IMG/VR virus record: IMGVR_UViG_3300030616_000016
Location: 124,001-188,000 of that record
Length of the DNA stretch: 64,000 nt
Reading direction: 5' to 3' (one strand)
This document shows positions 1 to 64,000 of this stretch, in pieces. The stretch's first letter is position 1. Each line of letters opens with the position of its first letter. Both the position numbers and the translations under genes were made by a program. The notes under the pieces were generated by a model. It worked only from the letters and a program-made list of their open reading frames with translations. It was not told where the DNA came from and did not search any database.

Positions 1-962
1 GGAGACCAAAGCCTTGTGCCTTTGGGTCCGCTTTCAATATAAGCACTAGCACCGTCGTATTTTATTCTTACATCACCATCTTTACCAACAATTCTTTTGA
101 ACTTATCAATATCCTGGTCATATGTTAGATGGAGCCTGTCTTTAACAGCCGGCGCGTTTGGTTTCTTAACTCCAAGACTAATAATAGGCACACTTCTATT
201 ATCATTCTTATCCATGATTTTATATAGATAGAGTTTTCTATTATTGATAATATGAGGCGCGCTTATCTCTAGTGAGTTCTCACTACCATGCATATATATT
301 GTCTTAGATGAAACTACCTGTCTGGATTCGCCTGCTCCATAGCCTGTAGGCCCATTCTCTTCTCCTATCCAGGATGTTTCTGCATCCTTAGGAGAATGAT
401 CAAGATTTTGTGCCAGCCAGGCATTACCTTCAAATTCAGACCTGACAAGCTGCATGATTCTATCTTTAGTTGCTTCAGTAATAGAACCATCAGTATTTTT
501 GCTTATCTTAAAATCTTGTGGAAGACGCTTCACAATACTAATGTTACCAATGTGTATATCTACATGGTTACCTGCCTTATTTGCTTCATGTAATATAATG
601 ACCATTTTGGTAAATTGCGCCTTAGCCTTAGTAAATTCATTTGTTCTTCCTGCAGATAGATTGTTAGCAGAAGTAGGACGGCTTGTGTTTACAATTGATG
701 TTAGCATTCTTGCACAAGACTTTGCACATGGTTTTCTTACTGCTTTATTGAACAACATATTACCAATATGCTCAGGAAGCCTGTCTTTCTTGTATGCATC
801 ATACAACTTGTAAGCACTTCTGAATCTTCTGGCTCTACTAATTACTTTTGCAAGTCTTCTGCTCTTGAAAATGAGCGGACCTACAATTAGCTCTTCTGCT
901 ACTTCTCTATATAGAAATTCAGCGTCATGAGTTTTCTTCTCAACTCTCGCTAGAATGTTCAT
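1..962 (-). CDS. ATP-dependent ligase with N-terminal LigD-type 3'-phosphoesterase (PE) domain; partial, C-terminus beyond the left edge
   Basis: Hand translation from ATG 962 is open to position 1 (absent from the ORF track because no stop). PE-like motifs: IILHEANKAGNHVDIHIG (H..HxD, nt 599-546), WLAQNLDHSP and GPTGYGAGES. Ligase motif I KYDG at nt 62-51. Confidence 0.7.
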   Translation of the reverse strand, partial: MNILARVEKKTHDAEFLYREVAEELIVGPLIFKSRRLAKVISRARRFRSAYKLYDAYKKDRLPEHIGNMLFNKAVRKPCAKSCARMLTSIVNTSRPTSANNLSAGRTNEFTKAKAQFTKMVIILHEANKAGNHVDIHIGNISIVKRLPQDFKISKNTDGSITEATKDRIMQLVRSEFEGNAWLAQNLDHSPKDAETSWIGEENGPTGYGAGESRQVVSSKTIYMHGSENSLEISAPHIINNRKLYLYKIMDKNDNRSVPIISLGVKKPNAPAVKDRLHLTYDQDIDKFKRIVGKDGDVRIKYDGASAYIESGPKGTRLWS

Positions 963-974
963 GGTCTTTCTCCG

Positions 975-1307
975 TTAGTGTTGTGAGCCACAGCTTGAAC
1001 ACACGCGTGTATCTACTGAAACATCTCCCCCACAAAATTTGCATATAAAGTTCTTTGTATCTTTTATGTTTTTGACACTGCACGACTCACATACGTTACT
1101 ATATTTCGCTATTGTTTCTATATCTATGTTCTGTGGAACAAGGAATGCGACTATTTGTTCGTATTTCCCAGCAGTGTAGTAATCTTGACAGGTTATGCAA
1201 ACGCATTCCTCGATGAACTGATATACATCATACTTATATGTATCAGGGTCTACCCATTTTTTGATTTTAATTAAGTCTCCTTGTATGAACTTTAGGTATG
1301 TCCTCAT
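975..1307 (-). CDS. Accessory protein with C-terminal zinc ribbon
   Basis: Ends CKFCGGDVSVDTRVCSSCGSQH; GGAG SD upstream. Confidence 0.75.
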   Translation of the reverse strand: MRTYLKFIQGDLIKIKKWVDPDTYKYDVYQFIEECVCITCQDYYTAGKYEQIVAFLVPQNIDIETIAKYSNVCESCSVKNIKDTKNFICKFCGGDVSVDTRVCSSCGSQH

Positions 1308-1316
1308 CTGAATCTC

Positions 1317-1661
1317 CTAAATACTTGTCTCACATCCGCAGTTCTTACAAACACCTTTTTGTATTTCATCGCTGCCACAGAATTCACAAATTGCTAATTT
1401 CGCATATCTAATCGATTCGGATATTAAAAAATATTTTGAACCATTTGATACTATAAAGCAATCGGTAGGAAATAGTGCATCAACAGACTGTATGGTACAA
1501 ATTTTATCTCTTATTAAGTCTTCCACAAGTACATCAAATAGTTCTGTGCTTCTAATTCCTTTTGCATCAGTAAGTGTTGTTTTCATAGGATATGAACGAG
1601 GTATATCGAATACGATTTTTAGCTTATGTTTTATGGCATGCATTGCTTCTTCTATGGTCAT
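1317..1661 (-). CDS. Accessory protein with C-terminal zinc ribbon (start re-assigned to MTIEEAM)
   Basis: Ends CEFCGSDEIQKGVCKNCGCETSI. ATG 1661 has an AAGGA SD and removes the overlap with 1685-1891. Confidence 0.7.
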   Translation of the reverse strand: MTIEEAMHAIKHKLKIVFDIPRSYPMKTTLTDAKGIRSTELFDVLVEDLIRDKICTIQSVDALFPTDCFIVSNGSKYFLISESIRYAKLAICEFCGSDEIQKGVCKNCGCETSI

Positions 1662-1684
1662 AATATTATCCTTTGGAAATGATA

Positions 1685-1891
1685 TTAGGCAGCAAGCTTC
1701 CATACTCCAGCTGAGGCGCCTGCTAATGCCCATGTAGAAGAAATGCCCATATATGTCAATATACTTGCTCCTCCAAGAGTGGAGAGGCATAGCAATGAGA
1801 ATCCTTTCCAGTGATTAGCTATTCCTAAAAAGAAATTTTTTGCTGATGACACGAATGAGTTTGTAGTTCTTGTAATAAAGTCTTTCATCAA
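1685..1891 (-). CDS. Small membrane protein
   Basis: Two hydrophobic Gly/Ala-rich segments; GAGG SD. Confidence 0.55.
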   Translation of the reverse strand: MMKDFITRTTNSFVSSAKNFFLGIANHWKGFSLLCLSTLGGASILTYMGISSTWALAGASAGVWKLAA

Positions 1892-1915
1892 TATACCTCT
1901 GATAAAATGTTAGTT

Positions 1916-2104
1916 TTAGTAATTTGCTATCTGACATAGTGTCACTGCAATAAGAGTTGTTACGACTATGGCGAAGCTTATTGACGCAAGTGAGCCGCAT
2001 CCCATTAGATTTGTAAAGAAATATATGGCCGCGCCGCATCCTCCTCCAATAGCTCCATTCATAAACTTCTGCATTTTTGTTAGTTTTCTTTTGTTATCGT
2101 ACAT
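1916..2104 (-). CDS. Small two-TM membrane protein (start MYDNKRK)
   Basis: AGGAG SD before ATG 2104; two hydrophobic helices. Confidence 0.6.
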   Translation of the reverse strand: MYDNKRKLTKMQKFMNGAIGGGCGAAIYFFTNLMGCGSLASISFAIVVTTLIAVTLCQIANY

Positions 2105-2114
2105 GTTGGTTCTC

Positions 2115-2426
2115 CTAAGTATTAGTTTCACATCCACAATTGCAGCATACTTCATCTTGAATCTCCTTACTGCCACAAAATTGACATTGTATTTCATAAG
2201 GAATTATATATCCTTCATCTACCCAGCGTCTGAGAGTAGTTGCTGTAATTGCGCTCCAGTTACTGCCACACCCTATTTCATTTAGATTACAATCTAGTCC
2301 AATCAGATAAAATGCAGCATCGCAAACGGAATGACGTTCTACTCTGAATATTTGTCCTGAATTGCGCTCAATTTTATCTGTCCATTGCCATAGCTCACCA
2401 ACTTGTGGCATTCTTGTTTCACTCAT
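2115..2426 (-). CDS. Accessory protein with C-terminal zinc ribbon
   Basis: N-terminal PQVGELW (SH3/KOW-like start); ends CQFCGSKEIQDEVCCNCGCETNT. Confidence 0.75.
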   Translation of the reverse strand: MSETRMPQVGELWQWTDKIERNSGQIFRVERHSVCDAAFYLIGLDCNLNEIGCGSNWSAITATTLRRWVDEGYIIPYEIQCQFCGSKEIQDEVCCNCGCETNT

Positions 2427-2598
2427 TTCTCCTCCTTAGATGACAGTGCGCAATATATGCCATATCTGCTATTACTCCTGCAAATAGTGAATTTGAGAAG
2501 TCGGCGCCAAGTGCCTTCATAAGAGAAAACATGATAAGTCCAATAACTGTTGCTATAAGAATTTCCTTACTAGCATTATATGTTTCTTTAGAGCTCAT
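2419..2598 (-). CDS. 59-aa membrane protein (below ORF-track cutoff)
   Basis: MSSKETYNASKEILIATVIGLIMFSLMKALGADFSNSLFAGVIADMAYIAHCHLRRRNE*; AGGAG SD; stop overlaps the next gene. Confidence 0.6.
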   Translation of the reverse strand: MSSKETYNASKEILIATVIGLIMFSLMKALGADFSNSLFAGVIADMAYIAHCHLRRRNE

Positions 2599-2633
2599 TA
2601 TTATATCTCCTATTATTTGCTATGCATTTCTTG

Positions 2634-2904
2634 TCAAAAGTTGCCAAAAACGTGTGCGTGCTTCTTGTTCCCATGCTATACGCCGGTCTTTTACGTCAGG
2701 GCCATCGCATTACACGTCTCAGATTTGTTCTGAGTGCGGCAAAAATGTCAAGAAATCGTTGTCCGCAAGAACCCACATATGCTCCTGCGGATTCGTTGCG
2801 AATCGAGATCACAACGCAGCGTTGAATATTTTGCGACTCGGGATGGAGTCGCTTGCAGCTTCGACTGCATAGATGCTCGGCAATTCATTGCCGAGAGCAT
2901 TCAC
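2634..2904 (+). mobile_element. tnpB: Internally deleted IS200/IS605-family element: 3' end of tnpB plus right-end hairpin
   Basis: YTSQICSECG...KSLSARTHICSCGFVANRDHNAALNILRLG* (2711-2872) matches the TnpB Zn finger/RuvC-III. Perfect hairpin CTCGGCAAT-TC-ATTGCCGAG (2876-2895), end TTCAC (2900-2904), no target duplication. Left boundary approximate. Confidence 0.8.
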
Positions 2905-3316
2905 TTTTGCGTTCTTCTATAGGCATTTCTGAATTGCAGCCGCAATTTAAACATACATCCTTAATCTCATTATGCCCGCAGAATTTGCATATGGCAATAG
3001 ACAGCTCACGTGGCTCGATAATTATATAGATATCTGATGTCCATTCTAAGATAACAAAGTCTATCTTCTCTCCATCATAACCCGTTTCTTTATAGACTCT
3101 TGCTATCTTCAATGGTTCGTGGTCTGCGCACTCAAGTGAGATACATAATAGCACGCCTTCTTCATCTACAATATAGCGTTCTTTATTATGTATTACATTT
3201 TGAGCCTTAAGCGCGGCAGGATTAAATGCATACCATGCATAATTATCATTAGGATCAACTATAACCATAACCTTTAGTCCATTCTTGTAGCACTGCCTTA
3301 CTTCTTTCAGTTTCAT
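2885..3316 (-). CDS. Accessory protein with C-terminal zinc ribbon; last codons supplied by the IS remnant
   Basis: CKFCGHNEIKDVCLNCGC; N-terminus similar to 11886-12305; stop lies inside the IS hairpin. Confidence 0.75.
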   Translation of the reverse strand: MKLKEVRQCYKNGLKVMVIVDPNDNYAWYAFNPAALKAQNVIHNKERYIVDEEGVLLCISLECADHEPLKIARVYKETGYDGEKIDFVILEWTSDIYIIIEPRELSIAICKFCGHNEIKDVCLNCGCNSEMPIEERKSECSRQ

Positions 3317-3346
3317 TATTTTTTCTCCAATATGGATTCACTTGTT

Positions 3347-3643
3347 CTAACTATCAATCGTAAAATCTATTGGATGGTGTATAGTATCGCCTCCTGGTTG
3401 TACTTTTGTGTCTTCTCTACTTTGTTGGTCTGTAAATTCGACATTGACCCATTTAAGAAAACGCATTGGCTCATATGTAAAATCACTAAATGACATTAAC
3501 TCCTGTGCCTCTTGAACTACTGTTACTCGTTCCAGCCATCGTGTTTCTTTAATGTTATTCTTACATATGGTTACTGGCAATAATGCAAACCATGATTTTA
3601 CACGTCTATTGCCTTCTTTCATTTCTTTCTTTTGGAATCTCAC
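3347..3643 (-). CDS. Hypothetical phage protein
   Basis: SWFALLPVTI...RWLERV pattern seen in small phage ORFs; GGAG SD. Confidence 0.55.
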   Translation of the reverse strand: MRFQKKEMKEGNRRVKSWFALLPVTICKNNIKETRWLERVTVVQEAQELMSFSDFTYEPMRFLKWVNVEFTDQQSREDTKVQPGGDTIHHPIDFTIDS

Positions 3644-3645
3644 GC

Positions 3646-3999
3646 TTAATCTCCTCTCATTTCCTCAAGTAGGATATTCAGTGCTTCCCTAGCACGGTCT
3701 GTAAGCCATTGTTGGTCACATGACATACGTAATAATGTGCATTTCATCGGCTTTTCTTCGCTATACATCCATTCAATAAGCTCCTCTGCTTGCTCCCTGT
3801 CTGCAACCTCGACAGTCAGGTAAACAATTTTCTTTCTTGTAAGCATATCTACTATGCCGTTAAAAGTTTTCTCTGCTTGTTCAGGGTTCATCTGTATCAC
3901 CGCCTTTCTTTGCCATAATCGATCTCCTATAGCGTTAATATAACAACTGTAGCGTATCCCCTTACATCTCCTTTCAATATACGATACCGTTAATGTCAA
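3646..3999 (-). CDS. Hypothetical protein
   Basis: Co-oriented, tightly packed ORF. Confidence 0.55.
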   Translation of the reverse strand: MTLTVSYIERRCKGIRYSCYINAIGDRLWQRKAVIQMNPEQAEKTFNGIVDMLTRKKIVYLTVEVADREQAEELIEWMYSEEKPMKCTLLRMSCDQQWLTDRAREALNILLEEMRGD

Positions 4000-4204
4000 A
4001 TTCTTCTATCTTATTTTCTACAGGCCCGATTTTATTACCTAATATGATTCCAGCTGCAAAACATTTTGCACATATAATACCTACATCCAAGTTACCTTGT
4101 GATCCATGTAGCTTGGAATAATTACTTTGATTTATTTCATGATGTGTTATTGTTAATCTTGATTTGCCTTCAGTTCTAACTAAATAAACATATGTTTTAT
4201 TCAT
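3974..4204 (-). CDS. Hypothetical protein
   Basis: Co-oriented ORF with AAGGA SD. Confidence 0.55.
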   Translation of the reverse strand: MNKTYVYLVRTEGKSRLTITHHEINQSNYSKLHGSQGNLDVGIICAKCFAAGIILGNKIGPVENKIEEFDINGIVY

Positions 4205-4229
4205 TGCTTATTCCTTTCATATTTTGGCA

Positions 4230-4607
4230 TTACAAAAGCATTGCGATTTCTTGAATAATAAATAGTTTGGGAGCAACGCATATTTTAACTAAGCATATTG
4301 TATTACAAATTATAAATGGTATAGAAACCAATCCGCAAGTAATTCCTGCTACCCAATAAAACACTTCTTTATTATCGCAAGAATCAAACTCCTTGGTAAT
4401 CAAGCAGTAAAAACAATAAATAGCTGTTGTCAATAATATAATGCCTGCTGTAACTCCAATTATAGACAACCAGAAATTATACCTTAGGAGCTGATTGACT
4501 ATATCTGGAGCCTGAGAAATAGCAAAATCCTTGGTTTTGACTATTGATTCCAGAATTTCCTTGACTAACGACATTGATTCTTTCTCCATATTAAATTTCC
4601 TTTCCAA
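4230..4607 (-). CDS. Two-TM membrane protein
   Basis: Two long hydrophobic segments. Confidence 0.65.
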   Translation of the reverse strand: MERKFNMEKESMSLVKEILESIVKTKDFAISQAPDIVNQLLRYNFWLSIIGVTAGIILLTTAIYCFYCLITKEFDSCDNKEVFYWVAGITCGLVSIPFIICNTICLVKICVAPKLFIIQEIAMLL

Positions 4608-4633
4608 TAAGGGTTAAATTGGCCTAATTCTTT

Positions 4634-4963
4634 TCACGATTGTTCACTTCCGCAGTTTGTGCATGTAGTACCACTAAGATTTGTATAGCCACAATATTTA
4701 CAACTGGCTGTTTCTACAACACTACTGTATGTCCAATAGTATCCTCCTGCAGATATGCATACCAATAAGTATTCGTCTATCTTTGATGCACTTGTTTTTA
4801 TAGTATCAATTATAAATGGAATGTTAAGCGGCGGCTGCATGGTCTCAGATAAGGAGTAATGGTCGTGCTGTGTTCCAAAACTTGGATATTCATTAGGTGT
4901 ATGCCTTCTAATAACACACTTGGTTTTATTCTCCTTGGCTATTTGAAGCTCTTGAATTGTCAT
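4634..4963 (-). CDS. Accessory protein with C-terminal zinc ribbon (HYS..QPP subfamily)
   Basis: HYSLSETMQPPLNIPF and YSSVVETASCKYCG...CTNCGSEQ; close to 12302-12622. Confidence 0.75.
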   Translation of the reverse strand: MTIQELQIAKENKTKCVIRRHTPNEYPSFGTQHDHYSLSETMQPPLNIPFIIDTIKTSASKIDEYLLVCISAGGYYWTYSSVVETASCKYCGYTNLSGTTCTNCGSEQS

Positions 4964-5036
4964 TTGATATTATCCTAACCATGGTAATATTCTTCAAGTT
5001 CTTCTACGAACTCATGCAATTCTTTAAAGACTGTTT

Positions 5037-5300
5037 CTACGCATTTGAGACTATGCCATCCGGCTTCTTTCCACTTTTGCAATTTCCTCTGTTGTAATAT
5101 CCACTGTTGTTTTTCTCATCTACAGCCACTTTAATATCCTCCTTTGACAGATTTTTAACAAGTTTTATTTTATTTGTACACGCCTTATCCGAACATACTA
5201 TACGGTCATTGTCAAATCCACATCCGTACACTGGCAACATGATTTCACCACAAATATCACACTTGATCTGCACCTCAATAGCCCTTATAAATTGGTTCAT
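5037..5300 (-). CDS. Cys-rich hypothetical protein (3' region possibly frameshifted)
   Basis: CDIC...CSDKAC; starts at an ATGA junction. Confidence 0.5.
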   Translation of the reverse strand: MNQFIRAIEVQIKCDICGEIMLPVYGCGFDNDRIVCSDKACTNKIKLVKNLSKEDIKVAVDEKNNSGYYNRGNCKSGKKPDGIVSNA

Positions 5301-5665
5301 TGTTCACCGTCCTTCAATAATTCCGGGTTCTCGTGGATGTTGCCGATAATTTTGCCACTTGTGGCACCATAAAAAATTTGCCCGTCTTCGGTTTCAATAT
5401 AAAAAGTTCCTCCCATCCATTTAACTACACCAATGAGGACGATTTCGAGATCGTATTTTATAATATCACCTTGATAAACATCTTTGTCATCCCTGTCTTT
5501 AATATCGGTGAAGAACTCAGCAATACAGCCCTTTGCCAGCCTCTGAAAATAAGTGTGTCTAAGGTCAGCAACACAAAGCTCGCCGTTTGGGTTGAGGTAA
5601 TATTCATCTTCGTCATGGTCATACTTGCCTTCGTTTTCATTCCATACCCTGAATTTACCAGTCAT
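5297..5665 (-). CDS. yopX: YopX-family protein
   Basis: KFRVWN...TDIKDRDDKDVYQGDII...IIGNIHENPELL. Confidence 0.85.
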   Translation of the reverse strand: MTGKFRVWNENEGKYDHDEDEYYLNPNGELCVADLRHTYFQRLAKGCIAEFFTDIKDRDDKDVYQGDIIKYDLEIVLIGVVKWMGGTFYIETEDGQIFYGATSGKIIGNIHENPELLKDGEQ

Positions 5666-5713
5666 TGTTCTCCGTCCTCCTGTTCTGGTTCTGGTTCCGG
5701 TCCACCGTCTGGA

Positions 5714-6175
5714 CTATTGCTCTGATCCCACCACCTCAAACCACCGACACCGATATTTATTTCCAGCTTGATGAATTTCAGATAATTTAGTTCGTACTTT
5801 AATAATCTCTACCTTATTGACACTGTATTCTTTCGCATGTCGCAAAGTGGGCCATAAATATAAGCCGGGATGACATTCTGTGGTGCATACTGAGAAAAAA
5901 TCAGCCGAGTAAAACCGACCATCTCTATATTTATCAATATGCCCAGCTTCCCGAGTTCGATAACCAATAGCATAACCTTCGTCAATTTCGGGCCAGTCCG
6001 TTGGCGTGTTTAATGTCGCGTTCGGATCTAAAACGGTGTTCGACAAATTGGCTCCGGACAGATTAGCTCCGGACAGGTTGGCTCTGTACAGATTAGCTCC
6101 GGACAAATAGGCTCCGGACAAAGATGTCCCTTCGATCTCTTTTAACAATATTCCATCTTTATTTTTGATTTTCAT
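5714..6175 (-). CDS. Pentapeptide-repeat protein
   Basis: GTSLS GAYLS GANLY RANLS GANLS GANLS, then a Cys/His domain. Confidence 0.75.
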   Translation of the reverse strand: MKIKNKDGILLKEIEGTSLSGAYLSGANLYRANLSGANLSGANLSNTVLDPNATLNTPTDWPEIDEGYAIGYRTREAGHIDKYRDGRFYSADFFSVCTTECHPGLYLWPTLRHAKEYSVNKVEIIKVRTKLSEIHQAGNKYRCRWFEVVGSEQ

Positions 6176-6395
6176 TTTTTATCTCCATCAGCCACTGCCT
6201 TTCCCGATAATAATCGTCCCATCTTTCCTTCCAATACGCATCGTTCTCTTTCCTGCAATCCGGGCAGAGTGTAACCCAATTTTTCTCTTCATCAGTAAAA
6301 AGCGTGTTCTGTCTATATCTTTCAGCGTCATTTGCACCGCACGCTTGACATTTATTCTCTTTTTTAATATCCTTTAACTGAGATTCTGTTTTCAT
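6159..6395 (-). CDS. Small zinc-binding protein
   Basis: CQAC...CPDC. Confidence 0.6.
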   Translation of the reverse strand: MKTESQLKDIKKENKCQACGANDAERYRQNTLFTDEEKNWVTLCPDCRKENDAYWKERWDDYYRERQWLMEIKNENQK

Positions 6396-6895
6396 TGTTC
6401 ACCGTCCTTCCAGACGATGCCGACGATTTTGGCACGCTTAATTTTTTTGTAATCTAAATGGTATAACGAATTGTACCAGCCGCCGCTGTTTGCCCCAAAC
6501 CAGCCATGAGTAGTGCTTATTATATAATTATCAGGACGGCCCGGTTCCACCTGTAGCAGGCCGAGGCATTGGTTGAGATCCATGAGTTTGGATTCTGTTT
6601 TTAAAAGACCGTATATTTTATATAGTCTTTTAGTTCCAAATCTTTCTTTGTGACGTTTTTTCTCCGGCTCAATTAATCTGTACCCCTCTGGCAACTGGTA
6701 AATAGGCTTCTCTGGCTCTAGCTCTTTGAGTTCCAAGCCGATTTCTTCTGGGTCGGTGTATCCCATTGGGCTGTTATAACCACAACAACATACTATATAG
6801 TTTGACATTGTACTTAGTGTAAGTTTATGGCCAAGCGAGGTTGCTGCTTTGTTTATCACATTCTCATACGGACATTTATAATCTTCAATCTTCAT
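6392..6895 (-). CDS. Hypothetical protein
   Basis: ATGA-coupled at both ends; ends KDGEQ*. Confidence 0.6.
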   Translation of the reverse strand: MKIEDYKCPYENVINKAATSLGHKLTLSTMSNYIVCCCGYNSPMGYTDPEEIGLELKELEPEKPIYQLPEGYRLIEPEKKRHKERFGTKRLYKIYGLLKTESKLMDLNQCLGLLQVEPGRPDNYIISTTHGWFGANSGGWYNSLYHLDYKKIKRAKIVGIVWKDGEQ

Positions 6896-7194
6896 TCACC
6901 ATCCTCCTGTGGTTTGATAGTTATTTTGCCATCTAAACAAAAGTGTTTGCAGTTTTTTCTTCTACCTTTTATTGATTTACATAGTATATTTTTATATGCG
7001 TAGCAAACTGCAAAATAAGAAATATTCCACGCTGAAATACCCCATGCTGAAATGTCCCATGCTGAAATATTCTCTGCTGAAATATTTCTTGCTGAAATAT
7101 CCCCTGCTGAAATACTAAAACTAATATCAATGTCACAGCATATGCACACATCATCATCAATAACAGCAGTATTAGTTTTATCAACGTATTTCAA
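6892..7194 (-). CDS. Pentapeptide-like (ISAxx) repeat protein; start either TTG 7194 or ATG 7223 via -1 shift
   Basis: ISAGD ISARN ISAEN ISAWD ISAWG ISAWN (15-bp repeat); ends PQEDGE*. Confidence 0.65.
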   Translation of the reverse strand: MKYVDKTNTAVIDDDVCICCDIDISFSISAGDISARNISAENISAWDISAWGISAWNISYFAVCYAYKNILCKSIKGRRKNCKHFCLDGKITIKPQEDGE

Positions 7195-7241
7195 TAACTC
7201 TTCCTGTTTTTTATTATAATCATTCTCCGTCCTCCTCTGGT

Positions 7242-7568
7242 TCAGTCAATAACGTTTCGTATTTCATTTTCAAATGGATCGACCTCACGTACAATTCCGA
7301 TTTTATATTTGCCGGGCGATAGTGTTACTGGTCCATGCTCCTGATGCATAACGATTGCCTCTTTATCAACATAGCAATAGTGTTCGCCAGTGGCATCTTC
7401 CATTAGCATAACTCCGTCTGCAACACACGAATGATGGTGCCCTGTGACTTTTCCTTCAGCAAAAGTAACAAGTCCTTTTCGTGTGTTTTTTACCGGCTTT
7501 AAATTCGCAGGTATGCTATCAACTTCCTTAAACAGTACATCTCCCTGCTGTATTAAACGTTTCTCCAT
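7242..7568 (-). CDS. QGDV...EGxxTGHxH phage protein, usual partner of DUF6745-like genes
   Basis: IQQGDVLF, FAEGKVTGHHH, HQEHGPVTLSPGKY. Confidence 0.7.
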   Translation of the reverse strand: MEKRLIQQGDVLFKEVDSIPANLKPVKNTRKGLVTFAEGKVTGHHHSCVADGVMLMEDATGEHYCYVDKEAIVMHQEHGPVTLSPGKYKIGIVREVDPFENEIRNVID

Positions 7569-7579
7569 TATTTAAACTC

Positions 7580-8800
7580 CTATGTCAATTGTTCTGGAAT
7601 AAGCTCGCTTTGATTTCTCCAATTTAGAGCTTGTTCCACTGTTTTGATATTTTGTGGTACGCATTCCATGTGCCATGTACCAATGCTTGGATTTAGCATT
7701 TTAAGATAAGGCCATTTGCCGGTCTCACCCTTCAGATCTACTACAACCAATTCATAATCTCCTTGCGTGTCCAGTGATTCAGCGCCCGTAGATTTGACAA
7801 TTCGTTCTATACCTACCTTTCTTATAAACTCCCTACGGACTTCTGCATTATCAAGTTCTGCGAATTTAGCAGGGTCAATGTCATGCTCATTCGTTTCTGC
7901 TAACCACTGCGGAACTCGTACATTATTCAAATGCCACAGTCCCCAACCGTCCGCAAATTTTACAGACATTCCTCCATCTTTATGCAGATGACTGGCTTTC
8001 CAGTTTATTTCGATTGGATTCCGACTTACAATAGCAACATTTTTATACAGTGCGCTTGAGGATATTTTTCTGTTGTAATTTAGAAATATATCATATTTTT
8101 CTTTCTCATATTTAACGCCTATATATTTCCCAAACTCGTAAACTCCGCACCAATCATTCCACCATATGTTTATATACTGCTCGGTTTTTAATTTGTTGGC
8201 ACTAAGCCTGTCACGAAGGCTGTCACGAAGGCTGTCACGAAGGCTGGCATCAAGACTGTTACGAAGACCGGCACTAAGACTATCATAAAAACTATTATGA
8301 AGACTGTCATAAAGACTGTTACGAATATTGTCATGAAGGCTGTTACGAAGACTTTTATGAAGACTGGCATAAAGACTGTCATAAAGACTGGCATAAAGTT
8401 TGTCATAAAGATTGTCATGGAGACTGTTACGAAGACTTTTACGAAGACTTTTACGAAGACTGGCATCAAGACTGTAATAAAGACTGTCATAAAGACTGGT
8501 ATAAAGTTTGTCATAAAGATTGTCATGGAGACTGTTACGAAGACTTTTATGAAGATTGTCATGAAGATTGTTATGAAGATTGTCACTAAGCAAATGTTCT
8601 GTTAGTGCTGTTGTTAATGGGCTATCACAGATTATAATTTTAATGGCATTATCTGCACCAGTCATTTTTACAATAGGCAATACTGCGTGTTTAATTTCTT
8701 CATCACTGTATTGCGCCGATATGAGGTTTAAACAGCGATTTATATGTCTTGGTATCATTTTTTCTTGTTCTTTTGTTAAACTCATAATTTCCTCTTTCAT
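7580..8800 (-). CDS. DUF6745-like protein with central tetrapeptide (LxxS/N) repeat
   Basis: LHKDGGMSVKFADGWGLWHLNNVRVP, EVRREF, YLKMLNPS, over 30 LxxS-type units. Confidence 0.7.
   Translation of the reverse strand: MKEEIMSLTKEQEKMIPRHINRCLNLISAQYSDEEIKHAVLPIVKMTGADNAIKIIICDSPLTTALTEHLLSDNLHNNLHDNLHKSLRNSLHDNLYDKLYTSLYDSLYYSLDASLRKSLRKSLRNSLHDNLYDKLYASLYDSLYASLHKSLRNSLHDNIRNSLYDSLHNSFYDSLSAGLRNSLDASLRDSLRDSLRDRLSANKLKTEQYINIWWNDWCGVYEFGKYIGVKYEKEKYDIFLNYNRKISSSALYKNVAIVSRNPIEINWKASHLHKDGGMSVKFADGWGLWHLNNVRVPQWLAETNEHDIDPAKFAELDNAEVRREFIRKVGIERIVKSTGAESLDTQGDYELVVVDLKGETGKWPYLKMLNPSIGTWHMECVPQNIKTVEQALNWRNQSELIPEQLT
8200..8590. repeat. Intragenic 12-bp tandem repeat with a higher-order 72-nt block duplicated at period 108
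   Basis: Units such as GAAGACTGTCAT/AAAGACTGTTAC; block at 8371 repeated at 8479. Confidence 0.95.
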
Positions 8801-9072
8801 TCTGCGTCCTCCTGTTCTGGTTCTGGTCTTGTTACTTTAAATCCCATGTTTTCAACTTCATCCAAAGTATAAGCATCCTTCCGTGGTTCTTTATATTTTC
8901 TGCTTAATTCTATCCATTTATTACAACTTGGACAACGGCTATACATGTTCCTGATTTCTGTAGGGTCAACCTTATTCAGCATGCACTCTCCATCTTTGCT
9001 TTGAAATGAATCAACAGTGGTTCCACAAAAAGGGCAATACATTTCAAAGTTTACATAGTCATACATTCCCAT
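8797..9072 (-). CDS. Small zinc-binding protein
   Basis: CPFCG...CPSC; ends RPEPEQEDAE*. Confidence 0.6.
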   Translation of the reverse strand: MGMYDYVNFEMYCPFCGTTVDSFQSKDGECMLNKVDPTEIRNMYSRCPSCNKWIELSRKYKEPRKDAYTLDEVENMGFKVTRPEPEQEDAE

Positions 9073-9197
9073 TCTACGTCCTCCTCAATTATTTTTTGAA
9101 GACTTTTGAAATCTGACTTTAAGTCAAAAATTGCTTTTATCATCCATCCTATCGATGTTAGTATAAATGTGATAAAGCAATAGAAAACTATATCCAT
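9051..9197 (-). CDS. 48-aa single-TM protein (below ORF-track cutoff)
   Basis: MDIVFYCFITFILTSIGWMIKAIFDLKSDFKSLQKIIEEDVEWECMTM*; AGGAG SD. Confidence 0.5.
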   Translation of the reverse strand: MDIVFYCFITFILTSIGWMIKAIFDLKSDFKSLQKIIEEDVEWECMTM

Positions 9198-9320
9198 TTG
9201 GTATTCTCCTGTATGTGTATCCGGCCATTTATTAGGCCAAAATGGCCTGATTGATAATTAAGTTTGTTCGATAGGCGCCGCTTAACCGCTTATCAAGGTG
9301 CATTCGTAAGACCCCTGGCT

Positions 9321-9584
9321 TTAGGCGTGGGGTAATGTCACTTCTAAATCTAGTTCATATTTAATTGTTTTTACTAGATCATTAATTAATTCTGGACGTG
9401 TAGCCATAGTTTCTACATTCCAATTTCTGTTGATGTATTGTGGTTTACATCTTAAATTAAAATTTCCTCCAATATCAGAGATAGATTCAATTATAGCTTT
9501 GATTCTTTCAGGAGTTAAACCAGCATTATGATAGTCTTCAAAACTCAAATGGATTATTGTTGTTGTATAATAATTAAGTTTCAT
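9321..9584 (-). CDS. Hypothetical protein
   Basis: Co-oriented ORF coupled to the upstream gene. Confidence 0.55.
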   Translation of the reverse strand: MKLNYYTTTIIHLSFEDYHNAGLTPERIKAIIESISDIGGNFNLRCKPQYINRNWNVETMATRPELINDLVKTIKYELDLEVTLPHA

Positions 9585-9834
9585 TGTTCAATTCCTTTAG
9601 TTTAGCTTTCCATTGTTTTTCTGAATACCATTTGCCATCGAGACACCAAGCCTTATCTCCACTAGCCCACTCAATTGAAGGTCCATCTTCTCTGTGATAT
9701 TTGTCATTAATACACCAATACTTACTTCCATTGAAACCCTCAATTGCTGGAGCACCTTTTCGATGTAAGATTTTGTTTTTATCATAATGATCAAGAATGC
9801 TACCATCTTTATAATAGAATTTACTTCTTCTCAC
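9574..9834 (-). CDS. LHRxDGPA-repeat protein
   Basis: LHRKGAPAIE...YHREDGPSIE...WCLDGK. Confidence 0.7.
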   Translation of the reverse strand: MRRSKFYYKDGSILDHYDKNKILHRKGAPAIEGFNGSKYWCINDKYHREDGPSIEWASGDKAWCLDGKWYSEKQWKAKLKELNNET

Positions 9835-9878
9835 GTTTAGCCCTTTCTCTTATTAAATAATTAATCTATTTTCAATAT

Positions 9879-10352
9879 TTAAGTGGTTTGTAACTCGGCA
9901 ATAAGTAATGTGTTTCGTAAGATACTGCGCACGCTCTCAAAACTAAGATACAAATCGCTGTAGCAATCATTACATGACTCATATGGATAGTTATTGTATA
10001 TATTATCACTCCCACAAAATGGACATGTTAATTTATATAAACTATCAGATACACATTTGTTAATATTGAATGTGAATAATTTTAATGTTAGTGCGTTGCC
10101 TTCATCGAGCGGGACTTTGAACAATAAACTATAGGTACATATATTGTCACTCCCCTTTTTTCCTATACTTTCTAGATAAAGCGGCAATTTTCTTTGTTGG
10201 CCTATGTTAAGTTCTTGAGATACAACAGTCTCCTCCTCATCTGTCATATGGAACCTATAGTTAGTCGTTTGAGTCTCGTTAAGTGTATATGGGTTAGCAA
10301 TATAAATAAGCGGCCATTTCTCTTTCATAGCCTTAAGTAAGTTCAATTCCAT
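9879..10352 (-). CDS. Accessory protein with near-terminal zinc ribbon
   Basis: CPFCGSDNIYNNYPYESCNDC; AGGAG SD. Confidence 0.7.
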   Translation of the reverse strand: MELNLLKAMKEKWPLIYIANPYTLNETQTTNYRFHMTDEEETVVSQELNIGQQRKLPLYLESIGKKGSDNICTYSLLFKVPLDEGNALTLKLFTFNINKCVSDSLYKLTCPFCGSDNIYNNYPYESCNDCYSDLYLSFESVRSILRNTLLIAELQTT

Positions 10353-10401
10353 ATTTGATTGCTCCTTCTTGCCATCAATGTTGTTTTATACATTGATTAT
10401 A

Positions 10402-10472
10402 TTAGTCACGAACCATGTTAATTTCTTTTTTGAATGGATCTACTTCTCTTACAATGTCTATCTTTTCTCCAT
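10402..10472 (-). pseudogene. Collapsed second copy of the QGDV gene (N-terminus joined out of frame to C-terminus)
   Basis: ATG GAG AAA AGA (MEKR, as in 7568) directly followed in another frame by IDIVREVDPFKKEINMVRD*, versus IGIVREVDPFENEIRNVID* of 7242-7568. Confidence 0.75.
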
Positions 10473-10482
10473 TGTTTGACTC

Positions 10483-11598
10483 CTATGTCAATTGTTCTGG
10501 AATAAGCTCGCTCCGATTTCTCCAATTTAGAGCTTGCCGCACTGTTTTGATATTTTGTGGCACGCATTCCATGTGCCATGTGCCAATGCTTGGATTTAGC
10601 ATTTTTAGGTACGGCCATTCGCCAGTTGTGCCTTTTAGATCAACAAGAAGTAGCTCATAATCGCCTTGTTTATCTAATGATTTAGCGCCCATAGATTTGA
10701 CAATTCTTTCAATACCTACCTTATAAATAAATTCTCTGCGAATCTCTGCATTCTTAAGCTTACTGAATTTAGCTGGATCAATATCATGTTCATTTTGCTC
10801 TGCTAACCACCGTGGTACATTTACGTTGTTAAGATGCCAAAGCCCCCAGTTATCTGCGAATCTTACGGACATCCCGCCATCTTTATGCAACTTATTGCCC
10901 TTTGAGTTTATTTCAATTGGATTACGACTTACTAATATGGTATCCCCCCATACATTACAAGAAAATATTTTTCTATTGTAATTCACGACTCGATCATATT
11001 CTTTCTGATCGTATTCTAATCCGAGGTGTTTAAATAGCTCATAACATCCAATCCCTTCAATGTTACTATAACTTATAGATGGTATTAGAGGTTCATCGCC
11101 ACGGACAATCTCTTGATAAAGATGAAATAGATCACCAGTAAAACAGGTATCCTCTTCATAATAAAGCTCAGCAAGAATCTGGAATTTGATGTTACTATGA
11201 ATATCTCTGTTAATACCATCGCTAAGTTTTGAAGACAGCATGTATTTAAGTTTGTTCATCAATGGTTCTTTCTCTTCAGCAGCCTTTTGTACTTCATACA
11301 TATTCTCAGTTATATGGCGGTATTTAATAACTAAAGCTTTTTCTCTTGGCAGCTTTGCTTCTTTGTTGCTGTTATTTTGAATATCAGGCATTTTATTCAC
11401 AATCGCCATTGGACTATCACATATAATGAGTTCAACGTCTTCAATGCTCGTATTTATTACTTCAAGCGCAACAGCCACGGCTTGTTTAATTTCATCATCA
11501 GGATATTGTTTCGTGAGCAAGCTTATGGATTTATTTGCCTGTTGTGATGCAAGTTCTAGCATTTGTTCTTCTGTAAGCTCAGACATTGAGAATTTCAT
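10483..11598 (-). CDS. DUF6745-like paralog with non-repetitive centre
   Basis: Shares IICDSP and the whole C-terminal domain with 7580-8800; last ~120 nt nearly identical. Confidence 0.75.
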   Translation of the reverse strand: MKFSMSELTEEQMLELASQQANKSISLLTKQYPDDEIKQAVAVALEVINTSIEDVELIICDSPMAIVNKMPDIQNNSNKEAKLPREKALVIKYRHITENMYEVQKAAEEKEPLMNKLKYMLSSKLSDGINRDIHSNIKFQILAELYYEEDTCFTGDLFHLYQEIVRGDEPLIPSISYSNIEGIGCYELFKHLGLEYDQKEYDRVVNYNRKIFSCNVWGDTILVSRNPIEINSKGNKLHKDGGMSVRFADNWGLWHLNNVNVPRWLAEQNEHDIDPAKFSKLKNAEIRREFIYKVGIERIVKSMGAKSLDKQGDYELLLVDLKGTTGEWPYLKMLNPSIGTWHMECVPQNIKTVRQALNWRNRSELIPEQLT

Positions 11599-11730
11599 GT
11601 ATTGTTTCCTTTATAAGCGTATTTGTTTTCCTATGTAGGCGGTTGGCCCCAAAGCCACAAACCGCCGCACTTATTCTTTCATATTCCCAGAGAGTGAATT
11701 ACCTTGTAGGAATAACCTTTGTGAGCCATA

Positions 11731-11905
11731 GAAACCTAGATTAGCCTGTAGGAAGCTGGATTGGCTTGTAAAAAGTATGTAATTACTAGATGAGCTTGTG
11801 GAAAGCTAGATTAATCTATAGAAAGTCAGATTAACTTATAAAAAGTCAGATTAACTTATAAAAAGTCAGATTAACTTATAAAAAGTCAGATTAACTTATA
11901 AAAAG
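11731..11905. repeat. 20-bp tandem repeat, perfect on the right and degenerate on the left
   Basis: AAAAGTCAGATTAACTTATA x3 plus one G-variant (11821-11900), preceded by degenerate units from 11731. Confidence 0.9.
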
Positions 11906-12305
11906 TATGGTCACTGGCTCTCTCGTGTTCAGGAATTGCTGTTTCACAACCACAATTATTACAAGTATTTGTCACATCATTGTATCCACAGAACTTACAC
12001 TTGGCATATGTCATATCTTTAAGCCCAGGACATATATATCTATCCTTTATCCACTCGGCAATAGCCAAGATAGTAGTTCCATCGTGTAGTGAGCTTACAG
12101 CAGTTAATGGCTCGTGTAGAACCTTTTGATGTAGCAGGCCCTGGATCTTGTCATCTATGATGATTTTATTTGATCTGTCCTGCGGTTTTTTGTATGTTAA
12201 GATTGCGGGGCCGTATACAAACCATTCAAATGATATTTCGTGCTCCCAGTCTATCATTATTCTTCTTCCACTCTTTATGCATTCATTAATCTCATCAAGA
12301 GTCAT
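11886..12305 (-). CDS. Accessory protein with C-terminal zinc ribbon
   Basis: CKFCGYNDVTNTCNNCGC; paralog of 2885-3316. Confidence 0.75.
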   Translation of the reverse strand: MTLDEINECIKSGRRIMIDWEHEISFEWFVYGPAILTYKKPQDRSNKIIIDDKIQGLLHQKVLHEPLTAVSSLHDGTTILAIAEWIKDRYICPGLKDMTYAKCKFCGYNDVTNTCNNCGCETAIPEHERASDHTFYKLI

Positions 12306-12622
12306 TGCTCACTCCCGCAGTTATTACATGTGTTATTGTTTAAGTCGGTGTAGCCGCAGTATTTACATTCAAATAACTCCACAACACTACTGTATGCATA
12401 ATATATGTTCCAAACGTTTGGTGTGTAGCATTGTATGACCAGCTCATCTAGTTTTGTCTTGCTGGGTGAAGTATGTATTATTGTGAATGGAGTATTGAGC
12501 GGCGGCTGGTCTGCTTTACCTATACTATAGTGTTGTCCAGGCATTGGCGTTAGAGGAGTATGCCTTCTAACAATGCATTTTGTTTTGTTAATCCTGGCAT
12601 TCTCAAGTTGTACATGAGTCAT
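12302..12622 (-). CDS. Accessory protein with C-terminal zinc ribbon (HYS..QPP subfamily)
   Basis: HYSIGKADQPPLNTPF; YSSVVELFECKYCG...CNNCGSEQ. Confidence 0.75.
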   Translation of the reverse strand: MTHVQLENARINKTKCIVRRHTPLTPMPGQHYSIGKADQPPLNTPFTIIHTSPSKTKLDELVIQCYTPNVWNIYYAYSSVVELFECKYCGYTDLNNNTCNNCGSEQ

Positions 12623-12627
12623 TGTTT

Positions 12628-12974
12628 CTATTCTCCTGTATATGAAGGAATCGCGGCGTTATACCATTCACAACCACAATAACTACATGCCCCATCATCA
12701 TTTATGTCACTTCCACAATACTGACAGATGGCCGGCACTACACACGAAACATATACATAATAGCCATCTCTCGTTCTAAGTACTTTTTCCCACATGTATT
12801 TGAGTTGTCTATAAGTTTTATTTGGAATCTTTTCCCTACTGGTGGTTGATGGTTTTCTCTCAAAGAGTAGTGTCCGCCTTCTTTGTGTTCAGTCTTTTTC
12901 TTGGTGTGTTGGGTGGTAATAAACCACGCATCTTTGTTCTTTCGCCAGATCTTACGTAACTGCTTCCATTTCAT
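12628..12974 (-). pseudogene. Zinc-ribbon paralog split by a -1 frameshift at G AAA AAG (programmed shift, phase variation or 1-nt deletion)
   Basis: Frame 0 gives HYSLRENHQPP and stops at 12738. The -1 frame from 12784-12789 gives EKVLRTRDGYYVYVSCVVPAICQYCGSDINDDGACSYCGCEWYNAAIPSYTGE*, ending 6 nt before the next ATG. Confidence 0.75.
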
Positions 12975-13299
12975 TGTTTATCTCCATATCTACTTTGCAT
13001 CCGCAATTGGTACATGTATCACTTCTAATATCCGCGCCACAATACGTACAATAAGCCAATTCTATTACAGACGAGTAAGCATTCTTCATGTCGTTGGTTA
13101 TTACTAGTATATCTGGATTGGATAATGAGGGGAATAGACTGGTTATTCGGAATGGCTCAAATGGTTCTGGTTGGTCGTCAGGATGGACTTCATAGGCTCC
13201 TGCGATTGGATGCTTTTCTCGTTCCTTTGTTTTTCTTGTGATTATGAATCGAGTGCTGTTGTTTTTGCTCCAAATATCACGTAAGTAGTTAAGATCCAT
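12952..13299 (-). CDS. Accessory protein with C-terminal zinc ribbon (start re-assigned to MDLNYL)
   Basis: YSSVIELAYCTYCGADIRSDTCTNCGC; GGAGA SD before ATG 13299. Confidence 0.75.
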   Translation of the reverse strand: MDLNYLRDIWSKNNSTRFIITRKTKEREKHPIAGAYEVHPDDQPEPFEPFRITSLFPSLSNPDILVITNDMKNAYSSVIELAYCTYCGADIRSDTCTNCGCKVDMEINNEMEAVT

Positions 13300-13329
13300 C
13301 AATTTATCTCCATTTATGCGCGTTTTTGC

Positions 13330-13378
13330 TAAGAAAGTGAAAGAAATAGGAGATTTGGTGCCCCCCAAACACCAAATC
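13330..13378 (-). terminator. Probable intrinsic terminator closing the middle module
   Basis: 9-bp stem 13352-13360/13370-13378 followed on the minus strand by TCCTATTTCTTTCACTTTCTT. Confidence 0.55.
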
Positions 13379-13468
13379 ACCCTAAATCAAACCACATTGG
13401 AGGAGTGTCTTCACGCCGCTCATTAATTCAATTGGCACACTCTTTGCAATTAGAGTATACTAGATAGT

Positions 13469-13604
13469 AATCTACAAGATAAGCAATCTACAAGATAACC
13501 TATCTACAAGGTAACATAGTAGTCTTCTAGTAACACACCTATATTTATATATAGGTGTGTAATCTACAAGTAACTAGTCTATCTACAAGGTTGCAACCTT
13601 GTAG
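13469..13604. repeat. ATCTACAAG direct-repeat cluster with two palindromes
   Basis: Copies at 13470, 13486, 13502, 13562, 13581; 12-bp stem 13533-13560; perfect 22-bp palindrome 13583-13604. Confidence 0.9.
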
Positions 13605-13634
13605 GTAACGTCACCTCAAATTCTTTCTCTCCTG

Positions 13635-13728
13635 GGAGCCCATCACGCTACGCGTAAATTTGGAGCCCATCACTCGGCGCGTAAATGTACGCGCCAAGGT
13701 AGAAAGACCCCGGCGCGAAGCGCCGGGG
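13635..13728. repeat. 27-bp tandem duplication and two GC-rich hairpins
   Basis: GGAGCCCATCAC at 13635/13662; CGCGTAAAT at 13651/13678; GGCGCGTA-AATG-TACGCGCC; CCCCGGCGC-GAA-GCGCCGGGG. Confidence 0.75.
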
Positions 13729-13906
13729 CTTAATTCTTCTTCTTGATGAGATAGTAGCCTAGAGCGATAAGAATGACTGGTCCTATTGGGCTTAGACACA
13801 ATAATGCGCCTATTCCACCTAGGACTAGCCATTTATAGCTATCGTCGGTTGGCTGGGACTGCTCGTCTGTAACCTCATCATCTCCAACGAGCTTCTCCCA
13901 GCGCAC

Positions 13907-14500
13907 TTATCCCTCCTGTGGGATGAAGTTTGCCACCATAGAATTCAGGAGGCTCTTCTTCCTCTCGATTTCACCCTTCTCTGTCTTATAGGCTTCTTCG
14001 AGTTCCTTCTCCTCTTCAGCAATCTCTTTAATTGCTTGAGAGTGGAGGGTTTGTGCGGTATTTGCGAAGTCGGCGGGGCCATCAAAACGGTTGACCAGGG
14101 ATTTGAACCGGTCATAGCTGATACTGTATCTCTGCTCAAATGTCTCTTTGCTGGATTTGACAGCTTTCTCCAGCGCGCTAACTTCGTCCTGAACTTCACT
14201 CAGGGGTATGTCACAAAGAGCGAGCTTCTTGCGCTTCTCTTTGTTGCTTTTGATTGTGTTGCTGATTTCCTCAGCGTCTCGATGCGCGGCGCCGACATTC
14301 TTAACATTTACCAATGAGAGTACAGCGCTCTGCTTTGCTGTCTCTTTGGTTGCGGCCTGGCCGTTCTCGATTCCTGCTTTTGCGCCTGAGTACATGGAAG
14401 AGGGTATTGTTGCGGCTACGCTAGCCGTCTCACCCAGAAAGCTTCCAAGTCTCGCCGAAATTCCACTGATTGTACTGGTCCGTTTCTTTAACAGATTCAT
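13907..14500 (-). CDS. Coiled-coil hypothetical protein
   Basis: Long charged helical ORF with GGAGG SD. Confidence 0.7.
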   Translation of the reverse strand: MNLLKKRTSTISGISARLGSFLGETASVAATIPSSMYSGAKAGIENGQAATKETAKQSAVLSLVNVKNVGAAHRDAEEISNTIKSNKEKRKKLALCDIPLSEVQDEVSALEKAVKSSKETFEQRYSISYDRFKSLVNRFDGPADFANTAQTLHSQAIKEIAEEEKELEEAYKTEKGEIERKKSLLNSMVANFIPQEG

Positions 14501-14771
14501 TTTTGTTCCTCCGAAAATGTGGTTTTGATATAATTAAACTTACACAAGGTCCTGCTATTAAACCAGCTATACCGCCTGTGACTCCGCCGCACAGACCACC
14601 GACCATAGCAAGACCGATACTTAATCCCCAGTCGACAACACATCGACTTATGGCTCTACATTTGGCTTTAAAGCCTCGCGCCTGACCTATGGCTACCACA
14701 CGGTAACCCAATATAATTAAGCCAATTGCGCCAATTATTGCCAGCATTAATTGTATCATTTCATTCGCCAT
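14430..14771 (-). CDS. Membrane protein
   Basis: N-terminal TM and Gly-rich hydrophobic hairpin; AAGGA SD. Confidence 0.6.
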   Translation of the reverse strand: MANEMIQLMLAIIGAIGLIILGYRVVAIGQARGFKAKCRAISRCVVDWGLSIGLAMVGGLCGGVTGGIAGLIAGPCVSLIISKPHFRRNKNESVKETDQYNQWNFGETWKLSG

Positions 14772-14794
14772 TCCTTTCGCAGAAGAGTAAAAGA

Positions 14795-14963
14795 GACTTG
14801 TGGACAGGATTTGAGGACGAGGTTGGGACCGGTCTTATAGAGACCGATTTATTGCCAGGTCCTTGCCTGCAACTTCCCCTGTGGCATTTCGTAGAGGGAA
14901 GTACTGTCAGCATTAAGTCCGACATGCTGTACGTTGCCACGACGCATTGAGCCACCACAAGTC
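14795..14963. other. Multi-branched structured intergenic element
   Basis: Closing stem GACTTGTGG/CCACAAGTC enclosing CAGG/CCTG, CGGTCT/AGACCG and ACTTCCC/GGGAAGT helices. Confidence 0.55.
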
Positions 14964-15165
14964 ATTAATAATGAACGACTAACGGTTATCGGGCGTCATT
15001 TCTTTCTCCTTTCATCAAAGATGTTATTGCTTTCTAAAGTAAAAATCAATCCACAATACCAATATAACTAGACCCTATGATGCCCTCGTATGCTTGCGAG
15101 AAGGGGTCTATTTGGCAAAGTTATTTAAAAAGAGTGTTGGTACAATTTATGACTTATTTTTGTTA

Positions 15166-15194
15166 TTGACAGAAAAGAGGACTAATAGTATAAT
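15166..15194 (+). promoter_or_regulatory. Perfect sigma70/sigmaA promoter
   Basis: TTGACA (15166-15171), N17, TATAAT (15189-15194), upstream of the HNH gene. Confidence 0.9.
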
Positions 15195-15257
15195 ACTATA
15201 TCATAGTTTCACATATGAACTTCATATACTATTAGCCCTTTTTACATAAGGAGTGGT

Positions 15258-15650
15258 ATGATGGCATGGCAATGTACTGTTTATTCGCGTAGGGGCGACG
15301 AGAATCCCTTGCCTGAAAACTGGCATGAAATTAAACTTAATGTTGTTTTCAGAGATAGATTCACTTGTCAAATGTGTGGCAAGAAGTTCAAGTTTGAAGA
15401 ACTTGATGCGCATCATTTGAAACCCCGTTCTGAAGGAGGTACTAATAACATCAAGAATCTAATAACATTGTGTGAAGATTGTCATGATGTTGTTGAGGTC
15501 AATGGAATTCGCTACCGGGATATTATCAGGAATAAGCATAGACTGCAGCGAGACAGGCAAGAAAAACTTTATGAACTTAAGCATGGGAGCAAGAAATGCA
15601 AGAGAATCAAGAAGAAACCAATAGCGAACAAAGAGAACTGGCAGACATAG
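15258..15650 (+). CDS. HNH endonuclease
   Basis: RDRFTCQMCG...AHHLKPRSEGGTNNIKNLITLCEDCH; AAGGAG SD. Confidence 0.9.
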   Translation: MMAWQCTVYSRRGDENPLPENWHEIKLNVVFRDRFTCQMCGKKFKFEELDAHHLKPRSEGGTNNIKNLITLCEDCHDVVEVNGIRYRDIIRNKHRLQRDRQEKLYELKHGSKKCKRIKKKPIANKENWQT

Positions 15651-15853
15651 GTATACGGCGGATACAACCCTCCGTCGTAGAGCCGCTGCATATTTTACTC
15701 AACAAAGGTGTTACTAAATGGGTTATATCCAAGCGCGTTGGTGTTACGTGGCGTACCGTAAGATACTGGGAGCAAGGGTTTTCTGAACCTAAAGAGTTCA
15801 ATATGAAAGCCTTGTGGGATCTTGTAGATGAGGTTAATGAAGCAGGTGGCTGA
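15596..15853 (+). CDS. Small HTH (XRE-like) DNA-binding protein
   Basis: VISKRVGVTWRTVRYWEQGFSEP helix-turn-helix pattern. Confidence 0.65.
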   Translation: MQENQEETNSEQRELADIGIRRIQPSVVEPLHILLNKGVTKWVISKRVGVTWRTVRYWEQGFSEPKEFNMKALWDLVDEVNEAGG

Positions 15854-15911
15854 CACATACCATCCAGCACTCTCAATTATGTCCTTGAGTGTATCAGAGT
15901 CGTAGAATACC

Positions 15912-15968
15912 CTATTTGCGTTTGCTCCGTTTGAAGCGGTTCCTGGTTCTGCTGTGCCTCTTCTTCAT
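15912..15968 (-). CDS. Candidate 18-aa Arg/Lys-rich peptide
   Basis: MKKRHSRTRNRFKRSKRK*; purine-rich GGAAAGG upstream, inside the last helix of the structured array. Confidence 0.3.
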   Translation of the reverse strand: MKKRHSRTRNRFKRSKRK

Positions 15969-16458
15969 ACCCTTTCCACTTGTAAAATGAGAGGGAAGAG
16001 GTTAGCCGCCATCCGCCTCCTACACCAATCCCCTGACATACCCTCTCAAGTTAATAAAGGGGAGAGGGCTTTCTTGCTCCACGTCAGCCTCCAATGTTAG
16101 AGTTGGCCCAGCTGTACGTACCCTCTCTGAGAGCTTGCTACCATATTGGTGACTGTTGTGGTCGTCACCTTACCGCCCCCGATTCTATTACGATCCAACG
16201 CCCAAGGGTAGCAATTGGAAAGGTGAGAGACTTTCTTCCCACCACGCAATTAGCGTATCTCTCTGGGTGTAGTCTCTGATGAGATAAATCTACGACTGTA
16301 GGTGGGGCTAATAGTCCTACCTTGAGACGTTTAACGAATCATTCCAGACGTTGTGAAATTCCCATCAGGTGAGAGGCTTTGTTCGCCACGTACAGCCACC
16401 GGCGTTTATTCCGGATGTACACCTCAGTTAGTACTGAGTACGCTGTCCGTATCCTCTC
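15968..16458. ncRNA. Candidate structured ncRNA made of tandem repeats of a two-helix motif with variable inserts (strand unresolved)
   Basis: Plus-strand junctions AGG(T/G)GAGAGR-CTTT-N5-7-CCACG at 16058, 16221, 16367 and (CG)TA-Y-CYCTC at 16039, 16117, 16254, 16448, with complementary helices around inserts of very different length. Confidence 0.6.
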
Positions 16459-16474
16459 GTAGGCTCTGAGTTAC

Positions 16475-16696
16475 CTACTCAGCCGTTTTCGAATCCAAAT
16501 CGCAAGCAGCGATCTCTTCATCGGGCTGAGTTTCGCTAAGCTGTTTCTTGAGTTCAGCGATGGTTTTGTGGCTGGTGTCCAGATTGCTCTGGAGCTCGGA
16601 GATGGTCTGGTTTCGCTCTGTCAACGCCTTCTCCTGGTCCTTGTTTGTTTTGACCAGACGCTGACACTTCTGATGCAACATTTCACGCTTTGTCAT
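16475..16696 (-). CDS. Small coiled-coil protein
   Basis: Heptad-rich; AGGAG SD. Confidence 0.65.
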   Translation of the reverse strand: MTKREMLHQKCQRLVKTNKDQEKALTERNQTISELQSNLDTSHKTIAELKKQLSETQPDEEIAACDLDSKTAE

Positions 16697-16793
16697 GCTT
16701 GTCTCCTGTTAAAATAAAGTTGGTGTGTGAACCCGTATACGAACGTAAGTACACACGGGAATATTACATATAACCTACTTATTATAAGTAATG

Positions 16794-17174
16794 TCACGAT
16801 ACTGATTCAAGCTTCTTCTGAAGCTCATCAATTGTTGCGTAGATGCCCTTGGCATCATCATCAAAGCGACTCATCAGTCGCCTGAAGATTCTGTAGTTGA
16901 TGTTGAAGTCGTCCTTGAACACCCTCACCATCTTGTTTATTGCGAAACTGAATTGGAGCCGCATTGCCTTGTCACCAGACTTCTCAGCTTCCTCCATGCG
17001 GTTTAGGGCGTTGTCTATCTGACTCATGGCCAGAGCCGCTACTTCCAGGTGGGGTACTATTGACAGACGAGCAGCGGCGTGCTCCTTCTTTCCTTTAGCT
17101 ACATCGAACAGATTCATGTTACTCTCCTTGTCAAATATTGCTGGTGTTCTCTCCAATTCCCGAGGGTATTGCAT
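16794..17174 (-). CDS. Helical hypothetical protein
   Basis: AAGGAG SD before an internal ATG (MNLFD), which may be the true start. Confidence 0.65.
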   Translation of the reverse strand: MQYPRELERTPAIFDKESNMNLFDVAKGKKEHAAARLSIVPHLEVAALAMSQIDNALNRMEEAEKSGDKAMRLQFSFAINKMVRVFKDDFNINYRIFRRLMSRFDDDAKGIYATIDELQKKLESVS

Positions 17175-17349
17175 TTTATCTTTGTCGATTATTGCTATAA
17201 AATACGTAGATGGTAACGATCACAAGTCATTACCACCTACGTACCAGGAGAGAGTATATGGGCACCCACTATGTGGATGGCTATATATTATCTCCAAATA
17301 AAGGCGTAGGGCGCCCCATTAGGAGCAACCCTACACCGAGGTAAGTGCT

Positions 17350-17826
17350 TTAGATTTCGTTAGATACGAAGTCACTGGCACCTGAAGGAACTTCACTGGT
17401 CTGACGACGGGAGCGCCGTGAGCTCACCTGAGTAGGTGTGCGGGGAGCGCGTCCCTTGTTTTCAGGGTCACCAGCAGAAGCGACGACATTGGGAGCTTCC
17501 CCGTTTGCTACCTCTTCCAGGTTATCCACCGCGAAGACCTCAACGCGTTTGATGTCGTACTGACGTTTACCGTCAACACCGACTTCATAATCGCTGTACG
17601 GAGCGACGTTATTCTTAACGAAGCCCCACAGCTCGTTGAGTTTCTTCTTGCGGGTGGCGTTACCACTGATGATTGCCAGACCCTTGATTTCATCGACTTT
17701 GTTCACATCGACGTAGATTGCGTGCCTTTCTCCTACAAGCTTAACAGGCACGGCGTCTTCCAGAACTTCATTAAATCCCTGCGTCATATCGATAATCGGG
17801 CGCATTTTAGCGTCCTTTCTGCCCAA
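17350..17826 (-). CDS. Hypothetical protein with disordered C-terminal tail (possibly nucleic-acid binding)
   Basis: Beta-rich N-terminal ~100 aa, then a Pro/Ser/Arg tail ending ASDFVSNEI. Confidence 0.6.
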   Translation of the reverse strand: MGRKDAKMRPIIDMTQGFNEVLEDAVPVKLVGERHAIYVDVNKVDEIKGLAIISGNATRKKKLNELWGFVKNNVAPYSDYEVGVDGKRQYDIKRVEVFAVDNLEEVANGEAPNVVASAGDPENKGRAPRTPTQVSSRRSRRQTSEVPSGASDFVSNEI

Positions 17827-17988
17827 TGAAGGGCGTTAAGTTAAGTTTGGGCACAGAATGGACTGTACCCGTTAAGTGTCTGTCTGTTATACTCTTAGCA
17901 CGTGTCGCTTACGTTTGGTTTTGCGCACACGGTACTGTAGGGTATAGCGTAGTAATGAAACCACGCAACAAACAAAACCCAAAACACA

Positions 17989-18174
17989 CTATCCCTGTAC
18001 TATCCGTAGCACAGCTTGGTCGTGTTCAGGGTCGTCTTTTCTGATTCCAAGGGCTGTCTTTACGTCTTCGAGCTTATCGCCCTTGTACTTGTCATCATTA
18101 CGACGGTTGGCGTTTGCTATGTTACACTCAATCGCCTCTTTGTACCTCTGGTCCCGCGACTTTCTTGTTCTCAT
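17989..18174 (-). CDS. Small basic hypothetical protein
   Basis: AAGGAG SD. Confidence 0.55.
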   Translation of the reverse strand: MRTRKSRDQRYKEAIECNIANANRRNDDKYKGDKLEDVKTALGIRKDDPEHDQAVLRIVQG

Positions 18175-18195
18175 AACATTTCTCCTTAAAATGGT

Positions 18196-18552
18196 TCATG
18201 CCATATGAGGCTGATTATCCTCAATAAATTTCACCACCTTATCAAAGTCCAATGGTATTTCAGGTCTTCTGAGAGGAATATAATATATTTCCTTTCTCTG
18301 GTTATCAGAAATAACACCATGGGCAATTTCCATGTGACATTCTTTGCACTGGTCTACAATTAAGTCATTGCAAAACCTGCACACGAACCCGAATATGCGG
18401 TCTTTGCAGTGCCTGCACCTGATGTTTAGTGTTGGTAGCCTGTCTGGTAATGTTGACCTCATAACATTCTCCTTCAAATGGGTTAAGTACAAAGACCTTC
18501 CCTGATCTATAAGGGATTGAGACAGGTAAGGTTGGAGCGAGCCCGCGCTCAC
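18196..18552 (-). CDS. Cys-rich zinc-binding protein
   Basis: CRHC, CRFC, CKECH. Confidence 0.6.
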   Translation of the reverse strand: MSAGSLQPYLSQSLIDQGRSLYLTHLKENVMRSTLPDRLPTLNIRCRHCKDRIFGFVCRFCNDLIVDQCKECHMEIAHGVISDNQRKEIYYIPLRRPEIPLDFDKVVKFIEDNQPHMA

Positions 18553-18731
18553 TCCAAACCATCAATACAATCATAGTGAACCCTGTAGTCCACTATGCAC
18601 TGCTCAGACTCTGTGAGCGAGCTCATTCCAAAGAAATCCGCCCGCTCAAACAAATCCCCATACTCCTCACGGATGACGCCTTTGTCATCATCTGAGAGTG
18701 GCTTACTACAAACCGCGCATATGTTATCCAT
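18549..18731 (-). CDS. Small zinc-binding protein
   Basis: CAVC...HYDC; coupled to its neighbours. Confidence 0.55.
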   Translation of the reverse strand: MDNICAVCSKPLSDDDKGVIREEYGDLFERADFFGMSSLTESEQCIVDYRVHYDCIDGLE

Positions 18732-19000
18732 TAGTTATCTCCTTTACAAAGGTTATCTTTGAAGAATTTGTTGAGGACTTCACACGCTTTGTCGAACTTA
18801 TGTGTGGCTTTATCCAGTTCAGCCTGTGCGTAGTCGAGAGCCAGGCTGTACTCGTGCCACACCCAGTAACCCTCAACGTAATCCCGCGCCACTTCCTCAT
18901 CAACACCACACATTGCCACTACTACCTTGGTGGCGGTTTCTGTATCTTCAACCAGCGCCCGGATTATTTCATCAATCTTCGGTTGGTCATGTTCATTCAT
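18731..19000 (-). CDS. Hypothetical protein
   Basis: AAGGAG SD. Confidence 0.65.
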   Translation of the reverse strand: MNEHDQPKIDEIIRALVEDTETATKVVVAMCGVDEEVARDYVEGYWVWHEYSLALDYAQAELDKATHKFDKACEVLNKFFKDNLCKGDN

Positions 19001-19156
19001 TAGATTACTCCTTAAAATATGGTTGTTGTGAACTGGCGCGCCATTTCTTTATTCACGCCATAGGGACTGTCAGTACAATCCCGTAAAAATTACCGTCATA
19101 TACTGTTAGCGTTAAGATTCATTATAAAAAGATATTAGAACGGAGTATACAACAAT

Positions 19157-19233
19157 GCTACGCGTAGTTTGCGTAGCGACCTTTGTCGGTGCGTAGTTTG
19201 CACCGCGAGCCGGCAGATGTAGTTACTGCCGGC
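19157..19233. promoter_or_regulatory. Three adjacent hairpins with different stems and the same GTAGTT loop
   Basis: GCTACGC-GTAGTTT-GCGTAGC; CGGTGC-GTAGTTT-GCACCG; GCCGGCAG-ATGTAGTTA-CTGCCGGC. Confidence 0.65.
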
Positions 19234-19294
19234 GCGGAGTCGGCTTGCTCATTGGTTTACTCTGCTTGGCATTGGAACCGGAGCTTGGGGTAGG

Positions 19295-19453
19295 TTACGG
19301 AGTACCTACCTTGAAATGGGTGGTCATCCCCCGGCACCTTGGGCACCGGGAGACTTCCTTTATGTATATCTTACCGCAATTACTACACAGGGATCCTATC
19401 TTCCCCGCGTTCTCCTTCATATAATCATTAAGCTCATCTCTGAAGGACTTCAT
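19295..19453 (-). CDS. 52-aa zinc-ribbon protein (below ORF-track cutoff)
   Basis: MKSFRDELNDYMKENAGKIGSLCSNCGKIYIKEVSRCPRCRGMTTHFKVGTP*; ATGA-coupled to 19450-20034. Confidence 0.6.
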   Translation of the reverse strand: MKSFRDELNDYMKENAGKIGSLCSNCGKIYIKEVSRCPRCRGMTTHFKVGTP

Positions 19454-20034
19454 TCAGCACCTCCTTCGAAAAGCTGGTGGATCTTCTCGCTTTTTACTCT
19501 CTTGCCTGTGGTACAAGAGAATACAAAGGGCGCGCCATTTATTTCTACCTTAACATAGTGATGCTTGTTAAAGTATTTGGCCACCCTCTTGGTCACTACC
19601 TTGTGCTTGCAGTATGGCAACGATACTCTGTTGCCTTCCTTATCCAGAAGTTTCATGGTATTACCCGCCATCTTATAAAGCAGGTAATACTCTCCATTTA
19701 CCAGCTGGATAACAGGTATCTGTTTATCACCAAGTCTCTCCCGGAACTTGGTGATGCCTTCCCTCTTCTTCCCTCTTGCAAACAACTCTCTAATGCATCT
19801 GCTCGGGTCGTCACCCATGTCTGTTAACTGCTTGCTGACACGCATCTTATCGTCAGCAGTAGGTGCGGCTTGTATGGATTTGATAAATCCACTGCACACC
19901 CCGTGGGGCATACTCATTGCTGAGTATACCCCGTATTCGTTGCTGTGACGGACAAATGCCTTCTGTCTTGACAGGCGACGTATTTCAATGCGAACATTAT
20001 CTATTGTAAGAATCATTTCTTTCTCTCCTTGCAT
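19450..20034 (-). CDS. Basic hypothetical protein immediately downstream of the RNAP-like gene
   Basis: Co-oriented ORF with AAGGAG SD. Confidence 0.65.
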   Translation of the reverse strand: MQGEKEMILTIDNVRIEIRRLSRQKAFVRHSNEYGVYSAMSMPHGVCSGFIKSIQAAPTADDKMRVSKQLTDMGDDPSRCIRELFARGKKREGITKFRERLGDKQIPVIQLVNGEYYLLYKMAGNTMKLLDKEGNRVSLPYCKHKVVTKRVAKYFNKHHYVKVEINGAPFVFSCTTGKRVKSEKIHQLFEGGAE

Positions 20035-20040
20035 AAATGG

Positions 20041-22332
20041 TTAGAGGACGACCTTCTGGCCGACCATATTGAGAACTGCTTCTTCTTTGCTGACATACCA
20101 GCCAGCCTGCTTGCCGTCCTTGTGCAGCTCCACACTGTACCAGTCGGACTTACGATAAATCCGTTCTGGCTTAGCATGCACTTCCAGTTCTACTCCTTGC
20201 AGGTCACTTACTTGACCCTTGAATCCCCTCACGTCAATAAATCCATCAGGCACATAGGACTCATCAACATCAACAGCAAAGCGTGACTGGATATCACCAA
20301 TATACCTACCAAGAATGGTGATAAAGAACGTATTGCGCGTTCTAACTCCTTCATCGTTCCACCATTTCACTTTACCCTTGTCAGGCTTCTCTGACCAGGC
20401 GATGCGCATCATAGACCCGATGACATCGAGAGGGTTGTCCAGCGCTTCAACATAATCCAAGATCTCATCAGTAAGTGCTCTGAACTCATTTCTGATTTCT
20501 TTATCCTTGTCATCCGAAGTTAGCTCAGGGTCTTTCTTGATCTCGATTACATTTCTGATGGTATTGGACCTGGATTCCCATATAAACGCCCAGAGATCTT
20601 CTCCTTCTGGAGTGATATCAAACGCGTTTACATCGAACGGTGGCTTGGCCTCCATGTTTGTATCAGTGTATTTGGCCAGCTCAAGCTCATCCTGAATCTT
20701 GTCGAAGCCATTCAGGAACTTTGTCAGCTTGCATTTCTCAGCCATTTCGTAGGCCAGAAGCTTTTTAGGGAAAACTTCCGGCTTGCCATACTTATCAATC
20801 AATTTGTAGCCATATGCGACCAGATCTTTCTCGTCTTTCGATACTGGTCTGTTATCAATGACCTTGTGTTTGATATAACCAAGATCCTTGATCAACTTTG
20901 GATCGTCAAACCCATTGGTCAAAGACAGGCACTGTTGCACAAGATCAACACCGCCAATTGTGAGACCAGAATGAATGTCGATAAGCTGATGTGCAAGCTC
21001 GCGCAAGGCTTCATTCTTTGGTTTCGACAAGTCGATCTCCAGCTTCATTGGATCTTCATCGTCCAATGTTCTTTCTGGAGTCTGAGAGATATCCTGAGTC
21101 CATGAGAATGGCTTATGTTTATTTCCGTTCTCGTCTATCACAGTTAGGCCCATGACTTCAGAACTAGAGCCTATTGGTACTCTGAATGCCGCAGCTCCAC
21201 ATTCGACATACTCAGGATCGATGCCCCATATTTTCTTGAGCATCTCTGCGTTACGCGCTTTCATCTCCTCTGTGATTACGTGGAGTGTAAGTGTGTCTCC
21301 ATCACAGTCCGATGAAGTCCATCGCTCTATATTATCTATGGTCTTCTTGCTTGCAAGACCAAGGGTATACTTGTGCGTTCCAACAACCAACGCCATAAAG
21401 TCTTTCTTGCATCCTGTGAACTTTATGTTGCGCTCGTCCACCACAATGGTATTTGGCGGCAGGGTCTCATCACATATCATCATACCCTTGATGCCTTTGC
21501 CTTCATGGGCCATAGCAACACCAATCGCCATGATTTCATCATCGGAAGACTCAAGCTTGAGCTCATTTTCTTCTAGAGTCTCAGCGTCTTCTCTCCAGGC
21601 AATTGGATATGATCCGAATGCTGTTGCATACTGATTCTTCTTGTACGGCGCATCCATAAGCCTGTTCATCTCCTTATTGAACTCATAGAAGGCCACTGCG
21701 TCGTCGACTGATATCTCGAATGGGAAATGAGCCAGATTCTTGGCTACCCATTCTGGCGTGAGCCGCATATTGTCTATCTTATGCGCCCACTCGCATGTTG
21801 AAAGAACGTATGCTTTATTGAACTCGTTCTTTGTCTCTGCGGAAAGGTCGCTGCCGTAAATAGCCGTTGGATACTGCATCGGCAGCATAGACTGCTTCTG
21901 CTTATTTAAGGTTGTCCTTGCCGCTTCCTTTTTTACCTTCTTCCATACGTCTTTGCTTCCATGAATCAACCCATCTACGGTTCTAGCAATGATGACGTTG
22001 ATCGTCTTGCTATCCCAGTACGCTAACCTCCTGAGACTTTCATTAAGCATCCAAAGTATCCTTCTAAGATGCTTAACTCTTATGCGACCATCAACCATCG
22101 CCTGAGATGACTCAAACCACTTAGGTTGAGTCTTAAGGCCGAGATTATTATCGGGAACAAGGTCCCATTTGACCATATTCCAGACGATATCGTTAATGAC
22201 TTTTTCTCTGAGGCCTTTTTCTCTGCCTCTACCCACTGTCTTAGTCGACAATGACACAGGGAAATCTGCAGGCATGTCTGTCCTGCCAAGATCTCCTGCA
22301 TAGACTGTTTTGCTGCTTAACTTACACTTCAT
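20041..22332 (-). CDS. Candidate single-subunit two-barrel RNA polymerase (YonO / cellular-RdRP / crAss-like superfamily)
   Basis: GIKGMMICDETLPPNTIVVDERNIKF (K282) resembles the GxKG...I...KF segment of cellular RdRP-like enzymes. SSDCDGDTLTLH (D342-D346, nt 21309-21295) matches the DxDGD Mg-binding loop. Confidence 0.55.
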   Translation of the reverse strand: MKCKLSSKTVYAGDLGRTDMPADFPVSLSTKTVGRGREKGLREKVINDIVWNMVKWDLVPDNNLGLKTQPKWFESSQAMVDGRIRVKHLRRILWMLNESLRRLAYWDSKTINVIIARTVDGLIHGSKDVWKKVKKEAARTTLNKQKQSMLPMQYPTAIYGSDLSAETKNEFNKAYVLSTCEWAHKIDNMRLTPEWVAKNLAHFPFEISVDDAVAFYEFNKEMNRLMDAPYKKNQYATAFGSYPIAWREDAETLEENELKLESSDDEIMAIGVAMAHEGKGIKGMMICDETLPPNTIVVDERNIKFTGCKKDFMALVVGTHKYTLGLASKKTIDNIERWTSSDCDGDTLTLHVITEEMKARNAEMLKKIWGIDPEYVECGAAAFRVPIGSSSEVMGLTVIDENGNKHKPFSWTQDISQTPERTLDDEDPMKLEIDLSKPKNEALRELAHQLIDIHSGLTIGGVDLVQQCLSLTNGFDDPKLIKDLGYIKHKVIDNRPVSKDEKDLVAYGYKLIDKYGKPEVFPKKLLAYEMAEKCKLTKFLNGFDKIQDELELAKYTDTNMEAKPPFDVNAFDITPEGEDLWAFIWESRSNTIRNVIEIKKDPELTSDDKDKEIRNEFRALTDEILDYVEALDNPLDVIGSMMRIAWSEKPDKGKVKWWNDEGVRTRNTFFITILGRYIGDIQSRFAVDVDESYVPDGFIDVRGFKGQVSDLQGVELEVHAKPERIYRKSDWYSVELHKDGKQAGWYVSKEEAVLNMVGQKVVL

Positions 22333-22368
22333 ACTAATTCTCCTTAAAAGGGTGGTCTTGTTATAAGA

Positions 22369-22406
22369 GACAGGCTATATAGCGACCACTAACCATATAG
22401 CCTGTC
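22369..22406. other. 12-bp hairpin upstream of the RNAP-like gene
   Basis: GACAGGCTATAT / ATATAGCCTGTC with a 14-nt loop. Confidence 0.7.
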
Positions 22407-22419
22407 ATTGAATTAAGAT

Positions 22420-22722
22420 CTAGCGTCCGAGGCGCTTCCTCAGACTATTGATCTCGTTCTTGGCCTTACCGATGTCCTTGCCGAGATCCTTAATGATCTC
22501 AACGTACTGGTCGATGAACTCCTTGGTCTCTTCGCTATAAACCTCGAAGTTTCTGACAAACTCCTGATGGTGTTTGCGCTCCCTCTGCATCTGGCGCAAG
22601 TCCTTCTCCTTTTTCTGGAGCTCTTCCTCCAACTTGAGCACGGTCTTAGCCATGCTCTGATTTTTGTTATCCATGCTGCTTATGATCGCTTCTTTGAACT
22701 GAGCCATGTCTCCCAATTTCAT
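22420..22722 (-). CDS. Coiled-coil protein (start MKLGDM)
   Basis: GGAGAG SD; heptads. Confidence 0.65.
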   Translation of the reverse strand: MKLGDMAQFKEAIISSMDNKNQSMAKTVLKLEEELQKKEKDLRQMQRERKHHQEFVRNFEVYSEETKEFIDQYVEIIKDLGKDIGKAKNEINSLRKRLGR

Positions 22723-22846
22723 ATCTAACTCTCCTTCTGCCCTATTGGGCAATAGCGTATATAGAAGGCCCTATATAGGCCCTTGCCTATATAAGGGGTA
22801 GTACATATACGCCCTATGTACTACCTGTTTACACTGCATATAAGGT

Positions 22847-23002
22847 CTACCTATTAGACCTTGTTGTATAAGTACCCACATTACCCTTAATAAGGGCTTC
22901 TACACCATACCCAATAGTGTCGGACTTACGCGCATAGTGTTTATTGAGCACGCGCATATTGTGCTCATCAACAATCCTCTTAATCTGTTCTGCTCTACTC
23001 AT
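22847..23002 (-). CDS. 51-aa protein (below ORF-track cutoff)
   Basis: MSRAEQIKRIVDEHNMRVLNKHYARKSDTIGYGVEALIKGNVGTYTTRSNR*; AAGGAG SD. Confidence 0.55.
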   Translation of the reverse strand: MSRAEQIKRIVDEHNMRVLNKHYARKSDTIGYGVEALIKGNVGTYTTRSNR

Positions 23003-23012
23003 AATACTCTCC

Positions 23013-23132
23013 TTAATTACTATGGATTAACGGATATACGTACTCCAGTAGTACGTATAGGAATATGCACGCACATATTCCAAACAGTAGTCCCTTACAT
23101 ACTTCCTTGAGCCACTCCTTTGGCTTGTTCAC
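23013..23132 (-). CDS. 39-aa single-TM protein (start GTG 23132)
   Basis: AAGGAGGTG SD; hydrophobic core. Confidence 0.55.
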   Translation of the reverse strand: MNKPKEWLKEVCKGLLFGICACIFLYVLLEYVYPLIHSN

Positions 23133-23143
23133 TATACACCTCC

Positions 23144-23341
23144 TTAGATAAATGTTCCTGCTGTGTTGCACACCCACTGCAGGGCAACAATTGCCCCAAA
23201 CAGCATAGCACCAACCCATGCTATCCTTTCTACGTATGCATGAATATCATCTATCACACTGCTGCCCCACTCACAATTCATTACGAACGTGCACAATACA
23301 CCTATGCACAGACACACCACAAACGCTATTATATACTCCAT
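23144..23341 (-). CDS. Two-TM membrane protein (start MEYIIAF)
   Basis: GGAGGTG SD; two hydrophobic segments. Confidence 0.6.
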   Translation of the reverse strand: MEYIIAFVVCLCIGVLCTFVMNCEWGSSVIDDIHAYVERIAWVGAMLFGAIVALQWVCNTAGTFI

Positions 23342-23516
23342 ATCACACCTCCATATAAGCACTATTAATATATACTAATGAGCAACACACCCATTAGTAC
23401 TGATGATACAGTGCTATATATCACCATTCACTATATAGACCGCCTTATATAAGGAAGCCTATATAGTAAAGGTATACTATTTATATATGCGCCATATACC
23501 AGGGCGCTCATACATA

Positions 23517-23846
23517 TCACATATACACTGTTGTTTCTGGTTTATTGTGCTTGGTAAATTCATTCATCCCACCAAGCACCCTCCTTATCTGTCTGTTTGT
23601 ACCATTGCTAATCACCAGGTATACATATGACTCATGGTAGAAATCACCGTCGTAATCGTCAATAATTCTTACCTTGTACTCAACTACACGCCCGTTGCAC
23701 CATATACATCTCTGATACACATGTTCCAAGGAAGGTATATCTCTTACTACATCACCAACCACCAACCCCGTGGAGCTGTCAAAAAACTTACCTTCTACTG
23801 CTACATTGTTGCTATCTTTCACTGCATTAAGATTTGTGATCAACAT
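23517..23846 (-). CDS. Hypothetical protein, first gene of the leftward unit
   Basis: AGGAG SD. Confidence 0.6.
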   Translation of the reverse strand: MLITNLNAVKDSNNVAVEGKFFDSSTGLVVGDVVRDIPSLEHVYQRCIWCNGRVVEYKVRIIDDYDGDFYHESYVYLVISNGTNRQIRRVLGGMNEFTKHNKPETTVYM

Positions 23847-23956
23847 AATGATCTCCTTTGCCCATCGGGCTAAAAGTTTTTATTTTCTTTCTCTATAAGC
23901 ACCCCGGTACCGTGCATCGACCAATGCACATCATAAGTACCGAGAAATATCAACCA

Positions 23957-24062
23957 TCATCCACCCTTGTGTCTTACAAATCTTCCACCCTTAAGACCTT
24001 ATATTTTCTTCCACTCTTGTGTTTCATGAATTATCCACCCTTGAAAATTATATATATAATAT
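23957..24062. repeat. Four 12-bp direct repeats resembling DnaA boxes/iterons, followed by an AT tract
   Basis: TCATCCACCCTT 23957, TCTTCCACCCTT 23981, TCTTCCACTCTT 24007, TTATCCACCCTT 24031, then AAAATTATATATATAATAT. Confidence 0.8.
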
Positions 24063-24329
24063 GCACATAGTGCTGCTGCAGCGTGTCAACAAGAGCTTGA
24101 CGGCAAGCCCGCCCCTCTTAAAAATAACACTCCAAGACGCCGCCGCCCCATTACATAAAAATGCAACCTAGTAGCTGAGCTACTGTTCATCATAGATAAA
24201 CTTCAAGAAAGACCCCCCGGTACCGCATATATACACTCCCGCATAACAACCTATTCATGCCCCCAAAAATATATATAATATACACTTCACACTCCCTGAG
24301 TGTTATTCTTGAATATTTTATTATTACAA

Positions 24330-24357
24330 TTGAATTCATAACCAATTATGCTATAAT
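24330..24357 (+). promoter_or_regulatory. Sigma70/sigmaA-type promoter with extended -10
   Basis: TTGAAT-N16-TATAAT with TG at -15/-14 (TGCTATAAT). Confidence 0.7.
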
Positions 24358-24391
24358 TACTACTGATTGATTTAACAGGAGGAATACAATA

Positions 24392-24949
24392 TTGGCTTGT
24401 TTATATATAGAAGCAGGAGCAAACAGAGGTAGGTCAGCAAAGCGGTTTTATAAGCAACACAAAGACATTAACTTCGAGTATCACCTTTTTGAGGCTAATC
24501 CTAATATCATTGCAGACCTTAACAGTTCAGTGGTATGTATTCAAGGCGAGCGCACTATTTATAACAAAGCCGTATGGACTGAAAATGATATTGAAATGGA
24601 AATCAAGATAGATAAGACGACCAAGGGGTCAACTATCTGTGAGAAGAGTGTTAGAGTGAATGAGACGGCGGTTACGTCCACAATAGACTTTGATGAATGG
24701 TTCAGGGCCTGTTGTAAAGAAGATGATTATATTGTCCTTGTTATTGATATAGAAGGCGCGGAATATGAAGTTCTTCCAAAGATGATTGATAACGGGTGCT
24801 TTGACATGGTAGACGAGCTTACAATCGAATTTCATGGTCATAAAATGAAGAATAAAAAATTCACATCCGATATGAATAAATTGTTTAGGGATTATTTTAA
24901 TACAATGAAGTTCAATAAGTGCGAATTGTATTTTATAGACAAAATTTGA
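24392..24949 (+). CDS. FkbM-family SAM-dependent methyltransferase
   Basis: YIEAGANRG, LFEANP, KAVW, LVIDIEGAEYEVL, ELTIEFH; AGGAGG SD, TTG start. Confidence 0.8.
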   Translation: MACLYIEAGANRGRSAKRFYKQHKDINFEYHLFEANPNIIADLNSSVVCIQGERTIYNKAVWTENDIEMEIKIDKTTKGSTICEKSVRVNETAVTSTIDFDEWFRACCKEDDYIVLVIDIEGAEYEVLPKMIDNGCFDMVDELTIEFHGHKMKNKKFTSDMNKLFRDYFNTMKFNKCELYFIDKI

Positions 24950-24961
24950 AGGAGCCTTACC

Positions 24962-25324
24962 ATGACCCGCCCTACTAATGATGATAAGTTTGTTACCCAA
25001 AAAGAATGCGGCTCGTATAATCGGGCCATTAACAGAAATCTTGTTGTTATTATTCTTTTTGTTGTTGGCGCGATAATTACTTTGTACAAGGCCAATGCCA
25101 GTACAAATGCCATTCTTAAAGATGGCTTTAATGAGAAGATGTCCGCTATAACTGATCACATTAATGACACTGAATTAACAAATGTTACTGAGATAACCAC
25201 CCTAAAGGGTGAAATAAGCCGCCTTATTGTTGTCATTGATAACACCAACAGCAATCTTAAGAGATTGGAACAGGAAATTAAGAAGCTAAAAGAAGAATTA
25301 CAGAGGTCGAGATCAGGCAAATGA
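24962..25324 (+). CDS. Single-TM plus coiled-coil protein (possible lysis/membrane protein)
   Basis: NLVVIILFVVGAIITLY followed by a long heptad region. Confidence 0.55.
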   Translation: MTRPTNDDKFVTQKECGSYNRAINRNLVVIILFVVGAIITLYKANASTNAILKDGFNEKMSAITDHINDTELTNVTEITTLKGEISRLIVVIDNTNSNLKRLEQEIKKLKEELQRSRSGK

Positions 25325-25518
25325 AAGATAAAACAGCAGACATATTCAGGCTTTTATGGTCAAACAACGATGATATAGCCAGGCTTCTTAGAGCCCACCG
25401 CCCCGATCTTCTTAACAGAGCACGTAAGAAGCCCACAAGCAGAGACTGTGAAGACTACATCACTTTATGCAAGGAAATAGCAGAGGCTGATATTCCTGGA
25501 TTGGATGAAATATTATGA
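25321..25518 (+). CDS. Hypothetical protein
   Basis: ATGA-coupled at both ends. Confidence 0.55.
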   Translation: MKDKTADIFRLLWSNNDDIARLLRAHRPDLLNRARKKPTSRDCEDYITLCKEIAEADIPGLDEIL

Positions 25519-26354
25519 AGAAATTTAATATGCAGGGCGCGCTTTATAAATCAGACAAAAATCCTGAAGAGATTAAAAAGGAGATATGTAAGAACAAACC
25601 GGCAGAAGAAGAATCCAAGCCTATAGAAATGATCGAAGTAGACAACAGCAGCGAGCTTCCCAAGGAACTCGCGCCGCTTCAATCACTCGTAGATAAAATA
25701 AGCCCTGATCGAACAGTAACTTTACCAGCTGAAACCTGGAAAACACTTGCTAAGTGGGCTGTGAAAGCACGGAAAGGAGCCTCCAGAGAAGCGCCCATGC
25801 TTTGCACAAGCGAGCAATGCCCATACGCTAAACAATGCCCTCTCATTAAATCCGGCGTTAATATTGAACCATTTACAGAATGTCCTCTTGAAAGCTACCT
25901 CATGGAAGAATGGGATGAGGATATGGCCGCCAGTATTGCAGATAAACCTGGCGATAAACTTTACGCTCCAGATCTGCGCACTATTTCTCATTCAACACTT
26001 CTTGAAATCCTTATGAGAAGAACAACCATGGAACTAGCTAATGATCCAGAGGTTGTAAAAGAAGTGGTTATTGGTATAGACGAAGAAGGTAAGCCAGTCA
26101 AAGCAGAGAAGCTTAATGATAAAATAACCGCCGTCCAAAATATGATCAAAACAGAAGAGAAACTTCACGACTCTCTTCTCGCCACAAGAAAAGCAAGAGC
26201 TGCTGCAGGTGATAAACTTTCAGGCGATTCTGAAGATTATATAGAGGGCGCCGCTTCTTTTGCTGAAACAGAGGTAGCTGATGAACAACCAGACAAGAAA
26301 CGTGATGAACATTCTGAAGCGGATGGGGATACTGAAGGATCCGCCGGGTCTTAA
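25515..26354 (+). CDS. Cys-cluster protein, candidate small terminase subunit
   Basis: CTSEQCPYAKQCP...CP cluster, helical C-terminus and acidic tail, upstream of TerL; function inferred from position. Confidence 0.45.
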   Translation: MKKFNMQGALYKSDKNPEEIKKEICKNKPAEEESKPIEMIEVDNSSELPKELAPLQSLVDKISPDRTVTLPAETWKTLAKWAVKARKGASREAPMLCTSEQCPYAKQCPLIKSGVNIEPFTECPLESYLMEEWDEDMAASIADKPGDKLYAPDLRTISHSTLLEILMRRTTMELANDPEVVKEVVIGIDEEGKPVKAEKLNDKITAVQNMIKTEEKLHDSLLATRKARAAAGDKLSGDSEDYIEGAASFAETEVADEQPDKKRDEHSEADGDTEGSAGS

Positions 26355-29300
26355 ACCAAGCAAGCTTGAGAATTACGGTATAGGCCTTGTTTCAGAGGGA
26401 ATTCACAGCACAATAAATCCGCACGATCTTAAAACCCCTTTCTCCACATTCCATGTTGGTTCAGGGTACAAAGGGATAGAGTTTGATAATGTTATCAAAG
26501 CTGTCCGTATGGGTACTTATCTTGACCTTGAAACCAGAGGCCTGGATCCAAGAAAGGATCCTCCTTGGCTGGGCGCCATAGTAAGCCCAGGCGTTTCAGA
26601 GCTCAGCGAAGAGGCATATCTTGAAACCATAGGTACTCCCCTATTCAGACAAAAGCTTGATGCCGAAGGGCGTGTAGATTATGATTATCTCTCTGAAAAG
26701 CTATTCAACATAAAACCATCCCGTCCAATATTACAACCAGGCTTATCTGAAGAGGATGCCATTAAGCAGGTTATAGACAGCATGGGTCAAAGAATCAAGC
26801 CCATGGTGTATGAAGGGCGTCCTGTAGACCTCCTGAAAAGTGAAACGTTGCGGCAATTTTTGAAAACTGCCCCTGAGGCAATTAGGAACGGGACGCCTGC
26901 GCAACAAATAGCCGCGTATTTTGATCCACAACTAAATCCTTCCAATAGAGCCCTAAATGAGTTTATGCATGGTGGGGAAGGTATTTTTACTCAGGCTTCA
27001 AAAGATGTGCTTGCTATGACTGGCCAGAAAATGAGCGCTGGTGACATTGACAGAATAAGAAAGAACCTTATGAATGAGCTTCACACCGGCAAGGGATTGA
27101 ATTGGGATGACTGGTTGAAGCAGTCTTTTGATGCAGCGGATCAATCAGGCAAGACAATAATCGTTCACAACCTTCAGTTTGAATCTAGAATGGCAGCCGG
27201 CCGAACCAGCCAAACTTTCTATAACGAACTGAAAGAACGATACTTGCATTCATACAGCCAGGCCAAATCAAAATCAGACGATATATTCACGCAAAGAATA
27301 TACACTACTTCCACCGCTCTTCACAATGCCAAGTTCGAAGCGATGAGAAATTGGTCTAATGATGCCTGGGGTAATGTTTTTGATGAGTGGGCAAGGCATG
27401 CTGATCTAAAGACAAATAAGGTGAAGGTTCTTGACAGTATGGATCTTGGTCGTTCCGTGTTTGGTATGGCGCAGGAACAGCTTGGAAGAAAAGGTTTATA
27501 TAAGTGGCGTAATACACAGAGCATGGCTGGTTTAAGCTTGTCTCACTATGCAGACGCTCTTACCAGATACCACGAATCAATAGGCGATCCTCTTCCTGAT
27601 TTCCTTCGGAAGGAGCTTCACAGATCACGCGCTGATGCTCTTCTTACAGAATCATATGTAGAAGACATGCTTCAGATAGGCAGGCTGCTTAGAGAAGGTA
27701 GAGGTGGCGAGCTTAATCTTGAAAGAAATAATAGATATAGAATGATATTGGAGAGATTGGGTGAGATTAATGCCGACCCTATGACTCGACTTAATGCTGC
27801 TAGAAAGCAAGCTCTCCAGGAATTTGGTACTATTATTGGTGGTGATGAGGTAGAGATTAGAGATTGGGATCCAGATAGACCTAGAGGTCCATATCATGAA
27901 GTTACTACCATGGAGTGGGTTCCTGACGACACCAGGGAAGGTGGCTCTTTCAAACGTATGAATAGGAAGGTAAGTGATTATAAGAGAAGAAAAACAAATA
28001 GGATGGAAGAGGTCGTAGATTACCACATCAAAGGTTTTAACAAGAATCTTCGTAAAGATCTTACAGATAAGCAGATACAAAGATTTAGAGAATCTCTACT
28101 TAGTGCCGGTAGGCAGATGAAGCAGGCTTACCACACTAGGAAGCCTGGAGCTGTACAGAAGGTAGCAGAACAGCTTGAGCAGGTAGATGCCTTTAATATG
28201 GATAAGGCATTCTCTCCGGATCAAGCGAAGAGGTTTATTGGAGATATAGAGCGCAAGACATTTGCTAAGGCTACATCTCATCAGTTGGGTATGACTGGTA
28301 AGATAGGGTGGCTTACTGCAGGTATGATGGGTGGCGCTGTGCTTATGAAGTCCATGATGGGCTCTGAGGCAGAGCACTATATGAACCAGATGTATTCGAA
28401 GTACACGAAGTATGAGCAAGATCAGGGTGTATTTGAACAGGTAGATGTTCTTGCTTCGATGGGCGCAGGAGCTTTTGGTGGAGCTGTATTAGCTTCTTCT
28501 TTTGGTCCAGGAATGGAAATGACCCTGTCCAAAAGTGCTCATGAGATGATGAAGCTTAAGAATGTTGGAAGGAATTTGCCTTATATGGCAGCTGCCGGCT
28601 TAGCCTTAACATCAACACTTTATTCTCTCAAGAGTAATGTTTCTGATGTAGTTGATGCCGAGCCTACAGAAGGACATCCCTTCCAGATGGGTAGTGCGTT
28701 TCTTGGGGCGGCTGCTATGACAGGAATGGCCTATGGTCAAAGATATGGCTTTGCTCAAGACGCATTTGCAAAAAGACTGGAAGGCGAACCAAGAGCGATA
28801 GACAAACTTGCTAATCTGACTGGCCTTAGACATGGATCCGATATGCTTAGCGGTGTATCTGATCTTGTACTTCACGGCGGACGCACAGCAAGCCCAAAGA
28901 TGGACTGGGCCAGGTCCAGTATTATAGACCCCGTCACAACCAAAATCAAATCCGTTACTTCCAGCAAAGGCTTCCAATCAGTAATGGATACAATGGGTAG
29001 ATATAAGATACCGGGAGTTATTGCAGCTGGTGTTGGTATGATGTTTGGAGCCGACTATCTTTTTGGTCAGGAAGACAACGTTATTCCAGCTCAGCATATT
29101 GACAATATGGAAATAGAGGGTATGGGCGAATATGGATATTCAGGTCCTATGCGCAAGGCCAATACTCCATTTGGATCCAGAAACAATCCAGCAAAAATTA
29201 TCAAAGATGCCTGGGGTCAATTCAATGTCAGCGCGGCCAGGGCCAAACCACAAAATTACTACGCTCCTCATATTATTGAAGAGCTATACAACGTAAGCAA

Positions 29301-29973
29301 GCATAAAGATCTTATTAAGATGGATATAGCTGCTCACATGAGCGTCAAACAAGCAGAGGTTGGTGCAGACTTTGTTGATGGTTCTTATAAGAAGTGGATG
29401 GATAATACCAGCAAGACAAATCCATTAGCTCTTGAAATGACATATTTACATGACGTCGGTCTTTCTGTTCCTCAGAAAAAGGTCGACTATGGTATTAATA
29501 GCTATATGCCTGTTGGAGATATGGGTCATAGATTTGGTCCTTTTACTGCAGAAGTACCTGAGTTCGAGATGCAACTTCCTCGCGGGAAGAAAATGATTGA
29601 CCCAGATCTTTTTGAAACAAAAGGGCCTAATGGTAATATCACAAGGGTTACTGAAGCGCATCTTGCCAATGCTTCGAATGCAAATAAAAATGCGCAAGTT
29701 ACTGCAAAATATAAAGATGCAGGCAGAAGAGCTGTCAATATGGAGAACGCAAGACCTGGAGATCATCTTGGCGCACAAAACATGATGCACACAGTTCCAA
29801 GAAGAAATCCGCCAATAAATTCTAAAAGAGGTCTTGAAAGACAAGTACTTAGCGTTATAATGGATAAGGACCATGCCATCAAATCCAATATACAGGGTTA
29901 TGGCGTAAGACACTCTCGCAGAAGACCCAGAATGAGAGCGAATAGGTCTAATGGACATTTGACTGGAGTATGA
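26281..29973 (+). CDS. 1230-aa protein: DEDDh (DnaQ-like) exonuclease domain fused to Gly/Ala/Met-rich membrane-like segments
   Basis: ExoI YLDLETRGL (26518), ExoII IIVHNLQFE (27166), VLDSMDL, ExoIII HRSRAD (27619); several hydrophobic segments after residue ~670. Confidence 0.7.
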   Translation: MNNQTRNVMNILKRMGILKDPPGLKPSKLENYGIGLVSEGIHSTINPHDLKTPFSTFHVGSGYKGIEFDNVIKAVRMGTYLDLETRGLDPRKDPPWLGAIVSPGVSELSEEAYLETIGTPLFRQKLDAEGRVDYDYLSEKLFNIKPSRPILQPGLSEEDAIKQVIDSMGQRIKPMVYEGRPVDLLKSETLRQFLKTAPEAIRNGTPAQQIAAYFDPQLNPSNRALNEFMHGGEGIFTQASKDVLAMTGQKMSAGDIDRIRKNLMNELHTGKGLNWDDWLKQSFDAADQSGKTIIVHNLQFESRMAAGRTSQTFYNELKERYLHSYSQAKSKSDDIFTQRIYTTSTALHNAKFEAMRNWSNDAWGNVFDEWARHADLKTNKVKVLDSMDLGRSVFGMAQEQLGRKGLYKWRNTQSMAGLSLSHYADALTRYHESIGDPLPDFLRKELHRSRADALLTESYVEDMLQIGRLLREGRGGELNLERNNRYRMILERLGEINADPMTRLNAARKQALQEFGTIIGGDEVEIRDWDPDRPRGPYHEVTTMEWVPDDTREGGSFKRMNRKVSDYKRRKTNRMEEVVDYHIKGFNKNLRKDLTDKQIQRFRESLLSAGRQMKQAYHTRKPGAVQKVAEQLEQVDAFNMDKAFSPDQAKRFIGDIERKTFAKATSHQLGMTGKIGWLTAGMMGGAVLMKSMMGSEAEHYMNQMYSKYTKYEQDQGVFEQVDVLASMGAGAFGGAVLASSFGPGMEMTLSKSAHEMMKLKNVGRNLPYMAAAGLALTSTLYSLKSNVSDVVDAEPTEGHPFQMGSAFLGAAAMTGMAYGQRYGFAQDAFAKRLEGEPRAIDKLANLTGLRHGSDMLSGVSDLVLHGGRTASPKMDWARSSIIDPVTTKIKSVTSSKGFQSVMDTMGRYKIPGVIAAGVGMMFGADYLFGQEDNVIPAQHIDNMEIEGMGEYGYSGPMRKANTPFGSRNNPAKIIKDAWGQFNVSAARAKPQNYYAPHIIEELYNVSKHKDLIKMDIAAHMSVKQAEVGADFVDGSYKKWMDNTSKTNPLALEMTYLHDVGLSVPQKKVDYGINSYMPVGDMGHRFGPFTAEVPEFEMQLPRGKKMIDPDLFETKGPNGNITRVTEAHLANASNANKNAQVTAKYKDAGRRAVNMENARPGDHLGAQNMMHTVPRRNPPINSKRGLERQVLSVIMDKDHAIKSNIQGYGVRHSRRRPRMRANRSNGHLTGV

Positions 29974-29974
29974 T

Positions 29975-30751
29975 ATGCCCGGTTTTGATTGGCAACAAGG
30001 CACATTTATGACTGAAGGTAGCAATCCTGTCACCGGGTTTATGCTCGATTATGTCACACAGGACGTTGTTAGAGACATCGGTGTAATTGGTGCAAGAGTT
30101 CCATTCGGCATAGGCTACAAAGGAGCTTATACTGGCCTAAGTGGGTTCTGGACAGGTAAGGGTGCTGAAGCAGCGGGCAGATTTCTTGGTCAAAACGTAG
30201 ACAGGTTTGGAGCTGAGTCTGCTGCTAGATATCTTGGACAACGTGGCGTTCTTGCTCAATTCTTCGAAAAGTCTATAGCAGGGATGGGTGGCGAAGCTTT
30301 CTGGGAGGTTGCTCCTAAGCTTGGCGAGAAAGGAGCTACGGGAGTTGCAGAATATGCGTCAGCCAGAGCAGCAGCCAAGATTGGTCGTGGTGTACTAAAT
30401 CCATGGAACCTTCTTACTGGTAGGACTCAAAAACTAGCCGCAGAGGTTGGATGGGGTAGAGTAGGTCTTCTAGCTGGTTCTACAGCTATGCGCGGACTCA
30501 TGCATATGACAATGAGTCGTGGCGCTGTTGGTTTCAATATAGGATTCAGTGCTCACCAAGGATTCATGAATTCCATGATAGAGAAGGGTCGTCAAGAAAT
30601 AACTAGTATGACAAGAGTAGACATGGCCCCGGCATTCTATGATACAAGTCAAGCAGCTACAATGAGACAAGCTGCTGTTCAGGAAATACAAAATACACAA
30701 TTAAACCTTAGAAGTGCATTTGGCCAAGAAGCCGCCGCATTTCATAGATAG
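29975..30751 (+). CDS. Gly/Ala-rich probable virion (ejection/internal) protein
   Basis: Composition and position in the late operon; ends TMRQAAVQEIQNTQLNLRSAFGQEAAAFHR. Confidence 0.55.
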   Translation: MPGFDWQQGTFMTEGSNPVTGFMLDYVTQDVVRDIGVIGARVPFGIGYKGAYTGLSGFWTGKGAEAAGRFLGQNVDRFGAESAARYLGQRGVLAQFFEKSIAGMGGEAFWEVAPKLGEKGATGVAEYASARAAAKIGRGVLNPWNLLTGRTQKLAAEVGWGRVGLLAGSTAMRGLMHMTMSRGAVGFNIGFSAHQGFMNSMIEKGRQEITSMTRVDMAPAFYDTSQAATMRQAAVQEIQNTQLNLRSAFGQEAAAFHR

Positions 30752-30763
30752 GAGGATTGTATC

Positions 30764-31333
30764 ATGCCAAGAGTTGGTAGTTTTATGAGCGGGTTAAGCG
30801 CCGCAACAGAAATGGGGCTTGGTAAAGCATTTAGCTCCAACTTGAGAACTGTTAGGAGTGGAATGCAGAGTGTTACCAATGGTGCTACGATGCGTGACTT
30901 AATGACATTTAGAAAAGGTATAGGCACTGCCGCGAAAGTTGGTGCTGGTTTCATGGGTGTTAGCGCTGCAGCTAATTTGTTTGACCAACAAAGCACTATG
31001 GTCAGTGGAGTTGCCTTACCTGCTGCAACTGCATATGCTTTATATAGAGGTAGTGGATTTAAATCACTCAGAGGAATTGGACCCAAAGGAGCTGGAAGAT
31101 TCAGTAGTGCTGGCGCTAGAGGCGGTATGGCTATGGGAGAAATGCTGGCAGAATTTGGCGCTAAGGGTGGTTCGTCTGGCTCTAGAGGCGGTATGGCTAT
31201 GGGAGAAATGCTGGCAGAAGCAGTTACACAGCTGCCGCCAGCAATCAAAAAACCACTCAGCACTGCAGCTACTAAGATTATGGAAGGTAATAGAATGAAA
31301 ATTATAAGAGCTAGAAGAAGATTTGGAGTTTGA
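30764..31333 (+). CDS. Gly/Ala-rich probable virion protein with internal 38-bp duplication
   Basis: RGGMAMGEMLAE twice (31116-31153, 31182-31219). Confidence 0.55.
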   Translation: MPRVGSFMSGLSAATEMGLGKAFSSNLRTVRSGMQSVTNGATMRDLMTFRKGIGTAAKVGAGFMGVSAAANLFDQQSTMVSGVALPAATAYALYRGSGFKSLRGIGPKGAGRFSSAGARGGMAMGEMLAEFGAKGGSSGSRGGMAMGEMLAEAVTQLPPAIKKPLSTAATKIMEGNRMKIIRARRRFGV

Positions 31334-31339
31334 TTTAAC

Positions 31340-31720
31340 ATGGCAAAATTAGCCAATGCTTTACATAACACAGTATATCCATTCGCCGTAGGCGCTGCTG
31401 GTCTTGCTGTCGGAGGCCTAGCCGGTGCTTATACTGGAATAACCACAGAAGATGCAGACATGCGCACTCGTGGCATGCTTGGAGCTGGTACAGCAGCTGC
31501 TATGGGCACTGGTGCTACTGGCGGCGCATTGATTGGCGCTGGTATAGGCTTGGCAAAGTATGGAGGGCGTGGAATAAAAGCCGGGTCTATTGCTGGTGGT
31601 CTCATTGGCGCGGCTCTTTCACATGGAATAACGAAGTCCGCCACTCAATATCATAGACCTCCCAAAAGACCAATTCCTTCCGACAATATGACTGGCCGTA
31701 TTAACGGACTTAACCGATGA
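31340..31720 (+). CDS. Gly-zipper hydrophobic protein
   Basis: GAAGLAVGGLAG and GGALIGAGIG segments. Confidence 0.55.
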   Translation: MAKLANALHNTVYPFAVGAAGLAVGGLAGAYTGITTEDADMRTRGMLGAGTAAAMGTGATGGALIGAGIGLAKYGGRGIKAGSIAGGLIGAALSHGITKSATQYHRPPKRPIPSDNMTGRINGLNR

Positions 31721-31775
31721 CAATTAAAATTAAAATAATAATACTAACATTAATACTCCTTGGAGCGTGATTTAA

Positions 31776-34700
31776 GTGCAGATTGAAAGACCCGACCCCT
31801 ATTCTTCGGATATGTGTAAAGAATGCAAAGCGATGTACAGAAAGCTGTATGATGAAGGTAAGATAAAGAACCCATTTCCTCCTTTGTGTCGTGGAGATAG
31901 AAGACTACAAGAAGGATATATATGTGATGGCATGTCTCCTCAAGAGAAAGCCTTAGCTGTTTTATCTAATCCTTCTACATGGGCTAAATATGAACTCAAC
32001 ATAGCACCCAGGTGGTATCAGGAGACCATGCTCGCATGCTCTGCCAGACAGACAGTACTGCGATGCGGTAGACGTATAGGAAAGAGTTTTATGTTGGTAT
32101 TAAGAGCTCTTCACAACATGTCTAGAAATAAACACTATCGCGTTCTTATTGTTGCTCCATACCAGAACCAAATCAATATTCTTTTTGGTTTTATAGACAA
32201 GTTTATTTCTGATTCTAAAACCATAAAGAACAAAGTTAAAAGAAGGGTTAAATCTCCTCAACTTCTTGAATTAACCAATGGCTCATTGATACAAGGCTTT
32301 CCATCAGGTATTAACTCTGGCGGTAAGAGTGATAAGGTTCGTGGTCAAGATGCCGATGAGATTCTTATTGACGAGATTGACTATCTGCCAGACGGAGATA
32401 TCGACGCTATTGTTGCTATTCTGGCTTCAAATAAAAACACCAAGATATCAGTTTCATCTACTCCTAGTGGTAGAAAAACCAAGTATTATAAATTCTGCAC
32501 TCACAAGCAAGACGGATGGAAAGAATGGCACTTCTCTTCCATGGTTTCTCCAGAGTGGACAGAGCAGACCGAGAACATGCTACGAGGTATGTATTCAACT
32601 CTGGCATGGGAACACGAAATATGTTTGAGCGGCGATACTTTAGTAAGAACTACGCTTGCAGATAAAAAAATAAAAGACATTACCTGCGAAGATTTTGTAT
32701 ATGATAGTAACTTTAATATAGTCGAAGTTGCTAAGGGCGCCACTTATACTGGTAGGAAACAAGTTGTGAAATACACTTTACCCAATGACAGACATATAGT
32801 TTCTACACCAGACCATAGCTTTCCTAATAGGAGTTTTACCAAAACACCCATTGAAAGCCTTGATGAATTACCAGTGTATAGAGATAAAAGATATAATTCG
32901 TCTGACAGAGATGTGGTTTTAGCTAGACTTGTTGGGTACAACTTGGGCGATGGATCTTGTTGTTCGACTAGATATCAGTCAAGTTTCTACTCATCATCTT
33001 ATTCTGATATGGACAAAATAGTTAAAGACTTACATACTATTTATCCTGGCTATAAAGGGAACGTTTTGGAAGATGTTATTAATAACTCAAACAAAAAAGC
33101 CTCACTAGTTCATGTCGACGGCAAAAGATGCTCTGTTAATGTTAGTAAAAAAATTACATTGGATTTAATAAGTCATGGCGTCGTAAGAGGTAAAAAGGTA
33201 GAACAAGAATTTAATATACCAGATTTTATTGCAAGTTCCAATGATTTAGAGGTTAAGAGAGAATTTATTGCTGCTTTGTTTGGAGCGGAAGGATCTATGC
33301 CAGCTAAGGCATGCGACGACGGATATATGCCGCACACTTTATCTTTATCTATGTCTAAGCGGCGTGGGGTGTCTGCAGATGTGTTTTTTGATGGGTTGGT
33401 GAGTATATTAAAAGAATTTGGCGTAAGATCTACATGGACTTCGCATCCAGCACAATTCAAATCTGCTAATAATGGTATATGTCATAACACTGTCTATGCG
33501 CTTTATGTTCATAATAGCTTTGATAATATTTATGCTTTTTTGAATAAGGTAGGCTATAGATATTGCGATGCAAAAGAACAAGCTGCGTTTAATATTAAAT
33601 GCTATCTTGAGTGCTATGATTATGCCTTAAAAGCCAAGAGGAATCGATTTGAGTATGCTCGAATATTAAAAGATAAGAAGTTGAGTCATAAAGAAATAAG
33701 CAAGAGAACGCGCTTAAGTCTTGCGCAAATCAGCAAAGCTATTGCGGGTCGCATTCCAAAGAGATTTTATAATGAATTTCCCAAATTGGATGACTGGCTG
33801 AAGTATAATGTCGTTGGCTCCGGTGTATTCATGCCAATAGTAAAACGCAGAAAATTACCTAAGCCTATTGATGTATACAATATAACAGTTGGATCACACG
33901 ACCATTCATACATATTGGGGAACGATACAAGGACTTTTAATTGCGCAGAATTTGGCCAGTTTGAAGAAGGTGCCTTTCCAACCAAAAAGCTTGTTGAAAG
34001 CATGCAGTCTTATACATATGCTCAATGTTCCAGGAAGCCAAATTGCATTTATTCAATGGGCGTTGACTGGAATGAGCATCCAATTGGCGTTCATATGGTT
34101 GTTGTTGAATATGATCCTGAATATGGCCAGTTTAAAGTTGTAGACAAAAAGATATCTAACGACAAGGAATTTACTCAAACTAAAGCAGTAGAAGACATCA
34201 TTACAACATATAGAACGTGGATGCCAGATTGGCTATGGGCTGATGCCGGCGCCGGTGGATATCAAATTGAAACTTTGAAGAGAGTTGCAAACGCTAAACC
34301 TGATCTTAGATTAAGAAAGAAGATACGTGGTGTGGTTATGCATGAGAAAGAGATAATCAAAGATCCTATAACAAAGCGTGATGTAAAGAAACAGGCGAAG
34401 GCATTGATGGTTGATTTATGTGTGCGACGAGTAGAGATTGGTCAGTGTATATTTCCAAGAATTGAAGATGATGAAAACATGTTAGTAGACCAAATCAGAA
34501 ACTTCAAGGTAGAGAGGTTTACTCCTAATGGTATTCCTGTCTACTCTCAGGGCAAAGACCATACTGCAGTTGCATGGATGGTCGCTATGTATGCCATACT
34601 TCTTAATCGCACGGATATTAAGAATGTCAAACATTGCAAGAATGTTGGTTCTGTTCCAATATACAATTCCATTACAGGAGCATCGACCACAACAAGATCC

Positions 34701-34877
34701 AGATCAATATCAAATGAGATTATAGGCTCAAGAGAAATTAAGACCAAACAGGATGTTCAGATAGAGAGTTTTCGTAAAGTATCGCAACCACAAAGAAGAA
34801 AGCACGTAGCTCATATTGAATTAAGACGCGGCGTTGTTTCATCAAAGCGTGCTATCGCAAACAGATCAAGGATATAA
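31776..34877 (+). CDS. terL: Terminase large subunit (with intein)
   Basis: Walker A CGRRIGKS, Walker B ILIDEID, SSTPSG, nuclease MGVDWN and GKDH; spliced length 593 aa. Confidence 0.95.
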   Translation: MQIERPDPYSSDMCKECKAMYRKLYDEGKIKNPFPPLCRGDRRLQEGYICDGMSPQEKALAVLSNPSTWAKYELNIAPRWYQETMLACSARQTVLRCGRRIGKSFMLVLRALHNMSRNKHYRVLIVAPYQNQINILFGFIDKFISDSKTIKNKVKRRVKSPQLLELTNGSLIQGFPSGINSGGKSDKVRGQDADEILIDEIDYLPDGDIDAIVAILASNKNTKISVSSTPSGRKTKYYKFCTHKQDGWKEWHFSSMVSPEWTEQTENMLRGMYSTLAWEHEICLSGDTLVRTTLADKKIKDITCEDFVYDSNFNIVEVAKGATYTGRKQVVKYTLPNDRHIVSTPDHSFPNRSFTKTPIESLDELPVYRDKRYNSSDRDVVLARLVGYNLGDGSCCSTRYQSSFYSSSYSDMDKIVKDLHTIYPGYKGNVLEDVINNSNKKASLVHVDGKRCSVNVSKKITLDLISHGVVRGKKVEQEFNIPDFIASSNDLEVKREFIAALFGAEGSMPAKACDDGYMPHTLSLSMSKRRGVSADVFFDGLVSILKEFGVRSTWTSHPAQFKSANNGICHNTVYALYVHNSFDNIYAFLNKVGYRYCDAKEQAAFNIKCYLECYDYALKAKRNRFEYARILKDKKLSHKEISKRTRLSLAQISKAIAGRIPKRFYNEFPKLDDWLKYNVVGSGVFMPIVKRRKLPKPIDVYNITVGSHDHSYILGNDTRTFNCAEFGQFEEGAFPTKKLVESMQSYTYAQCSRKPNCIYSMGVDWNEHPIGVHMVVVEYDPEYGQFKVVDKKISNDKEFTQTKAVEDIITTYRTWMPDWLWADAGAGGYQIETLKRVANAKPDLRLRKKIRGVVMHEKEIIKDPITKRDVKKQAKALMVDLCVRRVEIGQCIFPRIEDDENMLVDQIRNFKVERFTPNGIPVYSQGKDHTAVAWMVAMYAILLNRTDIKNVKHCKNVGSVPIYNSITGASTTTRSRSISNEIIGSREIKTKQDVQIESFRKVSQPQRRKHVAHIELRRGVVSSKRAIANRSRI
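32622..33941 (+). mobile_element. 440-aa intein with LAGLIDADG endonuclease in TerL
   Basis: HEI|CLSGDT, block B STPDH, LVGYNLGDGS and FIAALFGAEGS, ends TRTFN|C. Confidence 0.9.
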
Positions 34878-34878
34878 T

Positions 34879-37323
34879 ATGGCAGATATTAATAGGAAAC
34901 CAAAATTACAATATAAGAAAGAGCGTTCTGTTTCACCTTTTGCTGGTTATGGTGCTGATCCAGATGGCAAGGCCGAGACACCAGGTCAAAGCCAATATAA
35001 AGATGCAAGATTTGCAAAGCCGGCTGCTGGTGCAATACCTGAGGATCAAGATCCTAGACGCGCTGCCGATGAAGTGTTTCTGAATCTTGCAGGTGTCAAA
35101 GCAAAGACAGACTTTCTTATCGATGCAATAGATAATAACAATAGAGTTTTATCTATTCCTGTGTATGAAGACTCTGATGAAGTGCGTGAAGCAGTTGCAA
35201 GGAAAGATCCTCAAAACTCCCCGACTGGAGATAAAATATTTTGGGATCTATTTAAGCGTGCCATAAGAGACGCTGCTCATCAGTTTGATGGCATAACTCT
35301 TGATGTTATTGACAATCTTACAGGTGAGCCTTTTGCAGATAATAGAATCATAAATGGCAATATGCGACTATGGAATGACTCTACCATATCTCAAGTAGAT
35401 ATTGATTTCAATACTTCTAACGGAACAAGCACATCAGCCATAAGAGATAGAATCCGCAAAGAAGTTAAAGACAATGGACCAAGCATCCTTGAAAGATTAC
35501 TTGTTCAGGGAGGAACATTGGCTTTTGCTTTCTTTCTTCATAAGATAATGCATACAGAAGATGCTCCAGATAAGGCCGCTGTAGCTGCTCCTAAAATGCC
35601 TTCTGGAACTGAGCTAGGCCCTATGATAGCACAAATAGTTCTTGGTTTTGCAATGCAAATGCTTCTTAATAATCTTGCTGAACAAGATGCTAGAAGGATA
35701 ATGCGCGATTCATATGTCCTTCCAGCAGAGGCTGGAGTTGGTATAGATTCTATTGTTTCCCAGGCCGCTCAGCTGGTTAACCAAGCCAAGCAAAGCCCCA
35801 ATCCATATCAATCCCTAGCAAATCATCCAGCCATGCATGCAAGCGCCCCTTTTATTGAATTAGCATTGGACAGAATGGGCGAGGGCGACTATGAAATCAT
35901 AAGAGACTATTCTATACAGTGGCTTGCCACACATAATGAAGAAGGTTATGATGAGTGGCTAGCATACATTGACTTATATGATATATCATCAGATATCGAC
36001 AAGTCATTAGATATAGCCCCGCAATATTCTCCAGTATTTAGAGAGCATGCCAGAAAGGCTGGTAAAAGAAATATATCTGTACCTGCTATCAAGAAAGCCA
36101 AGTCTCATTATGCCAGCCGCAATGTCACAAGCCCTCCATCTTTACAAGTTGGTACATCCGCGCGCTATTCCTTTGCTGATATGACCAATGGTGATAACTA
36201 TGATGATTATGCACAAGAGATGGTAGGATTTATACAGGAAGATTTTCTAGACTCGCTTAGCTTCCAAGCATGTACATATAACAGAGCTACTAATAGACTT
36301 GCTGCTTTTATTACAGCTAATCCTTTTGTAGCAGATTTAGTTTGCTGTTTTGTTAGATTTATGGGTAGTGTGGATCCAGCAATACTACGCTCAATCCGCT
36401 CTCTCGTATCATTATTTGCCAATGGCATTAGCTTTGATCTTGGCGGCTTCCTTGCCAAGCTCCATAAAAGAGCTTGGGGTGACATGCAGCAGTCTGCGGC
36501 TTATGAGCTGCTTGGCCTTATAGATGAAATGTTTTACACAATCATCAATAGAATACTTGATTGGGCAGACAACATAGACGAAAGAATGCTTGTATGTCTA
36601 CCTATAGACGCAATGTTAAACATGACGATGAAGGGCATCGAAGATCTTCGCAATCAGTTTAAAGACCTGCTTATGACTTTGCTTGATAAGATTAAAACCA
36701 AAGGCTATACTTTTGACAAGAAGATATCCATTCTTACAGAACGTAAATGGGCAAGAAAGCTGTTAAAGATAATCGACGCAGTTATTTATGCCTTGCAGTC
36801 TGGTAAGATGTGTCATGCTGAAGAAAGGGTCTACAGCGTTGCGGTTAATAACTTTGTGAATGAGATCCTACAGGAAGATTCAACGCCTTCTAATTTGCAT
36901 CAGTATATTCGAACTGGTCTTGGTTTGGATGATCTACCTGCAGGAGACGACTCTTTATCTATTAATAGAGACGAAAAGCAAAGCCCTTCCAATCCTGAAG
37001 AGAACACTGGTTCGCCCTCATTTGAATCTGCCCAAGCTACTAGAGCAGCATCTAGACTAGACTCACTTAATGTATATGGCGAGCCTTTGGATGTTGACTC
37101 AAGTATAGTAGGAAGAAATTCTTTTAATACTTTTGATGACGATCAGCCATTAATTACAGAGAATGGTATTGACTTACCTTCTTTTATGGATATAATTAGA
37201 GACAAGAGTACCTGGGACTCAAGTCTTTCTGCTGAACAGAAACAAAGCTGTATTGATAAAATGACCGATGCAGAAATACAGAAATTTAAGCAAATCATGA
37301 ATAAATTTAGGAGCAGCAGATGA
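34879..37323 (+). CDS. Large helical protein between terminase and portal (probable virion protein)
   Basis: ATG 34879 directly follows the TerL stop; ATGA-coupled to the portal. Confidence 0.6.
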   Translation: MADINRKPKLQYKKERSVSPFAGYGADPDGKAETPGQSQYKDARFAKPAAGAIPEDQDPRRAADEVFLNLAGVKAKTDFLIDAIDNNNRVLSIPVYEDSDEVREAVARKDPQNSPTGDKIFWDLFKRAIRDAAHQFDGITLDVIDNLTGEPFADNRIINGNMRLWNDSTISQVDIDFNTSNGTSTSAIRDRIRKEVKDNGPSILERLLVQGGTLAFAFFLHKIMHTEDAPDKAAVAAPKMPSGTELGPMIAQIVLGFAMQMLLNNLAEQDARRIMRDSYVLPAEAGVGIDSIVSQAAQLVNQAKQSPNPYQSLANHPAMHASAPFIELALDRMGEGDYEIIRDYSIQWLATHNEEGYDEWLAYIDLYDISSDIDKSLDIAPQYSPVFREHARKAGKRNISVPAIKKAKSHYASRNVTSPPSLQVGTSARYSFADMTNGDNYDDYAQEMVGFIQEDFLDSLSFQACTYNRATNRLAAFITANPFVADLVCCFVRFMGSVDPAILRSIRSLVSLFANGISFDLGGFLAKLHKRAWGDMQQSAAYELLGLIDEMFYTIINRILDWADNIDERMLVCLPIDAMLNMTMKGIEDLRNQFKDLLMTLLDKIKTKGYTFDKKISILTERKWARKLLKIIDAVIYALQSGKMCHAEERVYSVAVNNFVNEILQEDSTPSNLHQYIRTGLGLDDLPAGDDSLSINRDEKQSPSNPEENTGSPSFESAQATRAASRLDSLNVYGEPLDVDSSIVGRNSFNTFDDDQPLITENGIDLPSFMDIIRDKSTWDSSLSAEQKQSCIDKMTDAEIQKFKQIMNKFRSSR

Positions 37324-40316
37324 GTGCGTTCGGTAATATGCGTAAATACATATCAAACATCATAAGCCCAGAAGTTCCTCCTTCCCAGCCTAAGCCAGAG
37401 AAAAAAGTTCCTCCAAGGATGCAACTGGTACATCTCAAGGTCAACAACAGAATCAGAAACAGCATGAAGGAGATTGGTAGCAGAAGTGTTAGTGATGGTT
37501 GGGCGGATGATCCGATATATGATTTCGAAGAAATTAGAAGGGCAGAAGATAAGGAATCTTTCCTAGCTATATCTTTTAGAAAACATATTGAAATGGTTGT
37601 CAAACGAGGCTGGACAATAAGAGGAAAGAACCAGGATTTTATTCAACACGTAAGAGAAAGGCTTTGGGAGATCTTTATTCTTACCGGCGTATCCACAAAA
37701 GGTATCATCAGAGATGTAGTCAAAGATATAGTAAGGTTCTCTAACGCATATATCATATTCAAAAGATCAGACAACTTTCCAATTAAAGGTCGTCCATACA
37801 AATGGCGTGGCCAAAGACTGAAACCAATAGTAGGCATGTTCAGAGCTGATCCAGCTAATATGAAGCCAGTTTTTAGAACTAGAAGTGGAAGAAAACAGCT
37901 TGTTGCATGGAAGCATTGCAGAGATGAAAGTAACTTTGGTGCAAAGTCACAAATATTTAAAAAAGATGATGTTATGCATATCAAGTGGACTGATAAAGGT
38001 CTTCTTATAGGCACGCCATTCGCCATTCCAGTTCTCGATGATATTAGAGCACTCAGAAGAGTAGAAGAATTCATAGAAATGCTTTGTTCGAAACACGCGT
38101 TTCCACTTATACATTATAAAGTAGGTACAGATAATGCACCAGCTGAGGTATATGAAGACGGCAGTGGTAGAACTGAAATTGATGATGTTAAGGATGATGT
38201 TGAGGCAATGCCAACAGAAGGTTGCTGGGTAACATCCGAGAGACATTCTATAGCCGCTATTGATGATACAGAAGGTGTAGATCTTGAGAAGTATTTAAAG
38301 CACTTCGAAGATAGAGTTATTTCTGGATGTGGTATGTCTGGCATTTCATTAGGTCGTGGTGGATCGGCGAACAGATCTTGCTATTCTGAAGACACACAAA
38401 CACTTACAGATTCTGGATGGAAATATTATTGGCAGGTTACTAGTTATGACAAGATAGCTACATTCAACCCAAATACTGGAAAGATAGAATATCATTATCC
38501 AGTAGGCGGATTAAAATTATACGATTACGAAGGTGATATGTATAATTTTAAAGGTAAGCATGTAGATGCTTGTGTCACACCTGATCATGATATGTGGGTT
38601 GGGTATCCTAAGTTAGACGGAACAAAATCTTGGGAGAAGGTACATGCGGACAGCATAAAAACAGACCAGTTTTACTTTCAGGCGACTGCAGATTGGTCTG
38701 GAGTAGAACCAGAAGATTTTAGATTGCCACACGTTTCGTATACAAGCAGACACGACTGTTTCGAGAACAAGGGACCATTTGACAGAATCAATGCAGCAGA
38801 CTGGTTTGAATTTCTTGGATATTGGGTATCCGAAGGTACTTTGGCCAAGGTACCTAACAAATACGCGCTATCTATATCGCAGAACTGTGTTGTCAATGAG
38901 AACAAAACACAAAAGATCAGAAAGTGTCTAGAAAGACTTCCGTTCAAGTTTAATGAATATACGGATCCAAAAGATAATACTACAAGATTTTGGATAAATT
39001 GTAAATCTCTTTTCTTATATTTGCAAGATGAATGTGGCACATATTCCTATAGCAAAAAATTCCCTGAATATGTACTGTCCGCAGATGCTACACATATTAA
39101 AATAGCATTTGAAGCTGCCATGCTAGGAGATGGTACTTCCGACAAAAGACAAGGAAGAACTTCTCGTGCTTATTATTCTACCTCAGACGTCTTGATCGAC
39201 CAAATACAAGAGATGGCCCTGAAGCTTGGTATAAGAGCCCATATTCTGCCTGGCAGTGGATGTAAAAGAGTTGTTATGTCTGAATATAAGCAAAACAAGA
39301 TCACTAAAGACAACATAGATATAGTAAAATATTCAGGTAAGGTTTATTGCTTCCACGTACCAAACCATCTTTTTGTAACCAGAAGAAATGGTAAAATTGG
39401 TATACACGGTAATACCGCAACAGTTATTGACAAAATTCTTATAGACAGAGCCTGGGACATTCAGGATGTTATTAGCGACGCGCTTGATACGTATCTATTA
39501 CTACACTTCCATTTAGATAGCGGTAAGCCTTTTGGTCCTGATGATATGGCCCACTTTAAATTCTATGCTCCTGACACAGAAGAAGAAAGAGCTAATGAAA
39601 ATCATTATCTCAACCAGTATCAAAGCGGTGCAATAACTGAAGAAGAGCTAAGAGAAGATATCAACAGACCTCCTCTAACAGAGAAGCAGCGTAGCCAGCT
39701 ATACTCAGAGAATACAGCTGTCTATACGCAGGAGCGCTATGCTCAGCTTGCTAAGAAGTATGGATATATGCATACATTTCCAGGCGTCAAGACTGCTCAG
39801 GCTGGAGCAGCTGGTGGTACAACCGCCAAAAAGGCCGCTAATAAGACAAGAAACAAAACACAGCCGACAAATCAATCAGGAACAAAAGCAACAAAAACAA
39901 GAGTTGCAGTTAACAATATTAAAGCAGAAATAAGAAATCTCAAACATACCTTTGTAAATCTTTCTGAAGAAAAATTTGATATTAATTTGCCTATGGCAAA
40001 ATCCTTTATTTTGAATAGCTTTGATAGGTTTATAAGTATCTTTAATCAAACCATTTACAACGATATGTCTATGCTCGCAGATGAGCTTAAAGACATAGGA
40101 TTAAGAGCAAGAATTTCTGACTGTTCAAATAAAGTTGAAGAAAAGTTCTTGAAATCGTTATATGATTCGATTATAATTAGACTTAGCGACGGCGAGGTAG
40201 ATCCCGTTGCCTTGTTCGATGGCCTGAGCAATGACTTAATCAGTTTATTAGATAAACTGCCTAGTATATATGACGAGTTTAAAACAGTTAGTGAAGAGGG
40301 AGACCAAAATGAGTGA
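37320..40316 (+). CDS. Portal protein (with intein)
   Basis: FSNAY, IGTPFAIPVLDDIRALRRVEE, FPLIHYKVG, FEDRVISGCGMSGISLGRGGSANR; position between TerL and protease. Confidence 0.85.
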   Translation: MSAFGNMRKYISNIISPEVPPSQPKPEKKVPPRMQLVHLKVNNRIRNSMKEIGSRSVSDGWADDPIYDFEEIRRAEDKESFLAISFRKHIEMVVKRGWTIRGKNQDFIQHVRERLWEIFILTGVSTKGIIRDVVKDIVRFSNAYIIFKRSDNFPIKGRPYKWRGQRLKPIVGMFRADPANMKPVFRTRSGRKQLVAWKHCRDESNFGAKSQIFKKDDVMHIKWTDKGLLIGTPFAIPVLDDIRALRRVEEFIEMLCSKHAFPLIHYKVGTDNAPAEVYEDGSGRTEIDDVKDDVEAMPTEGCWVTSERHSIAAIDDTEGVDLEKYLKHFEDRVISGCGMSGISLGRGGSANRSCYSEDTQTLTDSGWKYYWQVTSYDKIATFNPNTGKIEYHYPVGGLKLYDYEGDMYNFKGKHVDACVTPDHDMWVGYPKLDGTKSWEKVHADSIKTDQFYFQATADWSGVEPEDFRLPHVSYTSRHDCFENKGPFDRINAADWFEFLGYWVSEGTLAKVPNKYALSISQNCVVNENKTQKIRKCLERLPFKFNEYTDPKDNTTRFWINCKSLFLYLQDECGTYSYSKKFPEYVLSADATHIKIAFEAAMLGDGTSDKRQGRTSRAYYSTSDVLIDQIQEMALKLGIRAHILPGSGCKRVVMSEYKQNKITKDNIDIVKYSGKVYCFHVPNHLFVTRRNGKIGIHGNTATVIDKILIDRAWDIQDVISDALDTYLLLHFHLDSGKPFGPDDMAHFKFYAPDTEEERANENHYLNQYQSGAITEEELREDINRPPLTEKQRSQLYSENTAVYTQERYAQLAKKYGYMHTFPGVKTAQAGAAGGTTAKKAANKTRNKTQPTNQSGTKATKTRVAVNNIKAEIRNLKHTFVNLSEEKFDINLPMAKSFILNSFDRFISIFNQTIYNDMSMLADELKDIGLRARISDCSNKVEEKFLKSLYDSIIIRLSDGEVDPVALFDGLSNDLISLLDKLPSIYDEFKTVSEEGDQNE
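38379..39413 (+). mobile_element. 345-aa intein with LAGLIDADG-like domain in the portal
   Basis: NRS|CYSEDT, VTPDH, FLGYWVSEG and AMLGDG, VYCFHVPNHLFVTRRNGKIGIHGN|T. Confidence 0.9.
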
Positions 40317-42219
40317 TGGCAATGAAGGCTTCAGGCTTGTCGATCATGTTTCAATCAAACCGGAAATTATCGATAAGAATAAGTTCGATAAGTTTATGGA
40401 CAGCCGATCTCATGTTTTAAAGGATCAGGGTGTCAGTAAATCAAAGGCTATAATTAATCTCAAATCAAAAATCGATGCATCTAGAACTGGTTCTCTTGTA
40501 AATGGTAGAGTTTACAAAGCCAGAATGATGGATAAGTCTGTTGACAAATGGGTCACTCCTTATAAAAAGCCTGTGCTTCCTCATCATGACCAATATAGAG
40601 ACGCTATTGGAAGAGTAGATGCAGCTAGCTTTGATTCCTTTATCGAAGAAGATCAATGGGATTTTGATCATATTCTTATTGACCTTGCTAATGGCGAAAC
40701 TCAGGGTAAAGGCTCCGGAAGACTTCTTCTTGACGCTCGTATTATAGACACAGATGCTATCGACAAAGTTTTGGATGGAAGGTATTCTACTGTATCTATT
40801 GGGTTTATGACAGACTACATGAAATGTTCTATTTGTGGAGCTGACTGGAAAGGTGCTACGTTCCTCAGTCCTTGCGACCACAGAATTGGACAGTTCTATA
40901 AAATAGATGAGAATTCAATATTCTGGGATGGAAAGAAAACAAAAAGAAAATTCCCCGCATACTTACATTGCGGCGATATGGATCCAAGAGAAGTATCATT
41001 CGTAAATACTCCCGCCCAATCATATTCCAGTGTTATTGGCACTGAAATGTCTATGGACGAGAATTCACAAGTAGATGAACATGAGTTTGCTGAAATTATG
41101 AATATGTTGTGTGTTGGGAAGCCAAGAGCCGACGCCATTAACTCGCTGGTGTTGACCGATGGATATACTTCCCAGGAACTGTTGATTGATGATCTTTCTG
41201 ATAAATCGCCTACTGGTAAAATGACCGTCAGTGTGCCAGCCATTGATGCTCAGGATATCGATAAGGATGATAAACCAGAAGATCAAACAGACGACAGTAT
41301 TGGAGATTCTGATAATAAAGATTATTATACTGACGAGGAATTTGCGTGTCTAAATATCCTTAGAAGCATGCAGGATTGTGGCACCATTGAACCTACAGTA
41401 GAAGAGTCTTTGGCTATCGACAGTTTCTCCGATGCGAAGCTGAGTACGAAGCAGAGAGAGTCATTAAAGTCCAGCACTTTTTGTGGACCAGACAGGTCTT
41501 TCCCTGTGCCTGATTGCGCTCACGTTACTGCGGCTCTACGTCTTCTTGGAAGATATAAGGGCTCTGGTGATAAGAGCAAAATTAAGGCGTGTGTGATGCG
41601 TAAAGCAAAGCAGATGGACTGCAAAGTTTCGACGAAGAACGGTGACGATAGCCAAATTGTTAATCCTAACTCAGGAGATAGTGATATGGCCGACAAAGAC
41701 ACAAGTGTAAAAGATCAGACTCCAGATAAGAAAGATGGAGGCGATCAGACAAGGTCAAGCAGCGATCAAGTCACTATTCAGACTCTAACTGATAAGATCC
41801 AGGATCTCAGCGGTAGTGTTACCGTGAAAGATGCTAAGATCGAAGAGCTCGAAGGTAAACTGCAGGATGCTAATAAAGCTTCTGAAGATACCCAGAAAGA
41901 GCTTACGGATGCTCTAGTCCTTCAGTATATTTCCATGAGACGCGTTCTCAAAGGAGATATTCCTGAAGACGAAGAAGCATACAAAAAGTTCGAAGACGAA
42001 CTCAAGGTTAGATCTGTAGATTCGCTGCGCGATTCCATTAAGGATATGACCAAGGATTTCAACAACAAAGTTGAAGAAATCCAAAAGAGCAATGTTGCTG
42101 ACAGTGCTGGTTCTGTTCAAGATCCTACGAACGACGGAGATAACCCCGGAGATCAGGATCCTGACAAGAAAGACGATGCAGACAATAAAGCTCCCAAGTC
42201 TGTCAAAGACAGACTGTAA
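40309..42219 (+). CDS. Prohead protease fused to scaffold region
   Basis: PVLPHHD, YSTVSIGF, CSICG...CDH, EVSFVNTPA; C-terminal acidic coiled coil; start moved to ATG 40309. Confidence 0.85.
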   Translation: MSDGNEGFRLVDHVSIKPEIIDKNKFDKFMDSRSHVLKDQGVSKSKAIINLKSKIDASRTGSLVNGRVYKARMMDKSVDKWVTPYKKPVLPHHDQYRDAIGRVDAASFDSFIEEDQWDFDHILIDLANGETQGKGSGRLLLDARIIDTDAIDKVLDGRYSTVSIGFMTDYMKCSICGADWKGATFLSPCDHRIGQFYKIDENSIFWDGKKTKRKFPAYLHCGDMDPREVSFVNTPAQSYSSVIGTEMSMDENSQVDEHEFAEIMNMLCVGKPRADAINSLVLTDGYTSQELLIDDLSDKSPTGKMTVSVPAIDAQDIDKDDKPEDQTDDSIGDSDNKDYYTDEEFACLNILRSMQDCGTIEPTVEESLAIDSFSDAKLSTKQRESLKSSTFCGPDRSFPVPDCAHVTAALRLLGRYKGSGDKSKIKACVMRKAKQMDCKVSTKNGDDSQIVNPNSGDSDMADKDTSVKDQTPDKKDGGDQTRSSSDQVTIQTLTDKIQDLSGSVTVKDAKIEELEGKLQDANKASEDTQKELTDALVLQYISMRRVLKGDIPEDEEAYKKFEDELKVRSVDSLRDSIKDMTKDFNNKVEEIQKSNVADSAGSVQDPTNDGDNPGDQDPDKKDDADNKAPKSVKDRL

Positions 42220-42260
42220 TTGTGAGTAATTTAACAAACATCAAAGCAGGAGGCGCTTAA

Positions 42261-43085
42261 ATGGCTACTCTAAGAAACGCATATGGGTACACAGTACGCA
42301 GAAAGCAGATGCAGGAAATCTCCAAAGGAGAACGCCCTGCTCTAAGCTTGAAGCCTGCTCCGTACCTACCTATCCAGGAAACGATAGGCATCGAAGGTGA
42401 TCCTATTGTTATCAAGGCTGGAGAGCTAATCGCCCTTGACGCATGGAATAACATTGTTCCTGCTAATTGTGGCGCGACAGCTACTGTTTCTTATAGCGAA
42501 ACTGACTACACCTATGGTACACCTCAGTACGATGCAAGTGGTACAGAAGGTGCAGGTGATGCAGTTGCTACAGGACCAGATCCAGCTAATTTTACCCTTG
42601 CAGCTAACTACTGCATCGGTTATGCTGCTTTTGATATGATTCAGAATATGGAACTGAATGCTCAGTCCGGAAATCTGAACTATCAGCCGCAGACAAATCA
42701 GAAGGGCATTGTAACGGATTATCTCGTTGAGTTTCCGATTACACATGCAAATCAGCTTGACGCTACTCAGGGTGACCTTGTTGTTCCTGATAACGCAAGT
42801 CCTGGCCGTTGGATGCCGCTTAAGGCTGCTGATTGGACGGCTACAGTTGTTAGAGCAGATTGTTACAAACTGCTTAACAATGTTGTTGGTAAGATTATGC
42901 GCATCGATGAAATCGCTGCGATTGATAATCTTGATAAGGTTGAAACTGTGCCTGGCCTTAACCTAACCGGTTCCGAAACAAGTGGTATCCCGCTACATCT
43001 TAGCGATGCCATTGCGGACGGCGGTGATGTTAGAGGCGGTGGTGCTACGGCTAAATATAAGGCTATGATTCTTATCAGAGTCTAA
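42261..43085 (+). CDS. Capsid decoration / minor head protein
   Basis: Between protease and MCP, strong AGGAGG SD, beta-rich. Confidence 0.7.
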   Translation: MATLRNAYGYTVRRKQMQEISKGERPALSLKPAPYLPIQETIGIEGDPIVIKAGELIALDAWNNIVPANCGATATVSYSETDYTYGTPQYDASGTEGAGDAVATGPDPANFTLAANYCIGYAAFDMIQNMELNAQSGNLNYQPQTNQKGIVTDYLVEFPITHANQLDATQGDLVVPDNASPGRWMPLKAADWTATVVRADCYKLLNNVVGKIMRIDEIAAIDNLDKVETVPGLNLTGSETSGIPLHLSDAIADGGDVRGGGATAKYKAMILIRV

Positions 43086-43120
43086 GTCTTTTGAACTGAG
43101 CAAATTTGGAGGTAACAAAA

Positions 43121-44461
43121 ATGCCTGATACTAATATTGAATTACTTCAGGATCTTATAAGCGATCCTAAAGAGTTCGTGCTCAAAGCCGTTAAGGAAGC
43201 AGGTAATGTTGATCAGCCTGACGGACCTAGTCCTGCCGCTAAGCTTGAAGATAGAGCGAACAAGTGGAAATCGGTTTGGGACAATAACGGTTATCTGCCT
43301 GAAGAACCTACAACCCGTATCACATATGCTGATATGGTTGAGAAGGACAAGCAGGTAAGAAACGAACTGTTGAAAGATACTGCTACATCCGCAGATCAGA
43401 TGCCATTTCTCATTCAGAGAGTGGTAGACAAAACTGTCAAAGAACCCATGGAATGGAATCAGGTTCTGACCGGTCTTCTTCAGAAGGCTTCCTTCCAGAA
43501 TGGTCAGCAAGTAGTTATGCCGGCTGTTGGTGCTCTTGGCGGCTTAAATCTTGATATGGCTGAAGGTGATGAATATCCGGAAGCTACTCTTGATTTCGCT
43601 GGTAGCGTTGTGGCAAAAATCGGCAAGGTCGGTATTGCATGTCGTCTGACTGAAGAAATCATTCGTTATTCTCAGTTTGACATTATGAACCTGCACATCC
43701 GTGCTTGCGGTCGTGCTCTTGCACGTCACAAAGAAACAAAGGTTGCTAATCACATTCGTAGTCTCGGTGTGACATCCTTTGATAACTCGGACAATGCCTA
43801 TCAGAACACAAGTGGTCGTGATACGGCAGGCGCAGCCAATGGTGCTTTCACCCTTGACGACCTGCTAACAATGTACGGTCAGCTTGTAAACGCCGGCTTT
43901 GTTCCCAATACCCTTATCATGAATCCTCTCGCATGGCTGATCTTTGCTAAAGATCCTGTTATGCGTCATATGTTCATGACAGGTAATGGTGGACAGTTCT
44001 TCCAGAACTTCCAGGGTGGCGTTGGTTATGTATCTGAGTTCGAGAACAAGTCTTTTGGTGCCGGCAATGTTGGCCATAGCGCAGGTCTTGGCAAAAACGT
44101 TGCTACAACATACACCAATGTTCCGACTCTGGTTGGTGTTCCTTTTAACATCGTTGTTAGCCCTGCAATTCCGTACAACACAAGCGATAATACGACAGAT
44201 ATTATTATGTGTGATCGGAATAACCTGGGTCTCATGATTGTTGACGAAACAGTTCAGTCCGACCGTTGGAATGATCCGTCATTTGATATCATGAAGATCA
44301 AGTTCCGCGAAAGATACGCTATCGCGATTCTTAACCAGGGACAGGCAGTCCGCGTTGCTAAGAATGTTAAGGTCACGAAACATTATGACCTTGAAAACAT
44401 GCTTACATGGCAGGCTGGATCTGGCGAGCTGGCAGACCCTGGAACAACAGCTCTGTACTAA
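43121..44461 (+). CDS. Major capsid protein (HK97 fold)
   Basis: MAEGDEYPE, KVGIACRLTEEIIRYSQFDIMNLHIRACGRALARHKE, IKFRERY; followed by a terminator. Confidence 0.9.
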   Translation: MPDTNIELLQDLISDPKEFVLKAVKEAGNVDQPDGPSPAAKLEDRANKWKSVWDNNGYLPEEPTTRITYADMVEKDKQVRNELLKDTATSADQMPFLIQRVVDKTVKEPMEWNQVLTGLLQKASFQNGQQVVMPAVGALGGLNLDMAEGDEYPEATLDFAGSVVAKIGKVGIACRLTEEIIRYSQFDIMNLHIRACGRALARHKETKVANHIRSLGVTSFDNSDNAYQNTSGRDTAGAANGAFTLDDLLTMYGQLVNAGFVPNTLIMNPLAWLIFAKDPVMRHMFMTGNGGQFFQNFQGGVGYVSEFENKSFGAGNVGHSAGLGKNVATTYTNVPTLVGVPFNIVVSPAIPYNTSDNTTDIIMCDRNNLGLMIVDETVQSDRWNDPSFDIMKIKFRERYAIAILNQGQAVRVAKNVKVTKHYDLENMLTWQAGSGELADPGTTALY

Positions 44462-44482
44462 TCATTTGATTGGTGCCTCAAT

Positions 44483-44518
44483 AGCCCGCCCGCCAAACGG
44501 CGGGTGGGCTTTCTTTTT
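44483..44518 (+). terminator. Intrinsic terminator after the MCP gene
   Basis: AGCCCGCCCGCC-AAAC-GGCGGGTGGGCT then TTCTTTTT. Confidence 0.9.
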
Positions 44519-44542
44519 GTCAACAGATTGGAGCTATCTAAT

Positions 44543-44968
44543 ATGAACAGCAATGAAAATGAAATTCCGATTAGCGACATTGATCCAACGCCATATTTTC
44601 AACAAACTATGAATGTTTCAGATGTTCTCGCTTTACCTTTGGTTCATTTTATAGATGCAGTGAATGATGGGAATTGGACAGACTTTGCATTGTCGAGATT
44701 AAAAGAAGAAGAGATTTCTAATCAGAATAGAGAAAGATACATTAATATTATTAATGAAAGAATAAAAACCACTCAGTCAGATGAGGGTCCTACTGAGGCT
44801 TATGATGAAGCTTCTGATGAGCTTTTACTTAAGGATGGCAAGGCCTTTATAAAGAAAGACGGTGAATTGGTTCCGTATACTACTCCTGGTCTTCAAAAGA
44901 GAATGGAGAGCCTGGAAGAGGAACTGAACTGTGAAGAAAGAAAACGCAGAGCTATGGAGCTTCTATAA
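44543..44968 (+). CDS. Hypothetical virion-module protein
   Basis: GGAG SD before ATG 44543. Confidence 0.6.
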   Translation: MNSNENEIPISDIDPTPYFQQTMNVSDVLALPLVHFIDAVNDGNWTDFALSRLKEEEISNQNRERYINIINERIKTTQSDEGPTEAYDEASDELLLKDGKAFIKKDGELVPYTTPGLQKRMESLEEELNCEERKRRAMELL

Positions 44969-46477
44969 ATGGATATAATAAGATCTGTACCCAGCAATGG
45001 TTCTAATGATGTTTCTCCTAACATAACTCTTTATGTATCATTAAGTAAGAACCTTGATTCTTCTACGGTTAACGCTGGTACGGTTCTGCTCACTAATCTT
45101 GATACCAATGAAGTTCTTAGGTCAGAAATAACACTTAATAAAAATACTATCAGCATTCTTCCGTCCATTGTCATGGACGAATTTACATCATATCGTTTGG
45201 ATCTTATAGGAGCGGATGCAGATTCTCCAGGTGGTTGTATAGTAGCTGCAGATTCTACATACTTGGATGAAACTCTTTCTATATCCTTCCAGACATCTGA
45301 ATATGTAGCTTCAGCTCAGACTATTGTTCCAGAGACAACAACGTTTTCTGGCGGATCCACATCTGGATCTGGTTCAGAATCAAGTGGCTCTGGTTGTTCT
45401 TACGCACCAACTGCAACAACTCCTAACAACGACGCAGATGGTGATGGAGTCACAGATGGTTATCAGGTAGTAGAAGATGCCTCAAATGACATGACATACG
45501 CATATGAGAATGATCTTTATGTTGTGGATGCTACTCCTTGTGATGGTGCTTCTGATATTCTTCCTGAAGATGTTAATGCTGAATCATCTATTGTAATACA
45601 GTTTAGTAGACCAATAGATGAAGAGACTGTTGCGTCTGCTTTAACTATTAAACAACATCCCATAGGCGGATTAAGGTTTGCAGGCACATCAGAAGAAGAT
45701 ATAGCGGAAAGAGCTGCTTCCACTTCCAATGACCTATTTTGCATTACTAATAGGCGGGATTATATCAATCCATCATATGACATATCTGTTTCAAATGAGT
45801 ATCTGACAATTGATTTGACAGACGATCCTGTTAGACTCAATTCTGAAGTCAATGTCACAATATCACGTAAGCTTCAGTCTACAGCCGGCGACTCTGGTAA
45901 TCAGGTATTCTTAAAAGAAACTTCGCACATTGACTTTACGACTGTGTTATTCCCTCTGTATGTTGATGTTGAAGAAATTAGACTAGAGCTTGCCGAACTA
46001 AGCGTTACTGCAACAGATGAAATTATTAATAGGCTTGTTCTTGTTAATAGTATTGCTGCATGGAATACAGCATGCCAGGGATTCGAATTCTGCAATCCAC
46101 CTGGTGCTGCTATCGGCTATGCAAAAGCCAAAACGGCTCTTGACATATTTGATATGTCGCAGACTCGTGGTATTATGAACCCAGGTATATCTAAGTCATT
46201 AGGTGATTTTAGTATATCCTACAAAGGCAATGCTAGATATAGGACTCCTAAAGAAGATGAACTTGCACAAGATGTTAAAGATGCAGCTAGCTGGCTTAAA
46301 AGGACTTACTGCACTAAACGAGCTAGCAGCACTGCCGTTAAAGGCAGAACAGCTGCTACAACACAAGGTGATTTTAGACGTAGAACATGGCGCAAGACTG
46401 GATGGACGCCCAATAGGGCAAATACTAAATCTGAGAGGCAATATAGATTGCCAGGCTCAGGAGACTACTGGTCATAA
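44969..46477 (+). CDS. Two Ig-like (Big_5-type) domains fused to a head-tail adaptor-like domain
   Basis: IIRSVPSNGSNDVS...SKNLDSSTV and VVDATPCDGA...IQFSRPIDEETV; C-terminal YVDVEEIRLEL...SKSLGDFSISY. Confidence 0.7.
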   Translation: MDIIRSVPSNGSNDVSPNITLYVSLSKNLDSSTVNAGTVLLTNLDTNEVLRSEITLNKNTISILPSIVMDEFTSYRLDLIGADADSPGGCIVAADSTYLDETLSISFQTSEYVASAQTIVPETTTFSGGSTSGSGSESSGSGCSYAPTATTPNNDADGDGVTDGYQVVEDASNDMTYAYENDLYVVDATPCDGASDILPEDVNAESSIVIQFSRPIDEETVASALTIKQHPIGGLRFAGTSEEDIAERAASTSNDLFCITNRRDYINPSYDISVSNEYLTIDLTDDPVRLNSEVNVTISRKLQSTAGDSGNQVFLKETSHIDFTTVLFPLYVDVEEIRLELAELSVTATDEIINRLVLVNSIAAWNTACQGFEFCNPPGAAIGYAKAKTALDIFDMSQTRGIMNPGISKSLGDFSISYKGNARYRTPKEDELAQDVKDAASWLKRTYCTKRASSTAVKGRTAATTQGDFRRRTWRKTGWTPNRANTKSERQYRLPGSGDYWS

Positions 46478-46488
46478 GGAATATTAAT

Positions 46489-46845
46489 ATGAATGATGAA
46501 GTTAAGAAAATTGCAGAGCAAAAGCAGCCGGATATGGATATTTATTCTACACCTGATCTCAATCAGGCAGTTGTCTTAATGGAGAAAGGCCACGCGCTTT
46601 TTGACATAGACAAAAAGTCCATAAGACCAAGGAAGACAGCAAGAAAGGTCCAGAAGTATAAAATCGTATTCTTGTTTGAGAATACTGATAAGCTCAGAAA
46701 AGATATCTGCGCATATGTTTCTGGTAACTGTATGATAGACGCTCAGTCTTTGCTTGGAAGGTTAAGATCCACAAGAGCTATGGTCGAGTCGGCATCGTCC
46801 AGTATGATGTCCTTATCGGAGATGGATAATGCAGAAACCAATTGA
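46489..46845 (+). CDS. DUF5659-like small protein
   Basis: YSTPDLNQAVVLMEKG...IVFLFE...YVSG...AQSLLGRLR pattern. Confidence 0.55.
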   Translation: MNDEVKKIAEQKQPDMDIYSTPDLNQAVVLMEKGHALFDIDKKSIRPRKTARKVQKYKIVFLFENTDKLRKDICAYVSGNCMIDAQSLLGRLRSTRAMVESASSSMMSLSEMDNAETN

Positions 46846-47881
46846 TGGATTTGTGCCGACTAGAGTTGGTCGGAAGAACTCTATCGACAATATTCATTTT
46901 ATAGATACTCCTTTCTATCGCCCTTACTGGAGCCATATAGAAAAGACTGGGCCTGCACCAAGAGCCAGAGCTCAAAGACAGGCTACAGTTGATGATTTTC
47001 TTGATTTTATTTATATTGGACTCAAGACTTATCAGGGTTATTGGGAAAGCCATGGTACAAATCCATACATGGTCTACTTTCCTTTTGCTTTATCTCTTGA
47101 CAAAGGCGATAAAGTGTTTAATATTAAACAGAGATGCAATTATTCAAACAGTGACAATATTGTTGCGTATACAATTAAGTCTCTGGTTAGAAGCGCAGGA
47201 CAAAATGTTGTCTTACTTGATGGCAATGAAGCGCCCCATAAAGATGACACTTTGATTCTAGATGAATCCTCGAATAAGATAGCCGACTTTCATGTTGGCT
47301 ATCCTAATTCTGAGATCGGTCATCAGTATTTTACTGAAGACCAGCTAAGTGAGAATGCGGCGAATCCTTGGGTCGACACTATCACTTATAGAATCCTTAA
47401 AACAGAACCAGCTGGCGCTAGGGATCTGTTTCAAGGAAGACGCGAGTATAAACCAAGGGTGATGGAAACTCAATATGAATCATTGCAGGGCAGAAATGTT
47501 GAGTATCGTGTCCAGTCATTCGATAGCAATATTCAATTCGATTGCTGGGCCGAGACTAATGAACGTGCCGAAAACCTCGCGAGTTGGTTCAGGTACTTCA
47601 TGAATCTGTATATTCCTATCTTCCAGGAGAATGGCGTTATTCAATGCATATTCCTTGGAAAGATGGAGGATATACATGTTACAAGATGGCGCGACGACAT
47701 TATAGCAAGATCTCTTGTATATGGTGTCAGAACCCAAGAAGTAACAGCTTATGACGTTGGAGTGTTTCATTCACTAAGAGCTGGCTTTGATCTTGGTATT
47801 GATGGAAACCTCGAAACTATAAGCATTCTGAAAGACGATCTGCCTTCGCCATCTAATGAATTAAGTGGAGTAATAATATGA
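46829..47881 (+). CDS. Tail completion / neck protein
   Basis: Immediately before the sheath; KPRVME...FDSNIQFDCWAETNERAENLASWF. Confidence 0.6.
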   Translation: MQKPIDGFVPTRVGRKNSIDNIHFIDTPFYRPYWSHIEKTGPAPRARAQRQATVDDFLDFIYIGLKTYQGYWESHGTNPYMVYFPFALSLDKGDKVFNIKQRCNYSNSDNIVAYTIKSLVRSAGQNVVLLDGNEAPHKDDTLILDESSNKIADFHVGYPNSEIGHQYFTEDQLSENAANPWVDTITYRILKTEPAGARDLFQGRREYKPRVMETQYESLQGRNVEYRVQSFDSNIQFDCWAETNERAENLASWFRYFMNLYIPIFQENGVIQCIFLGKMEDIHVTRWRDDIIARSLVYGVRTQEVTAYDVGVFHSLRAGFDLGIDGNLETISILKDDLPSPSNELSGVII

Positions 47882-47945
47882 ATATAACCGTGTTCTTAGT
47901 GACGCGTGAGTAAAACAACCCTCAAACATACTGGAGGCTAATAAT

Positions 47946-49295
47946 ATGGCTTTAGAAAATCTTCCAAGGGTTGACGTCACAGTTAATGATGGTGGACTAA
48001 GACTTTCAAGACCTATTGCAGGTCCGAAAGTTACTTTACTTGGTGTAACAACATCAACCAATCTTGATCTTTTTGAACCTTACCTGGTTCCTGATATCGA
48101 GACTGGGTTTACTGCTGCGGCAGAATCTACTGGTCGTCCTTCAGAGCTTAGTAAAGCTCTTGAGGAAGCCTATGCTGGTGGAGCGCGCGCTGTAGAGCTT
48201 GTTAAGATTGCTGATACTTCTAACGAAGCATGCACTCTTGATCAACGTTATGCAGCTCTTGATAGCGCGTATGATGTTCTTGCTAATACGGAAGTTGACG
48301 TAGTTGTTCCGGTTAGTGCTTACATTGACAATCCAGCTGCAAGCGGTGATTTTGCTTATCAGCTAGCAGATTTCTGCTACAATACTACTGCTGTTAATCG
48401 TTCTGCAATTGGCGTTATCGATCATAGAAACGCTGCTCAAATTGCTAGCGATGAAGATGGTTCTGGTATTGATGTTGACCAAGGTACACCTACACTGACC
48501 CAGATTGAAACCTGGGTTTCTGCGCTCGAAAACTTTACGTATTGTTCGAGCTTTGATGGCGTTACCGACAGCAACAGTGATAACTTGCCTGACGCTTACA
48601 AGTACTGGGCTACGACAGATCATCTGCCAGCCCTTTCTGGTGCCGGCACAGTTATCACAGATAACAGAAACAACCCGATTGACATCGGTGCTTATATTAG
48701 TGTGACAGCTATGAACGCACGCTATTATAACTCTTCTGCTCAATATCTATATCCATCAACGTCTTATTACAATGGAAATGGTGCTGCGTACTATGCAGGA
48801 AAGATTACATCTCTTGTACCACACAGTGCTACAACCAATAAGACGCTTGAGAATATTCTTGAGCAGAGAACTATGTCCTTAAGTCAGGTGAATAGAATTG
48901 TGGGAGCGAGATTCGTTACCACAGCTCTGAAACCTAAGGGCATTGTGGTAGCTAGAGGCATTACTGGCGCTTATAATATCTCTTCATATGCCAGATCAGA
49001 CTTTGTTAATCTGACCACTGTACGTATAACTCATGAATCTATACGTGTAACCAGAGAGACAGCTGATCCGTTCCTTGGCGAACCAAACACAGCTACAAAC
49101 AGAGCATCGCTTGAACAGGCTCTTGATGTTGCTTATGGTAAGCTACAGGAAAATGGCGCACTGCAGAGATATCAGTTCAGTCTGACAGCGACACCAAGCC
49201 AGCAGGTACTTGGTGAGGCCAGCCTTAGCTTAACTCTTGTTCCTGCATTTGAACTGGTCAAGGTTACGACTGTAATCAGCCTTGCACCCGCATAA
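47946..49295 (+). CDS. Tail sheath protein
   Basis: N-terminal LPRVDVTVNDGG; C-terminal FLGEPN...SLTLVPAFELVKVTTVISL. Confidence 0.9.
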   Translation: MALENLPRVDVTVNDGGLRLSRPIAGPKVTLLGVTTSTNLDLFEPYLVPDIETGFTAAAESTGRPSELSKALEEAYAGGARAVELVKIADTSNEACTLDQRYAALDSAYDVLANTEVDVVVPVSAYIDNPAASGDFAYQLADFCYNTTAVNRSAIGVIDHRNAAQIASDEDGSGIDVDQGTPTLTQIETWVSALENFTYCSSFDGVTDSNSDNLPDAYKYWATTDHLPALSGAGTVITDNRNNPIDIGAYISVTAMNARYYNSSAQYLYPSTSYYNGNGAAYYAGKITSLVPHSATTNKTLENILEQRTMSLSQVNRIVGARFVTTALKPKGIVVARGITGAYNISSYARSDFVNLTTVRITHESIRVTRETADPFLGEPNTATNRASLEQALDVAYGKLQENGALQRYQFSLTATPSQQVLGEASLSLTLVPAFELVKVTTVISLAPA

Positions 49296-49314
49296 TTCAT
49301 AGGAGGTAATCAAT

Positions 49315-50007
49315 ATGCCACTTACAGAAGGCAACCTTCCTCGTGAAAACAGCATCTACACCAGAAGCTATAACAGTTTTGGTGGAGTTGATATGCTGGT
49401 AACGTTTGCGGGAAAGGTAATCGGCGAATTACAGGGTATTTCATACTCTGTAACCAGAGAAAAGGCTCCTCTTTATACTATGGGTAGTGCGGATCCTAGA
49501 AGTTTTAGTCGTGGCAAGCGTGGTATTGCTGGCTCACTGATCTTCTTAGTATTTGACCGCGATGCTCTACAGTGGGGTCTTCGTGAGTCTGGTAAGTTCT
49601 TGGCCAATAGATGGGAAGTACAGCAGGCTCAGAGCCTTGCTACTGGTGAAGGATATTCCTTCTCCAATACAGGCACAGTTGCTGCTGGTCTGAATACCAC
49701 AAATGATCTGGAATCTGGTCTGTACGACAAGGTTCCGTCAAGAGCATGGTATGCTGACCAGGTACCGCCATTTGACATTGTCATCTTGGCGGCCAACGAA
49801 TATGGTCATCTGGCAAGAATGGAAATCCGTGGTGTTGAAGTTCTTAACTCCGGTTCCGGAATGTCAATTGACGATATTACAACTGATCAGAGTTGTACTT
49901 TCGTGGCCAGGTCTATCGTTCCTTGGTTTGGTCAGAAGTATGTTAACCCAGCCACAGGACAGGTGTCTGAATCTCAGGGTGCAAACCCGAGTTCATTCTC
50001 CAATTAA
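49315..50007 (+). CDS. Tail tube protein
   Basis: ELQGISYSVTREKAPLYTMG...PRSFSRGKRGIAGSLIF; directly after the sheath. Confidence 0.85.
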   Translation: MPLTEGNLPRENSIYTRSYNSFGGVDMLVTFAGKVIGELQGISYSVTREKAPLYTMGSADPRSFSRGKRGIAGSLIFLVFDRDALQWGLRESGKFLANRWEVQQAQSLATGEGYSFSNTGTVAAGLNTTNDLESGLYDKVPSRAWYADQVPPFDIVILAANEYGHLARMEIRGVEVLNSGSGMSIDDITTDQSCTFVARSIVPWFGQKYVNPATGQVSESQGANPSSFSN

Positions 50008-50018
50008 GATGTATCCTT

Positions 50019-50053
50019 CCATCCGTGGCATATAGCCACGGATGGATCCTTTT
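50019..50053 (+). terminator. Hairpin after the tube gene (probable terminator)
   Basis: CCATCCGTGGC-ATATA-GCCACGGATGG then ATCCTTTT. Confidence 0.7.
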
Positions 50054-50063
50054 ATCATGAGTA

Positions 50064-51047
50064 TTGAATATGGCAAACATAGCTGACTGGATAGCATATA
50101 GCGGAAGACCTGGAATAACAGCAGATAGCCAAAGAGCTATAAATCAAGCTCTTGCAACAGGCAACAATACCCAGTTAAATACCGTCCAAAAGACATTCCT
50201 AAGTCCATCTGAATTCTGGGCTGGTTCCGACCACTATAAAATCAACACAGAATATAGGCCTGATTGGGCATTGCGCGCAGCAGAAATAAACAATGTTCAA
50301 AGGTCAGATACAGTGTCATTTAGTGGGTCAGATATTACCGGTGTCATATGGTTTCCTATATTTGGTCAAGGCGCCGGCTTTGAAATACAAACATTACAGA
50401 CAGTAACCGTAAATACTTTTAGAGATCTTATTCCTGGCAGAACGCTTGGGAGAGCTTCTGCTTCTGGCTACGCCAGAGGAACACGTACATGTGCAGGTTC
50501 TTTGGTTATGATTATGGCTGAACAAGAACCCTTTGTGCAGTTTGCCCCAGTTATTGAAGCCAATAGAAATAGTACTGATGCAGGCGACAACCCGATACTG
50601 ATAGATAGAATTCCTCCATTCTATCTTATCCTGAATGCTACCTCTGAAGTTCCTCAGGCTTACAACAATAACGGAACTCAAAAAGTTCAGTCAGACGGAT
50701 CCTATACTGCTCATAGCGGTATCACAGTGCTCAAGAATGTTCACTTTGTGAGTACCGGCACAACTTACAGCGTCAACGATTTATACACAGAAACAATGTA
50801 TCAGTTTGTATGTGAAGATGTGATGCCTTTTGCTACTAAAGACGTTGTTGGTGTTTTGAGAAAGCTTAAGACTAGATTAAACAGCCAGCGCGACAATAAT
50901 CCAAAAGCATCTCAGAAGGCTAGAGAGGCAATGATTAAACTGCAGGGCAAAGACAAGATTGATCCTTATTATGAAATAGAAACCTTTTTGACGAGAAATA
51001 CTGGTGGCCGTGGAGAATTTACTTCTGACGCCGCTAGAGGGTTATAA
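50064..51047 (+). CDS. Tube-fold paralog (tube initiator / hub-like)
   Basis: SFSGSDI, LQTVTVNTFR, RTLGRASASGYARGTRTCAGSLVM parallels the tube motif. Confidence 0.7.
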   Translation: MNMANIADWIAYSGRPGITADSQRAINQALATGNNTQLNTVQKTFLSPSEFWAGSDHYKINTEYRPDWALRAAEINNVQRSDTVSFSGSDITGVIWFPIFGQGAGFEIQTLQTVTVNTFRDLIPGRTLGRASASGYARGTRTCAGSLVMIMAEQEPFVQFAPVIEANRNSTDAGDNPILIDRIPPFYLILNATSEVPQAYNNNGTQKVQSDGSYTAHSGITVLKNVHFVSTGTTYSVNDLYTETMYQFVCEDVMPFATKDVVGVLRKLKTRLNSQRDNNPKASQKAREAMIKLQGKDKIDPYYEIETFLTRNTGGRGEFTSDAARGL

Positions 51048-51049
51048 AT

Positions 51050-51916
51050 ATGTCTCAATATTTTTGTGGTCCTAATTGTAAAGTTATTATGAGCGTTCCT
51101 GGTCGCAATGCCAGTTCAATTGAGCTCGACAACGCTTATTCCATAGACTACAATAATCAATCAGACAAGCATCCTTTATACGGGTTTAGAGACACAGAAT
51201 TCTCCGGCATAGCTCTCGGTCGAACCATAGTTACTGGCATGCTAGTTCTCAATAGAGAATTTAAGAACGAGCTCAGCATTGCTATTAAAGGCGATCTTGG
51301 TGCTAATGAAAGACCAGAATCAAGACCTTATGGTAATTATGTTTGGTTAACTGGGCTTTCCACCGAGCTGCAAAAGGCAAAAGATTTATTGCTCGATCTA
51401 AGTTCTACTAATGAGGAAATTAAAAATGAGATAGTGAGTCTTTCTTATGCAGCTAAAGAGTTTGGTGTCAATATCAATTTTGCAGATTTCAAATCTATCC
51501 TCGCAAGACAACAGCTGGACGAGTTGATAAAAGATATTGAATCTCGCGATTTAGATGATACAATTAATAATAATACCAATCAGACCGTTAGAGTTATTTC
51601 AGAGAAATTAAGGAAAGGATCCTATGGCTTTACTGAAGCCCTTAAGAATAAATACTGGAGAAAAGAATCCGACGTAAATAATACTCAAAGGCTAACAAGA
51701 CCTTCTTCTGAAGATGTTTTTGAATATCTTAGAAAGCATGGTTATGATGCTAATCTTGAAATACACTTTGGAGAAGATCAAGAACAATCAAATTATGCTG
51801 ATCATAAAGAAGTTATTAAAGGCGTTTACTTTACTGGAGACAGAGGCCAGGCCAACATAGACTCCAGAGAGATAAACAAAGTATATTATTCATTTATTGC
51901 TAGAAGCATTGTATAG
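51050..51916 (+). CDS. Tube-fold paralog (baseplate hub-like)
   Basis: YFCGPNCKV, KHPLYGFRDTEFSGIALGRTIVTGMLVLN. Confidence 0.65.
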   Translation: MSQYFCGPNCKVIMSVPGRNASSIELDNAYSIDYNNQSDKHPLYGFRDTEFSGIALGRTIVTGMLVLNREFKNELSIAIKGDLGANERPESRPYGNYVWLTGLSTELQKAKDLLLDLSSTNEEIKNEIVSLSYAAKEFGVNINFADFKSILARQQLDELIKDIESRDLDDTINNNTNQTVRVISEKLRKGSYGFTEALKNKYWRKESDVNNTQRLTRPSSEDVFEYLRKHGYDANLEIHFGEDQEQSNYADHKEVIKGVYFTGDRGQANIDSREINKVYYSFIARSIV

Positions 51917-51928
51917 GAGGTGATTAAC

Positions 51929-52048
51929 ATGCCAGGTGGTGATGGAAGAGGCCCAAGACAAGGCTCATACCAGAGATCTAAAACAGGCAGCAAGGGCAAA
52001 CGACAGCTTGCTGGACAGAGATGCCCTATGAAGAGCAAGAAGAAGTAA
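51929..52048 (+). CDS. 39-aa basic peptide (below ORF-track cutoff)
   Basis: MPGGDGRGPRQGSYQRSKTGSKGKRQLAGQRCPMKSKKK*; perfect AGGAGGTG SD. Confidence 0.6.
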   Translation: MPGGDGRGPRQGSYQRSKTGSKGKRQLAGQRCPMKSKKK

Positions 52049-52102
52049 CACAAATATTAATATCCAAATTAAGATGAACAATTATTATTAAGGAGCATCA
52101 AG

Positions 52103-52666
52103 ATGGCAGAAAAGCAAGTAGATAAAATTCCAGGTGAAATGCCTCCAGTCGAAATGCCTGTTCCGGAAGGAACACAGCAGCTTGCAGAAGATGAAGGCAC
52201 AGGTCTTCCCAAAGGATTTGGCACCCCAGGTGCATCTGGCGCCCCAGGGGTACATCGGCCAGAACCATCTCTAAACCCAGAAGAAAAACCAGTAGACACA
52301 CCTGATGTCAGTCGCGGAGATATTCCAGCCGAGATTCTTGGTCTTGAGCAATTTCTTCCAGCCGGGCTTACTGTAGAAATGGTTTGGCAATATAAACAGC
52401 AGTATGGAAATGTTTATATTGTTGAGGTCTGTGATCAGATCTATCTATATCGTGCAATGGCCAAGCCTGAATACAAGAGCATCATGCAGATGGAAGGCGC
52501 TACAAGAGAAATGCAGGAAGAAAAGATTGCTGAGAAATGCGTTCTCTTCCCTGCGCTTGGTATTGAAGGCCTTAGAGTTGGACTGGCTGGTTTGGCATCG
52601 ACTCTCACAGAGTATATTATGAGAGCCAGTGGATTTGGAGCGATGTCCACACCAACAAAATTATAG
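52103..52666 (+). CDS. Tail assembly chaperone
   Basis: QYKQQYGNVY...YLYRAM...CVLFP...GLASTLTEYIMRASGF; precedes the large tail genes. Confidence 0.75.
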   Translation: MAEKQVDKIPGEMPPVEMPVPEGTQQLAEDEGTGLPKGFGTPGASGAPGVHRPEPSLNPEEKPVDTPDVSRGDIPAEILGLEQFLPAGLTVEMVWQYKQQYGNVYIVEVCDQIYLYRAMAKPEYKSIMQMEGATREMQEEKIAEKCVLFPALGIEGLRVGLAGLASTLTEYIMRASGFGAMSTPTKL

Positions 52667-52675
52667 AGGATATAA

Positions 52676-53440
52676 ATGGGAGAATTATGCGAGGCCTATC
52701 TAGGTCCAGAATATCTTCCAGGTCCTCTTATATCGGGTGAATATTTAAAAGGTGAGGTGGCAGAAGATCCAATTTTGTCACCTCATCTTGCACCTTATAT
52801 CGCCGCTCTATTAAAGAAGTACGACGATATATTTCATGTTAAGTATAATGATCAGGATTTTATAATCCGGCCATTGACTTCAAATGAATATAAGATACTG
52901 TGTAAGCTTAGGTTATACTTCGATCCTCAATTAGGGTTCGAAAAGACAAGGCCTAGGTTTAGTGTTGTAAGCCTAGAAGATATATTTATAGACTGTATTC
53001 TTTATCCTGAGAATGTACTTGATATGGATTTAGATGCATATGTTGTTGATATGCTTATAGAGACTGCAATACAATATTCGGGATGGGATTCACAGGAGGA
53101 TATATTTGTAACAAAAGCTCAAATGCAAGCTCATGTAACATCAGATCTATTAGAGGGCATGTTTACATTTATTAGACGAGCACACCCAGGTCTTGGTGAT
53201 CGCGATCTTGAAAACAAGAATATTATTGATATAATGAAGTTAATAGCAAGTGCTGAATTGATATTGGATAAGCCATTCGAGATAGTCACCAAAGATGATA
53301 AATCAGATGCTTCTAAAATATCAACCGAAGTTATGATCAAAGAAGACTTGGCAGGTCTTAATAAGCTTAATATGCAAGGCTTAAATAAGCCGGAGCTAGA
53401 ATATGCCCGTAACGCCCAGAGAAGAACAGGAAAGAAGTAG
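52676..53440 (+). CDS. Second tail assembly chaperone
   Basis: KKYDDIF...FIIRPLT...CILYP...LIETAIQYSGW, a similar pattern; has its own GAGGA SD. Confidence 0.65.
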   Translation: MGELCEAYLGPEYLPGPLISGEYLKGEVAEDPILSPHLAPYIAALLKKYDDIFHVKYNDQDFIIRPLTSNEYKILCKLRLYFDPQLGFEKTRPRFSVVSLEDIFIDCILYPENVLDMDLDAYVVDMLIETAIQYSGWDSQEDIFVTKAQMQAHVTSDLLEGMFTFIRRAHPGLGDRDLENKNIIDIMKLIASAELILDKPFEIVTKDDKSDASKISTEVMIKEDLAGLNKLNMQGLNKPELEYARNAQRRTGKK

Positions 53441-56400
53441 TGGATGGCTTGGTTATGGCGCGGGATCATTAGCTGTTCTAGCTGGCGCATATATGCTTGG
53501 GAAGAATCCAAAGACGCTATACGCAATGGGCGAAACTTTGGACACCGCAGTATCAGCTATATCAGATGTAACCACCTTTGGTAAGCAACACATAGTAGAA
53601 AATCTTAGTAGAATCACTGGCAAGTTCGGTTCTTCCATAGAGACAGCTGCCAGAAGCCCTTCATCTACAAAAGCACTTAATCCAGAAATATTCAATTCCC
53701 TGCAAGGCGCTCTAAGCGCCTGGGAATCTGGCGCCGCAACTACACAGACACTTAGAGACGCTCTTGCTGCCAAGTTCTCTAACGTAACGACGGTTAGACC
53801 GGGTGTACGTAATCTTCAAGTAAAAGAGATAACACAAGCATTCAGTGATATCACTCCTGACGACCCTTTCACTTTATTTGGAAGATCTATAGATAAGAAG
53901 GGCGCTGGTCTTCTTAAACAGGCTCAAGAGATAGGAATTGTAGACAAAGACTGGGTTGCTGACAAAGGCATGTTTATTGATGGTCAGAGATTGGTTGACG
54001 CCAATATATTCAGGCCTGAGAAGTGGGGAGAATCTCTTGTAAAAACATTACGTGGTGCTACTGGCGGATTCCTTACCGACTCATTACTGCCAAGTACCCA
54101 TCTTCTTCGAGAGATTCCAGATATAGCTGAGATCTCAACAAAAGGGTTGGGCAAGCATATAAAAGAGGGAACACTAGATAAAGCCTTTAAGATTGGCGAT
54201 CAACTTGTTGGTATAACAAAAGATAATTTTGTTGTTGACTTGCCTAAGCTTCGTGTTGGCCCAGTAGGAAATGCTATTTCTAAGGCACACGCTATAAGAA
54301 AGGGGCTTGTAAGACATAGAACAGTTGATGAGATGAAGGAGCTTCTCGCTTCCAGGGGGCAAGATCTTAATCCGCGTCAAGAAAAGCTATATAGAGCATT
54401 AGAAAATAGATTCCTTAGCGAGTATGTTGGCATTGGTCCTCAATACGCAAGTGAAACGGCGCTTCCAAAGATGCTGCATGGCTGGCTGGCAAAGTTCTAC
54501 CAGACGGACCTTAAGCCAATATCGATGATTCCAGGCAAGTCATTCGATGAGGTATGGGAAAATCTAAGCATTGGTCAAAGAGTCAAGGTTATGGCCAAAG
54601 GAGATGTTGATAGCGTCGCCTGGGCCAGAACTTCGATTGCTGGCGATCAAGACATTCGATCTTTTGAACAGATACAAGAGATAAAAAGAGCTATCCATGG
54701 AGAAAGCTGGGAAGCTGCGCTGGATCCGAGTGGTGAAATATCTAAAACAACATCGGTGTTTGGAAGAAGATCAGTAACCAATGCAGAGCAGTTTATGGCA
54801 GAAATGCTTGATGAAGAATTCAAGCACACTATGTCACACAACTACTATGCCTATGATACTGCTGAACTTGCTGGTAACTGGGCACATACTGTCTTCACGA
54901 CTCCATTTAGAATAGCATCCAACATGTTTGGATTTGGACTCAAGCATGACTCGTTAGGAAAGACTGCGCTCAGAGCCACGGTTGGCATTCCTATGGCCGG
55001 ATATCTCGCATGGCAGGGAGCAAACTATTTAGATTTTCTTACTGAGCAGACAACGACATTTAGTCCAATCAAAGGTGTTGCCAGAACATATGCAGAAGCT
55101 CAGATAGCCAAACAAAGCATGGCTAATCTTATAGGCATATCATATGCATCTAAAACAGCAGAAAGTATGATTGGAATAGATATCGATTCTCCTATTTCCG
55201 TTGCGCTTAGAAGCATAGGACTGCCTATACTTGGAGCTAAGATTGGACAAAAGATAAATCCTGGAATGGGACGACCTGGTATGTATGTCGGTATTGGGCT
55301 AGCCGCGCTTACTTTATCAGACGACCTATCTAGAGATGCAGATGAATTAAGAGATATATATGAAGGAAGAAAAGAAGTTCCTGTTAGAAAGTCTCGCTGG
55401 TGGATGCTTGGATGTTTTGACCCTCACCAAAGCGTAATGCTTGAAGATGGAAGCCTTGTCCATGCAGAAGATGTAGACAGTGGAATGGTAGTCATTAACG
55501 ATATAGGAGAATATACAGAGGTGACTAATGTCTCTGTAAGAATTACCGATAAAGACGAGGAGCTAATTTCTATTCTGCCTCATGGATTTCCTTATCCAAC
55601 AAAAATAACAGGCAATCATGAAGTTCTTGTCCACAGACGTCCTTGTATCAAGCCATATACATATAAAACTGGATGTCATCCAAGACGAATCACGAATAGT
55701 TCGTGTAGATCTTGTCCGAATGCCTCGCCGGATCTTAATCTGTCATATGTCAGAGCCGATGAGCTGAGGCCGGACGACTTTCTTATTCTGCCTAGGCTAA
55801 AATGCAACACCTCTATTGGGCTTATCGACCTGTCTGATTACCATGATCTATTTGTCATCGATAAAGAAAAAATAGCAGCAGGTCAAAGATTGCATGGTGG
55901 TGTTCGGCGTGCTCCAAAAAGCAAATATACTAATAGAATTATACATCCCGATAAAGATCTCGGTATGCTTTTAGGTTGGGTTTTAGCAGAAGGAAGTAAG
56001 CATAGCGACAACTCTATTGAATGTGTGTATAATATTAGTGAAAGCGATTTTGCCTTGCAAATGGGTAAAATAGCGCATGCCAAGTTTGGAGCTAGTTATA
56101 GCCTATCTGAAAGAGATGGTAGTACTGGGAGAATTGTTATAGGTAGTAAATTTTTACTCGGTTTTTGTACCAGTGTTGGCATACTGCCAAATAAAACTCC
56201 GAACATACGCAGAATGCTAGATTATGGTGAGTGTTTTGTTAAAGGGTTTGTCATAGGTGCTGTATATGGAGATGGAAGCTATACCGACGGCCATTGGAGA
56301 TTCAAGGCGAAAAGACTACAGACATGTATTTTCTTGAGAGATATGATCCATGCAGTCGGAGGAGCTGCTTCTATATGTCGAAACTCGTCTATGCTTGAAG

Positions 56401-58841
56401 GCAAGAGGTTTGATGCGTATTCAGTCACAATAATAGAATTAGATTTTGCTCTTATTAAGCATTATTATAAAGGAATACCAAAAACCAAGCAGTTAAAATC
56501 TGCAATTGGCTGTAAAGACTATGTTTTATATACAATCAGAAGCATAGTCGCCTCCGATCCTCCTGAAATTGTTTATGACTTCCATGTTAGAGACAGGAAT
56601 AGCATCTGTTTGCCTGGGCATGTTGTTCACAACTCAGATCCCTTTGAAGGTGGAGACACTGATTATTACAGGCCTCACCTTATAGCCACAATGCTTTCTG
56701 ATACCTCTGCCATGGAAGCAAAGTATGGTTCCAAGTCCGCATATTGGTCTCATGGCACAATGTTCCCTACGCCTCATAATGTATTTGGCTTGAGTATACT
56801 GGCTGACCCATACTATGTAGAAAGAAAGCATTACTATGATAGGCCGTATCCAATAACAGGAAGATCTAATCTTGCAGAATTTCCTATCTGGGGCAACATA
56901 CTTGATGCTACTCTTGGAGAGGTTATTAAGCCTACCAAGGTAATGCATGAAAATGAACTGGCGCATTATATAACTCAAACCCCTGAGTTCTCTGGAGACA
57001 AAGGACTGCAGAGTGTAGCTCAGCAGCTGTCTCTAGCACAAATTAGGCCTGGTAAGGTGCTGCCAAGAGTAGAAGGAACGCAGGATGACATTGGTCATGC
57101 AATATATGACATGACTGAATTTGCTGGATTAAAGGGATTTCTATTTACGTCTCTCAAGAAGCAAGTCACTGGAAGCCCTGACTTCTCTGACCAAGGCGCA
57201 AGATGGGCTAGTGCAGATGATATTTATAATAAATCTGATGCATACTATGATCTACAGCTTGGTGGTATGCTAGGTGCAACCGAGTTCTTCAGAAGATTTT
57301 TACCACATAGACAAAACCAAATAGACTATGTTAATCCTCTAAGCAATGAAGCTCCGGCATGGCTCCCTGGTAAAAGGTCTGTTTTTGGCGATACAGACTT
57401 TATAGATTTCCATAGCTCAGATCCATACACTCGTATCAAGGAGGGGTCTAAGCGTCTTCCAGGTGCTCAGTATGAAGCTATACACGAACTACATTCTGGT
57501 AAAAAAGGCGAATATGATGCTTTTGATAGAATGAAGATATTGGCTGATGTCAGCCCATATTCTAATGCCTTCAAGTACTATAAGAACATAGTGGATAAGA
57601 TGGCTCAGGACGGCCAGCTAGACGGCTATTGGATGGATGAATACCTTGAAATAGACAGGAGAATTAAAGGAGAAGGACTGCCCGACTTTGAAGCAGAGAC
57701 AGCAAGTAAAGAGCTTGGTATTTCTGGTGCAGCTGCTGGGACTGCTGGCCTACTAAATAATCACCTTAGAATACCATGGGTAGGTACTAAGTTAATGAGC
57801 ATGGATCAAGATCCGCTGGTAGACTATCAAGAGAAGATTTCATTCAATAATGACTTCAATGATTGGACTAAACCAATAGACACTATGTTGATGCCATACA
57901 TGCGCGCACAAAGTGCAAGAGGAGCTATCTCTGGAGCTTTTGGTGGTGCAACACTAGGTGTTCTTAGCTCAGCTGCTGGAGGTTCATACGCCGGTACTGT
58001 AGGAGCTATCGGAGCAGGCGTTGGAACAGTGATGGGATTGGCCGGCGTTAATGCTCCTGAAAATGAAATCAGAAGAAGGTCTATGGAAGAATACTTCGAT
58101 AGCTTAGAATATCTGAAGTACAATAAACTAGCTGACAAGGCTGGCGAACAAGGCAATATTGCTCTTGCAAATAGATTAAGAAGAATGTCTAAGAGAACCA
58201 TGGTAGGACTCGACTATTCTCAAGACACAACCTCTTTCTATAAAGCAGCTTACAGCGCTCTCCCAAAACCGGACAGGCAGTATCTGCAGGCTTTTATCCA
58301 GGTTGATCCGGGTAAAAGACCTGAAGTCCTTGACAAAGTTCCAGATTATATGCAGCCTATTCTTATGCGTCTATGGAAAGATCCAAAGTCCGAAGCTGAT
58401 GCCGGCAAGCTATCAAGAGTAGACCAAAACAATAGAGCCCATCAGGCTGCTTTATCGTATGTAAACAGTCACGGCGGCGTCCCAGATGATGATTCTATGG
58501 TATGGCATCCAGATATTAGCATTGAAGATGTCAAACTAAAGACCATTAAAAATCTTGGTGCTGACATACATAACTTTGGGTTTTGGGGAACTGATGAGCG
58601 AGATCTTGAAAGAACGCGGCCTTATATCAAACCCCTTCCATTCTCATATAATACAAACACTTACCAATCTAATAGGTTGAATTTTACTAATAATATGTTA
58701 CAATATGGTTTTAGCAATGTGTATGTTGATTTGATAAGAAATCCTAGCAGGCAGCCAGAAAATGTATATTCAATTAATATTCAGAGAAATAGACTTGGTG
58801 ACATTGCAGGGTTTGACAGCAGGTCTGAGGGAAGGTTCTAA
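53403..58841 (+). CDS. 1812-aa tail tape-measure-like / ejection protein (with intein)
   Basis: Follows the chaperones; Gly/Ala-rich hydrophobic segments; VPVRKSRWWMLG/SDPFEGG...YYRP and DPYTRI..G..RLPG motifs. Confidence 0.7.
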   Translation: MPVTPREEQERSSGWLGYGAGSLAVLAGAYMLGKNPKTLYAMGETLDTAVSAISDVTTFGKQHIVENLSRITGKFGSSIETAARSPSSTKALNPEIFNSLQGALSAWESGAATTQTLRDALAAKFSNVTTVRPGVRNLQVKEITQAFSDITPDDPFTLFGRSIDKKGAGLLKQAQEIGIVDKDWVADKGMFIDGQRLVDANIFRPEKWGESLVKTLRGATGGFLTDSLLPSTHLLREIPDIAEISTKGLGKHIKEGTLDKAFKIGDQLVGITKDNFVVDLPKLRVGPVGNAISKAHAIRKGLVRHRTVDEMKELLASRGQDLNPRQEKLYRALENRFLSEYVGIGPQYASETALPKMLHGWLAKFYQTDLKPISMIPGKSFDEVWENLSIGQRVKVMAKGDVDSVAWARTSIAGDQDIRSFEQIQEIKRAIHGESWEAALDPSGEISKTTSVFGRRSVTNAEQFMAEMLDEEFKHTMSHNYYAYDTAELAGNWAHTVFTTPFRIASNMFGFGLKHDSLGKTALRATVGIPMAGYLAWQGANYLDFLTEQTTTFSPIKGVARTYAEAQIAKQSMANLIGISYASKTAESMIGIDIDSPISVALRSIGLPILGAKIGQKINPGMGRPGMYVGIGLAALTLSDDLSRDADELRDIYEGRKEVPVRKSRWWMLGCFDPHQSVMLEDGSLVHAEDVDSGMVVINDIGEYTEVTNVSVRITDKDEELISILPHGFPYPTKITGNHEVLVHRRPCIKPYTYKTGCHPRRITNSSCRSCPNASPDLNLSYVRADELRPDDFLILPRLKCNTSIGLIDLSDYHDLFVIDKEKIAAGQRLHGGVRRAPKSKYTNRIIHPDKDLGMLLGWVLAEGSKHSDNSIECVYNISESDFALQMGKIAHAKFGASYSLSERDGSTGRIVIGSKFLLGFCTSVGILPNKTPNIRRMLDYGECFVKGFVIGAVYGDGSYTDGHWRFKAKRLQTCIFLRDMIHAVGGAASICRNSSMLEGKRFDAYSVTIIELDFALIKHYYKGIPKTKQLKSAIGCKDYVLYTIRSIVASDPPEIVYDFHVRDRNSICLPGHVVHNSDPFEGGDTDYYRPHLIATMLSDTSAMEAKYGSKSAYWSHGTMFPTPHNVFGLSILADPYYVERKHYYDRPYPITGRSNLAEFPIWGNILDATLGEVIKPTKVMHENELAHYITQTPEFSGDKGLQSVAQQLSLAQIRPGKVLPRVEGTQDDIGHAIYDMTEFAGLKGFLFTSLKKQVTGSPDFSDQGARWASADDIYNKSDAYYDLQLGGMLGATEFFRRFLPHRQNQIDYVNPLSNEAPAWLPGKRSVFGDTDFIDFHSSDPYTRIKEGSKRLPGAQYEAIHELHSGKKGEYDAFDRMKILADVSPYSNAFKYYKNIVDKMAQDGQLDGYWMDEYLEIDRRIKGEGLPDFEAETASKELGISGAAAGTAGLLNNHLRIPWVGTKLMSMDQDPLVDYQEKISFNNDFNDWTKPIDTMLMPYMRAQSARGAISGAFGGATLGVLSSAAGGSYAGTVGAIGAGVGTVMGLAGVNAPENEIRRRSMEEYFDSLEYLKYNKLADKAGEQGNIALANRLRRMSKRTMVGLDYSQDTTSFYKAAYSALPKPDRQYLQAFIQVDPGKRPEVLDKVPDYMQPILMRLWKDPKSEADAGKLSRVDQNNRAHQAALSYVNSHGGVPDDDSMVWHPDISIEDVKLKTIKNLGADIHNFGFWGTDERDLERTRPYIKPLPFSYNTNTYQSNRLNFTNNMLQYGFSNVYVDLIRNPSRQPENVYSINIQRNRLGDIAGFDSRSEGRF
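55413..56633 (+). mobile_element. 407-aa intein with LAGLIDADG endonuclease in the tail protein
   Basis: MLG|CFDPHQ, ITGNH, LLGWVLAEGS and AVYGDGS, VYDFHV...VVHN|S (canonical). Confidence 0.9.
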
Positions 58842-61800
58842 TGCCTGACAAGCCAGAACAAAGAAGTGGATCAGTAGCGCCTTGGTTGGTTGGCGGAGGG
58901 CTATTAGCTTTTGGTGGGTATCAGGGATATAAGCACTTCGGCCAGAAGCACTTAGGAAATATGGCAAATAATCTAGGCGATGAGATTAAAGCTGTTGTGC
59001 CATCAGTAGAACAAACCGAACAAATAATCAAACCAAGTTCTTCCACAGAATTCTGGCATAAGTTTGACAGAGCAGGAACTCCTGCAGCTGGCATTGGAGC
59101 CACAAATTCATTTATGCATGATATAGTTGATGTCGAAGATGCACACTATAAAGGATTCGATGAGATTTTAACTCCTAAGAGAGCTGCTGCTTATAACAAA
59201 ATTGTGACAGCTCAGCTTACCGACTTTCAGTCTGTTATGAATAATACACACGGAACCAATCTTCTTAATATAGAAGCAATCAACGAGTCTATAAATAGTG
59301 CAAATACTGGTTTTATTGATGGCATCAGCGAAAGAGCAAAGAGAAATACAGAAACAGCTGGCTTAATAGGAAGGTCTGATGTAGAAGATATATTTTTTGC
59401 TCATTATGGAAGAAAGGGTAAAAGAGCTCAAGAGTTCATTGCAAGAGAGCAGGCTGCTGTATCACAACTGGAAGATATAGCAAGCCGGCTTACAGCATCA
59501 ACTGGGCATCAAGTTAAAATACAGGCCATTAACCGCAGCGGTGTAGCTCCAGAAATAGGGCTCAGAGTAGGTGGCGAGTTTATTTCTATGGGCGCCGCCA
59601 CTGGAACAAGGCTTCAGTTTGGTTCAAATGTATATCAGGGGCCTCAAGCCATTCTTGGCAGAACAGCTGAAGGCAGGCTAAAGACCATGACCTTTCATGA
59701 AGCTTCTGTAAATGTTCTTGAACAAAAAATGGGCGAGCTAAAAGGCATCAAGTCTTCAAGTCAGCTTAGATCCAAGATATCCGGTATATTATCCGAGCCT
59801 AGAGAGGCCGCAATCTTTTCTAGTCCTGAAGATAAGATGAGAGCTATAGCTGGTGTTCCTGGACAACCTATGAGCGCTGCCGATGTCGCTAGAAGTGGTA
59901 ACATTGTAACTATGCCGAGTATAGTTAAAGAATCAGGCGCACAAGCTTCAAGAGATGCTGCTGAAACTCTTAGAAGAATAACTGAATGGGCAGGCAAAGA
60001 GGATTGGGACGAGACTACTCGCGCAAGAATGTTTCATATAAAACCTGGACAAAGGATTACTCCAGAGCGCGTGCTAAGGCATTTCGTTACAGCTGTTAAA
60101 GGAGATAAGGTAGACAGACTGACTTTCTCTGCTTTTACTTCTTTGAAAGCTCTTACGGTTGGAGGGATGCTCACTCCGTTTCAAAACATAGCCAAGGAAG
60201 GCGGCGAGGAACTACGCACAGGATTGCTTAGAAAATCTCAATCCGCCAAATATAAATATAATAAGTATTATGGCTATGGAAGGGAAATGAGACGGCAGAA
60301 TCTTGCTGGGCTTCTTGCAGGTGAGGGTTCTGAGCGTTTGGCTGGAAGCGTAAGTGGCAAGGTTCATGCTATAGATAAAGTTCAGAAATTAATTGATGGT
60401 GAATGGGTAGACGTTCCAGACAAACTAGTTGGCGCGTTAGGTGGTAAATTTTCAGGTGGTTCTGGTGTTATGGCTATTAGTGAGGAATTCGGCGATTTAT
60501 CTCACGAGTCATCTGGAGATTATATGCTCAAAAAGATAAGCGGCTCTCCTAACAAGAAAATCAAAGATACAATTAATGAACTTGCAAGAAAGGGCAAGCT
60601 AGATGTAAGGAATCTAAAAGCAGCGGGTATTACAGTTCGCAAAAAAGATGCTCAGGGGCTATTGCGAACTGAAACAGGAAGCCTGGAATTTAGCCAGGCT
60701 GCTTTAAAGCAAGCAAGCGAGACAGAAAACTCTCTGGTTATACCCGGTAAAAGACTTAGAAAAATAAGTGAATCTGGCTATGCTTTTAGGCTTGGGCCTA
60801 CTAGTGTTTCAGCTACAAGAGGTACTCGATTTATAGGCAAAGGCTCAGAGGGAGTTCTTGGTGCTTTGTGGTCAACGAATATTAAACCGGAAGTAAGATC
60901 TCAAATGGCTTATGCCACAATACAGAGCCTAATGGAAGAATCAGATATCAAATATTCTCGCAATTTAGACGAGTTTGCAGCTACTATATCTGGTGAACTA
61001 GATAGAGCCGATCCTAATGCCAGATATTTTAAAGGCGTAGAAGGCAATCAAAAAAGATGGCAGCAGCTTACAGATCTAATGACTGAAAGAATGCAGAAAG
61101 AAGGAGTAGATAAACGTAGCCTGGATAAGTTTAGAGCATCTATGGAAGGATATGGTCCTGGTAAGACCATAGAATTTGCTGCTGAGGGTCAACACTACAG
61201 AGCTAGAGCTACGACACTAACTGGTACTGCGTTTCCTAGAATGTATCCTCTTGAAGAGGAGACAGCATTGCATGGTACAGTAGGCAGATATAAATCTGAG
61301 TATACAAAGAAGCTGGATGATTTTAATAAAGCATTGGCTGGACATGAGGACCTTCCTGGTGTTCAAAGATTCATGGAAGCTCAAACAAAGAAACATAGTA
61401 TTCTTGAAGATGTTTTACGCCACGAATCTGTGCCAGATACACTGATAAGAAACTTCAATGAAGCTGAAACTCAACAGCTAGAGGCCATAAGAGAAATACA
61501 AAGAATGGAAGGCGGTCCAATAAAAGGCATAGAGAAGAAGTTTATTGCACTCAAAACAAGCGAAGAACAGTTTATGTCCAAGCTTACACAGAGAGCGCAA
61601 AGTACTCCACGCAGATATAGACCACAAGACTTTATGATGATGGCTATAAAAGCTCATGCTGACCCTGAAAACAGAGACACAGGTGTGCTTGAGTATCTGC
61701 TTCGCATGCAGGAAGGTAGCCAGGCTCGCCGCAGCTTTCAAAACGTGGCTATGGCAGCTGAGCCTTTATTTGGAACAAGTACCAAACAGATTATTGAAGA

Positions 61801-64000
61801 AGTAGACAAGGGTATTCTATTTGGCAACAAGGCCTTTAGTTTATCAAATCCTGATGACGTCGAACAGCTTAAAGTTATTACCAATGTCATGGGTCAGATT
61901 AAAGATGCGGCAGATTCTGCAGACGACGAAGTTGTCAATGCCATGTCCATACAAGACATTCTTAGAAGATCTAAAGGCCAATTTGAAGCTGCTGGATTAG
62001 GAGATGTTAATCCAGAAGAGCTTCTAAGTAAAAATCTTGCTATTACAGGAATGCCAGAAGGCACGTTCATGGATCTGGAAATTGAACAGGCTCTTAAAAC
62101 AGGTACTGATAAGTTTCTTGTTTCTTCAAAGAATCAAAGAGAAATGATACTTCCATCTCTTGGAGCAACAGGAAGGCTGTTTGGCAAAGGTCCTAATGCT
62201 GAAATGATATCTTTGAATGAAATGCGCAGGTCTATACTTGGTGCACACCATGGGCTGTCTCTTATGTTAGAAGACGGAGAAAACATAGACGCTCTCAGAT
62301 CCTCATATGCTACATTTCTTAAATCGCTTGCAGAGGAAAGCCATAAAACCGGTTTGTTTGGTAGAGCAGGCGAATTGCAGTGGACTAAAAGCGCGTATCC
62401 AAACATCAGACAGTTTGATTTCTCAGATATGAGAAGAATGGATTATCTTCGTCAGGCTAAGGATTGGGCTGGATACCAGGCAGAAGCTGCTACTGTTCAT
62501 ATAAGCAGAGAAATGGCTGAAGAGTTTGGTGCGCTCGACAAGCTTACCAAAAAGGGCGCCGATGATCTTTATGCTCATATGCAGTCTTATCCCGGCCTTA
62601 CTCCTGGAATGCAGAGGACGGTTAAGCTTAGACTAGATGAAAACCTCAGAGGCAGGCAAATGAAGGTTGGATATGGAATTGCAATAGCCGGAGCCAGAGA
62701 CTTTGATGCTGACCGTGTTGCTTTGATGTATCTAGGTGATGAGCATGAAGTTGTTAGAAATCTTTTGAACAACGATCCTAATTTATCCAAAAGCGATGCC
62801 AAGGCTATGGCTCGTAAATTTGTTTCTAGCATGAAGCAAGATTTTAGAGCAGATGCAGAGTCTATAGCATATCTACAACATTCTGAGATGAAGCTTGCAC
62901 AGCGCGTTGCAGACGCAAACTTTTTATCAGCAACAAACAAGTTACATAAAGATGCTAATGTTAATGCTGTTAGAGATATCGTCAATTATATGGGAAGGAT
63001 TGATGATGTAGAAATTAAGTCTGGTGCTTACGACGATGAGATTCAGCGAATTCTATCTAAGCACGATATATCTGGTACAGCCGCAGATACGATGATCGAC
63101 GTATTTAAAAAGAAGCTTGTAGCATCTAAAGAACTTGGTGTAACTACAAACAAGCTTATGATGATGCGTAATACTCTTGCCGATAATATGATTAGAGACA
63201 AAGGAAGCAGGCAAGCTACTGATTTCGCGATACAATACTTTCATCAAATAACACAGTCTCTTATTAGCGCTAGAAAGCATGGAGAAAAAGGTGATGCTTC
63301 TAGAGAATTAATCGAACTTCTGCAAGGTAGATCTGTTGATGGTGATTTCAAGAACCTTACAAGAGCACACAAGGATAAAATAGGCGAGCTGTTAGGAGAA
63401 TCTCTTGTTGAAGGCGGTCTTGCTGGAGAGGTAAAAGACAGATGGTTGTGGAGAAGTGTTGATGAAGGCGTGTATGATTCTAACCAAGTTAAGTGGATAA
63501 TAGATGAGCAAGCACAAAAGCTAAACGTAAAATCATTCAATGAATTAAAAGAAACCTTTGTTAACTTGGCAGAAGAAAATCTTAGAAGAAGAAATGAATG
63601 GGACGAGTCTAATTTCTTGTTTGAAACAACCATGAAGAAGTCTGGGCTTGGTAGATTTGCAGAGAGAGGTCAATGGTCTGTTAGACAGTTTATTGAACAG
63701 GCTCCTAAGCATATGAAGAAGCTTGGTGCCTTTGTTAAGAAGCAAGCAGATCTTCCTGAGTTTGCTCGTCTTGTTTCTCATATAACTGGAATCAATGCTA
63801 TTGCAGCTTATGCTGACGACGCATCAAGGGCTACTATAAGAGAGGCTGAGAAGACAGCTTCAGATGCTTTAAATTATGCAAAGGCTGGCGATGCAGCTGC
63901 TGACATAGCAACTTCCAAAGGTAAATCATGGCTTACCAGACTGTTTGATAAGTCAGACGAATACTTGGCTGGATCACCAAAAGCTAAGTACGCACTTGCT
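58841..64000 (+). CDS. >1720-aa virion protein with an RNA polymerase beta-prime-like catalytic barrel (partial, no stop in window)
   Basis: Open frame from ATG 58841 to the window end (frame spot-checked). GLFGRAG...VHISREMAEEF...HMQSYPGL...GRQMKVGYGIAIAGARDFDADRVALM (62351-62730), DFDAD at 62699-62713. Confidence 0.65.
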   Translation, partial: MPDKPEQRSGSVAPWLVGGGLLAFGGYQGYKHFGQKHLGNMANNLGDEIKAVVPSVEQTEQIIKPSSSTEFWHKFDRAGTPAAGIGATNSFMHDIVDVEDAHYKGFDEILTPKRAAAYNKIVTAQLTDFQSVMNNTHGTNLLNIEAINESINSANTGFIDGISERAKRNTETAGLIGRSDVEDIFFAHYGRKGKRAQEFIAREQAAVSQLEDIASRLTASTGHQVKIQAINRSGVAPEIGLRVGGEFISMGAATGTRLQFGSNVYQGPQAILGRTAEGRLKTMTFHEASVNVLEQKMGELKGIKSSSQLRSKISGILSEPREAAIFSSPEDKMRAIAGVPGQPMSAADVARSGNIVTMPSIVKESGAQASRDAAETLRRITEWAGKEDWDETTRARMFHIKPGQRITPERVLRHFVTAVKGDKVDRLTFSAFTSLKALTVGGMLTPFQNIAKEGGEELRTGLLRKSQSAKYKYNKYYGYGREMRRQNLAGLLAGEGSERLAGSVSGKVHAIDKVQKLIDGEWVDVPDKLVGALGGKFSGGSGVMAISEEFGDLSHESSGDYMLKKISGSPNKKIKDTINELARKGKLDVRNLKAAGITVRKKDAQGLLRTETGSLEFSQAALKQASETENSLVIPGKRLRKISESGYAFRLGPTSVSATRGTRFIGKGSEGVLGALWSTNIKPEVRSQMAYATIQSLMEESDIKYSRNLDEFAATISGELDRADPNARYFKGVEGNQKRWQQLTDLMTERMQKEGVDKRSLDKFRASMEGYGPGKTIEFAAEGQHYRARATTLTGTAFPRMYPLEEETALHGTVGRYKSEYTKKLDDFNKALAGHEDLPGVQRFMEAQTKKHSILEDVLRHESVPDTLIRNFNEAETQQLEAIREIQRMEGGPIKGIEKKFIALKTSEEQFMSKLTQRAQSTPRRYRPQDFMMMAIKAHADPENRDTGVLEYLLRMQEGSQARRSFQNVAMAAEPLFGTSTKQIIEEVDKGILFGNKAFSLSNPDDVEQLKVITNVMGQIKDAADSADDEVVNAMSIQDILRRSKGQFEAAGLGDVNPEELLSKNLAITGMPEGTFMDLEIEQALKTGTDKFLVSSKNQREMILPSLGATGRLFGKGPNAEMISLNEMRRSILGAHHGLSLMLEDGENIDALRSSYATFLKSLAEESHKTGLFGRAGELQWTKSAYPNIRQFDFSDMRRMDYLRQAKDWAGYQAEAATVHISREMAEEFGALDKLTKKGADDLYAHMQSYPGLTPGMQRTVKLRLDENLRGRQMKVGYGIAIAGARDFDADRVALMYLGDEHEVVRNLLNNDPNLSKSDAKAMARKFVSSMKQDFRADAESIAYLQHSEMKLAQRVADANFLSATNKLHKDANVNAVRDIVNYMGRIDDVEIKSGAYDDEIQRILSKHDISGTAADTMIDVFKKKLVASKELGVTTNKLMMMRNTLADNMIRDKGSRQATDFAIQYFHQITQSLISARKHGEKGDASRELIELLQGRSVDGDFKNLTRAHKDKIGELLGESLVEGGLAGEVKDRWLWRSVDEGVYDSNQVKWIIDEQAQKLNVKSFNELKETFVNLAEENLRRRNEWDESNFLFETTMKKSGLGRFAERGQWSVRQFIEQAPKHMKKLGAFVKKQADLPEFARLVSHITGINAIAAYADDASRATIREAEKTASDALNYAKAGDAAADIATSKGKSWLTRLFDKSDEYLAGSPKAKYALA

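What the first reader, a model, noticed from the sequence alone, without database searches (positions are those of the whole stretch)
15968..16458. Tandem array of a two-helix structured motif with fixed junctions and variable inserts
Seen (plus strand): helix A pairs TA-Y-CYCTC (16039, 16117, 16254; degenerate 15968; unpaired half 16448) with AGG(T/G)GAGAGR (16058, 16221, 16367), always followed by CTTT-N5-7-CCACG. Helix B then opens at ACG and closes at CGTA (16079-16120, 16242-16257, 16386-16451). Inserts range from ~5 to ~100 nt and themselves fold (TTGCTAC/GTAGCAA, CTGATG/CATCAG, CAGC/GCTG). Conserved unpaired junctions around variable stems are the signature of a functional RNA (or ssDNA) fold, not of a simple repeat. 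On the minus strand the order GG..AAAG-CC(helix)GG-RUAC loosely recalls the P2 flanks of the c-di-GMP-I/cGAMP (GEMM-I) aptamer, but GGCAAA and the tetraloop/receptor are absent. Speculative roles: multivalent ligand or protein sponge (e.g. against nucleotide-signal immunity), processed guide-like units next to the HNH gene, or a ribozyme array.
Basis: partly seen in the sequence, partly recalled or inferred. Interest (0 to 1): 0.85.

Follow-up and report, generated by a model that had tools for sequence, protein, structure and literature searches.

The report
Orphan hairpin-module array in jumbo phage
A 470-base non-coding stretch of an uncultured 231-kb phage carries three to four copies of a hairpin module with a conserved one-sided loop; the repeat is real and matches no known RNA family, but it occurs in one phage lineage only, has no significant covariation, and its function is unknown.

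Summary
The repeated motifs are real and far above chance: 8 CTCTC/GAGAG pentamers in 441 nt against 1.4 in shuffles, and a structural descriptor that hits three times in 64 kb, all here. The region is non-coding and matches no Rfam family, so GEMM-I, hammerhead and tRNA readings are out.

Two related haplotypes, L117 and L067, change the picture.
- They carry the array without the HNH gene. The HNH/HTH cassette (15143-15900) is a later insertion.
- The 'degenerate unit at 15968' is a deletion scar inside a 59-aa minus-strand ORF, not a unit.
- Copy number varies between 2 and 3 modules through recombination between repeats.

The better unit is GAGAGR, then CUUUSUU..CC, then ACG[variable hairpin]CGU, then A, then YCUCUC. 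The conserved blocks are 65-82% identical between copies, while the two spacers of the window are no more alike than shuffled sequence.

Structural evidence is thin. One covarying pair is not significant, whole-array fold z-scores are -1.2 to -1.7, and the strand is undetermined.

My best guess (0.38) is a cis-acting RNA in a minus-strand operon of small ORFans, recognised through the conserved loop. Interest is moderate to low.

The parts
15989..16047 (.). M0, a degenerate module: GAGAGGG ... CCCTCTC (7 bp) closing a C-rich 45-nt loop. It lacks the CUUU..CCACG block and the inner hairpin.
   Evidence: Inverted repeat I2. It is the minimum-free-energy fold of 15985-16050, z -2.17. It is present in all three haplotypes.
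16062..16127 (.). M1: GAGAGGG / CUUUCUUGCUCC / ACGU-CAGC[hairpin]GCUG-ACGU / A / CCCUCUC
   Evidence: P1 probability is about 0.46 and the inner helix 0.87-0.98. On the minus strand the fold has z -2.47 and 70% of the ensemble.
16128..16224 (.). It has its own hairpin potential (TTGCTACC/GGTAGCAA, GGTGAC/GTCACC) and ends in the conserved AAAGG.
   Evidence: A diverged copy (75% identical) forms spacer 2 of the L117 allele.
16225..16263 (.). M2, the minimal module (39 nt): GAGAGA / CUUUCUUCCCACC / ACGC-AAUUA-GCGU / A / UCUCUC
   Evidence: Its sixth P1 pair is A-U where M1 and M3 have G-C.
16264..16370 (.). Spacer 2 of the window allele, unrelated to spacer 1 (49% identity, the random level). 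It contains a chance CUGAUGAG.
   Evidence: It is replaced by a spacer-1-like sequence in L117 and is absent in L067.
16371..16458 (.). M3: GAGAGG / CUUUGUUCGCC / ACG-ACAGC[two hairpins]GCUGU-CGU / AU / CCUCUC
   Evidence: P1 probability is about 0.5.
16462..16490 (+). Hairpin GGCUCUGAGU-UACCU-ACUCAGCC followed by GUUUUCG, terminator-like on the plus strand only. Its right half belongs to sequence found only in the HNH+ haplotype.
   Evidence: Fold z -3.01 on plus against -0.63 on minus. Homology with L117 and L067 ends at 16468.
15912..15982 (-). Remnant (last ~23 codons plus stop) of a 59-aa ORF with an Arg/Lys-rich tail. Its ribosome-binding site and N-terminal two thirds are removed by a 123-nt deletion.
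   Evidence: The intact ORF is L067:774-953(-) = L117:5001-5180, with AAGGAGA-N6-ATG. The deletion is seen in alignments A2 and A3.
15143..15900 (+). Inserted cassette, not part of the array: consensus sigma-70 promoter 15166-15194, HNH endonuclease ORF 15258-15650, and an overlapping 85-aa Cro/C1-like HTH ORF 15596-15853.
   Evidence: Promoter 12/12. HNH at Pfam 1e-14. HTH. The cassette replaces 22 nt of the L117 allele.
16475..16696 (-). 73-aa coiled-coil ORF directly upstream of the array on the minus strand. It is present only in the HNH+ haplotype; L117 has a 56-aa membrane-like ORF there instead.

Best explanation
The array is a lineage-specific set of three paralogous hairpin modules, M1 to M3, plus one degenerate copy, M0.

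Module anatomy:
- A 6-7 bp outer helix, GAGAGR/YCUCUC.
- A conserved 11-13 nt loop on one side only: CUUUSUU..CC on the plus strand, GG..AASAAAG on the minus strand.
- An inner helix that always opens ACG/CGU and carries a distal hairpin of free length (7-57 nt).
- Spacers of about 100 nt between modules, which are free to diverge or be swapped.

Shown:
- The anatomy above.
- The array arose by duplication and still changes copy number by unequal recombination between the repeats.
- It sits in a plastic region of small ORFan genes of a 231-kb myophage. In the allele without the HNH cassette it lies between two minus-strand ORFs, with no terminator called on that strand between them. M0 ends 8 nt before the ribosome-binding site of a 59-aa gene with an Arg/Lys-rich tail.

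Inferred:
- It acts as RNA, most probably as part of that minus-strand transcript.
- The juxtaposed conserved loop and helix ends of each module are recognised by a trans factor. That factor could be an RNA-binding protein, possibly the basic 59-aa product, or a processing nuclease.
- Recognition sets the processing, stability or translation of the flanking small genes.
- Several copies give multivalent binding.
For: - Motif enrichment and clustering are far above chance.
- The conserved blocks are 65-82% identical between paralogs, while the window's spacers 1 and 2 are at the random level. This argues for constraint on the blocks.
- The two blocks are separated by 7, 33 or 57 nt that always form a hairpin, so they meet only in a single-stranded fold.
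- Isolated modules fold into outer helix, loop and inner helix as the minimum-free-energy structure on both strands. Minus-strand z-scores are -2.47 for M1 and -2.17 for M3.
- The sixth outer-helix pair is G-C, A-U, G-C in M1, M2, M3.
- All point differences between the window and L117/L067 inside modules fall in distal loops or bulges, convert U.G to C-G, or touch the terminal outer-helix pair. None falls in the loop block or the ACG/CGU base.
- In the HNH-free alleles all flanking genes are on the minus strand and no terminator was called between them on that strand.
- The array is no more diverged than the coding flanks: about 97-99% identity in aligned module parts against 92-98%.
Against: - Covariation rests on one pair, and 100 of 500 shuffles reach it.
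- The whole-array fold is not significantly more stable than shuffles.
- GAGAG can pair three ways: with the upstream CTCTC, with the downstream CTCTC, or with the local pyrimidine tract. The structure is therefore not unique.
- The strand is undetermined. Wobble pairs slightly favour plus, module z-scores slightly favour minus.
- In the window haplotype the 59-aa gene is destroyed yet the array is intact, so it cannot depend on that protein there.
- There is no expression data.
- No homolog exists outside one phage population, so the conservation is shallow.
Confidence: 0.38

Rival explanations
1. A plus-strand non-coding RNA. It would be made from its own promoter, or in the window haplotype as the 3' part of the HNH/HTH transcript, and would act in trans as a multivalent decoy or sponge for a host or phage RNA-binding factor.
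For: - A perfect sigma-70 promoter at 15166-15194 reads into the array.
- A hairpin plus U-tract, specific to the plus strand, lies right after it (z -3.0 on plus, -0.6 on minus).
- Several wobble pairs exist only on the plus strand: U16095.G16102, the outward extensions of the outer helix, and a 10-bp hairpin with two G.U in spacer 2.
Against: - The promoter and half of the terminator-like hairpin belong to sequence absent from the HNH-free alleles, which still carry the array.
- No plus-strand promoter was detected upstream of the array in L117.
- Plus-strand module z-scores are only about -1.
Confidence: 0.2
2. A DNA-level element. The repeats would be protein-binding or recombination sequences of a plastic genome region, like PeSL motifs of T4-type phages, that promote cassette exchange. 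Any hairpin potential would be incidental or act as cruciform or single-stranded DNA.
For: - Gene content differs on both sides of the conserved array: 73-aa against 56-aa ORF, HNH cassette and deletion against an intact 59-aa ORF.
- Homology breaks 10 nt after M3.
- Copy number and spacer identity change by recombination between the repeats.
- PeSLs are described as small composite motifs that mediate indels in hyperplastic regions (PMC4122927, PMC2839356).
Against: - No promoter hexamers or U-tract terminators lie inside the modules.
- The motif occurs nowhere else in 64 kb, nor, as an exact pattern, elsewhere in the 231-kb contig, whereas PeSLs are dispersed and flank ORFs.
- The spacing between the two conserved blocks (7 to 57 bp) fits a duplex binding site poorly.
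Confidence: 0.14
3. Neutral debris of recent tandem duplications, with no function. The shared blocks are simply what has not yet diverged, or are homogenised by gene conversion.
For: - The element is confined to one phage population.
- Covariation and fold z-scores are both non-significant.
- One allele has lost a module without obvious consequence (L067).
- The closing stem of spacer 1 is not kept in its L117 paralog.
Against: - Divergence is strongly uneven. Blocks are 65-82% identical, while the window's spacers 1 and 2 and the distal hairpins are at random level.
- The block pairs always flank a hairpin.
- Differences between alleles spare the blocks.
Confidence: 0.13
4. A member of a known ligand-sensing or self-cleaving RNA class: GEMM-I or cGAMP riboswitch, hammerhead or another small ribozyme, or a type III antitoxin-like array.
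For: Only loose resemblances: tandem structured units, a CUGAUGAG in spacer 2, and a phage context.
Against: - No Rfam family reaches E<=10 over 15700-16800 on either strand except a chance preQ1-II hit outside the array.
- CUGAUGAG is not conserved in L117.
- There are no exact short tandem repeats.
- No ToxN/AbiQ-like or other defence protein lies nearby.
Confidence: 0.03

Closest known systems
PeSL (promoter-early stem-loop) composite motifs of T4-type phages (PMC2839356, PMC4122927)
   Same: Short repeated hairpin-containing motifs in a plastic region full of small ORFans. Recombination between copies creates indels and cassette swaps. Both features are seen here.
   Different: PeSLs are a promoter plus a terminator, and they are dispersed, each flanking an ORF. 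Here there are no promoter or terminator signals in the modules, all copies sit in one ORF-free intergenic stretch, and there is none elsewhere.
Type III antitoxin RNA arrays (ToxI, CptI) and phage pseudo-ToxI mimics (PMC5086642, PMC3475682)
   Same: A tandem array of small structured RNA units carried by a phage, with a copy number that changes by recombination. The idea of one unit per protein ligand is also shared.
   Different: ToxI-type units are exact head-to-tail repeats of 34-36 nt without spacers, form H-type pseudoknots, and sit next to an endoribonuclease gene. Here the modules are 39-88 nt with free distal hairpins and ~100-nt spacers, TRF finds no tandem repeat, the pseudoknot I proposed is not supported, and there is no ToxN-like gene.
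Arg-rich peptide / hairpin systems (lambda N-nut in the leader of the N gene; HIV Rev-RRE). From my own knowledge, not tested.
   Same: Repeated hairpins with a one-sided, purine-rich (minus-strand) internal loop lie immediately upstream of a small gene whose product has an Arg/Lys-rich tail.
   Different: There is no boxA, no boxB-type pentaloop and no sequence similarity. The 59-aa protein has no homolog at all, and it is deleted in the window haplotype.
   Same: Several similar helix-junction-helix modules in a row, with conserved unpaired nucleotides.
   Different: No covariance-model match to any riboswitch, and no metabolic or signalling gene downstream.
REP/BIME-type repeated extragenic palindromes. 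From my own knowledge.
   Same: Clustered imperfect palindromes with a conserved head motif in an intergenic region.
   Different: REPs occur in tens to hundreds of copies across a genome. This motif is confined to a single locus.

Membership tests
c-di-GMP-I / GEMM-I riboswitch (RF01051) | Match to the family covariance model (P1-P2 aptamer with GNRA tetraloop and receptor) | tested here: not met
   No hit at gathering score in 64 kb. No hit at E<=10 in 15700-16800 on either strand.
Hammerhead and other small self-cleaving ribozymes in Rfam | Conserved catalytic core in the right helical frame (covariance-model match) that is conserved among alleles | tested here: not met
   No Rfam hit. The CUGAUGAG at 16277 lies in spacer 2 and is absent from L117 and L067.
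Type III toxin-antitoxin antitoxin array (ToxI-like) | Exact head-to-tail repeats of about 34-45 nt without spacers | tested here: not met
   TRF finds no tandem repeat in 15860-16480. The modules are 39, 66 and 88 nt, separated by 97 and 107 nt.
Type III toxin-antitoxin antitoxin array (ToxI-like) | Adjacent ToxN/AbiQ/CptN-type endoribonuclease gene | tested here: not met
   No Pfam, PHROG or PADLOC match of that kind in any flanking ORF of either haplotype.
PeSL composite promoter-terminator motif | Sigma-70-type early promoter plus terminator stem-loop within each repeat | tested here: not met
   No promoter-like or terminator-like site is called inside 15990-16460.
PeSL composite promoter-terminator motif | Many dispersed copies flanking ORFs of the plastic region | tested here: not met
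   The motif is found only in the array. The whole 231-kb contig has only these three exact matches.
PeSL composite promoter-terminator motif | Repeats act as points of recombination that create indels between close relatives | tested here: met
   L067 lacks M2 and spacer 2 through a junction inside the repeated ..GGAAAGG block. L117 carries a spacer-1-like spacer 2.
CRISPR array / solitary-repeat RNA anti-CRISPR | Repeats of fixed length (about 28-37 nt) with near-identical sequence, and regular spacers if it is an array | tested here: not met
   Module length varies from 39 to 88 nt, and only 12-20-nt blocks are shared. No host repeat is available to compare.
tRNA / tmRNA | Cloverleaf, or tRNA-like domain plus tag, detected by ARAGORN | tested here: not met
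   0 genes in 64 kb.
H-type pseudoknot unit (my own hypothesis: GGNG 5' of GAGAG pairing with CNCC before ACG) | Second stem kept in all copies and alleles | tested here: not met
   The window copies give G.U, U-A and U.G at the variable pair. L117 M2 has G.A and L117/L067 M3 has U.C, and there is no compensating change.
Structured RNA in general (covariation criterion) | Statistically supported compensatory changes in the proposed helices | tested here: inconclusive
   One G-C/A-U exchange in the outer helix, reached by 100 of 500 shuffles. Two compensatory pairs in a spacer hairpin between paralogs. There are too few independent sequences.

The most novel reading that the evidence does not exclude
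The modules are a new class of phage RNA: a multivalent platform whose 39-nt minimal unit (6-bp helix, conserved 13-nt one-sided loop, ACG/CGU-based hairpin) binds a protein. That protein would be either the phage's own Arg-rich 59-aa product, in a Rev/RRE-like or N/nut-like circuit, or a host RNA-binding defence or regulatory factor that the array titrates. Copy number would be tuned by unequal recombination.
Probability: 0.15. Interest if true: 0.7.

Novelty: new variant of a known kind. Interest (0 to 1): 0.36.

Why it matters
If the modules are functional RNA, they would be a compact (39-nt), easily testable new protein- or nuclease-recognition motif from the 'dark matter' of a jumbo phage. 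They would also show a regulatory RNA whose valency is tuned by recombination. If they are only recombination-prone repeats, they still show how an ORFan region of a jumbo phage is reshuffled, through HNH cassette gain, gene loss and module loss, around a fixed non-coding anchor. At present the element is confined to one uncultured phage population, so its general importance is limited.

Tried and rejected
1. Coding region or pseudogene. All six frames are closed. The conserved nucleotides are read in different frames in different modules, by my reading and L067 ORF 1031-1312. The 93-aa ORF across the L067 array is most likely a by-product of the deletion.
2. Known RNA families. Rfam at gathering score and at E<=10 gave nothing. 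ARAGORN found nothing.
3. H-type pseudoknot (GGNG/CNCC). It looked attractive in the window but is broken without compensation in L117 and L067.
4. It is possible but never better than the downstream pairing, and it has no support in the ensemble.
5. Functional link to the HNH gene. The cassette is an insertion that is absent from the alleles that keep the array. There is no extended similarity between cassette and array.
6. Loop blocks as antisense seeds. The M1 loop is complementary to the ribosome-binding site of the 85-aa ORF over 11 nt and ranks first among plus-strand targets. But it ranks first by only 0.9 kcal/mol, the M3 loop has better targets elsewhere, and the target region is a low-complexity purine repeat. 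I treat it as chance.
7. Homologs by synteny.
   - The 85-aa, 763-aa, 197-aa and 59-aa neighbours have no relatives beyond this population.
   - GenBank phages give no DNA hit.
   - Exact-pattern scans of IMG/VR, JGI metagenomes and GTDB genomes give only this phage. The other 102 single hits lack the closing element.
8. A covariance model was not built.
9. Type III TA or other defence context. No relevant protein was found.

Full report
**Setting.** The window is part of IMGVR_UViG_3300030616_000016, a 231,647-bp uncultured phage contig. It encodes a tail sheath, and its major head protein is 31% identical to that of Bacillus jumbo phage 0305phi8-36. Genes at 1-24 kb lie mostly on the minus strand. 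Almost none of them has a Pfam or PHROG match. The interval 15854-16474 has no open frame on either strand and a GC content of about 0.5, against about 0.40 for the window.
- To its left is a plus-strand island: a 12/12 sigma-70 promoter (15166-15194), an HNH endonuclease ORF (15258-15650, Pfam 1e-14) and an overlapping 85-aa Cro/C1-like HTH ORF (15596-15853).
- To its right is a minus-strand 73-aa coiled-coil ORF (16475-16696).

**The observation.**
- CTCTC/GAGAG occurs 8 times in 441 nt, against 1.4 +/- 1.2 in 500 dinucleotide shuffles. None of the shuffles reaches 8.
- The block AAAGGNGAGAGRCTTTSTTC with up to three mismatches is found only here in 64 kb.
- A purely structural descriptor finds exactly three places in both strands of the window, all inside the array. 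The descriptor is any 6-bp helix, then CTTT..ACG, then 5-69 nt, then CGT, then the helix partner. Shuffled windows give about one hit.

So the repeat is real. It matches no Rfam family at gathering score. At E<=10 the only hit is a chance preQ1-II match outside the array. There is no tRNA or tmRNA, and TRF finds no head-to-tail repeat in the array.

**Relatives.**
- GenBank phages have no DNA match.
- Exact-pattern scans of IMG/VR, JGI metagenomes and one genome per GTDB species return three-fold matches only from this phage. The 102 other single matches lack the closing element and look like chance.
- The flanking proteins have no homologs outside this population, even in an all-against-library HMMER search.
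- Six other assemblies carry a 100% identical array.

One single hit, L067 (Ga0272441_10262333), turned out to be a variant allele. Its 59-aa ORF led to a longer contig, L117 (ENA ERZ27252253). These two alleles are the only comparative data, and they are informative.

**What the alleles show** (alignments A2 and A3; blastn).
1. Both lack the HNH/HTH cassette. Window 15143-15900 replaces 22 nt of L117, so the cassette is a later insertion and the array is not an appendage of the HNH gene.
2. Both have an intact 59-aa minus-strand ORF with an AAGGAGA ribosome-binding site and an Arg/Lys-rich C-terminal tail. It lies directly downstream of the array in the minus sense. The window has a 123-nt deletion that leaves only the last ~23 codons (15912-15982).
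3. The 73-aa ORF is specific to the HNH+ haplotype, and L117 has a 56-aa membrane-like ORF in its place. Homology ends 10 nt after the last module.
4. L067 has two junction modules. The break lies in the repeated ..TTGGAAAGG.. block, which removes M2 and spacer 2.
5. L117 has three modules, but its second spacer is a 75%-identical copy of spacer 1 and not the window's spacer 2.
6. Point differences inside modules are few. They lie in distal loops or bulges, turn U.G into C-G, or touch the terminal pair of the outer helix.

**Redefining the unit.**
- The downstream partner is as good or better in every case: 8 vs 7, 6 vs 5 and 8 vs 6 bp in the window.
- It uses up every element. Four GAGAG (15989, 16062, 16225, 16371) pair with four CTCTC (16043, 16123, 16259, 16454).
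- It is the pairing seen in the thermodynamic ensemble: about 0.5 for M1 and M3, against <=0.01 for helix A.
- Its sixth pair is G-C, A-U, G-C in M1, M2, M3, whereas helix A would give a C.A mismatch and a G.U there.

The module is therefore GAGAGR, then CUUUSUU..CC, then ACG[variable hairpin]CGU, then A, then YCUCUC. The copies are M1 16062-16127, M2 16225-16263 (the minimal form, 39 nt), M3 16371-16458, and a degenerate M0 at 15989-16047.

Isolated modules fold this way on both strands. The conserved blocks are 65-82% identical between paralogs (null 44 +/- 7% for the 28-nt block), whereas spacers 1 and 2 of the window are 49% identical, exactly the null. Two conserved blocks are held at variable distance by a hairpin. 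That is the main argument for a single-stranded fold.

**Limits of the structural evidence.**
- The one covarying pair is reached by 100 of 500 column shuffles.
- The whole array folds with z = -1.7 on plus and -1.2 on minus. Pieces range from about -0.6 to -3 on plus and from +1.6 to -2.5 on minus.
- A local hairpin or pseudoknot stem (GGNG/CNCC) looked promising in the window but is broken without compensation in L117 and L067.
- The closing stem of spacer 1 is not kept in its L117 paralog, although an inner hairpin shows two compensatory pairs: GGUGAC/GUCACC against UGUGAG/CUCACA.
- The strand cannot be decided. A few wobble pairs exist only on plus. Module stability and gene context favour minus.

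**Most likely mechanism.** In the HNH-free alleles the array lies between two minus-strand ORFs. No terminator is called on that strand, and only a weak 9/12 promoter-like match points away from the array on the other strand. The array must therefore be part of that transcript, and M0 ends 8 nt before the ribosome-binding site of the 59-aa gene.

I therefore favour a cis-acting RNA (confidence 0.38). Its repeated modules would present a conserved one-sided loop next to two helix ends for recognition by a protein or a processing nuclease, and so affect the stability or translation of the neighbouring small genes. The steps 'is RNA', 'minus strand' and 'is bound' are inference.

The rivals are:
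- a plus-strand trans-acting RNA, which the window haplotype would express from the cassette promoter and end at the plus-specific hairpin plus U-tract at 16462-16490 (0.2);
- a DNA-level recombination or binding element of PeSL type (0.14);
- neutral duplication debris (0.13);
- a known riboswitch or ribozyme class (0.03).

**Comparison with known systems.**
- PeSL motifs share the genomic behaviour, meaning repeats at indel junctions in an ORFan region (PMC4122927). They do not share the anatomy or distribution.
- ToxI-type antitoxin arrays share the idea of tandem RNA units in phage biology (PMC5086642, PMC3475682). The repeat geometry, the pseudoknot and the partner nuclease all fail here.
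- GEMM-I, hammerhead, CRISPR-like repeats and tRNA are excluded as far as these tools reach.

**Verdict.** This is a real, lineage-restricted array of hairpin modules that matches no described family. It is independent of the neighbouring HNH gene, has recombination-driven copy-number variation and has no assignable function. It is a reasonable candidate for a small new RNA motif, but the evidence for structure is suggestive only.

Noticed in passing
window 15143-15900: A free-standing HNH cassette with its own perfect TTGACA-17-TATAAT promoter is inserted antisense into a minus-strand gene block. The HNH ORF and the 85-aa HTH ORF overlap by 55 nt in different frames, so this may be a split or frameshifted two-domain homing endonuclease. 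The overlap contains a 9-nt purine repeat (GCAAGAAAT x2.8).
   Followed up: partly
window 15912-15982 (-); L067:774-953 (-); L117:5001-5180 (+): A 59-aa ORF with an Arg/Lys-rich tail (..GKGMKKGRGRTRNRFKRSKRK) is intact in HNH-free alleles and truncated by a 123-nt deletion in the HNH+ haplotype. It has no homolog in 1.84 billion representative proteins.
   Followed up: yes
window 16704-16771 vs L117:4406-4473: An 87%-identical 68-nt segment with strong hairpin potential (GUGUGUGAACCCGUAUACG..) is 5'-untranslated leader of the 73-aa ORF in the window, but is the C-terminal coding part of a 56-aa ORF in L117. A weak chance preQ1-II Rfam hit (E 5.5) overlaps it.
   Followed up: no
L067:1031-1312 (-): In the two-module allele a 93-codon open frame (TTG start, no ribosome-binding site) runs across the whole array on the minus strand. 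Two of the allele's substitutions remove a stop codon. It is probably accidental, because L117 and the window are closed in that frame.
   Followed up: partly
window 15586-15597 and 15623-15633 (+): The loop blocks of M1 and M3 are complementary over 11 and 10 contiguous bases to the ribosome-binding site and early codons of the 85-aa ORF. Duplex energies are not exceptional against the rest of the window, and the target is low-complexity.
   Followed up: yes
window 7580-8800 and 10483-11598 (-); 5714-6175 (-): There are two paralogous DUF6745 proteins and a pentapeptide-repeat protein in the same minus-strand block. Otherwise the block is nearly all ORFans, including a 763-aa protein with no detectable homolog.
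   Followed up: no
window 16005-16047 (+): The loop of M0 is strongly C-rich and G-poor on the plus strand, and correspondingly G-tract-rich on the minus strand. This composition is typical of Rho-loading sites on plus, or of G2-quadruplex potential on minus.
   Followed up: no

What the first reader, a model, noticed from the sequence alone, without database searches (positions are those of the whole stretch)
19157..19233. Three consecutive hairpins with unrelated stems but identical GTAGTT loops
Seen: stems of 7, 6 and 8 bp differ completely in sequence while the loop core GTAGTT(T) (AAACTAC on the coding strand) is kept. They lie in a non-coding gap two genes downstream of the RNAP-like gene, and CGGAG recurs at 19141, 19235, 19279, 19298. 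Known: N4 virion RNAP recognises hairpin promoters by their loop; RNA-binding regulators often read fixed loops. Inference: a triple recognition site (hairpin promoter, antitermination box or processing site).
Basis: partly seen in the sequence, partly recalled or inferred. Interest (0 to 1): 0.6.

Follow-up and report, generated by a model that had tools for sequence, protein, structure and literature searches.

The report
Three hairpins sharing one loop motif
A jumbo phage from marine sediment carries, at one place only, three strong stem-loops with unrelated stems and the same loop letters, most likely an RNA platform that shows one short motif three times to a binding factor; what it does is inferred, not shown.

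Summary
Window 19157-19233 holds three perfect hairpins with stems of 7, 6 and 8 bp. Their loops are GTAGTTT, GTAGTTT and ATGTAGTTA on the + strand, which is AAACUAC or UAACUACAU on the gene-sense minus strand. It is the only such triple cluster in the 231,647-bp genome, and no further hairpin with this loop occurs anywhere else in it. A general promoter class is therefore excluded, and the N4-type hairpin promoter fails its defining features.

The cluster lies in a 294-nt gap after a three-gene block: a 763-aa orphan protein with a DxDGD motif, a 194-aa orphan, and a 52-aa zinc-ribbon protein. It is bracketed by CGGAGT boxes (ACUCCG in gene sense). That box also clusters in intergenic DNA downstream of the only two known homologues of the 763-aa protein, in two related phage lineages. 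Those lineages lack the GTAGTT loops.

Best reading (confidence 0.35): a lineage-specific structured RNA module on the gene-sense transcript, at the boundary between the early genes and the genes downstream, that displays one loop motif three times to a sequence-specific binder. Rival readings are terminator or stability hairpins, DNA hairpin signals for a phage polymerase, and a separate small RNA. No transcript data and no variant sequence could be obtained.

The parts
19157..19177 (-). Hairpin H1: 7-bp perfect stem, 7-nt loop AAACUAC in gene sense (GTAGTTT on +). It is the last of the three in the direction of transcription and is followed by a U-rich stretch.
   Evidence: -11.8 kcal/mol as RNA. 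Flagged terminator-like on the minus strand.
19187..19205 (-). Hairpin H2: 6-bp perfect stem, loop AAACUAC. Shares an 11-nt core with H1 (loop plus closing GC pairs).
   Evidence: -10.2 kcal/mol.
19209..19233 (-). Hairpin H3: 8-bp perfect stem, 9-nt loop UAACUACAU. The stem can extend to 19206-19236 with one bulge on each side.
   Evidence: -17.6 kcal/mol.
19289..19310 (-). Hairpin H4: 7-bp stem with an 8-nt loop that holds an ACUCCG box. It overlaps the stop codon of the zinc-ribbon ORF.
   Evidence: -10.4 kcal/mol.
19247..19284 (-). Weaker predicted stem-loop between H4 and H3. It contains the variant box GCUCCG (19279-19283 on +).
   Evidence: present in both MFE and centroid. Prediction only.
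19235..19240 (-). ACUCCG box (CGGAGT on +) directly 5' of H3 in gene sense. An 11-nt stretch around it is identical to the first box of relative L144.
19141..19146 (-). ACUCCG box (CGGAGT on +) 10 nt 3' of H1 in gene sense, at the start of the AT-rich spacer.
19001..19140 (-). AT-rich spacer between the hairpin module and the next gene. It has a TATAAT-like hexamer and ends in the AAGGAG ribosome site of the 89-aa gene. In a second strain, 19001-19061 is replaced by 30 other letters while the run still covers the hairpin region.
19295..19453 (-). 52-aa zinc-ribbon protein (CxxC...CxxC). Its start overlaps the stop of the 194-aa gene by 4 nt. A homologue at 50% identity lies directly upstream of the DxDGD gene in relative L142.
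19450..20034 (-). 194-aa basic orphan protein with no family and no homologue.
20041..22332 (-). 763-aa orphan protein with an invariant D-x-D-x-D (DCDGD) motif. It is a candidate polymerase-like protein. Only two distant homologues exist among 1.8 billion representative proteins.
   Evidence: Failed model.
18731..19000 (-). 89-aa gene, the first gene downstream of the module, with a strong ribosome-binding site.

Best explanation
The three hairpins form a lineage-specific structured RNA module, about 170 nt long (19140-19310), on the gene-sense (minus-strand) transcript. H4 and the ACUCCG boxes belong to the same module. It lies in the 294-nt gap between the block DxDGD protein / 194-aa protein / zinc-ribbon protein and the next gene.

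The module presents the same loop (AAACUAC, or UAACUACAU in H3) three times on stems that only need to pair. That is the design of a multivalent docking site for a sequence-specific RNA-binding factor, a dimer or oligomer or several cooperating copies.

Binding would set what happens at this gene boundary: read-through versus termination at H1, or stability and translation of the downstream message.

- Shown: the structure, its uniqueness, the compensatory pattern, the gene context, and the conserved ACUCCG boxes in relatives.
- Inferred: that the active form is RNA, that the strand is the gene-sense one, that a protein reads the loops, and the regulatory outcome. The adjacent zinc-ribbon and 194-aa proteins are only positional candidates for that protein.
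For: - Three perfect GC-rich hairpins have one shared loop hexamer, and 5 of 7 aligned stem pairs changed on both sides. Selection therefore acts on pairing and on loop letters, not on stem sequence.
- The loops stay open in every fold, and each hairpin is stable alone.
- The module is unique in 231 kb, which fits a single-locus regulatory site and not a repeated signal.
- All neighbouring genes are on the minus strand, in tight or overlapping order. The gene-sense strand is therefore expected to be transcribed through the gap, if read-through from the upstream genes is assumed.
- The gap is unusually long for this genome, and the whole module folds far better than shuffles (z -4.6; z -4.0 for 316 nt).
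- In relative L144 the gap in the same position, right after the homologous gene, is also strongly structured (three hairpins, z -4.8).
- All three lineages carry clusters of ACTCCG there. In this genome ACTCCG is rare on that strand, and three of nine copies lie here.
- The hairpin style changes at this point. The early region upstream uses AT-rich palindromes of the CTATATAG type; this module is GC-rich.
Against: - There is no transcript evidence of any kind. No RNA run holds the sequence.
- There is no strand information. All stem pairs are Watson-Crick, so DNA hairpins on either strand fit equally well.
- The loop motif is not conserved in the two related lineages. All accessible copies of this locus are 100% identical, so there is no orthologous covariation; the covariation is among paralogues within one genome.
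- No binding protein is identified. The zinc-ribbon protein matches only generic zinc-ribbon profiles below their cut-offs.
- In L142 the zinc-ribbon gene is not next to any such hairpins.
- No Rfam family matches.
Confidence: 0.35

Rival explanations
1. The hairpins are transcript-end hairpins: a stack of terminator or 3'-end-protecting stem-loops that closes the early transcription unit before a new promoter in the AT-rich spacer. The shared loop would be a leftover of local duplication rather than a recognised motif.
For: - H1 is flagged terminator-like, followed by a stretch with 5 U in 8.
- The module sits at the end of a tightly packed gene block and before an AT-rich spacer with a TATAAT-like hexamer.
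- Other gene ends in the early region also carry hairpins without clear U tracts.
- H1 and H2 share an 11-nt core, as expected after a duplication.
Against: - H2 and H3 have no U tract.
- If the copies arose by duplication, every stem position beyond the closing pairs has since been replaced in a compensatory way while the loop hexamer stayed intact. That is the opposite of what a terminator requires.
- The scan found no sigma-70-like promoter on the minus strand in the spacer.
Confidence: 0.2
2. The hairpins are DNA signals. Extruded or transiently single-stranded hairpins would show the loop motif to a phage-encoded polymerase, either the 763-aa DxDGD protein or the multisubunit RNAP. They would act as a locus-specific promoter, terminator or pause cluster, with the ACTCCG boxes as part of the signal.
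For: - The module lies two genes downstream of the DxDGD gene.
- ACTCCG boxes cluster downstream of that gene in all three lineages.
- SPbeta YonO starts its single late operon from one start site upstream of yonK, with the promoter sequence still undefined (PMC5467207); that this site lies a few genes downstream of yonO is from my own knowledge of the SPbeta map, not from the paper. This gives a precedent for a one-promoter polymerase.
- The AR9 jumbo-phage non-virion RNAP reads a short template-strand motif and works on single-stranded DNA (PMC7598289).
- The genome encodes a multisubunit RNAP beta-like protein.
- The DNA fold is as significant as the RNA fold.
Against: - The polymerase nature of the 763-aa protein is unproven.
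- Three initiation sites 26-29 nt apart would overlap one another.
- The loops are not shared by the relatives, while the polymerase-like gene is.
- Stems of 6-8 bp extrude poorly without special sequences (own knowledge, in line with PMC4496689).
- The loop does not match the AR9 consensus when aligned by hand.
Confidence: 0.15
3. The gap encodes a separate small RNA of about 150-200 nt, ending at H1. It would act in trans, either as a sponge or decoy that titrates a host or phage hairpin-loop-binding protein through its three identical loops, or as a loop-loop (kissing) antisense regulator.
For: - The architecture matches sponge RNAs: several hairpins, unrelated stems, one loop motif.
- It is one compact unit with a terminator-like 3' hairpin.
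- A solitary CRISPR-repeat-like element lies 640 nt further on in another small gap. This hints that the neighbourhood may hold RNA genes.
Against: - No promoter was found upstream of H4, which lies inside the zinc-ribbon ORF.
- The complement of the loop motif is not enriched in the genome.
- No RNA data exist.
- This reading overlaps the best explanation and differs only in cis versus trans action.
Confidence: 0.15
4. The hairpins are a single-strand initiation or replication-origin signal: hairpins on the displaced strand recognised by a primase or initiator, next to an AT-rich unwinding region.
For: - GC-rich hairpins sit next to a 140-nt AT-rich stretch.
- The site occurs once per genome.
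- Three-hairpin priming signals exist in small phages (own knowledge: the G4-type complementary-strand origin).
Against: - There are no replication genes nearby. All neighbours are orphans.
- No skew change is centred here; the cumulative GC-skew minimum follows the strand switch at 22-26 kb.
- No iteron-like regular spacing is present.
Confidence: 0.05

Closest known systems
Csr/Rsm-type sponge RNAs and multi-site leaders (RsmZ, RsmY, CsrB)
   Same: Several stem-loops with unrelated stems each display one short fixed motif in the loop, which gives multivalent binding of one protein.
   Different: The defining loop motif of that family is GGA (ANGGA). H1-H3 carry AAACUAC or GUAGUUU and no GGA. 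No CsrA-like gene was seen nearby. Here there are three sites in an intercistronic gap, not a free-standing sRNA gene with its own promoter.
Coliphage N4 virion-RNAP hairpin promoters (P1-P3)
   Same: There are three hairpins in a phage genome in which part of the stem may vary as long as it pairs, and loop bases are read. The reading requires single-stranded presentation.
   Different: N4 has a 5-7 bp stem with a 3-nt loop, conserved stem bases and a conserved -17 to +1 region. The promoters are separate, at the genome end, and are read by a giant T7-like polymerase (PMC4496689). Here the loops are 7-9 nt, the stems are unrelated, the spacing is 26-29 nt, and the site lies inside a same-strand gene run.
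Lambdoid nut sites (boxA + boxB) and HK022 put RNAs
   Same: These are cis-acting RNA hairpins in an early transcript, downstream of early genes. They are read through loop bases and change the fate of the transcribing polymerase.
   Different: boxB is a 5-bp stem with a GNRA-like pentaloop preceded by boxA, and it occurs once per operon. No boxA-like sequence is visible in 19001-19330. The loop size and the triple arrangement also differ.
Phage Mu Com / mom leader
   Same: A very small zinc-finger protein is encoded immediately upstream of an RNA hairpin region that precedes the next gene. Com binds the RNA and opens translation (own knowledge).
   Different: There is one binding site rather than three identical loops. 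No sequence similarity was tested or seen, and any link between the zinc-ribbon protein and the hairpins here rests on position only.
SPbeta YonO and its single late promoter
   Same: A stand-alone protein with a DxDGD-type motif has its one known start site a few genes downstream of its own gene, next to an unannotated non-coding RNA (start site and ncRNA: PMC5467207; the position relative to yonO is from my own knowledge).
   Different: Homology of the 763-aa protein to YonO is not established. PF05183 finds nothing in this genome. The YonO promoter sequence is unknown, so no comparison of signals is possible.

Membership tests
N4-type hairpin promoter | 5-7 bp stem closed by a 3-nt loop with a central purine | tested here: not met
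   The stems are 6-8 bp, but the loops are 7, 7 and 9 nt. Family definition from PMC4496689.
N4-type hairpin promoter | Conserved bases within the stem and a conserved -17 to +1 block shared by all copies | tested here: not met
   Only the loop hexamer is shared by all three, plus two closing pairs between H1 and H2. Five of 7 stem pairs differ on both sides.
N4-type hairpin promoter | A T7-like (single-subunit, PF00940) virion RNA polymerase encoded by the phage | tested here: inconclusive
   PF00940 gave no match in the genome, but it also rang in none of the control genomes, so the search is uninformative. The large ORFs 53403-58841 and 58841-64000 have no PHROG match.
Phage promoter class (any polymerase) | The signal recurs upstream of many transcription units of the genome | tested here: not met
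   No other hairpin carries this loop in 231,647 bp, by strict or relaxed scan.
Intrinsic (Rho-independent) terminator | GC-rich stem-loop followed directly by a U tract | tested here: inconclusive
   H1 passes a lenient scan (5 T in 8). H2 and H3 are followed by GC-rich or mixed sequence.
Csr/Rsm sponge or leader | GGA (ANGGA) motif in the hairpin loops | tested here: not met
   The loops of H1-H3 hold no GGA on either strand. GGA occurs only on the + strand, in the CGGAG boxes and the H4 loop.
Lambdoid nut site | boxA followed by a boxB hairpin with a 5-nt GNRA-like loop | tested here: not met
   The loops are 7-9 nt. No boxA-like sequence was seen on reading 19001-19330 on the minus strand.
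CRISPR repeat, mini-array or RNA anti-CRISPR | Direct repeats with the same stem sequence, matching a repeat family | tested here: not met
   The stems are unrelated. No Rfam CRISPR-DR hit lies on 19140-19310. The phage's own type I-E repeat has a different hairpin with a 4-nt loop.
Type III antitoxin RNA (ToxI-like) | Tandem, near-identical direct repeats of about 34-45 nt next to an endoribonuclease toxin gene | tested here: not met
   The units are 29 and 26 nt apart and share only 6-11 nt. No toxin family is present among the neighbours. The padloc library was not searched.
tRNA or tRNA-like | Cloverleaf detectable by ARAGORN or Rfam | tested here: not met
   There are no tRNA or tmRNA genes in the window and no Rfam hit. 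The phage's 21 tRNAs lie elsewhere in the genome.
Two-barrel RNA polymerase (YonO / RdRP PF05183 type), for the neighbouring 763-aa protein | DxDGD metal-binding loop within a double-psi beta-barrel fold | tested here: inconclusive
   Three Asp residues are invariant across the three known members, and language-model neighbours are RdRP-named (0.89). The fold could not be tested: pLDDT 35 and Atlas model 0.43. There is no profile or PDB match.

The most novel reading that the evidence does not exclude
The ACTCCG boxes and the loop-display hairpins together are the cis signals (start, stop or switch site) of a previously unrecognised family of stand-alone DxDGD polymerase-like proteins. This family occurs in a small group of marine-sediment jumbo phages that also carry a multisubunit RNAP. 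The polymerase-like protein, with its conserved zinc-ribbon partner, would act at a single site just downstream of its own gene, as YonO does in SPbeta. The hairpin loops would be the lineage-specific recognition element.
Probability: 0.1. Interest if true: 0.8.

Novelty: new variant of a known kind. Interest (0 to 1): 0.42.

Why it matters
If the loops are read by a protein, this would be a new loop code (AAACUAC) and a compact natural example of multivalent hairpin display in a jumbo phage. It sits at the boundary where the style of regulatory signals changes.

It is also tied by position to an orphan DxDGD protein family with only three known members, and to a short box (ACTCCG) conserved across them. 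That gives a concrete and cheap entry point for asking what that protein does: binding and transcription assays on a template of about 200 nt.

If the hairpins are only terminator or stability structures, the finding is ordinary.

Tried and rejected
- **Chance:** rejected.
- **General promoter or repeated signal:** rejected, because the site is unique in the genome.
- **Known RNA families:** none matched. There are no tRNAs in the window.
- **Close relatives through the neighbouring genes:** the 763-aa and 194-aa proteins gave nothing in IMG/VR or in the word-index protein search. Megablast against the phage collection gave nothing, and tblastn gave only a chance hit.
- **Pattern scans:**
  - Two copies of the 11-nt core in IMG/VR gave two unrelated tandem repeats.
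Among the loci returned, only tandem repeats or chance matches were seen, so absence elsewhere is not shown.
- **Other copies of the locus:** all were identical, so there was no variation to read. The one variant contig (ENA, 7180 bp) has no DNA on hand.
- **Laid contigs:** a second strain covers the hairpins and replaces 19001-19061. No difference is listed at 19157-19233, but 75 rows were not shown.
- **RNA runs:** none hold the sequence.
- **Structure of the 763-aa protein:** the model failed (pLDDT 35), so no fold search was run.
- **Further relatives:**
  - Through the 279-aa structural protein: one more lineage, but without synteny on the early side.
  - Through the shared 14-mer of the early region: 120 chance hits, none related.
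- **Extending the L142 contig:** failed.
- **ACTCCG at genome position 97633:** it looked like the fourth box here but lies inside a coding frame.
- **AR9 late-promoter consensus:** the loop does not fit it when aligned by hand (consensus).
- **k-mer search for a promoter consensus upstream of genes:** nothing clear emerged.

Full report
**What the window is.** The window is bases 124001-188000 of a 231,647-bp IMG/VR virus record, judged 95% complete. Two marine-sediment metagenome runs hold it.
- It is a tailed jumbo phage. Tail sheath, major head protein, portal, head maturation protease and large terminase lie on the + strand between 31.8 and 49.3 kb.
- Genes from about 23.9 kb downwards are on the minus strand.
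- Elsewhere the genome encodes a multisubunit-RNAP beta-like protein (PF00562, E 6e-15) and a weak beta'-like match.

**The observation.** The three hairpins are exactly as described.
- H1 is 19157-19177 (7 bp), H2 is 19187-19205 (6 bp), and H3 is 19209-19233 (8 bp). The stems are perfect and GC-rich.
- The loops are GTAGTTT, GTAGTTT and ATGTAGTTA on the + strand.
- They form in folds of the region as minus-strand RNA (z -4.60) and as + strand DNA (z -4.18). Each is stable alone (-11.8, -10.2 and -17.6 kcal/mol).
- The hexamer is not enriched in the window (24 copies against 26.6 expected), but the arrangement is far from chance. It is the only triple cluster of GC-rich perfect hairpins in the genome, with none in 20 shuffles. 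It is the only place where a stem of 5 bp or more encloses this hexamer on that strand. A relaxed scan finds nothing above shuffle level.
- Treated as three paralogues, 5 of 7 aligned pairs differ on both sides yet pair, while the loop hexamer is invariant.
- The CGGAG recurrence is also significant. There are 40 copies on the + strand of the whole genome, four of them within about 160 nt here, and three of the nine CGGAGT copies lie here.
- A fourth hairpin at 19289-19310 carries one of these boxes in its loop and overlaps the stop codon of a 52-aa ORF.

**Context.** In the direction of transcription (minus strand) the order is:
- A 763-aa protein (20041-22332).
- A 194-aa protein (19450-20034).
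- A 52-aa zinc-ribbon protein (19295-19453), whose start overlaps the preceding stop.
- The 294-nt gap, containing H4, a weaker stem-loop, a box, H3, H2, H1, another box, and about 140 nt of AT-rich DNA.
- An 89-aa gene with an AAGGAG ribosome site.

None of the flanking proteins has a Pfam or PHROG family, apart from generic zinc-ribbon matches below cut-off.

The 763-aa protein contains DCDGD. An exhaustive HMMER search of 1.8 billion representatives found only two relatives (E 6e-15 and 4e-9). The three Asp residues are invariant in their alignment. Language-model neighbours are clusters named RdRP/PF05183 at 0.89, which the tool itself rates as a lead only. Sequence searches against Pfam and PDB, the PF05183 genome search and an AlphaFold model (pLDDT 35) gave nothing. 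'RNAP-like' is therefore a hypothesis, not a result.

**Relatives.** The contigs of the two relatives could be read.
- *L142/L143* is a true relative of this phage. Its structural proteins are 60-67% identical, it has the same divergent layout, and it has a zinc-ribbon homologue (50%) directly upstream of its DxDGD gene.
- *L144/L145* keeps synteny on the downstream side, with homologues of the genes at 17350, 14430 and 13907.
- Neither lineage has GTAGTT-loop hairpins.
- Both have clusters of ACTCCG, the gene-sense form of CGGAGT, in the non-coding DNA just downstream of the DxDGD gene. L144 has three in its two gaps, and one of them shares an 11-nt stretch with the box next to H3. L142 has two in the last 70 nt of the contig.
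- The L144 gap is again strongly structured, with three hairpins (z -4.8).
- The L142 contig then breaks in short TAACACTAC-type repeats. They loosely resemble the loop motif here, but the contig could not be extended.

The conserved feature of this position is therefore the short box plus strong local structure. The triple loop motif is a lineage-specific elaboration.

**Signals change at this point.** The early region upstream (22.3-24.4 kb) has AT-rich blocks of TATATTATATATA type, a CGGTACCGGGG motif shared with L142, and many palindromes built around CTATATAG after gene ends. The module after the zinc-ribbon gene is GC-rich and uses different motifs. This fits a boundary between two expression regimes, although no promoter consensus could be extracted.

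**Strain data.**
- Three accessible copies of the locus are identical.
- A second strain, in run X2 and in an ENA contig, has a gap of 263 nt instead of 294 nt. It replaces 19001-19061 with 30 other letters, and the run still covers the hairpin region.
Conservation of the loops between strains is therefore likely but not shown.

**Mechanism.** The pattern of stems free to change as long as they pair, with loop letters fixed and present three times, argues for a hairpin read through its loop by a sequence-specific factor. Such a factor would be oligomeric or cooperative.
- Every neighbouring gene is on the minus strand and no clear terminator precedes the module. The simplest carrier is therefore the gene-sense RNA, on which the loops read AAACUAC.
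- I therefore favour a cis-acting RNA platform that decides read-through, stability or translation at this boundary (0.35).
- The rivals are plain terminator or stability hairpins with a duplicated loop (0.2), DNA hairpin signals for a phage polymerase (0.15), a separate trans-acting small RNA (0.15), and a priming or origin signal (0.05).
- The data cannot separate RNA from DNA or one strand from the other, because all pairs are Watson-Crick.

**Comparison with known systems.**
- The N4 promoter model fails on loop size, stem conservation, spacing and copy distribution (for the definition).
- The module works most like Csr/Rsm-type multi-hairpin sites in design, but it lacks their GGA motif.
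- nut/boxB, CRISPR-repeat, ToxI-type and tRNA-like memberships were each tested and not met.
- The SPbeta YonO precedent has one start site upstream of yonK, next to an unannotated non-coding RNA (PMC5467207); that this lies a few genes downstream of yonO is from my own knowledge of the SPbeta map. It is the closest positional analogue if the DxDGD protein is a polymerase.

**Verdict.** This is a real, unique, non-random structured element of unknown function in an orphan region of an uncultured jumbo phage. It is a new variant of the general kind 'loop-display hairpin array'. Interest is moderate, and would rise sharply if the link to the DxDGD protein family were confirmed.

Noticed in passing
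G000:C1:13760-22900 (outside the window; locus L270 7760-16900): The phage carries a complete type I-E CRISPR-Cas interference set, with no adaptation genes seen among the ORFs scanned: Cas3, Cse1, Cse2, Cas6e, Cas7 and Cas5, all above the Pfam cut-offs. Three arrays with a 61-nt period and a 28-nt repeat accompany it, with 8, 12 and 6 repeats. The same repeat core occurs in arrays of SAR324, Deltaproteobacteria and Desulfobacteraceae MAGs and of some Firmicutes MAGs. This is a weak host clue.
   Followed up: partly
window 18487-18523 (minus strand): A solitary 37-nt CRISPR-repeat-like element lies in a small gap between two genes. It aligns over the full length of Rfam CRISPR-DR54 at 25.7 bits (E 0.038), below the gathering score. 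It is unique in the genome and unlike the phage's own I-E repeat. Contigs of the second strain break exactly at 18478 and 18524. It may be a solitary repeat unit of the RNA anti-CRISPR type. A 20-mer from it had no exact match in 185,579 genomes.
   Followed up: partly
window 23900-24300 and L142 3800-4210: The divergent early control region holds two copies of a CGGTACCGGGG motif and AT-rich blocks of TATATTATATATA type. Both are shared with relative L142. They resemble the AT-rich early-promoter motifs described for jumbo phages with their own RNAPs.
   Followed up: no
window 22380-22440, 22740-22860, 23400-23520: Many palindromes built around CTATATAG or CCTTATATAAGG follow the small early genes. 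L142 has the same style, including hairpins with GATATAA in the loop at L142 4576, 4639 and 7234.
   Followed up: no
window 31776-34877 and 37320-40316; L270 2382-4547: The terminase (1033 aa) and the portal (998 aa, with a LAGLIDADG match at residues 602-645) are over-long, and a radical-SAM protein also carries a LAGLIDADG domain. Inteins or inserted homing endonucleases are likely.
   Followed up: no
G000:C1:104709-107058 (outside the window): A multisubunit RNA polymerase beta-like ORF (PF00562, E 6e-15) and a weak beta'-like match lie here. The phage therefore has at least one cellular-type RNAP besides the DxDGD orphan.
   Followed up: no
G000:C1:23384-35625 (outside the window): A cluster of 21 tRNA genes lies on the minus strand. 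No Thr, Asp, Phe or Trp tRNA is among them.
   Followed up: no
window 19001-19061: In run X2 this stretch, just upstream of the 89-aa gene, is replaced by 30 unrelated letters that keep a ribosome-binding site. The same strain has a 91-aa product in place of the 89-aa one and different genes further downstream.
   Followed up: partly
L142 8560-8594 (contig end): Directly after its two ACTCCG boxes the contig of the related phage ends in short TAACACTAC-type repeats, which loosely resemble the loop motif of the finding. The assembly broke there in two runs.
   Followed up: partly
window 18196-18731: A run of small cysteine-rich (CxxC-type) proteins follows the module. One is the 60-aa product at 18549-18731, which has a 35% homologue in L142. 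Another is an ORF starting at 18462 with several CxxC pairs.
   Followed up: no

What the first reader, a model, noticed from the sequence alone, without database searches (positions are those of the whole stretch)
20041..22332. 763-aa early-region protein with KG...KF and DCDGD motifs: candidate minimal non-virion RNA polymerase
Seen: GIKGMMICDETLPPNTIVVDERNIKF (K282), followed only ~60 aa later by ERWTSSDCDGDTLTLH (D342-D346). It is by far the largest gene of the GC-richer leftward module and sits near its start. Known: cellular RdRP-like and YonO-type single-chain two-barrel polymerases combine a GxKG...I...KF segment with a DxDGD loop. Inference: a very compact phage RNAP. The short KG-to-DxDGD spacing is unusual and could mark a new minimal subfamily, or a false match.
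Basis: partly seen in the sequence, partly recalled or inferred. Interest (0 to 1): 0.85.

Follow-up and report, generated by a model that had tools for sequence, protein, structure and literature searches.

The report
Orphan jumbo-phage protein, doubtful RNA polymerase
A real 763-residue early gene of an uncultured 231-kb phage carries a conserved acidic DxDGD loop that faintly resembles the catalytic loop of RNA polymerases, but the other polymerase hallmarks are missing or untestable, and the phage already encodes a conventional RNA polymerase elsewhere.

Summary
The ORF (20041-22332, minus strand, 763 aa, AAGGAG ribosome site) and both motif strings are there as described. The protein is an extreme orphan. 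It has no Pfam, PHROG, NCBIfam, PADLOC, PDB or GenBank-phage hit, and only two distant relatives (21-24% identity) among 1.84 billion representative proteins. All three lie in syntenic early regions of related phages.

Invariant in the family are GKGxK (278-282), GTH (318-320), the three Asp of DxDGD (342-346) and RxP (384-386). One relative has a one-residue-shorter loop (ADGDDH).

AlphaFold2 failed twice (pLDDT 35 and 41), so the fold test could not be run.

Profile tests give weak but consistent support that the ~25 residues around DxDGD resemble barrel A of YonO-like, gp64 and β′ families (z 2.5-2.9, against 4.2-5.8 for true pairs). A second barrel gets no support. The invariant RxP upstream of DxDGD is absent. 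The language-model RdRP hit was not reproduced with the relative.

Walking the contig found canonical β′-like and β-like RNAP genes 36 kb away.

Verdict: a real, fast-evolving orphan, probably a metal-dependent enzyme. Probability that it is a two-barrel polymerase: about 0.3.

The parts
20041..22332 (-). 763-aa ORF (the stop codon is 20041-20043). It belongs to an orphan family with two distant relatives, P0001 (750 aa) and P0002 (736 aa).
22340..22345 (-). Shine-Dalgarno AAGGAG, 7 nt upstream of the ATG at 22332.
   Evidence: D8/D14: the same TTTTAAGGAGAA context occurs at three leftward genes
21487..21501 (-). Invariant basic glycine loop G278-K279-G280-I-K282.
21373..21381 (-). Invariant G318-T319-H320. 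It lies where two-barrel RNAPs would carry RxP(x)(L)H, but the Arg and Pro are absent.
21295..21309 (-). Acidic loop D342-C-D344-G-D346 followed by the strand-like TLTLHV. This is the candidate metal-binding site.
21175..21183 (-). Invariant R384-V-P386, downstream of the acidic loop. In the compact relatives the Pro lies 17-19 aa after the last Asp, comparable to the 16 aa in gp64's invariant GGLY(M/R)P.
20848..20955 (-). Conserved block G460..(D/N)463..Q467 ... I492-D493-x-R495. By eye it resembles the G..N / D..K block of YonO, QDE-1 and gp64, with the same G-to-D spacing (33 against 32-37). The resemblance is not statistically supported.
20044..20265 (-). C-terminal conserved segment (about residues 690-763; Y693-x-P695, V718-H719, W731, D739-G740-x-Q742-x-G744-W745). 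Only chance-level SH3 and GW hints.
19450..20034 (-). 194-aa ORF that starts 6 nt after the stop of the 763-aa gene and is probably co-transcribed. No family hit.
22769..22796 (-). 12-bp hairpin (CCTTATATAGG...CCTATATAGGG) 440 nt upstream of the gene. It looks like a terminator and is not a recurrent element.

Best explanation
The gene is real and is probably expressed early. It encodes a rapidly evolving orphan protein.

Its most likely function is a divalent-metal-dependent phosphoryl- or nucleotidyl-transfer enzyme whose fold current tools cannot recognise. On this reading it is not the phage's transcribing RNA polymerase.

Inferred mechanism:
- The invariant aspartates of the 342-346 loop chelate Mg2+ or Mn2+.
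- The invariant basic residues (K279, K282, R384, R495) and H320 bind substrate phosphates.
- Largely helical N- and C-terminal regions and a small C-terminal module provide target binding.

What is shown: the gene, its ribosome site, its synteny, the pattern of conservation, and the presence of a canonical RNAP elsewhere in the genome.

What is inferred: catalysis, metal binding and the substrate.
For: - Intact ORF with a strong ribosome-binding site, tightly followed by the next gene.
- Full-length relatives sit in syntenic early regions of two related phages.
- The invariant residues are dominated by Asp/Glu, Lys/Arg, Gly and two His. No Ser or Cys is invariant. That suits a metal- and phosphate-binding site rather than a Ser/Cys hydrolase.
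- No detectable relationship to any curated family or solved structure.
- Polymerase hallmarks other than the acidic loop are missing.
- The same genome carries a canonical pair 36 kb downstream on the same strand. The 508-aa β′-N-like protein has FRNPLLH and GADSDGD. The 555-aa β-C-like protein has PF00562 and GDKITNRHGNKG.
Against: - There is no positive evidence for any particular alternative fold or chemistry.
- The only specific similarity found anywhere is to barrel A of two-barrel RNAPs.
- The DxDGD segment is not a conservation peak of the family. The peaks are 471-520, 651-680 and 731-760.
- The gene is the most divergent shared gene between the related phages: 21-22% identity, against 35-70% for its neighbours. 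That pattern is also typical of non-enzymatic host-interaction proteins.
Confidence: 0.4

Rival explanations
1. The protein is an extremely diverged member of the two-barrel (double-psi β-barrel) polymerase superfamily, either YonO/gp64-like or β′-like. D342/D344/D346 would be the Mg2+ triad of barrel A and K279/K282 would contact the NTP or RNA 3' end. It would be an extra, early non-virion polymerase alongside the phage's canonical multisubunit enzyme.
For: - SSDCDGDTLTLH has the loop-then-strand context of β′ ADFDGDQMAVH, YonO FDNDGDKALII and gp64 ADYDGDIGYVF.
- Native flanks score above DxDGD-fixed shuffles against the YonO-like profile (5/100 and 3/100 shuffles reach them; with the connector deleted, 1/80).
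- Native flanks score above a grafted-motif natural-window null against YonO-like (1/37), gp64 (0/37) and β′ (1/32) profiles, z 2.5-2.9.
- True two-barrel families themselves give only E about 0.01 and probability 4% with profiles this thin. Non-significance is therefore not a refutation.
- gp64 has its two barrel-B basic residues 3 apart (RAWKG), as in KGIKG.
- A Pro lies 16-19 aa after the loop, as in gp64.
- ESM-Atlas neighbours of the query and of its core (235-440) are PF05183 clusters, score 0.89.
- P23-45 gp64 was first proposed from DxDxD alone and later proved active (PMC10770324).
Against: - RxP upstream of DxDGD is absent in all three members. It is one of the eight residues invariant in every two-barrel RNAP (PMC2919709).
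- P0001 and P0125 have DGDD, which breaks the DxDxD spacing.
- No barrel B can be located. The KG segment scores below shuffles, and the unbiased scan places barrel-B targets inconsistently.
- K282 to D342 is 60 aa, against 177 aa in gp64 and 264 aa in YonO and QDE-1.
- Positive controls give z 4.2-5.8 where this protein gives 1.2-3.0.
- The Atlas signal disappears for P0001.
- No Pfam or PDB hit, even at E<=10.
- The genome already has a canonical RNAP.
Confidence: 0.3
2. The protein is a non-catalytic early protein, a host-takeover or anti-defence binder. The acidic loop would be structural or bind Ca2+, and rapid divergence would reflect an arms race with the host.
For: - It is the most divergent of all shared genes between the three related phages: 21-22% identity, against 35-50% for small early ORFs and 52-70% for the structural-side neighbours.
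- It sits in an early module made almost entirely of orphans, with YopX, pentapeptide-repeat and DUF6745 proteins.
- Conservation is spread evenly and not focused on the acidic loop.
- One member tolerates a deletion inside the loop.
Against: - The invariant G-K-G-x-K, G-T-H, Asp triad and R-x-P clusters look like an active site.
- The loop does not fit an EF-hand. Position 6 is not Gly and position 12 is not Glu (inspection).
- No hit to any PADLOC family.
Confidence: 0.25
3. The ORF is not a functional gene. It would be a chance ORF or a decaying pseudogene.
For: No family hit anywhere.
Against: - A 2.3-kb open frame with a consensus ribosome-binding site.
- Full-length homologues in three phage lineages at 21-24% identity, with conserved motifs and conserved synteny.
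Confidence: 0.03

Closest known systems
YonO of Bacillus prophage SPβ and YonO-like phage proteins (PF05183 RdRP family)
   Same: - Single chain of similar size (763 aa against about 830-920 aa) in a phage.
- A DxDGD loop preceded by small or polar residues and followed by a β-strand-like segment.
- Weak flank similarity around that loop.
- Fast evolution is noted for YonO-likes (PMC2919709).
   Different: - YonO-likes have invariant D249-G, R266....K271-G and R492-x-P494, with 264 aa between the KG and DxDGD.
- Here RxP is absent, the glycine of 'KG' is not conserved, the spacing is 60 aa, and barrel B gives no profile signal.
- The YonO-like profile reaches QDE-1 in PDB at E 0.002. This family reaches nothing.
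P23-45 gp64 non-virion RNAP (616 aa; experimentally active, structure solved)
   Same: - A compact early phage protein that was first suspected from DxDxD alone.
- Basic pair 3 residues apart (RAWKG against KGIKG).
- A Pro about 16-19 aa after the acidic loop.
- Flank similarity above the grafted-motif null, 0/37.
   Different: - gp64 keeps FGDG, NRRP and 177 aa between barrel-B Lys and DYDGD.
- Full-length hhalign of the two families finds nothing.
- Shuffle tests give z 1.2-1.8, against 4.4-4.8 for gp64 compared with YonO.
β′-N-like subunits of split jumbo-phage multisubunit RNAPs, including this phage's own 508-aa protein (L032:10245-11771)
   Same: - Jumbo-phage context.
- ...GKG... about 60-80 aa before a DxDGD loop. 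The phage's own protein has YSGKGHIAT about 80 aa before GADSDGD; here the distance is 63 aa.
- Flank similarity to a β′ barrel-A profile, 1/32.
   Different: - The phage's own β′-like protein is detectable with E. coli RpoC (E 4e-4) and keeps FRNPLLH.
- The 763-aa protein shows no similarity to it, to RpoC or to six phage β′-like fragments.
- It lacks RxP.
QDE-1 and eukaryotic cellular RdRPs
   Same: - Motif-level resemblance: [small][small]S-D-x-D-G-D.
- Nearest ESM-Atlas clusters.
   Different: - No HMM or profile hit.
- The Atlas score is below the tool's 0.9 reliability line and is not reproduced by the homologue.

Membership tests
Two-barrel (double-psi β-barrel) RNA polymerase superfamily | Invariant DxDxD Mg2+-binding loop in barrel A | tested here: inconclusive
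   Present in the query (DCDGD) and in P0002 (DMDGD). P0001 and P0125 have D-G-D-D, one residue shorter.
Two-barrel (double-psi β-barrel) RNA polymerase superfamily | Invariant R-x-P about 36-43 aa upstream of DxDxD (Rpb1 R446/P448; QDE-1 R962/P964) | tested here: not met
   None of the three members has a conserved RxP in the 60 aa upstream. G-T-H occupies that place. RxP is present in YonO-likes, gp64, QDE-1, β′ and this phage's own β′-like protein.
Two-barrel (double-psi β-barrel) RNA polymerase superfamily | Barrel B with one invariant Asp and two invariant basic residues (QDE-1 D709, R738, K743) | tested here: inconclusive
   - K279 and K282 are invariant, and an acidic residue at 266 is conserved.
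- The segment scores below shuffled controls against YonO barrel B (80/100).
- Sliding scans place barrel-B targets at 61-190 or 411-520, not here.
Two-barrel (double-psi β-barrel) RNA polymerase superfamily | Two double-psi β-barrel folds forming the active site | tested here: inconclusive
   AlphaFold2 gave pLDDT 35 (full length) and 41 (core). The ESM Atlas model has pTM 0.27. Foldseek against PDB found no hit at E<=0.001.
Two-barrel (double-psi β-barrel) RNA polymerase superfamily | Detectable sequence or profile similarity to a known member beyond the pentapeptide | tested here: inconclusive
   - No significant hit from hhalign, Pfam or PDB.
- About 25 residues around DxDGD score above grafted-motif nulls against three families, z 2.5-2.9, where true pairs give 4.2-5.8.
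Two-barrel (double-psi β-barrel) RNA polymerase superfamily | Template-dependent RNA synthesis abolished by mutating the Asp triad | not testable with these tools
   This is a biochemical assay. The precedent is YonO 3D>3N (PMC5467207).
YonO / PF05183 RdRP family | Match to the family model, and the architecture barrel B - long connector (140-220 aa) - barrel A | tested here: not met
   - No PF05183 hit at E<=10 for the full length or for core fragments.
- Only 35 aa lie between K282 and G318.
- The Atlas PF05183 neighbours are only a lead and are not reproduced with P0001.
β′-N-like subunit of split jumbo-phage multisubunit RNAP | Similarity to β′ residues about 315-464, including RxPxLH and NADFDGD | tested here: not met
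   tblastn and blastp with E. coli RpoC, six phage β′-like fragments and the phage's own 508-aa β′-like protein found nothing. That 508-aa protein does meet the criterion.
   By inspection, position 6 is Thr/Ser, not Gly, and position 12 is Ile/Gly, not Glu. No EF-hand Pfam hit.
Toprim domain (primase, topoisomerase, OLD) | Conserved Glu at the end of a hydrophobic strand, plus DxD immediately after a hydrophobic strand; a Pfam Toprim model hit | tested here: not met
   No Toprim family hit at E<=10. The DxD is preceded by polar residues (WTSS, DGA), not by a hydrophobic strand. The E266-to-D342 spacing of 76 aa resembles GyrB only from my memory of GyrB.

The most novel reading that the evidence does not exclude
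The protein is a new family of two-barrel polymerase. Its barrel A lacks the otherwise universal RxP, and there is no clamp connector: either both barrels are packed within about 160 residues, or a single β′-type barrel begins at the GKG strand. It would serve as a third, early RNA polymerase in a jumbo phage that also carries a canonical split multisubunit RNAP.
Probability: 0.25. Interest if true: 0.8.

Novelty: new variant of a known kind. Interest (0 to 1): 0.35.

Why it matters
If the polymerase reading were true, three things would follow.
- The known limits of two-barrel RNAP architecture would widen: no RxP, no connector, and a tolerated DxDD variant.
- A phage would be shown to combine a canonical multisubunit RNAP with a minimal single-chain one.
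- That bears on how small an RNAP active site can be and on the evolution of transcription enzymes.

If it is not a polymerase, it is still a conserved, fast-evolving, enzyme-like orphan. It sits at the head of the early region of a barely sampled jumbo-phage lineage, with three sequence clusters among about 15 billion proteins. That makes it a reasonable but unprioritised target for functional work.

In practice, the finding shows that a DxDGD pentapeptide, even with language-model neighbours, is not sufficient evidence for an RNAP.

Tried and rejected
Searches of curated libraries and collections, all empty:
- Pfam, PHROGs, NCBIfam and PADLOC on the query, its relatives and core fragments.
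- tblastn against GenBank phages.
- Word-index homologue searches with the protein and with alignment A1.
- PDB phmmer and hmmsearch with the protein, A1 and core alignment A4.

Attempts to enlarge the family:
- Scans of viral, metagenome and genome contigs with A1 found only the contig itself or nothing.
- Scans for relatives of the conserved neighbours, to find more syntenic phages, also found only the contig itself.

Structure:
- AlphaFold2 was run on the full length and on the core. Both models are unusable.
- Foldseek on the core model was meaningless, as expected.

Profile comparisons:
- Full-length hhalign against close YonO (A2), diverse YonO-like (A3) and gp64 (A8) profiles gave nothing, or only the DxDGD segment.
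- A 'bridge-helix-like' resemblance I saw by eye (VGxxNL...IDxR against NIGEISN...IDYAK, with the same 33-aa spacing) did not beat shuffles (31/100) and did not rank first in the sliding scan.

Alternative folds considered by eye and rejected:
- Archaeo-eukaryotic primase: the motif order and the His are not conserved in the query.
- KxDG ligase or capping motif: present in the relatives but not in the query.
- Toprim, Pol-β nucleotidyltransferase and GT-A DxD: the acidic residues do not follow a hydrophobic strand.
- EF-hand, P-loop and protein-kinase motifs.

Other:
- The upstream CCTATATAGG hairpin is not recurrent, so it is not a phage-specific promoter element.
- The 109-aa ORF with DDYDGD (23517-23846) has no homologue in the related phage and is treated as chance.
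Full report
**1. The observation**

The ORF at 20041-22332 on the minus strand is intact. It starts with ATG and encodes 763 aa.

The ATG is preceded at 7 nt by AAGGAG, within a TTTTAAGGAGAA context shared with two other leftward genes. The next ORF starts 6 nt after the stop.

It is the largest ORF of the leftward module. It begins 1.5 kb from the divergent intergenic region and lies in the GC-richer 14-22 kb stretch.

The pentapeptide alone is not remarkable. It is expected 0.028 times in a protein of this composition and occurs three times in the six-frame translation of the window.

**2. The phage**

The rightward module encodes terminase, portal, protease, major capsid protein and tail sheath. 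No nucleotide or protein match exists in GenBank phages.

The window is part of a 231,647-bp viral contig, IMGVR_UViG_3300030616_000016. It is therefore an uncultured jumbo myovirus-like phage.

The leftward module is almost entirely orphan ORFs. It includes YopX, a pentapeptide-repeat protein, two DUF6745 paralogues and zinc ribbons.

**3. An extreme orphan**

- No Pfam, PHROG, NCBIfam, PADLOC or PDB hit, even at permissive thresholds and with core fragments.
- An exhaustive HMMER search of 1.84 billion representatives found only two relatives: P0001 (750 aa, E 6e-15, 24% identity, full length) and P0002 (736 aa, E 4e-9).
- Their 90% clusters hold two members and one member, all unnamed.
- Further scans of viral, metagenome and genome contigs added nothing.

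Both relatives sit in related phages.
- On P0001's 78.7-kb contig the gene is likewise divergent from orthologues of the 279-aa, 1230-aa and 258-aa proteins and the terminase (52-70% identity).
- P0002 is followed by orthologues of three window early genes, in the same order (35-49% identity).
- The large protein itself is only 21-22% identical. It is the fastest-evolving shared gene.

**4. What the family conserves (A1)**

Invariant:
- G278-K279-G280-x-K282
- G318-T319-H320
- D342, D344, D346
- R384-x-P386
- G460...Q467
- I492-D493-x-R495
- a WND/RT block near 659-665
- a C-terminal W...DGxQxGW

No Ser or Cys is invariant.

P0001, and its variant P0125 from a separate contig, have ADGDDH. That is one residue shorter than DxDGD.

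Conservation is spread evenly at 11.8% invariant columns. The acidic loop is not its peak.

**5. The fold test failed**

AlphaFold2 on the three-sequence alignment gave mean pLDDT 35 and pTM 0.27. On the core (residues 225-440) it gave 41 and 0.36. The ESM Atlas model has pTM 0.27. Foldseek on the core model returned nothing at E<=0.001.

**6. The language-model lead**

ESM-Atlas feature neighbours of the whole protein, and of residues 235-440 alone, are overwhelmingly PF05183 (RdRP/YonO-type) clusters. Several are phage clusters of about 705 aa. The score is 0.89, under the tool's 0.9 line.

I then tested P0001, which lacks the canonical pentapeptide. Its neighbours are CDC45/DHH clusters at 0.83, a chance-level score, and no RdRP cluster appears. 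The signal for the query is thus most probably driven by the string SSDCDGD. It is not independent evidence.

**7. Profile tests with controls**

I built three comparison profiles.
- A YonO-like profile (A3) from SPβ YonO, four 24-51% identical phage homologues and five other YonO homologues from the protein collection.
- A gp64 profile (A8) from five Thermus phages.
- A β′ barrel-A profile from E. coli and six jumbo-phage β′-like proteins.

Defining residues were taken from PMC2919709 and confirmed in these alignments.
- Barrel B: D-G, then R..K-G.
- Barrel A: R-x-P, 36-43 aa before DxDGD.
- After the barrels: a G..N / D..K block, which the YonO-like profile also matches in QDE-1 (E 0.002).

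Results:
- Full-length hhalign of our family against these profiles gave nothing, or only the DxDGD segment.
- Two genuine families (YonO-like against gp64) reach only E 0.0096 and probability 4%. Non-significance with such thin profiles is therefore weak evidence.
- With DxDGD held fixed and the flanks shuffled, ours against YonO barrel A gives z 2.3 (5/100). A connector-deleted chain gives z 3.0 (1/80). Ours against gp64 gives z 1.8 and 1.2. The gp64-YonO control gives z 4.8 and 4.4.
- Against a stricter null, the motif was grafted into other natural windows of the same alignment. The native context scores z 2.5 (1/37) against YonO, 2.7 (0/37) against gp64 and 2.9 (1/32) against β′. Controls give 4.2-5.8.
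- The paired residues are about 12 before and 6 after the loop, plus the downstream (R)MP against gp64's LY(M/R)P.
- The proposed barrel-B segment scores below shuffles (80/100). The downstream block is at chance (31/100). In an unbiased sliding scan, barrel-B targets map to 61-190 (YonO) or 411-520 (gp64), inconsistently and never to 236-310.

**8. Architecture**

K282 to D342 is 60 aa. The corresponding distance is 177 aa in gp64 and 264 aa in YonO and QDE-1.

From the known strand order of the double-psi barrel, the remainder of barrel B plus the first five strands of barrel A need roughly 100 aa. This rests on established knowledge and was not tested here.

There is a by-eye alternative. 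GKG could be the first strand of a single β′-type barrel. Compare YSGKGHIAT about 80 aa before GADSDGD in this phage's own β′-like protein. That would fit the spacing, but hhalign does not support it.

**9. Genome context beyond the window**

Walking the ENA copy of the contig (k141_1275754) past the window's left edge revealed two adjacent genes on the same strand, 36 kb downstream.
- A 508-aa protein matches E. coli RpoC residues 315-464 (E 4e-4) and phage β′-like fragments. It has FRNPLLH and GADSDGDLIETV.
- A 555-aa protein has PF00562 and GDKITNRHGNKG, and matches RpoB residues 997-1125 (E 1e-8).

The phage thus has a canonical split multisubunit RNAP that retains every hallmark the 763-aa protein lacks. 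The 763-aa protein shows no similarity to it. No β, β′, YonO or gp64 homologue lies in the window.

**10. Weighing**

For a two-barrel relative:
- the conserved Asp loop with the right local context;
- weak but threefold-consistent flank similarity;
- the basic GKGxK loop;
- size and early position;
- the precedent of gp64.

Against:
- no RxP;
- DGDD in one lineage;
- no second barrel;
- far too short spacing;
- control-calibrated signals about half those of true pairs;
- the language-model hit not reproduced;
- a canonical RNAP already present.

My estimates are:
- about 0.3 for a two-barrel polymerase relative;
- 0.4 for another metal-dependent phosphoryl- or nucleotidyl-transfer enzyme of unrecognised fold;
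- 0.25 for a non-catalytic, fast-evolving early protein;
- 0.03 for a non-gene.

**11. Novelty and verdict**

The family is undescribed and very rare. The interpretation cannot be decided with these tools and leans negative in its specific form (KG...KF as barrel B; the phage's non-virion RNAP).

It is a modest lead that only biochemistry or a structure can resolve.

Noticed in passing
L032:10245-13431 (ENA k141_1275754 about 123,968-127,154; about 18 kb beyond the window's left edge, same strand as the finding): Adjacent canonical RNAP genes. One is a 508-aa β′-N-like protein (FRNPLLH, GADSDGD; RpoC 315-464, E 4e-4). The other is a 555-aa β-C-like protein (PF00562; GDKITNRHGNKG). The phage therefore has a split multisubunit RNAP. 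The other fragments were not found in the 36 kb walked.
   Followed up: partly
window 31776-34877 (+): The large terminase is 1033 aa. A roughly 423-aa insertion (residues about 301-723) interrupts the gp17-like ATPase, with boundaries ...KDIT|C... and ...TFN|C.... It is absent from the 70%-identical orthologue on L001, so it is probably an intein with a homing endonuclease.
   Followed up: partly
window 26281-29973 (+): A 1230-aa protein lies between the early region and the terminase. It is 54% identical in the related phage and has no Pfam, PHROG or PDB hit. It has a long Gly/Ala/Met-rich, hydrophobic middle part. It is a second large orphan conserved in this lineage.
   Followed up: partly
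window 53403-58841 (+) and 58.9 kb to the right end: An 1812-aa ORF downstream of the sheath and tube genes has only a weak Intein_splicing hit (E 0.0015). Beyond it, no + strand ORF of 70 aa or more is listed up to the window end. A very long ORF may therefore run off the edge.
   Followed up: no
window 37320-40316 (+): The portal ORF is 998 aa. The portal match covers residues 56-354, followed by a match (residues 352-430) to part of PHROG 85, which is labelled thymidylate synthase. This may be another inserted element.
   Followed up: no
window 11718-11906: A tandem array of 20-nt units (AGATTAACTTATAAAAAGTC-like) sits in the intergenic region between the 371-aa and 139-aa genes. It looks iteron-like.
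   Followed up: no
window 7580-8800 and 10483-11598 (-): Two paralogous DUF6745 proteins (406 and 371 aa; 300 nt at their 3' (C-terminal) ends are 82% identical). The first contains a 12-nt-period repeat at 8161-8616. 15-nt-period repeats lie at 6028-6135 (the pentapeptide-repeat gene) and at 7004-7123.
   Followed up: no
window 23517-23846 (-): The first ORF of the leftward module (109 aa) contains IIDDYDGDFYHE, a second DxDGD. It has no homologue on the related contig L001 and is treated as chance.
   Followed up: partly
window 20041-22332 compared with its neighbours (L001, L003, L004): There is a strong rate contrast. The 763-aa protein is 21-22% identical between related phages, whereas neighbouring genes are 35-70% identical.
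   Followed up: yes
L030-L033 (beyond the window's left edge): The leftward gene array continues with several recognisable genes: a GerE-type HTH protein, DUF488, an MqsR-toxin-like protein, NAPRTase, Band_7, a PP2C phosphatase next to a faint protein-kinase hit, peptidase S41, a TnpB/IS605 OrfB gene (388 aa), an HD-domain protein and a DEAD/ResIII helicase.
   Followed up: no
window 24392-24949 (+): The first rightward gene is an FkbM-family methyltransferase (PF05050, E 1e-7).
   Followed up: no
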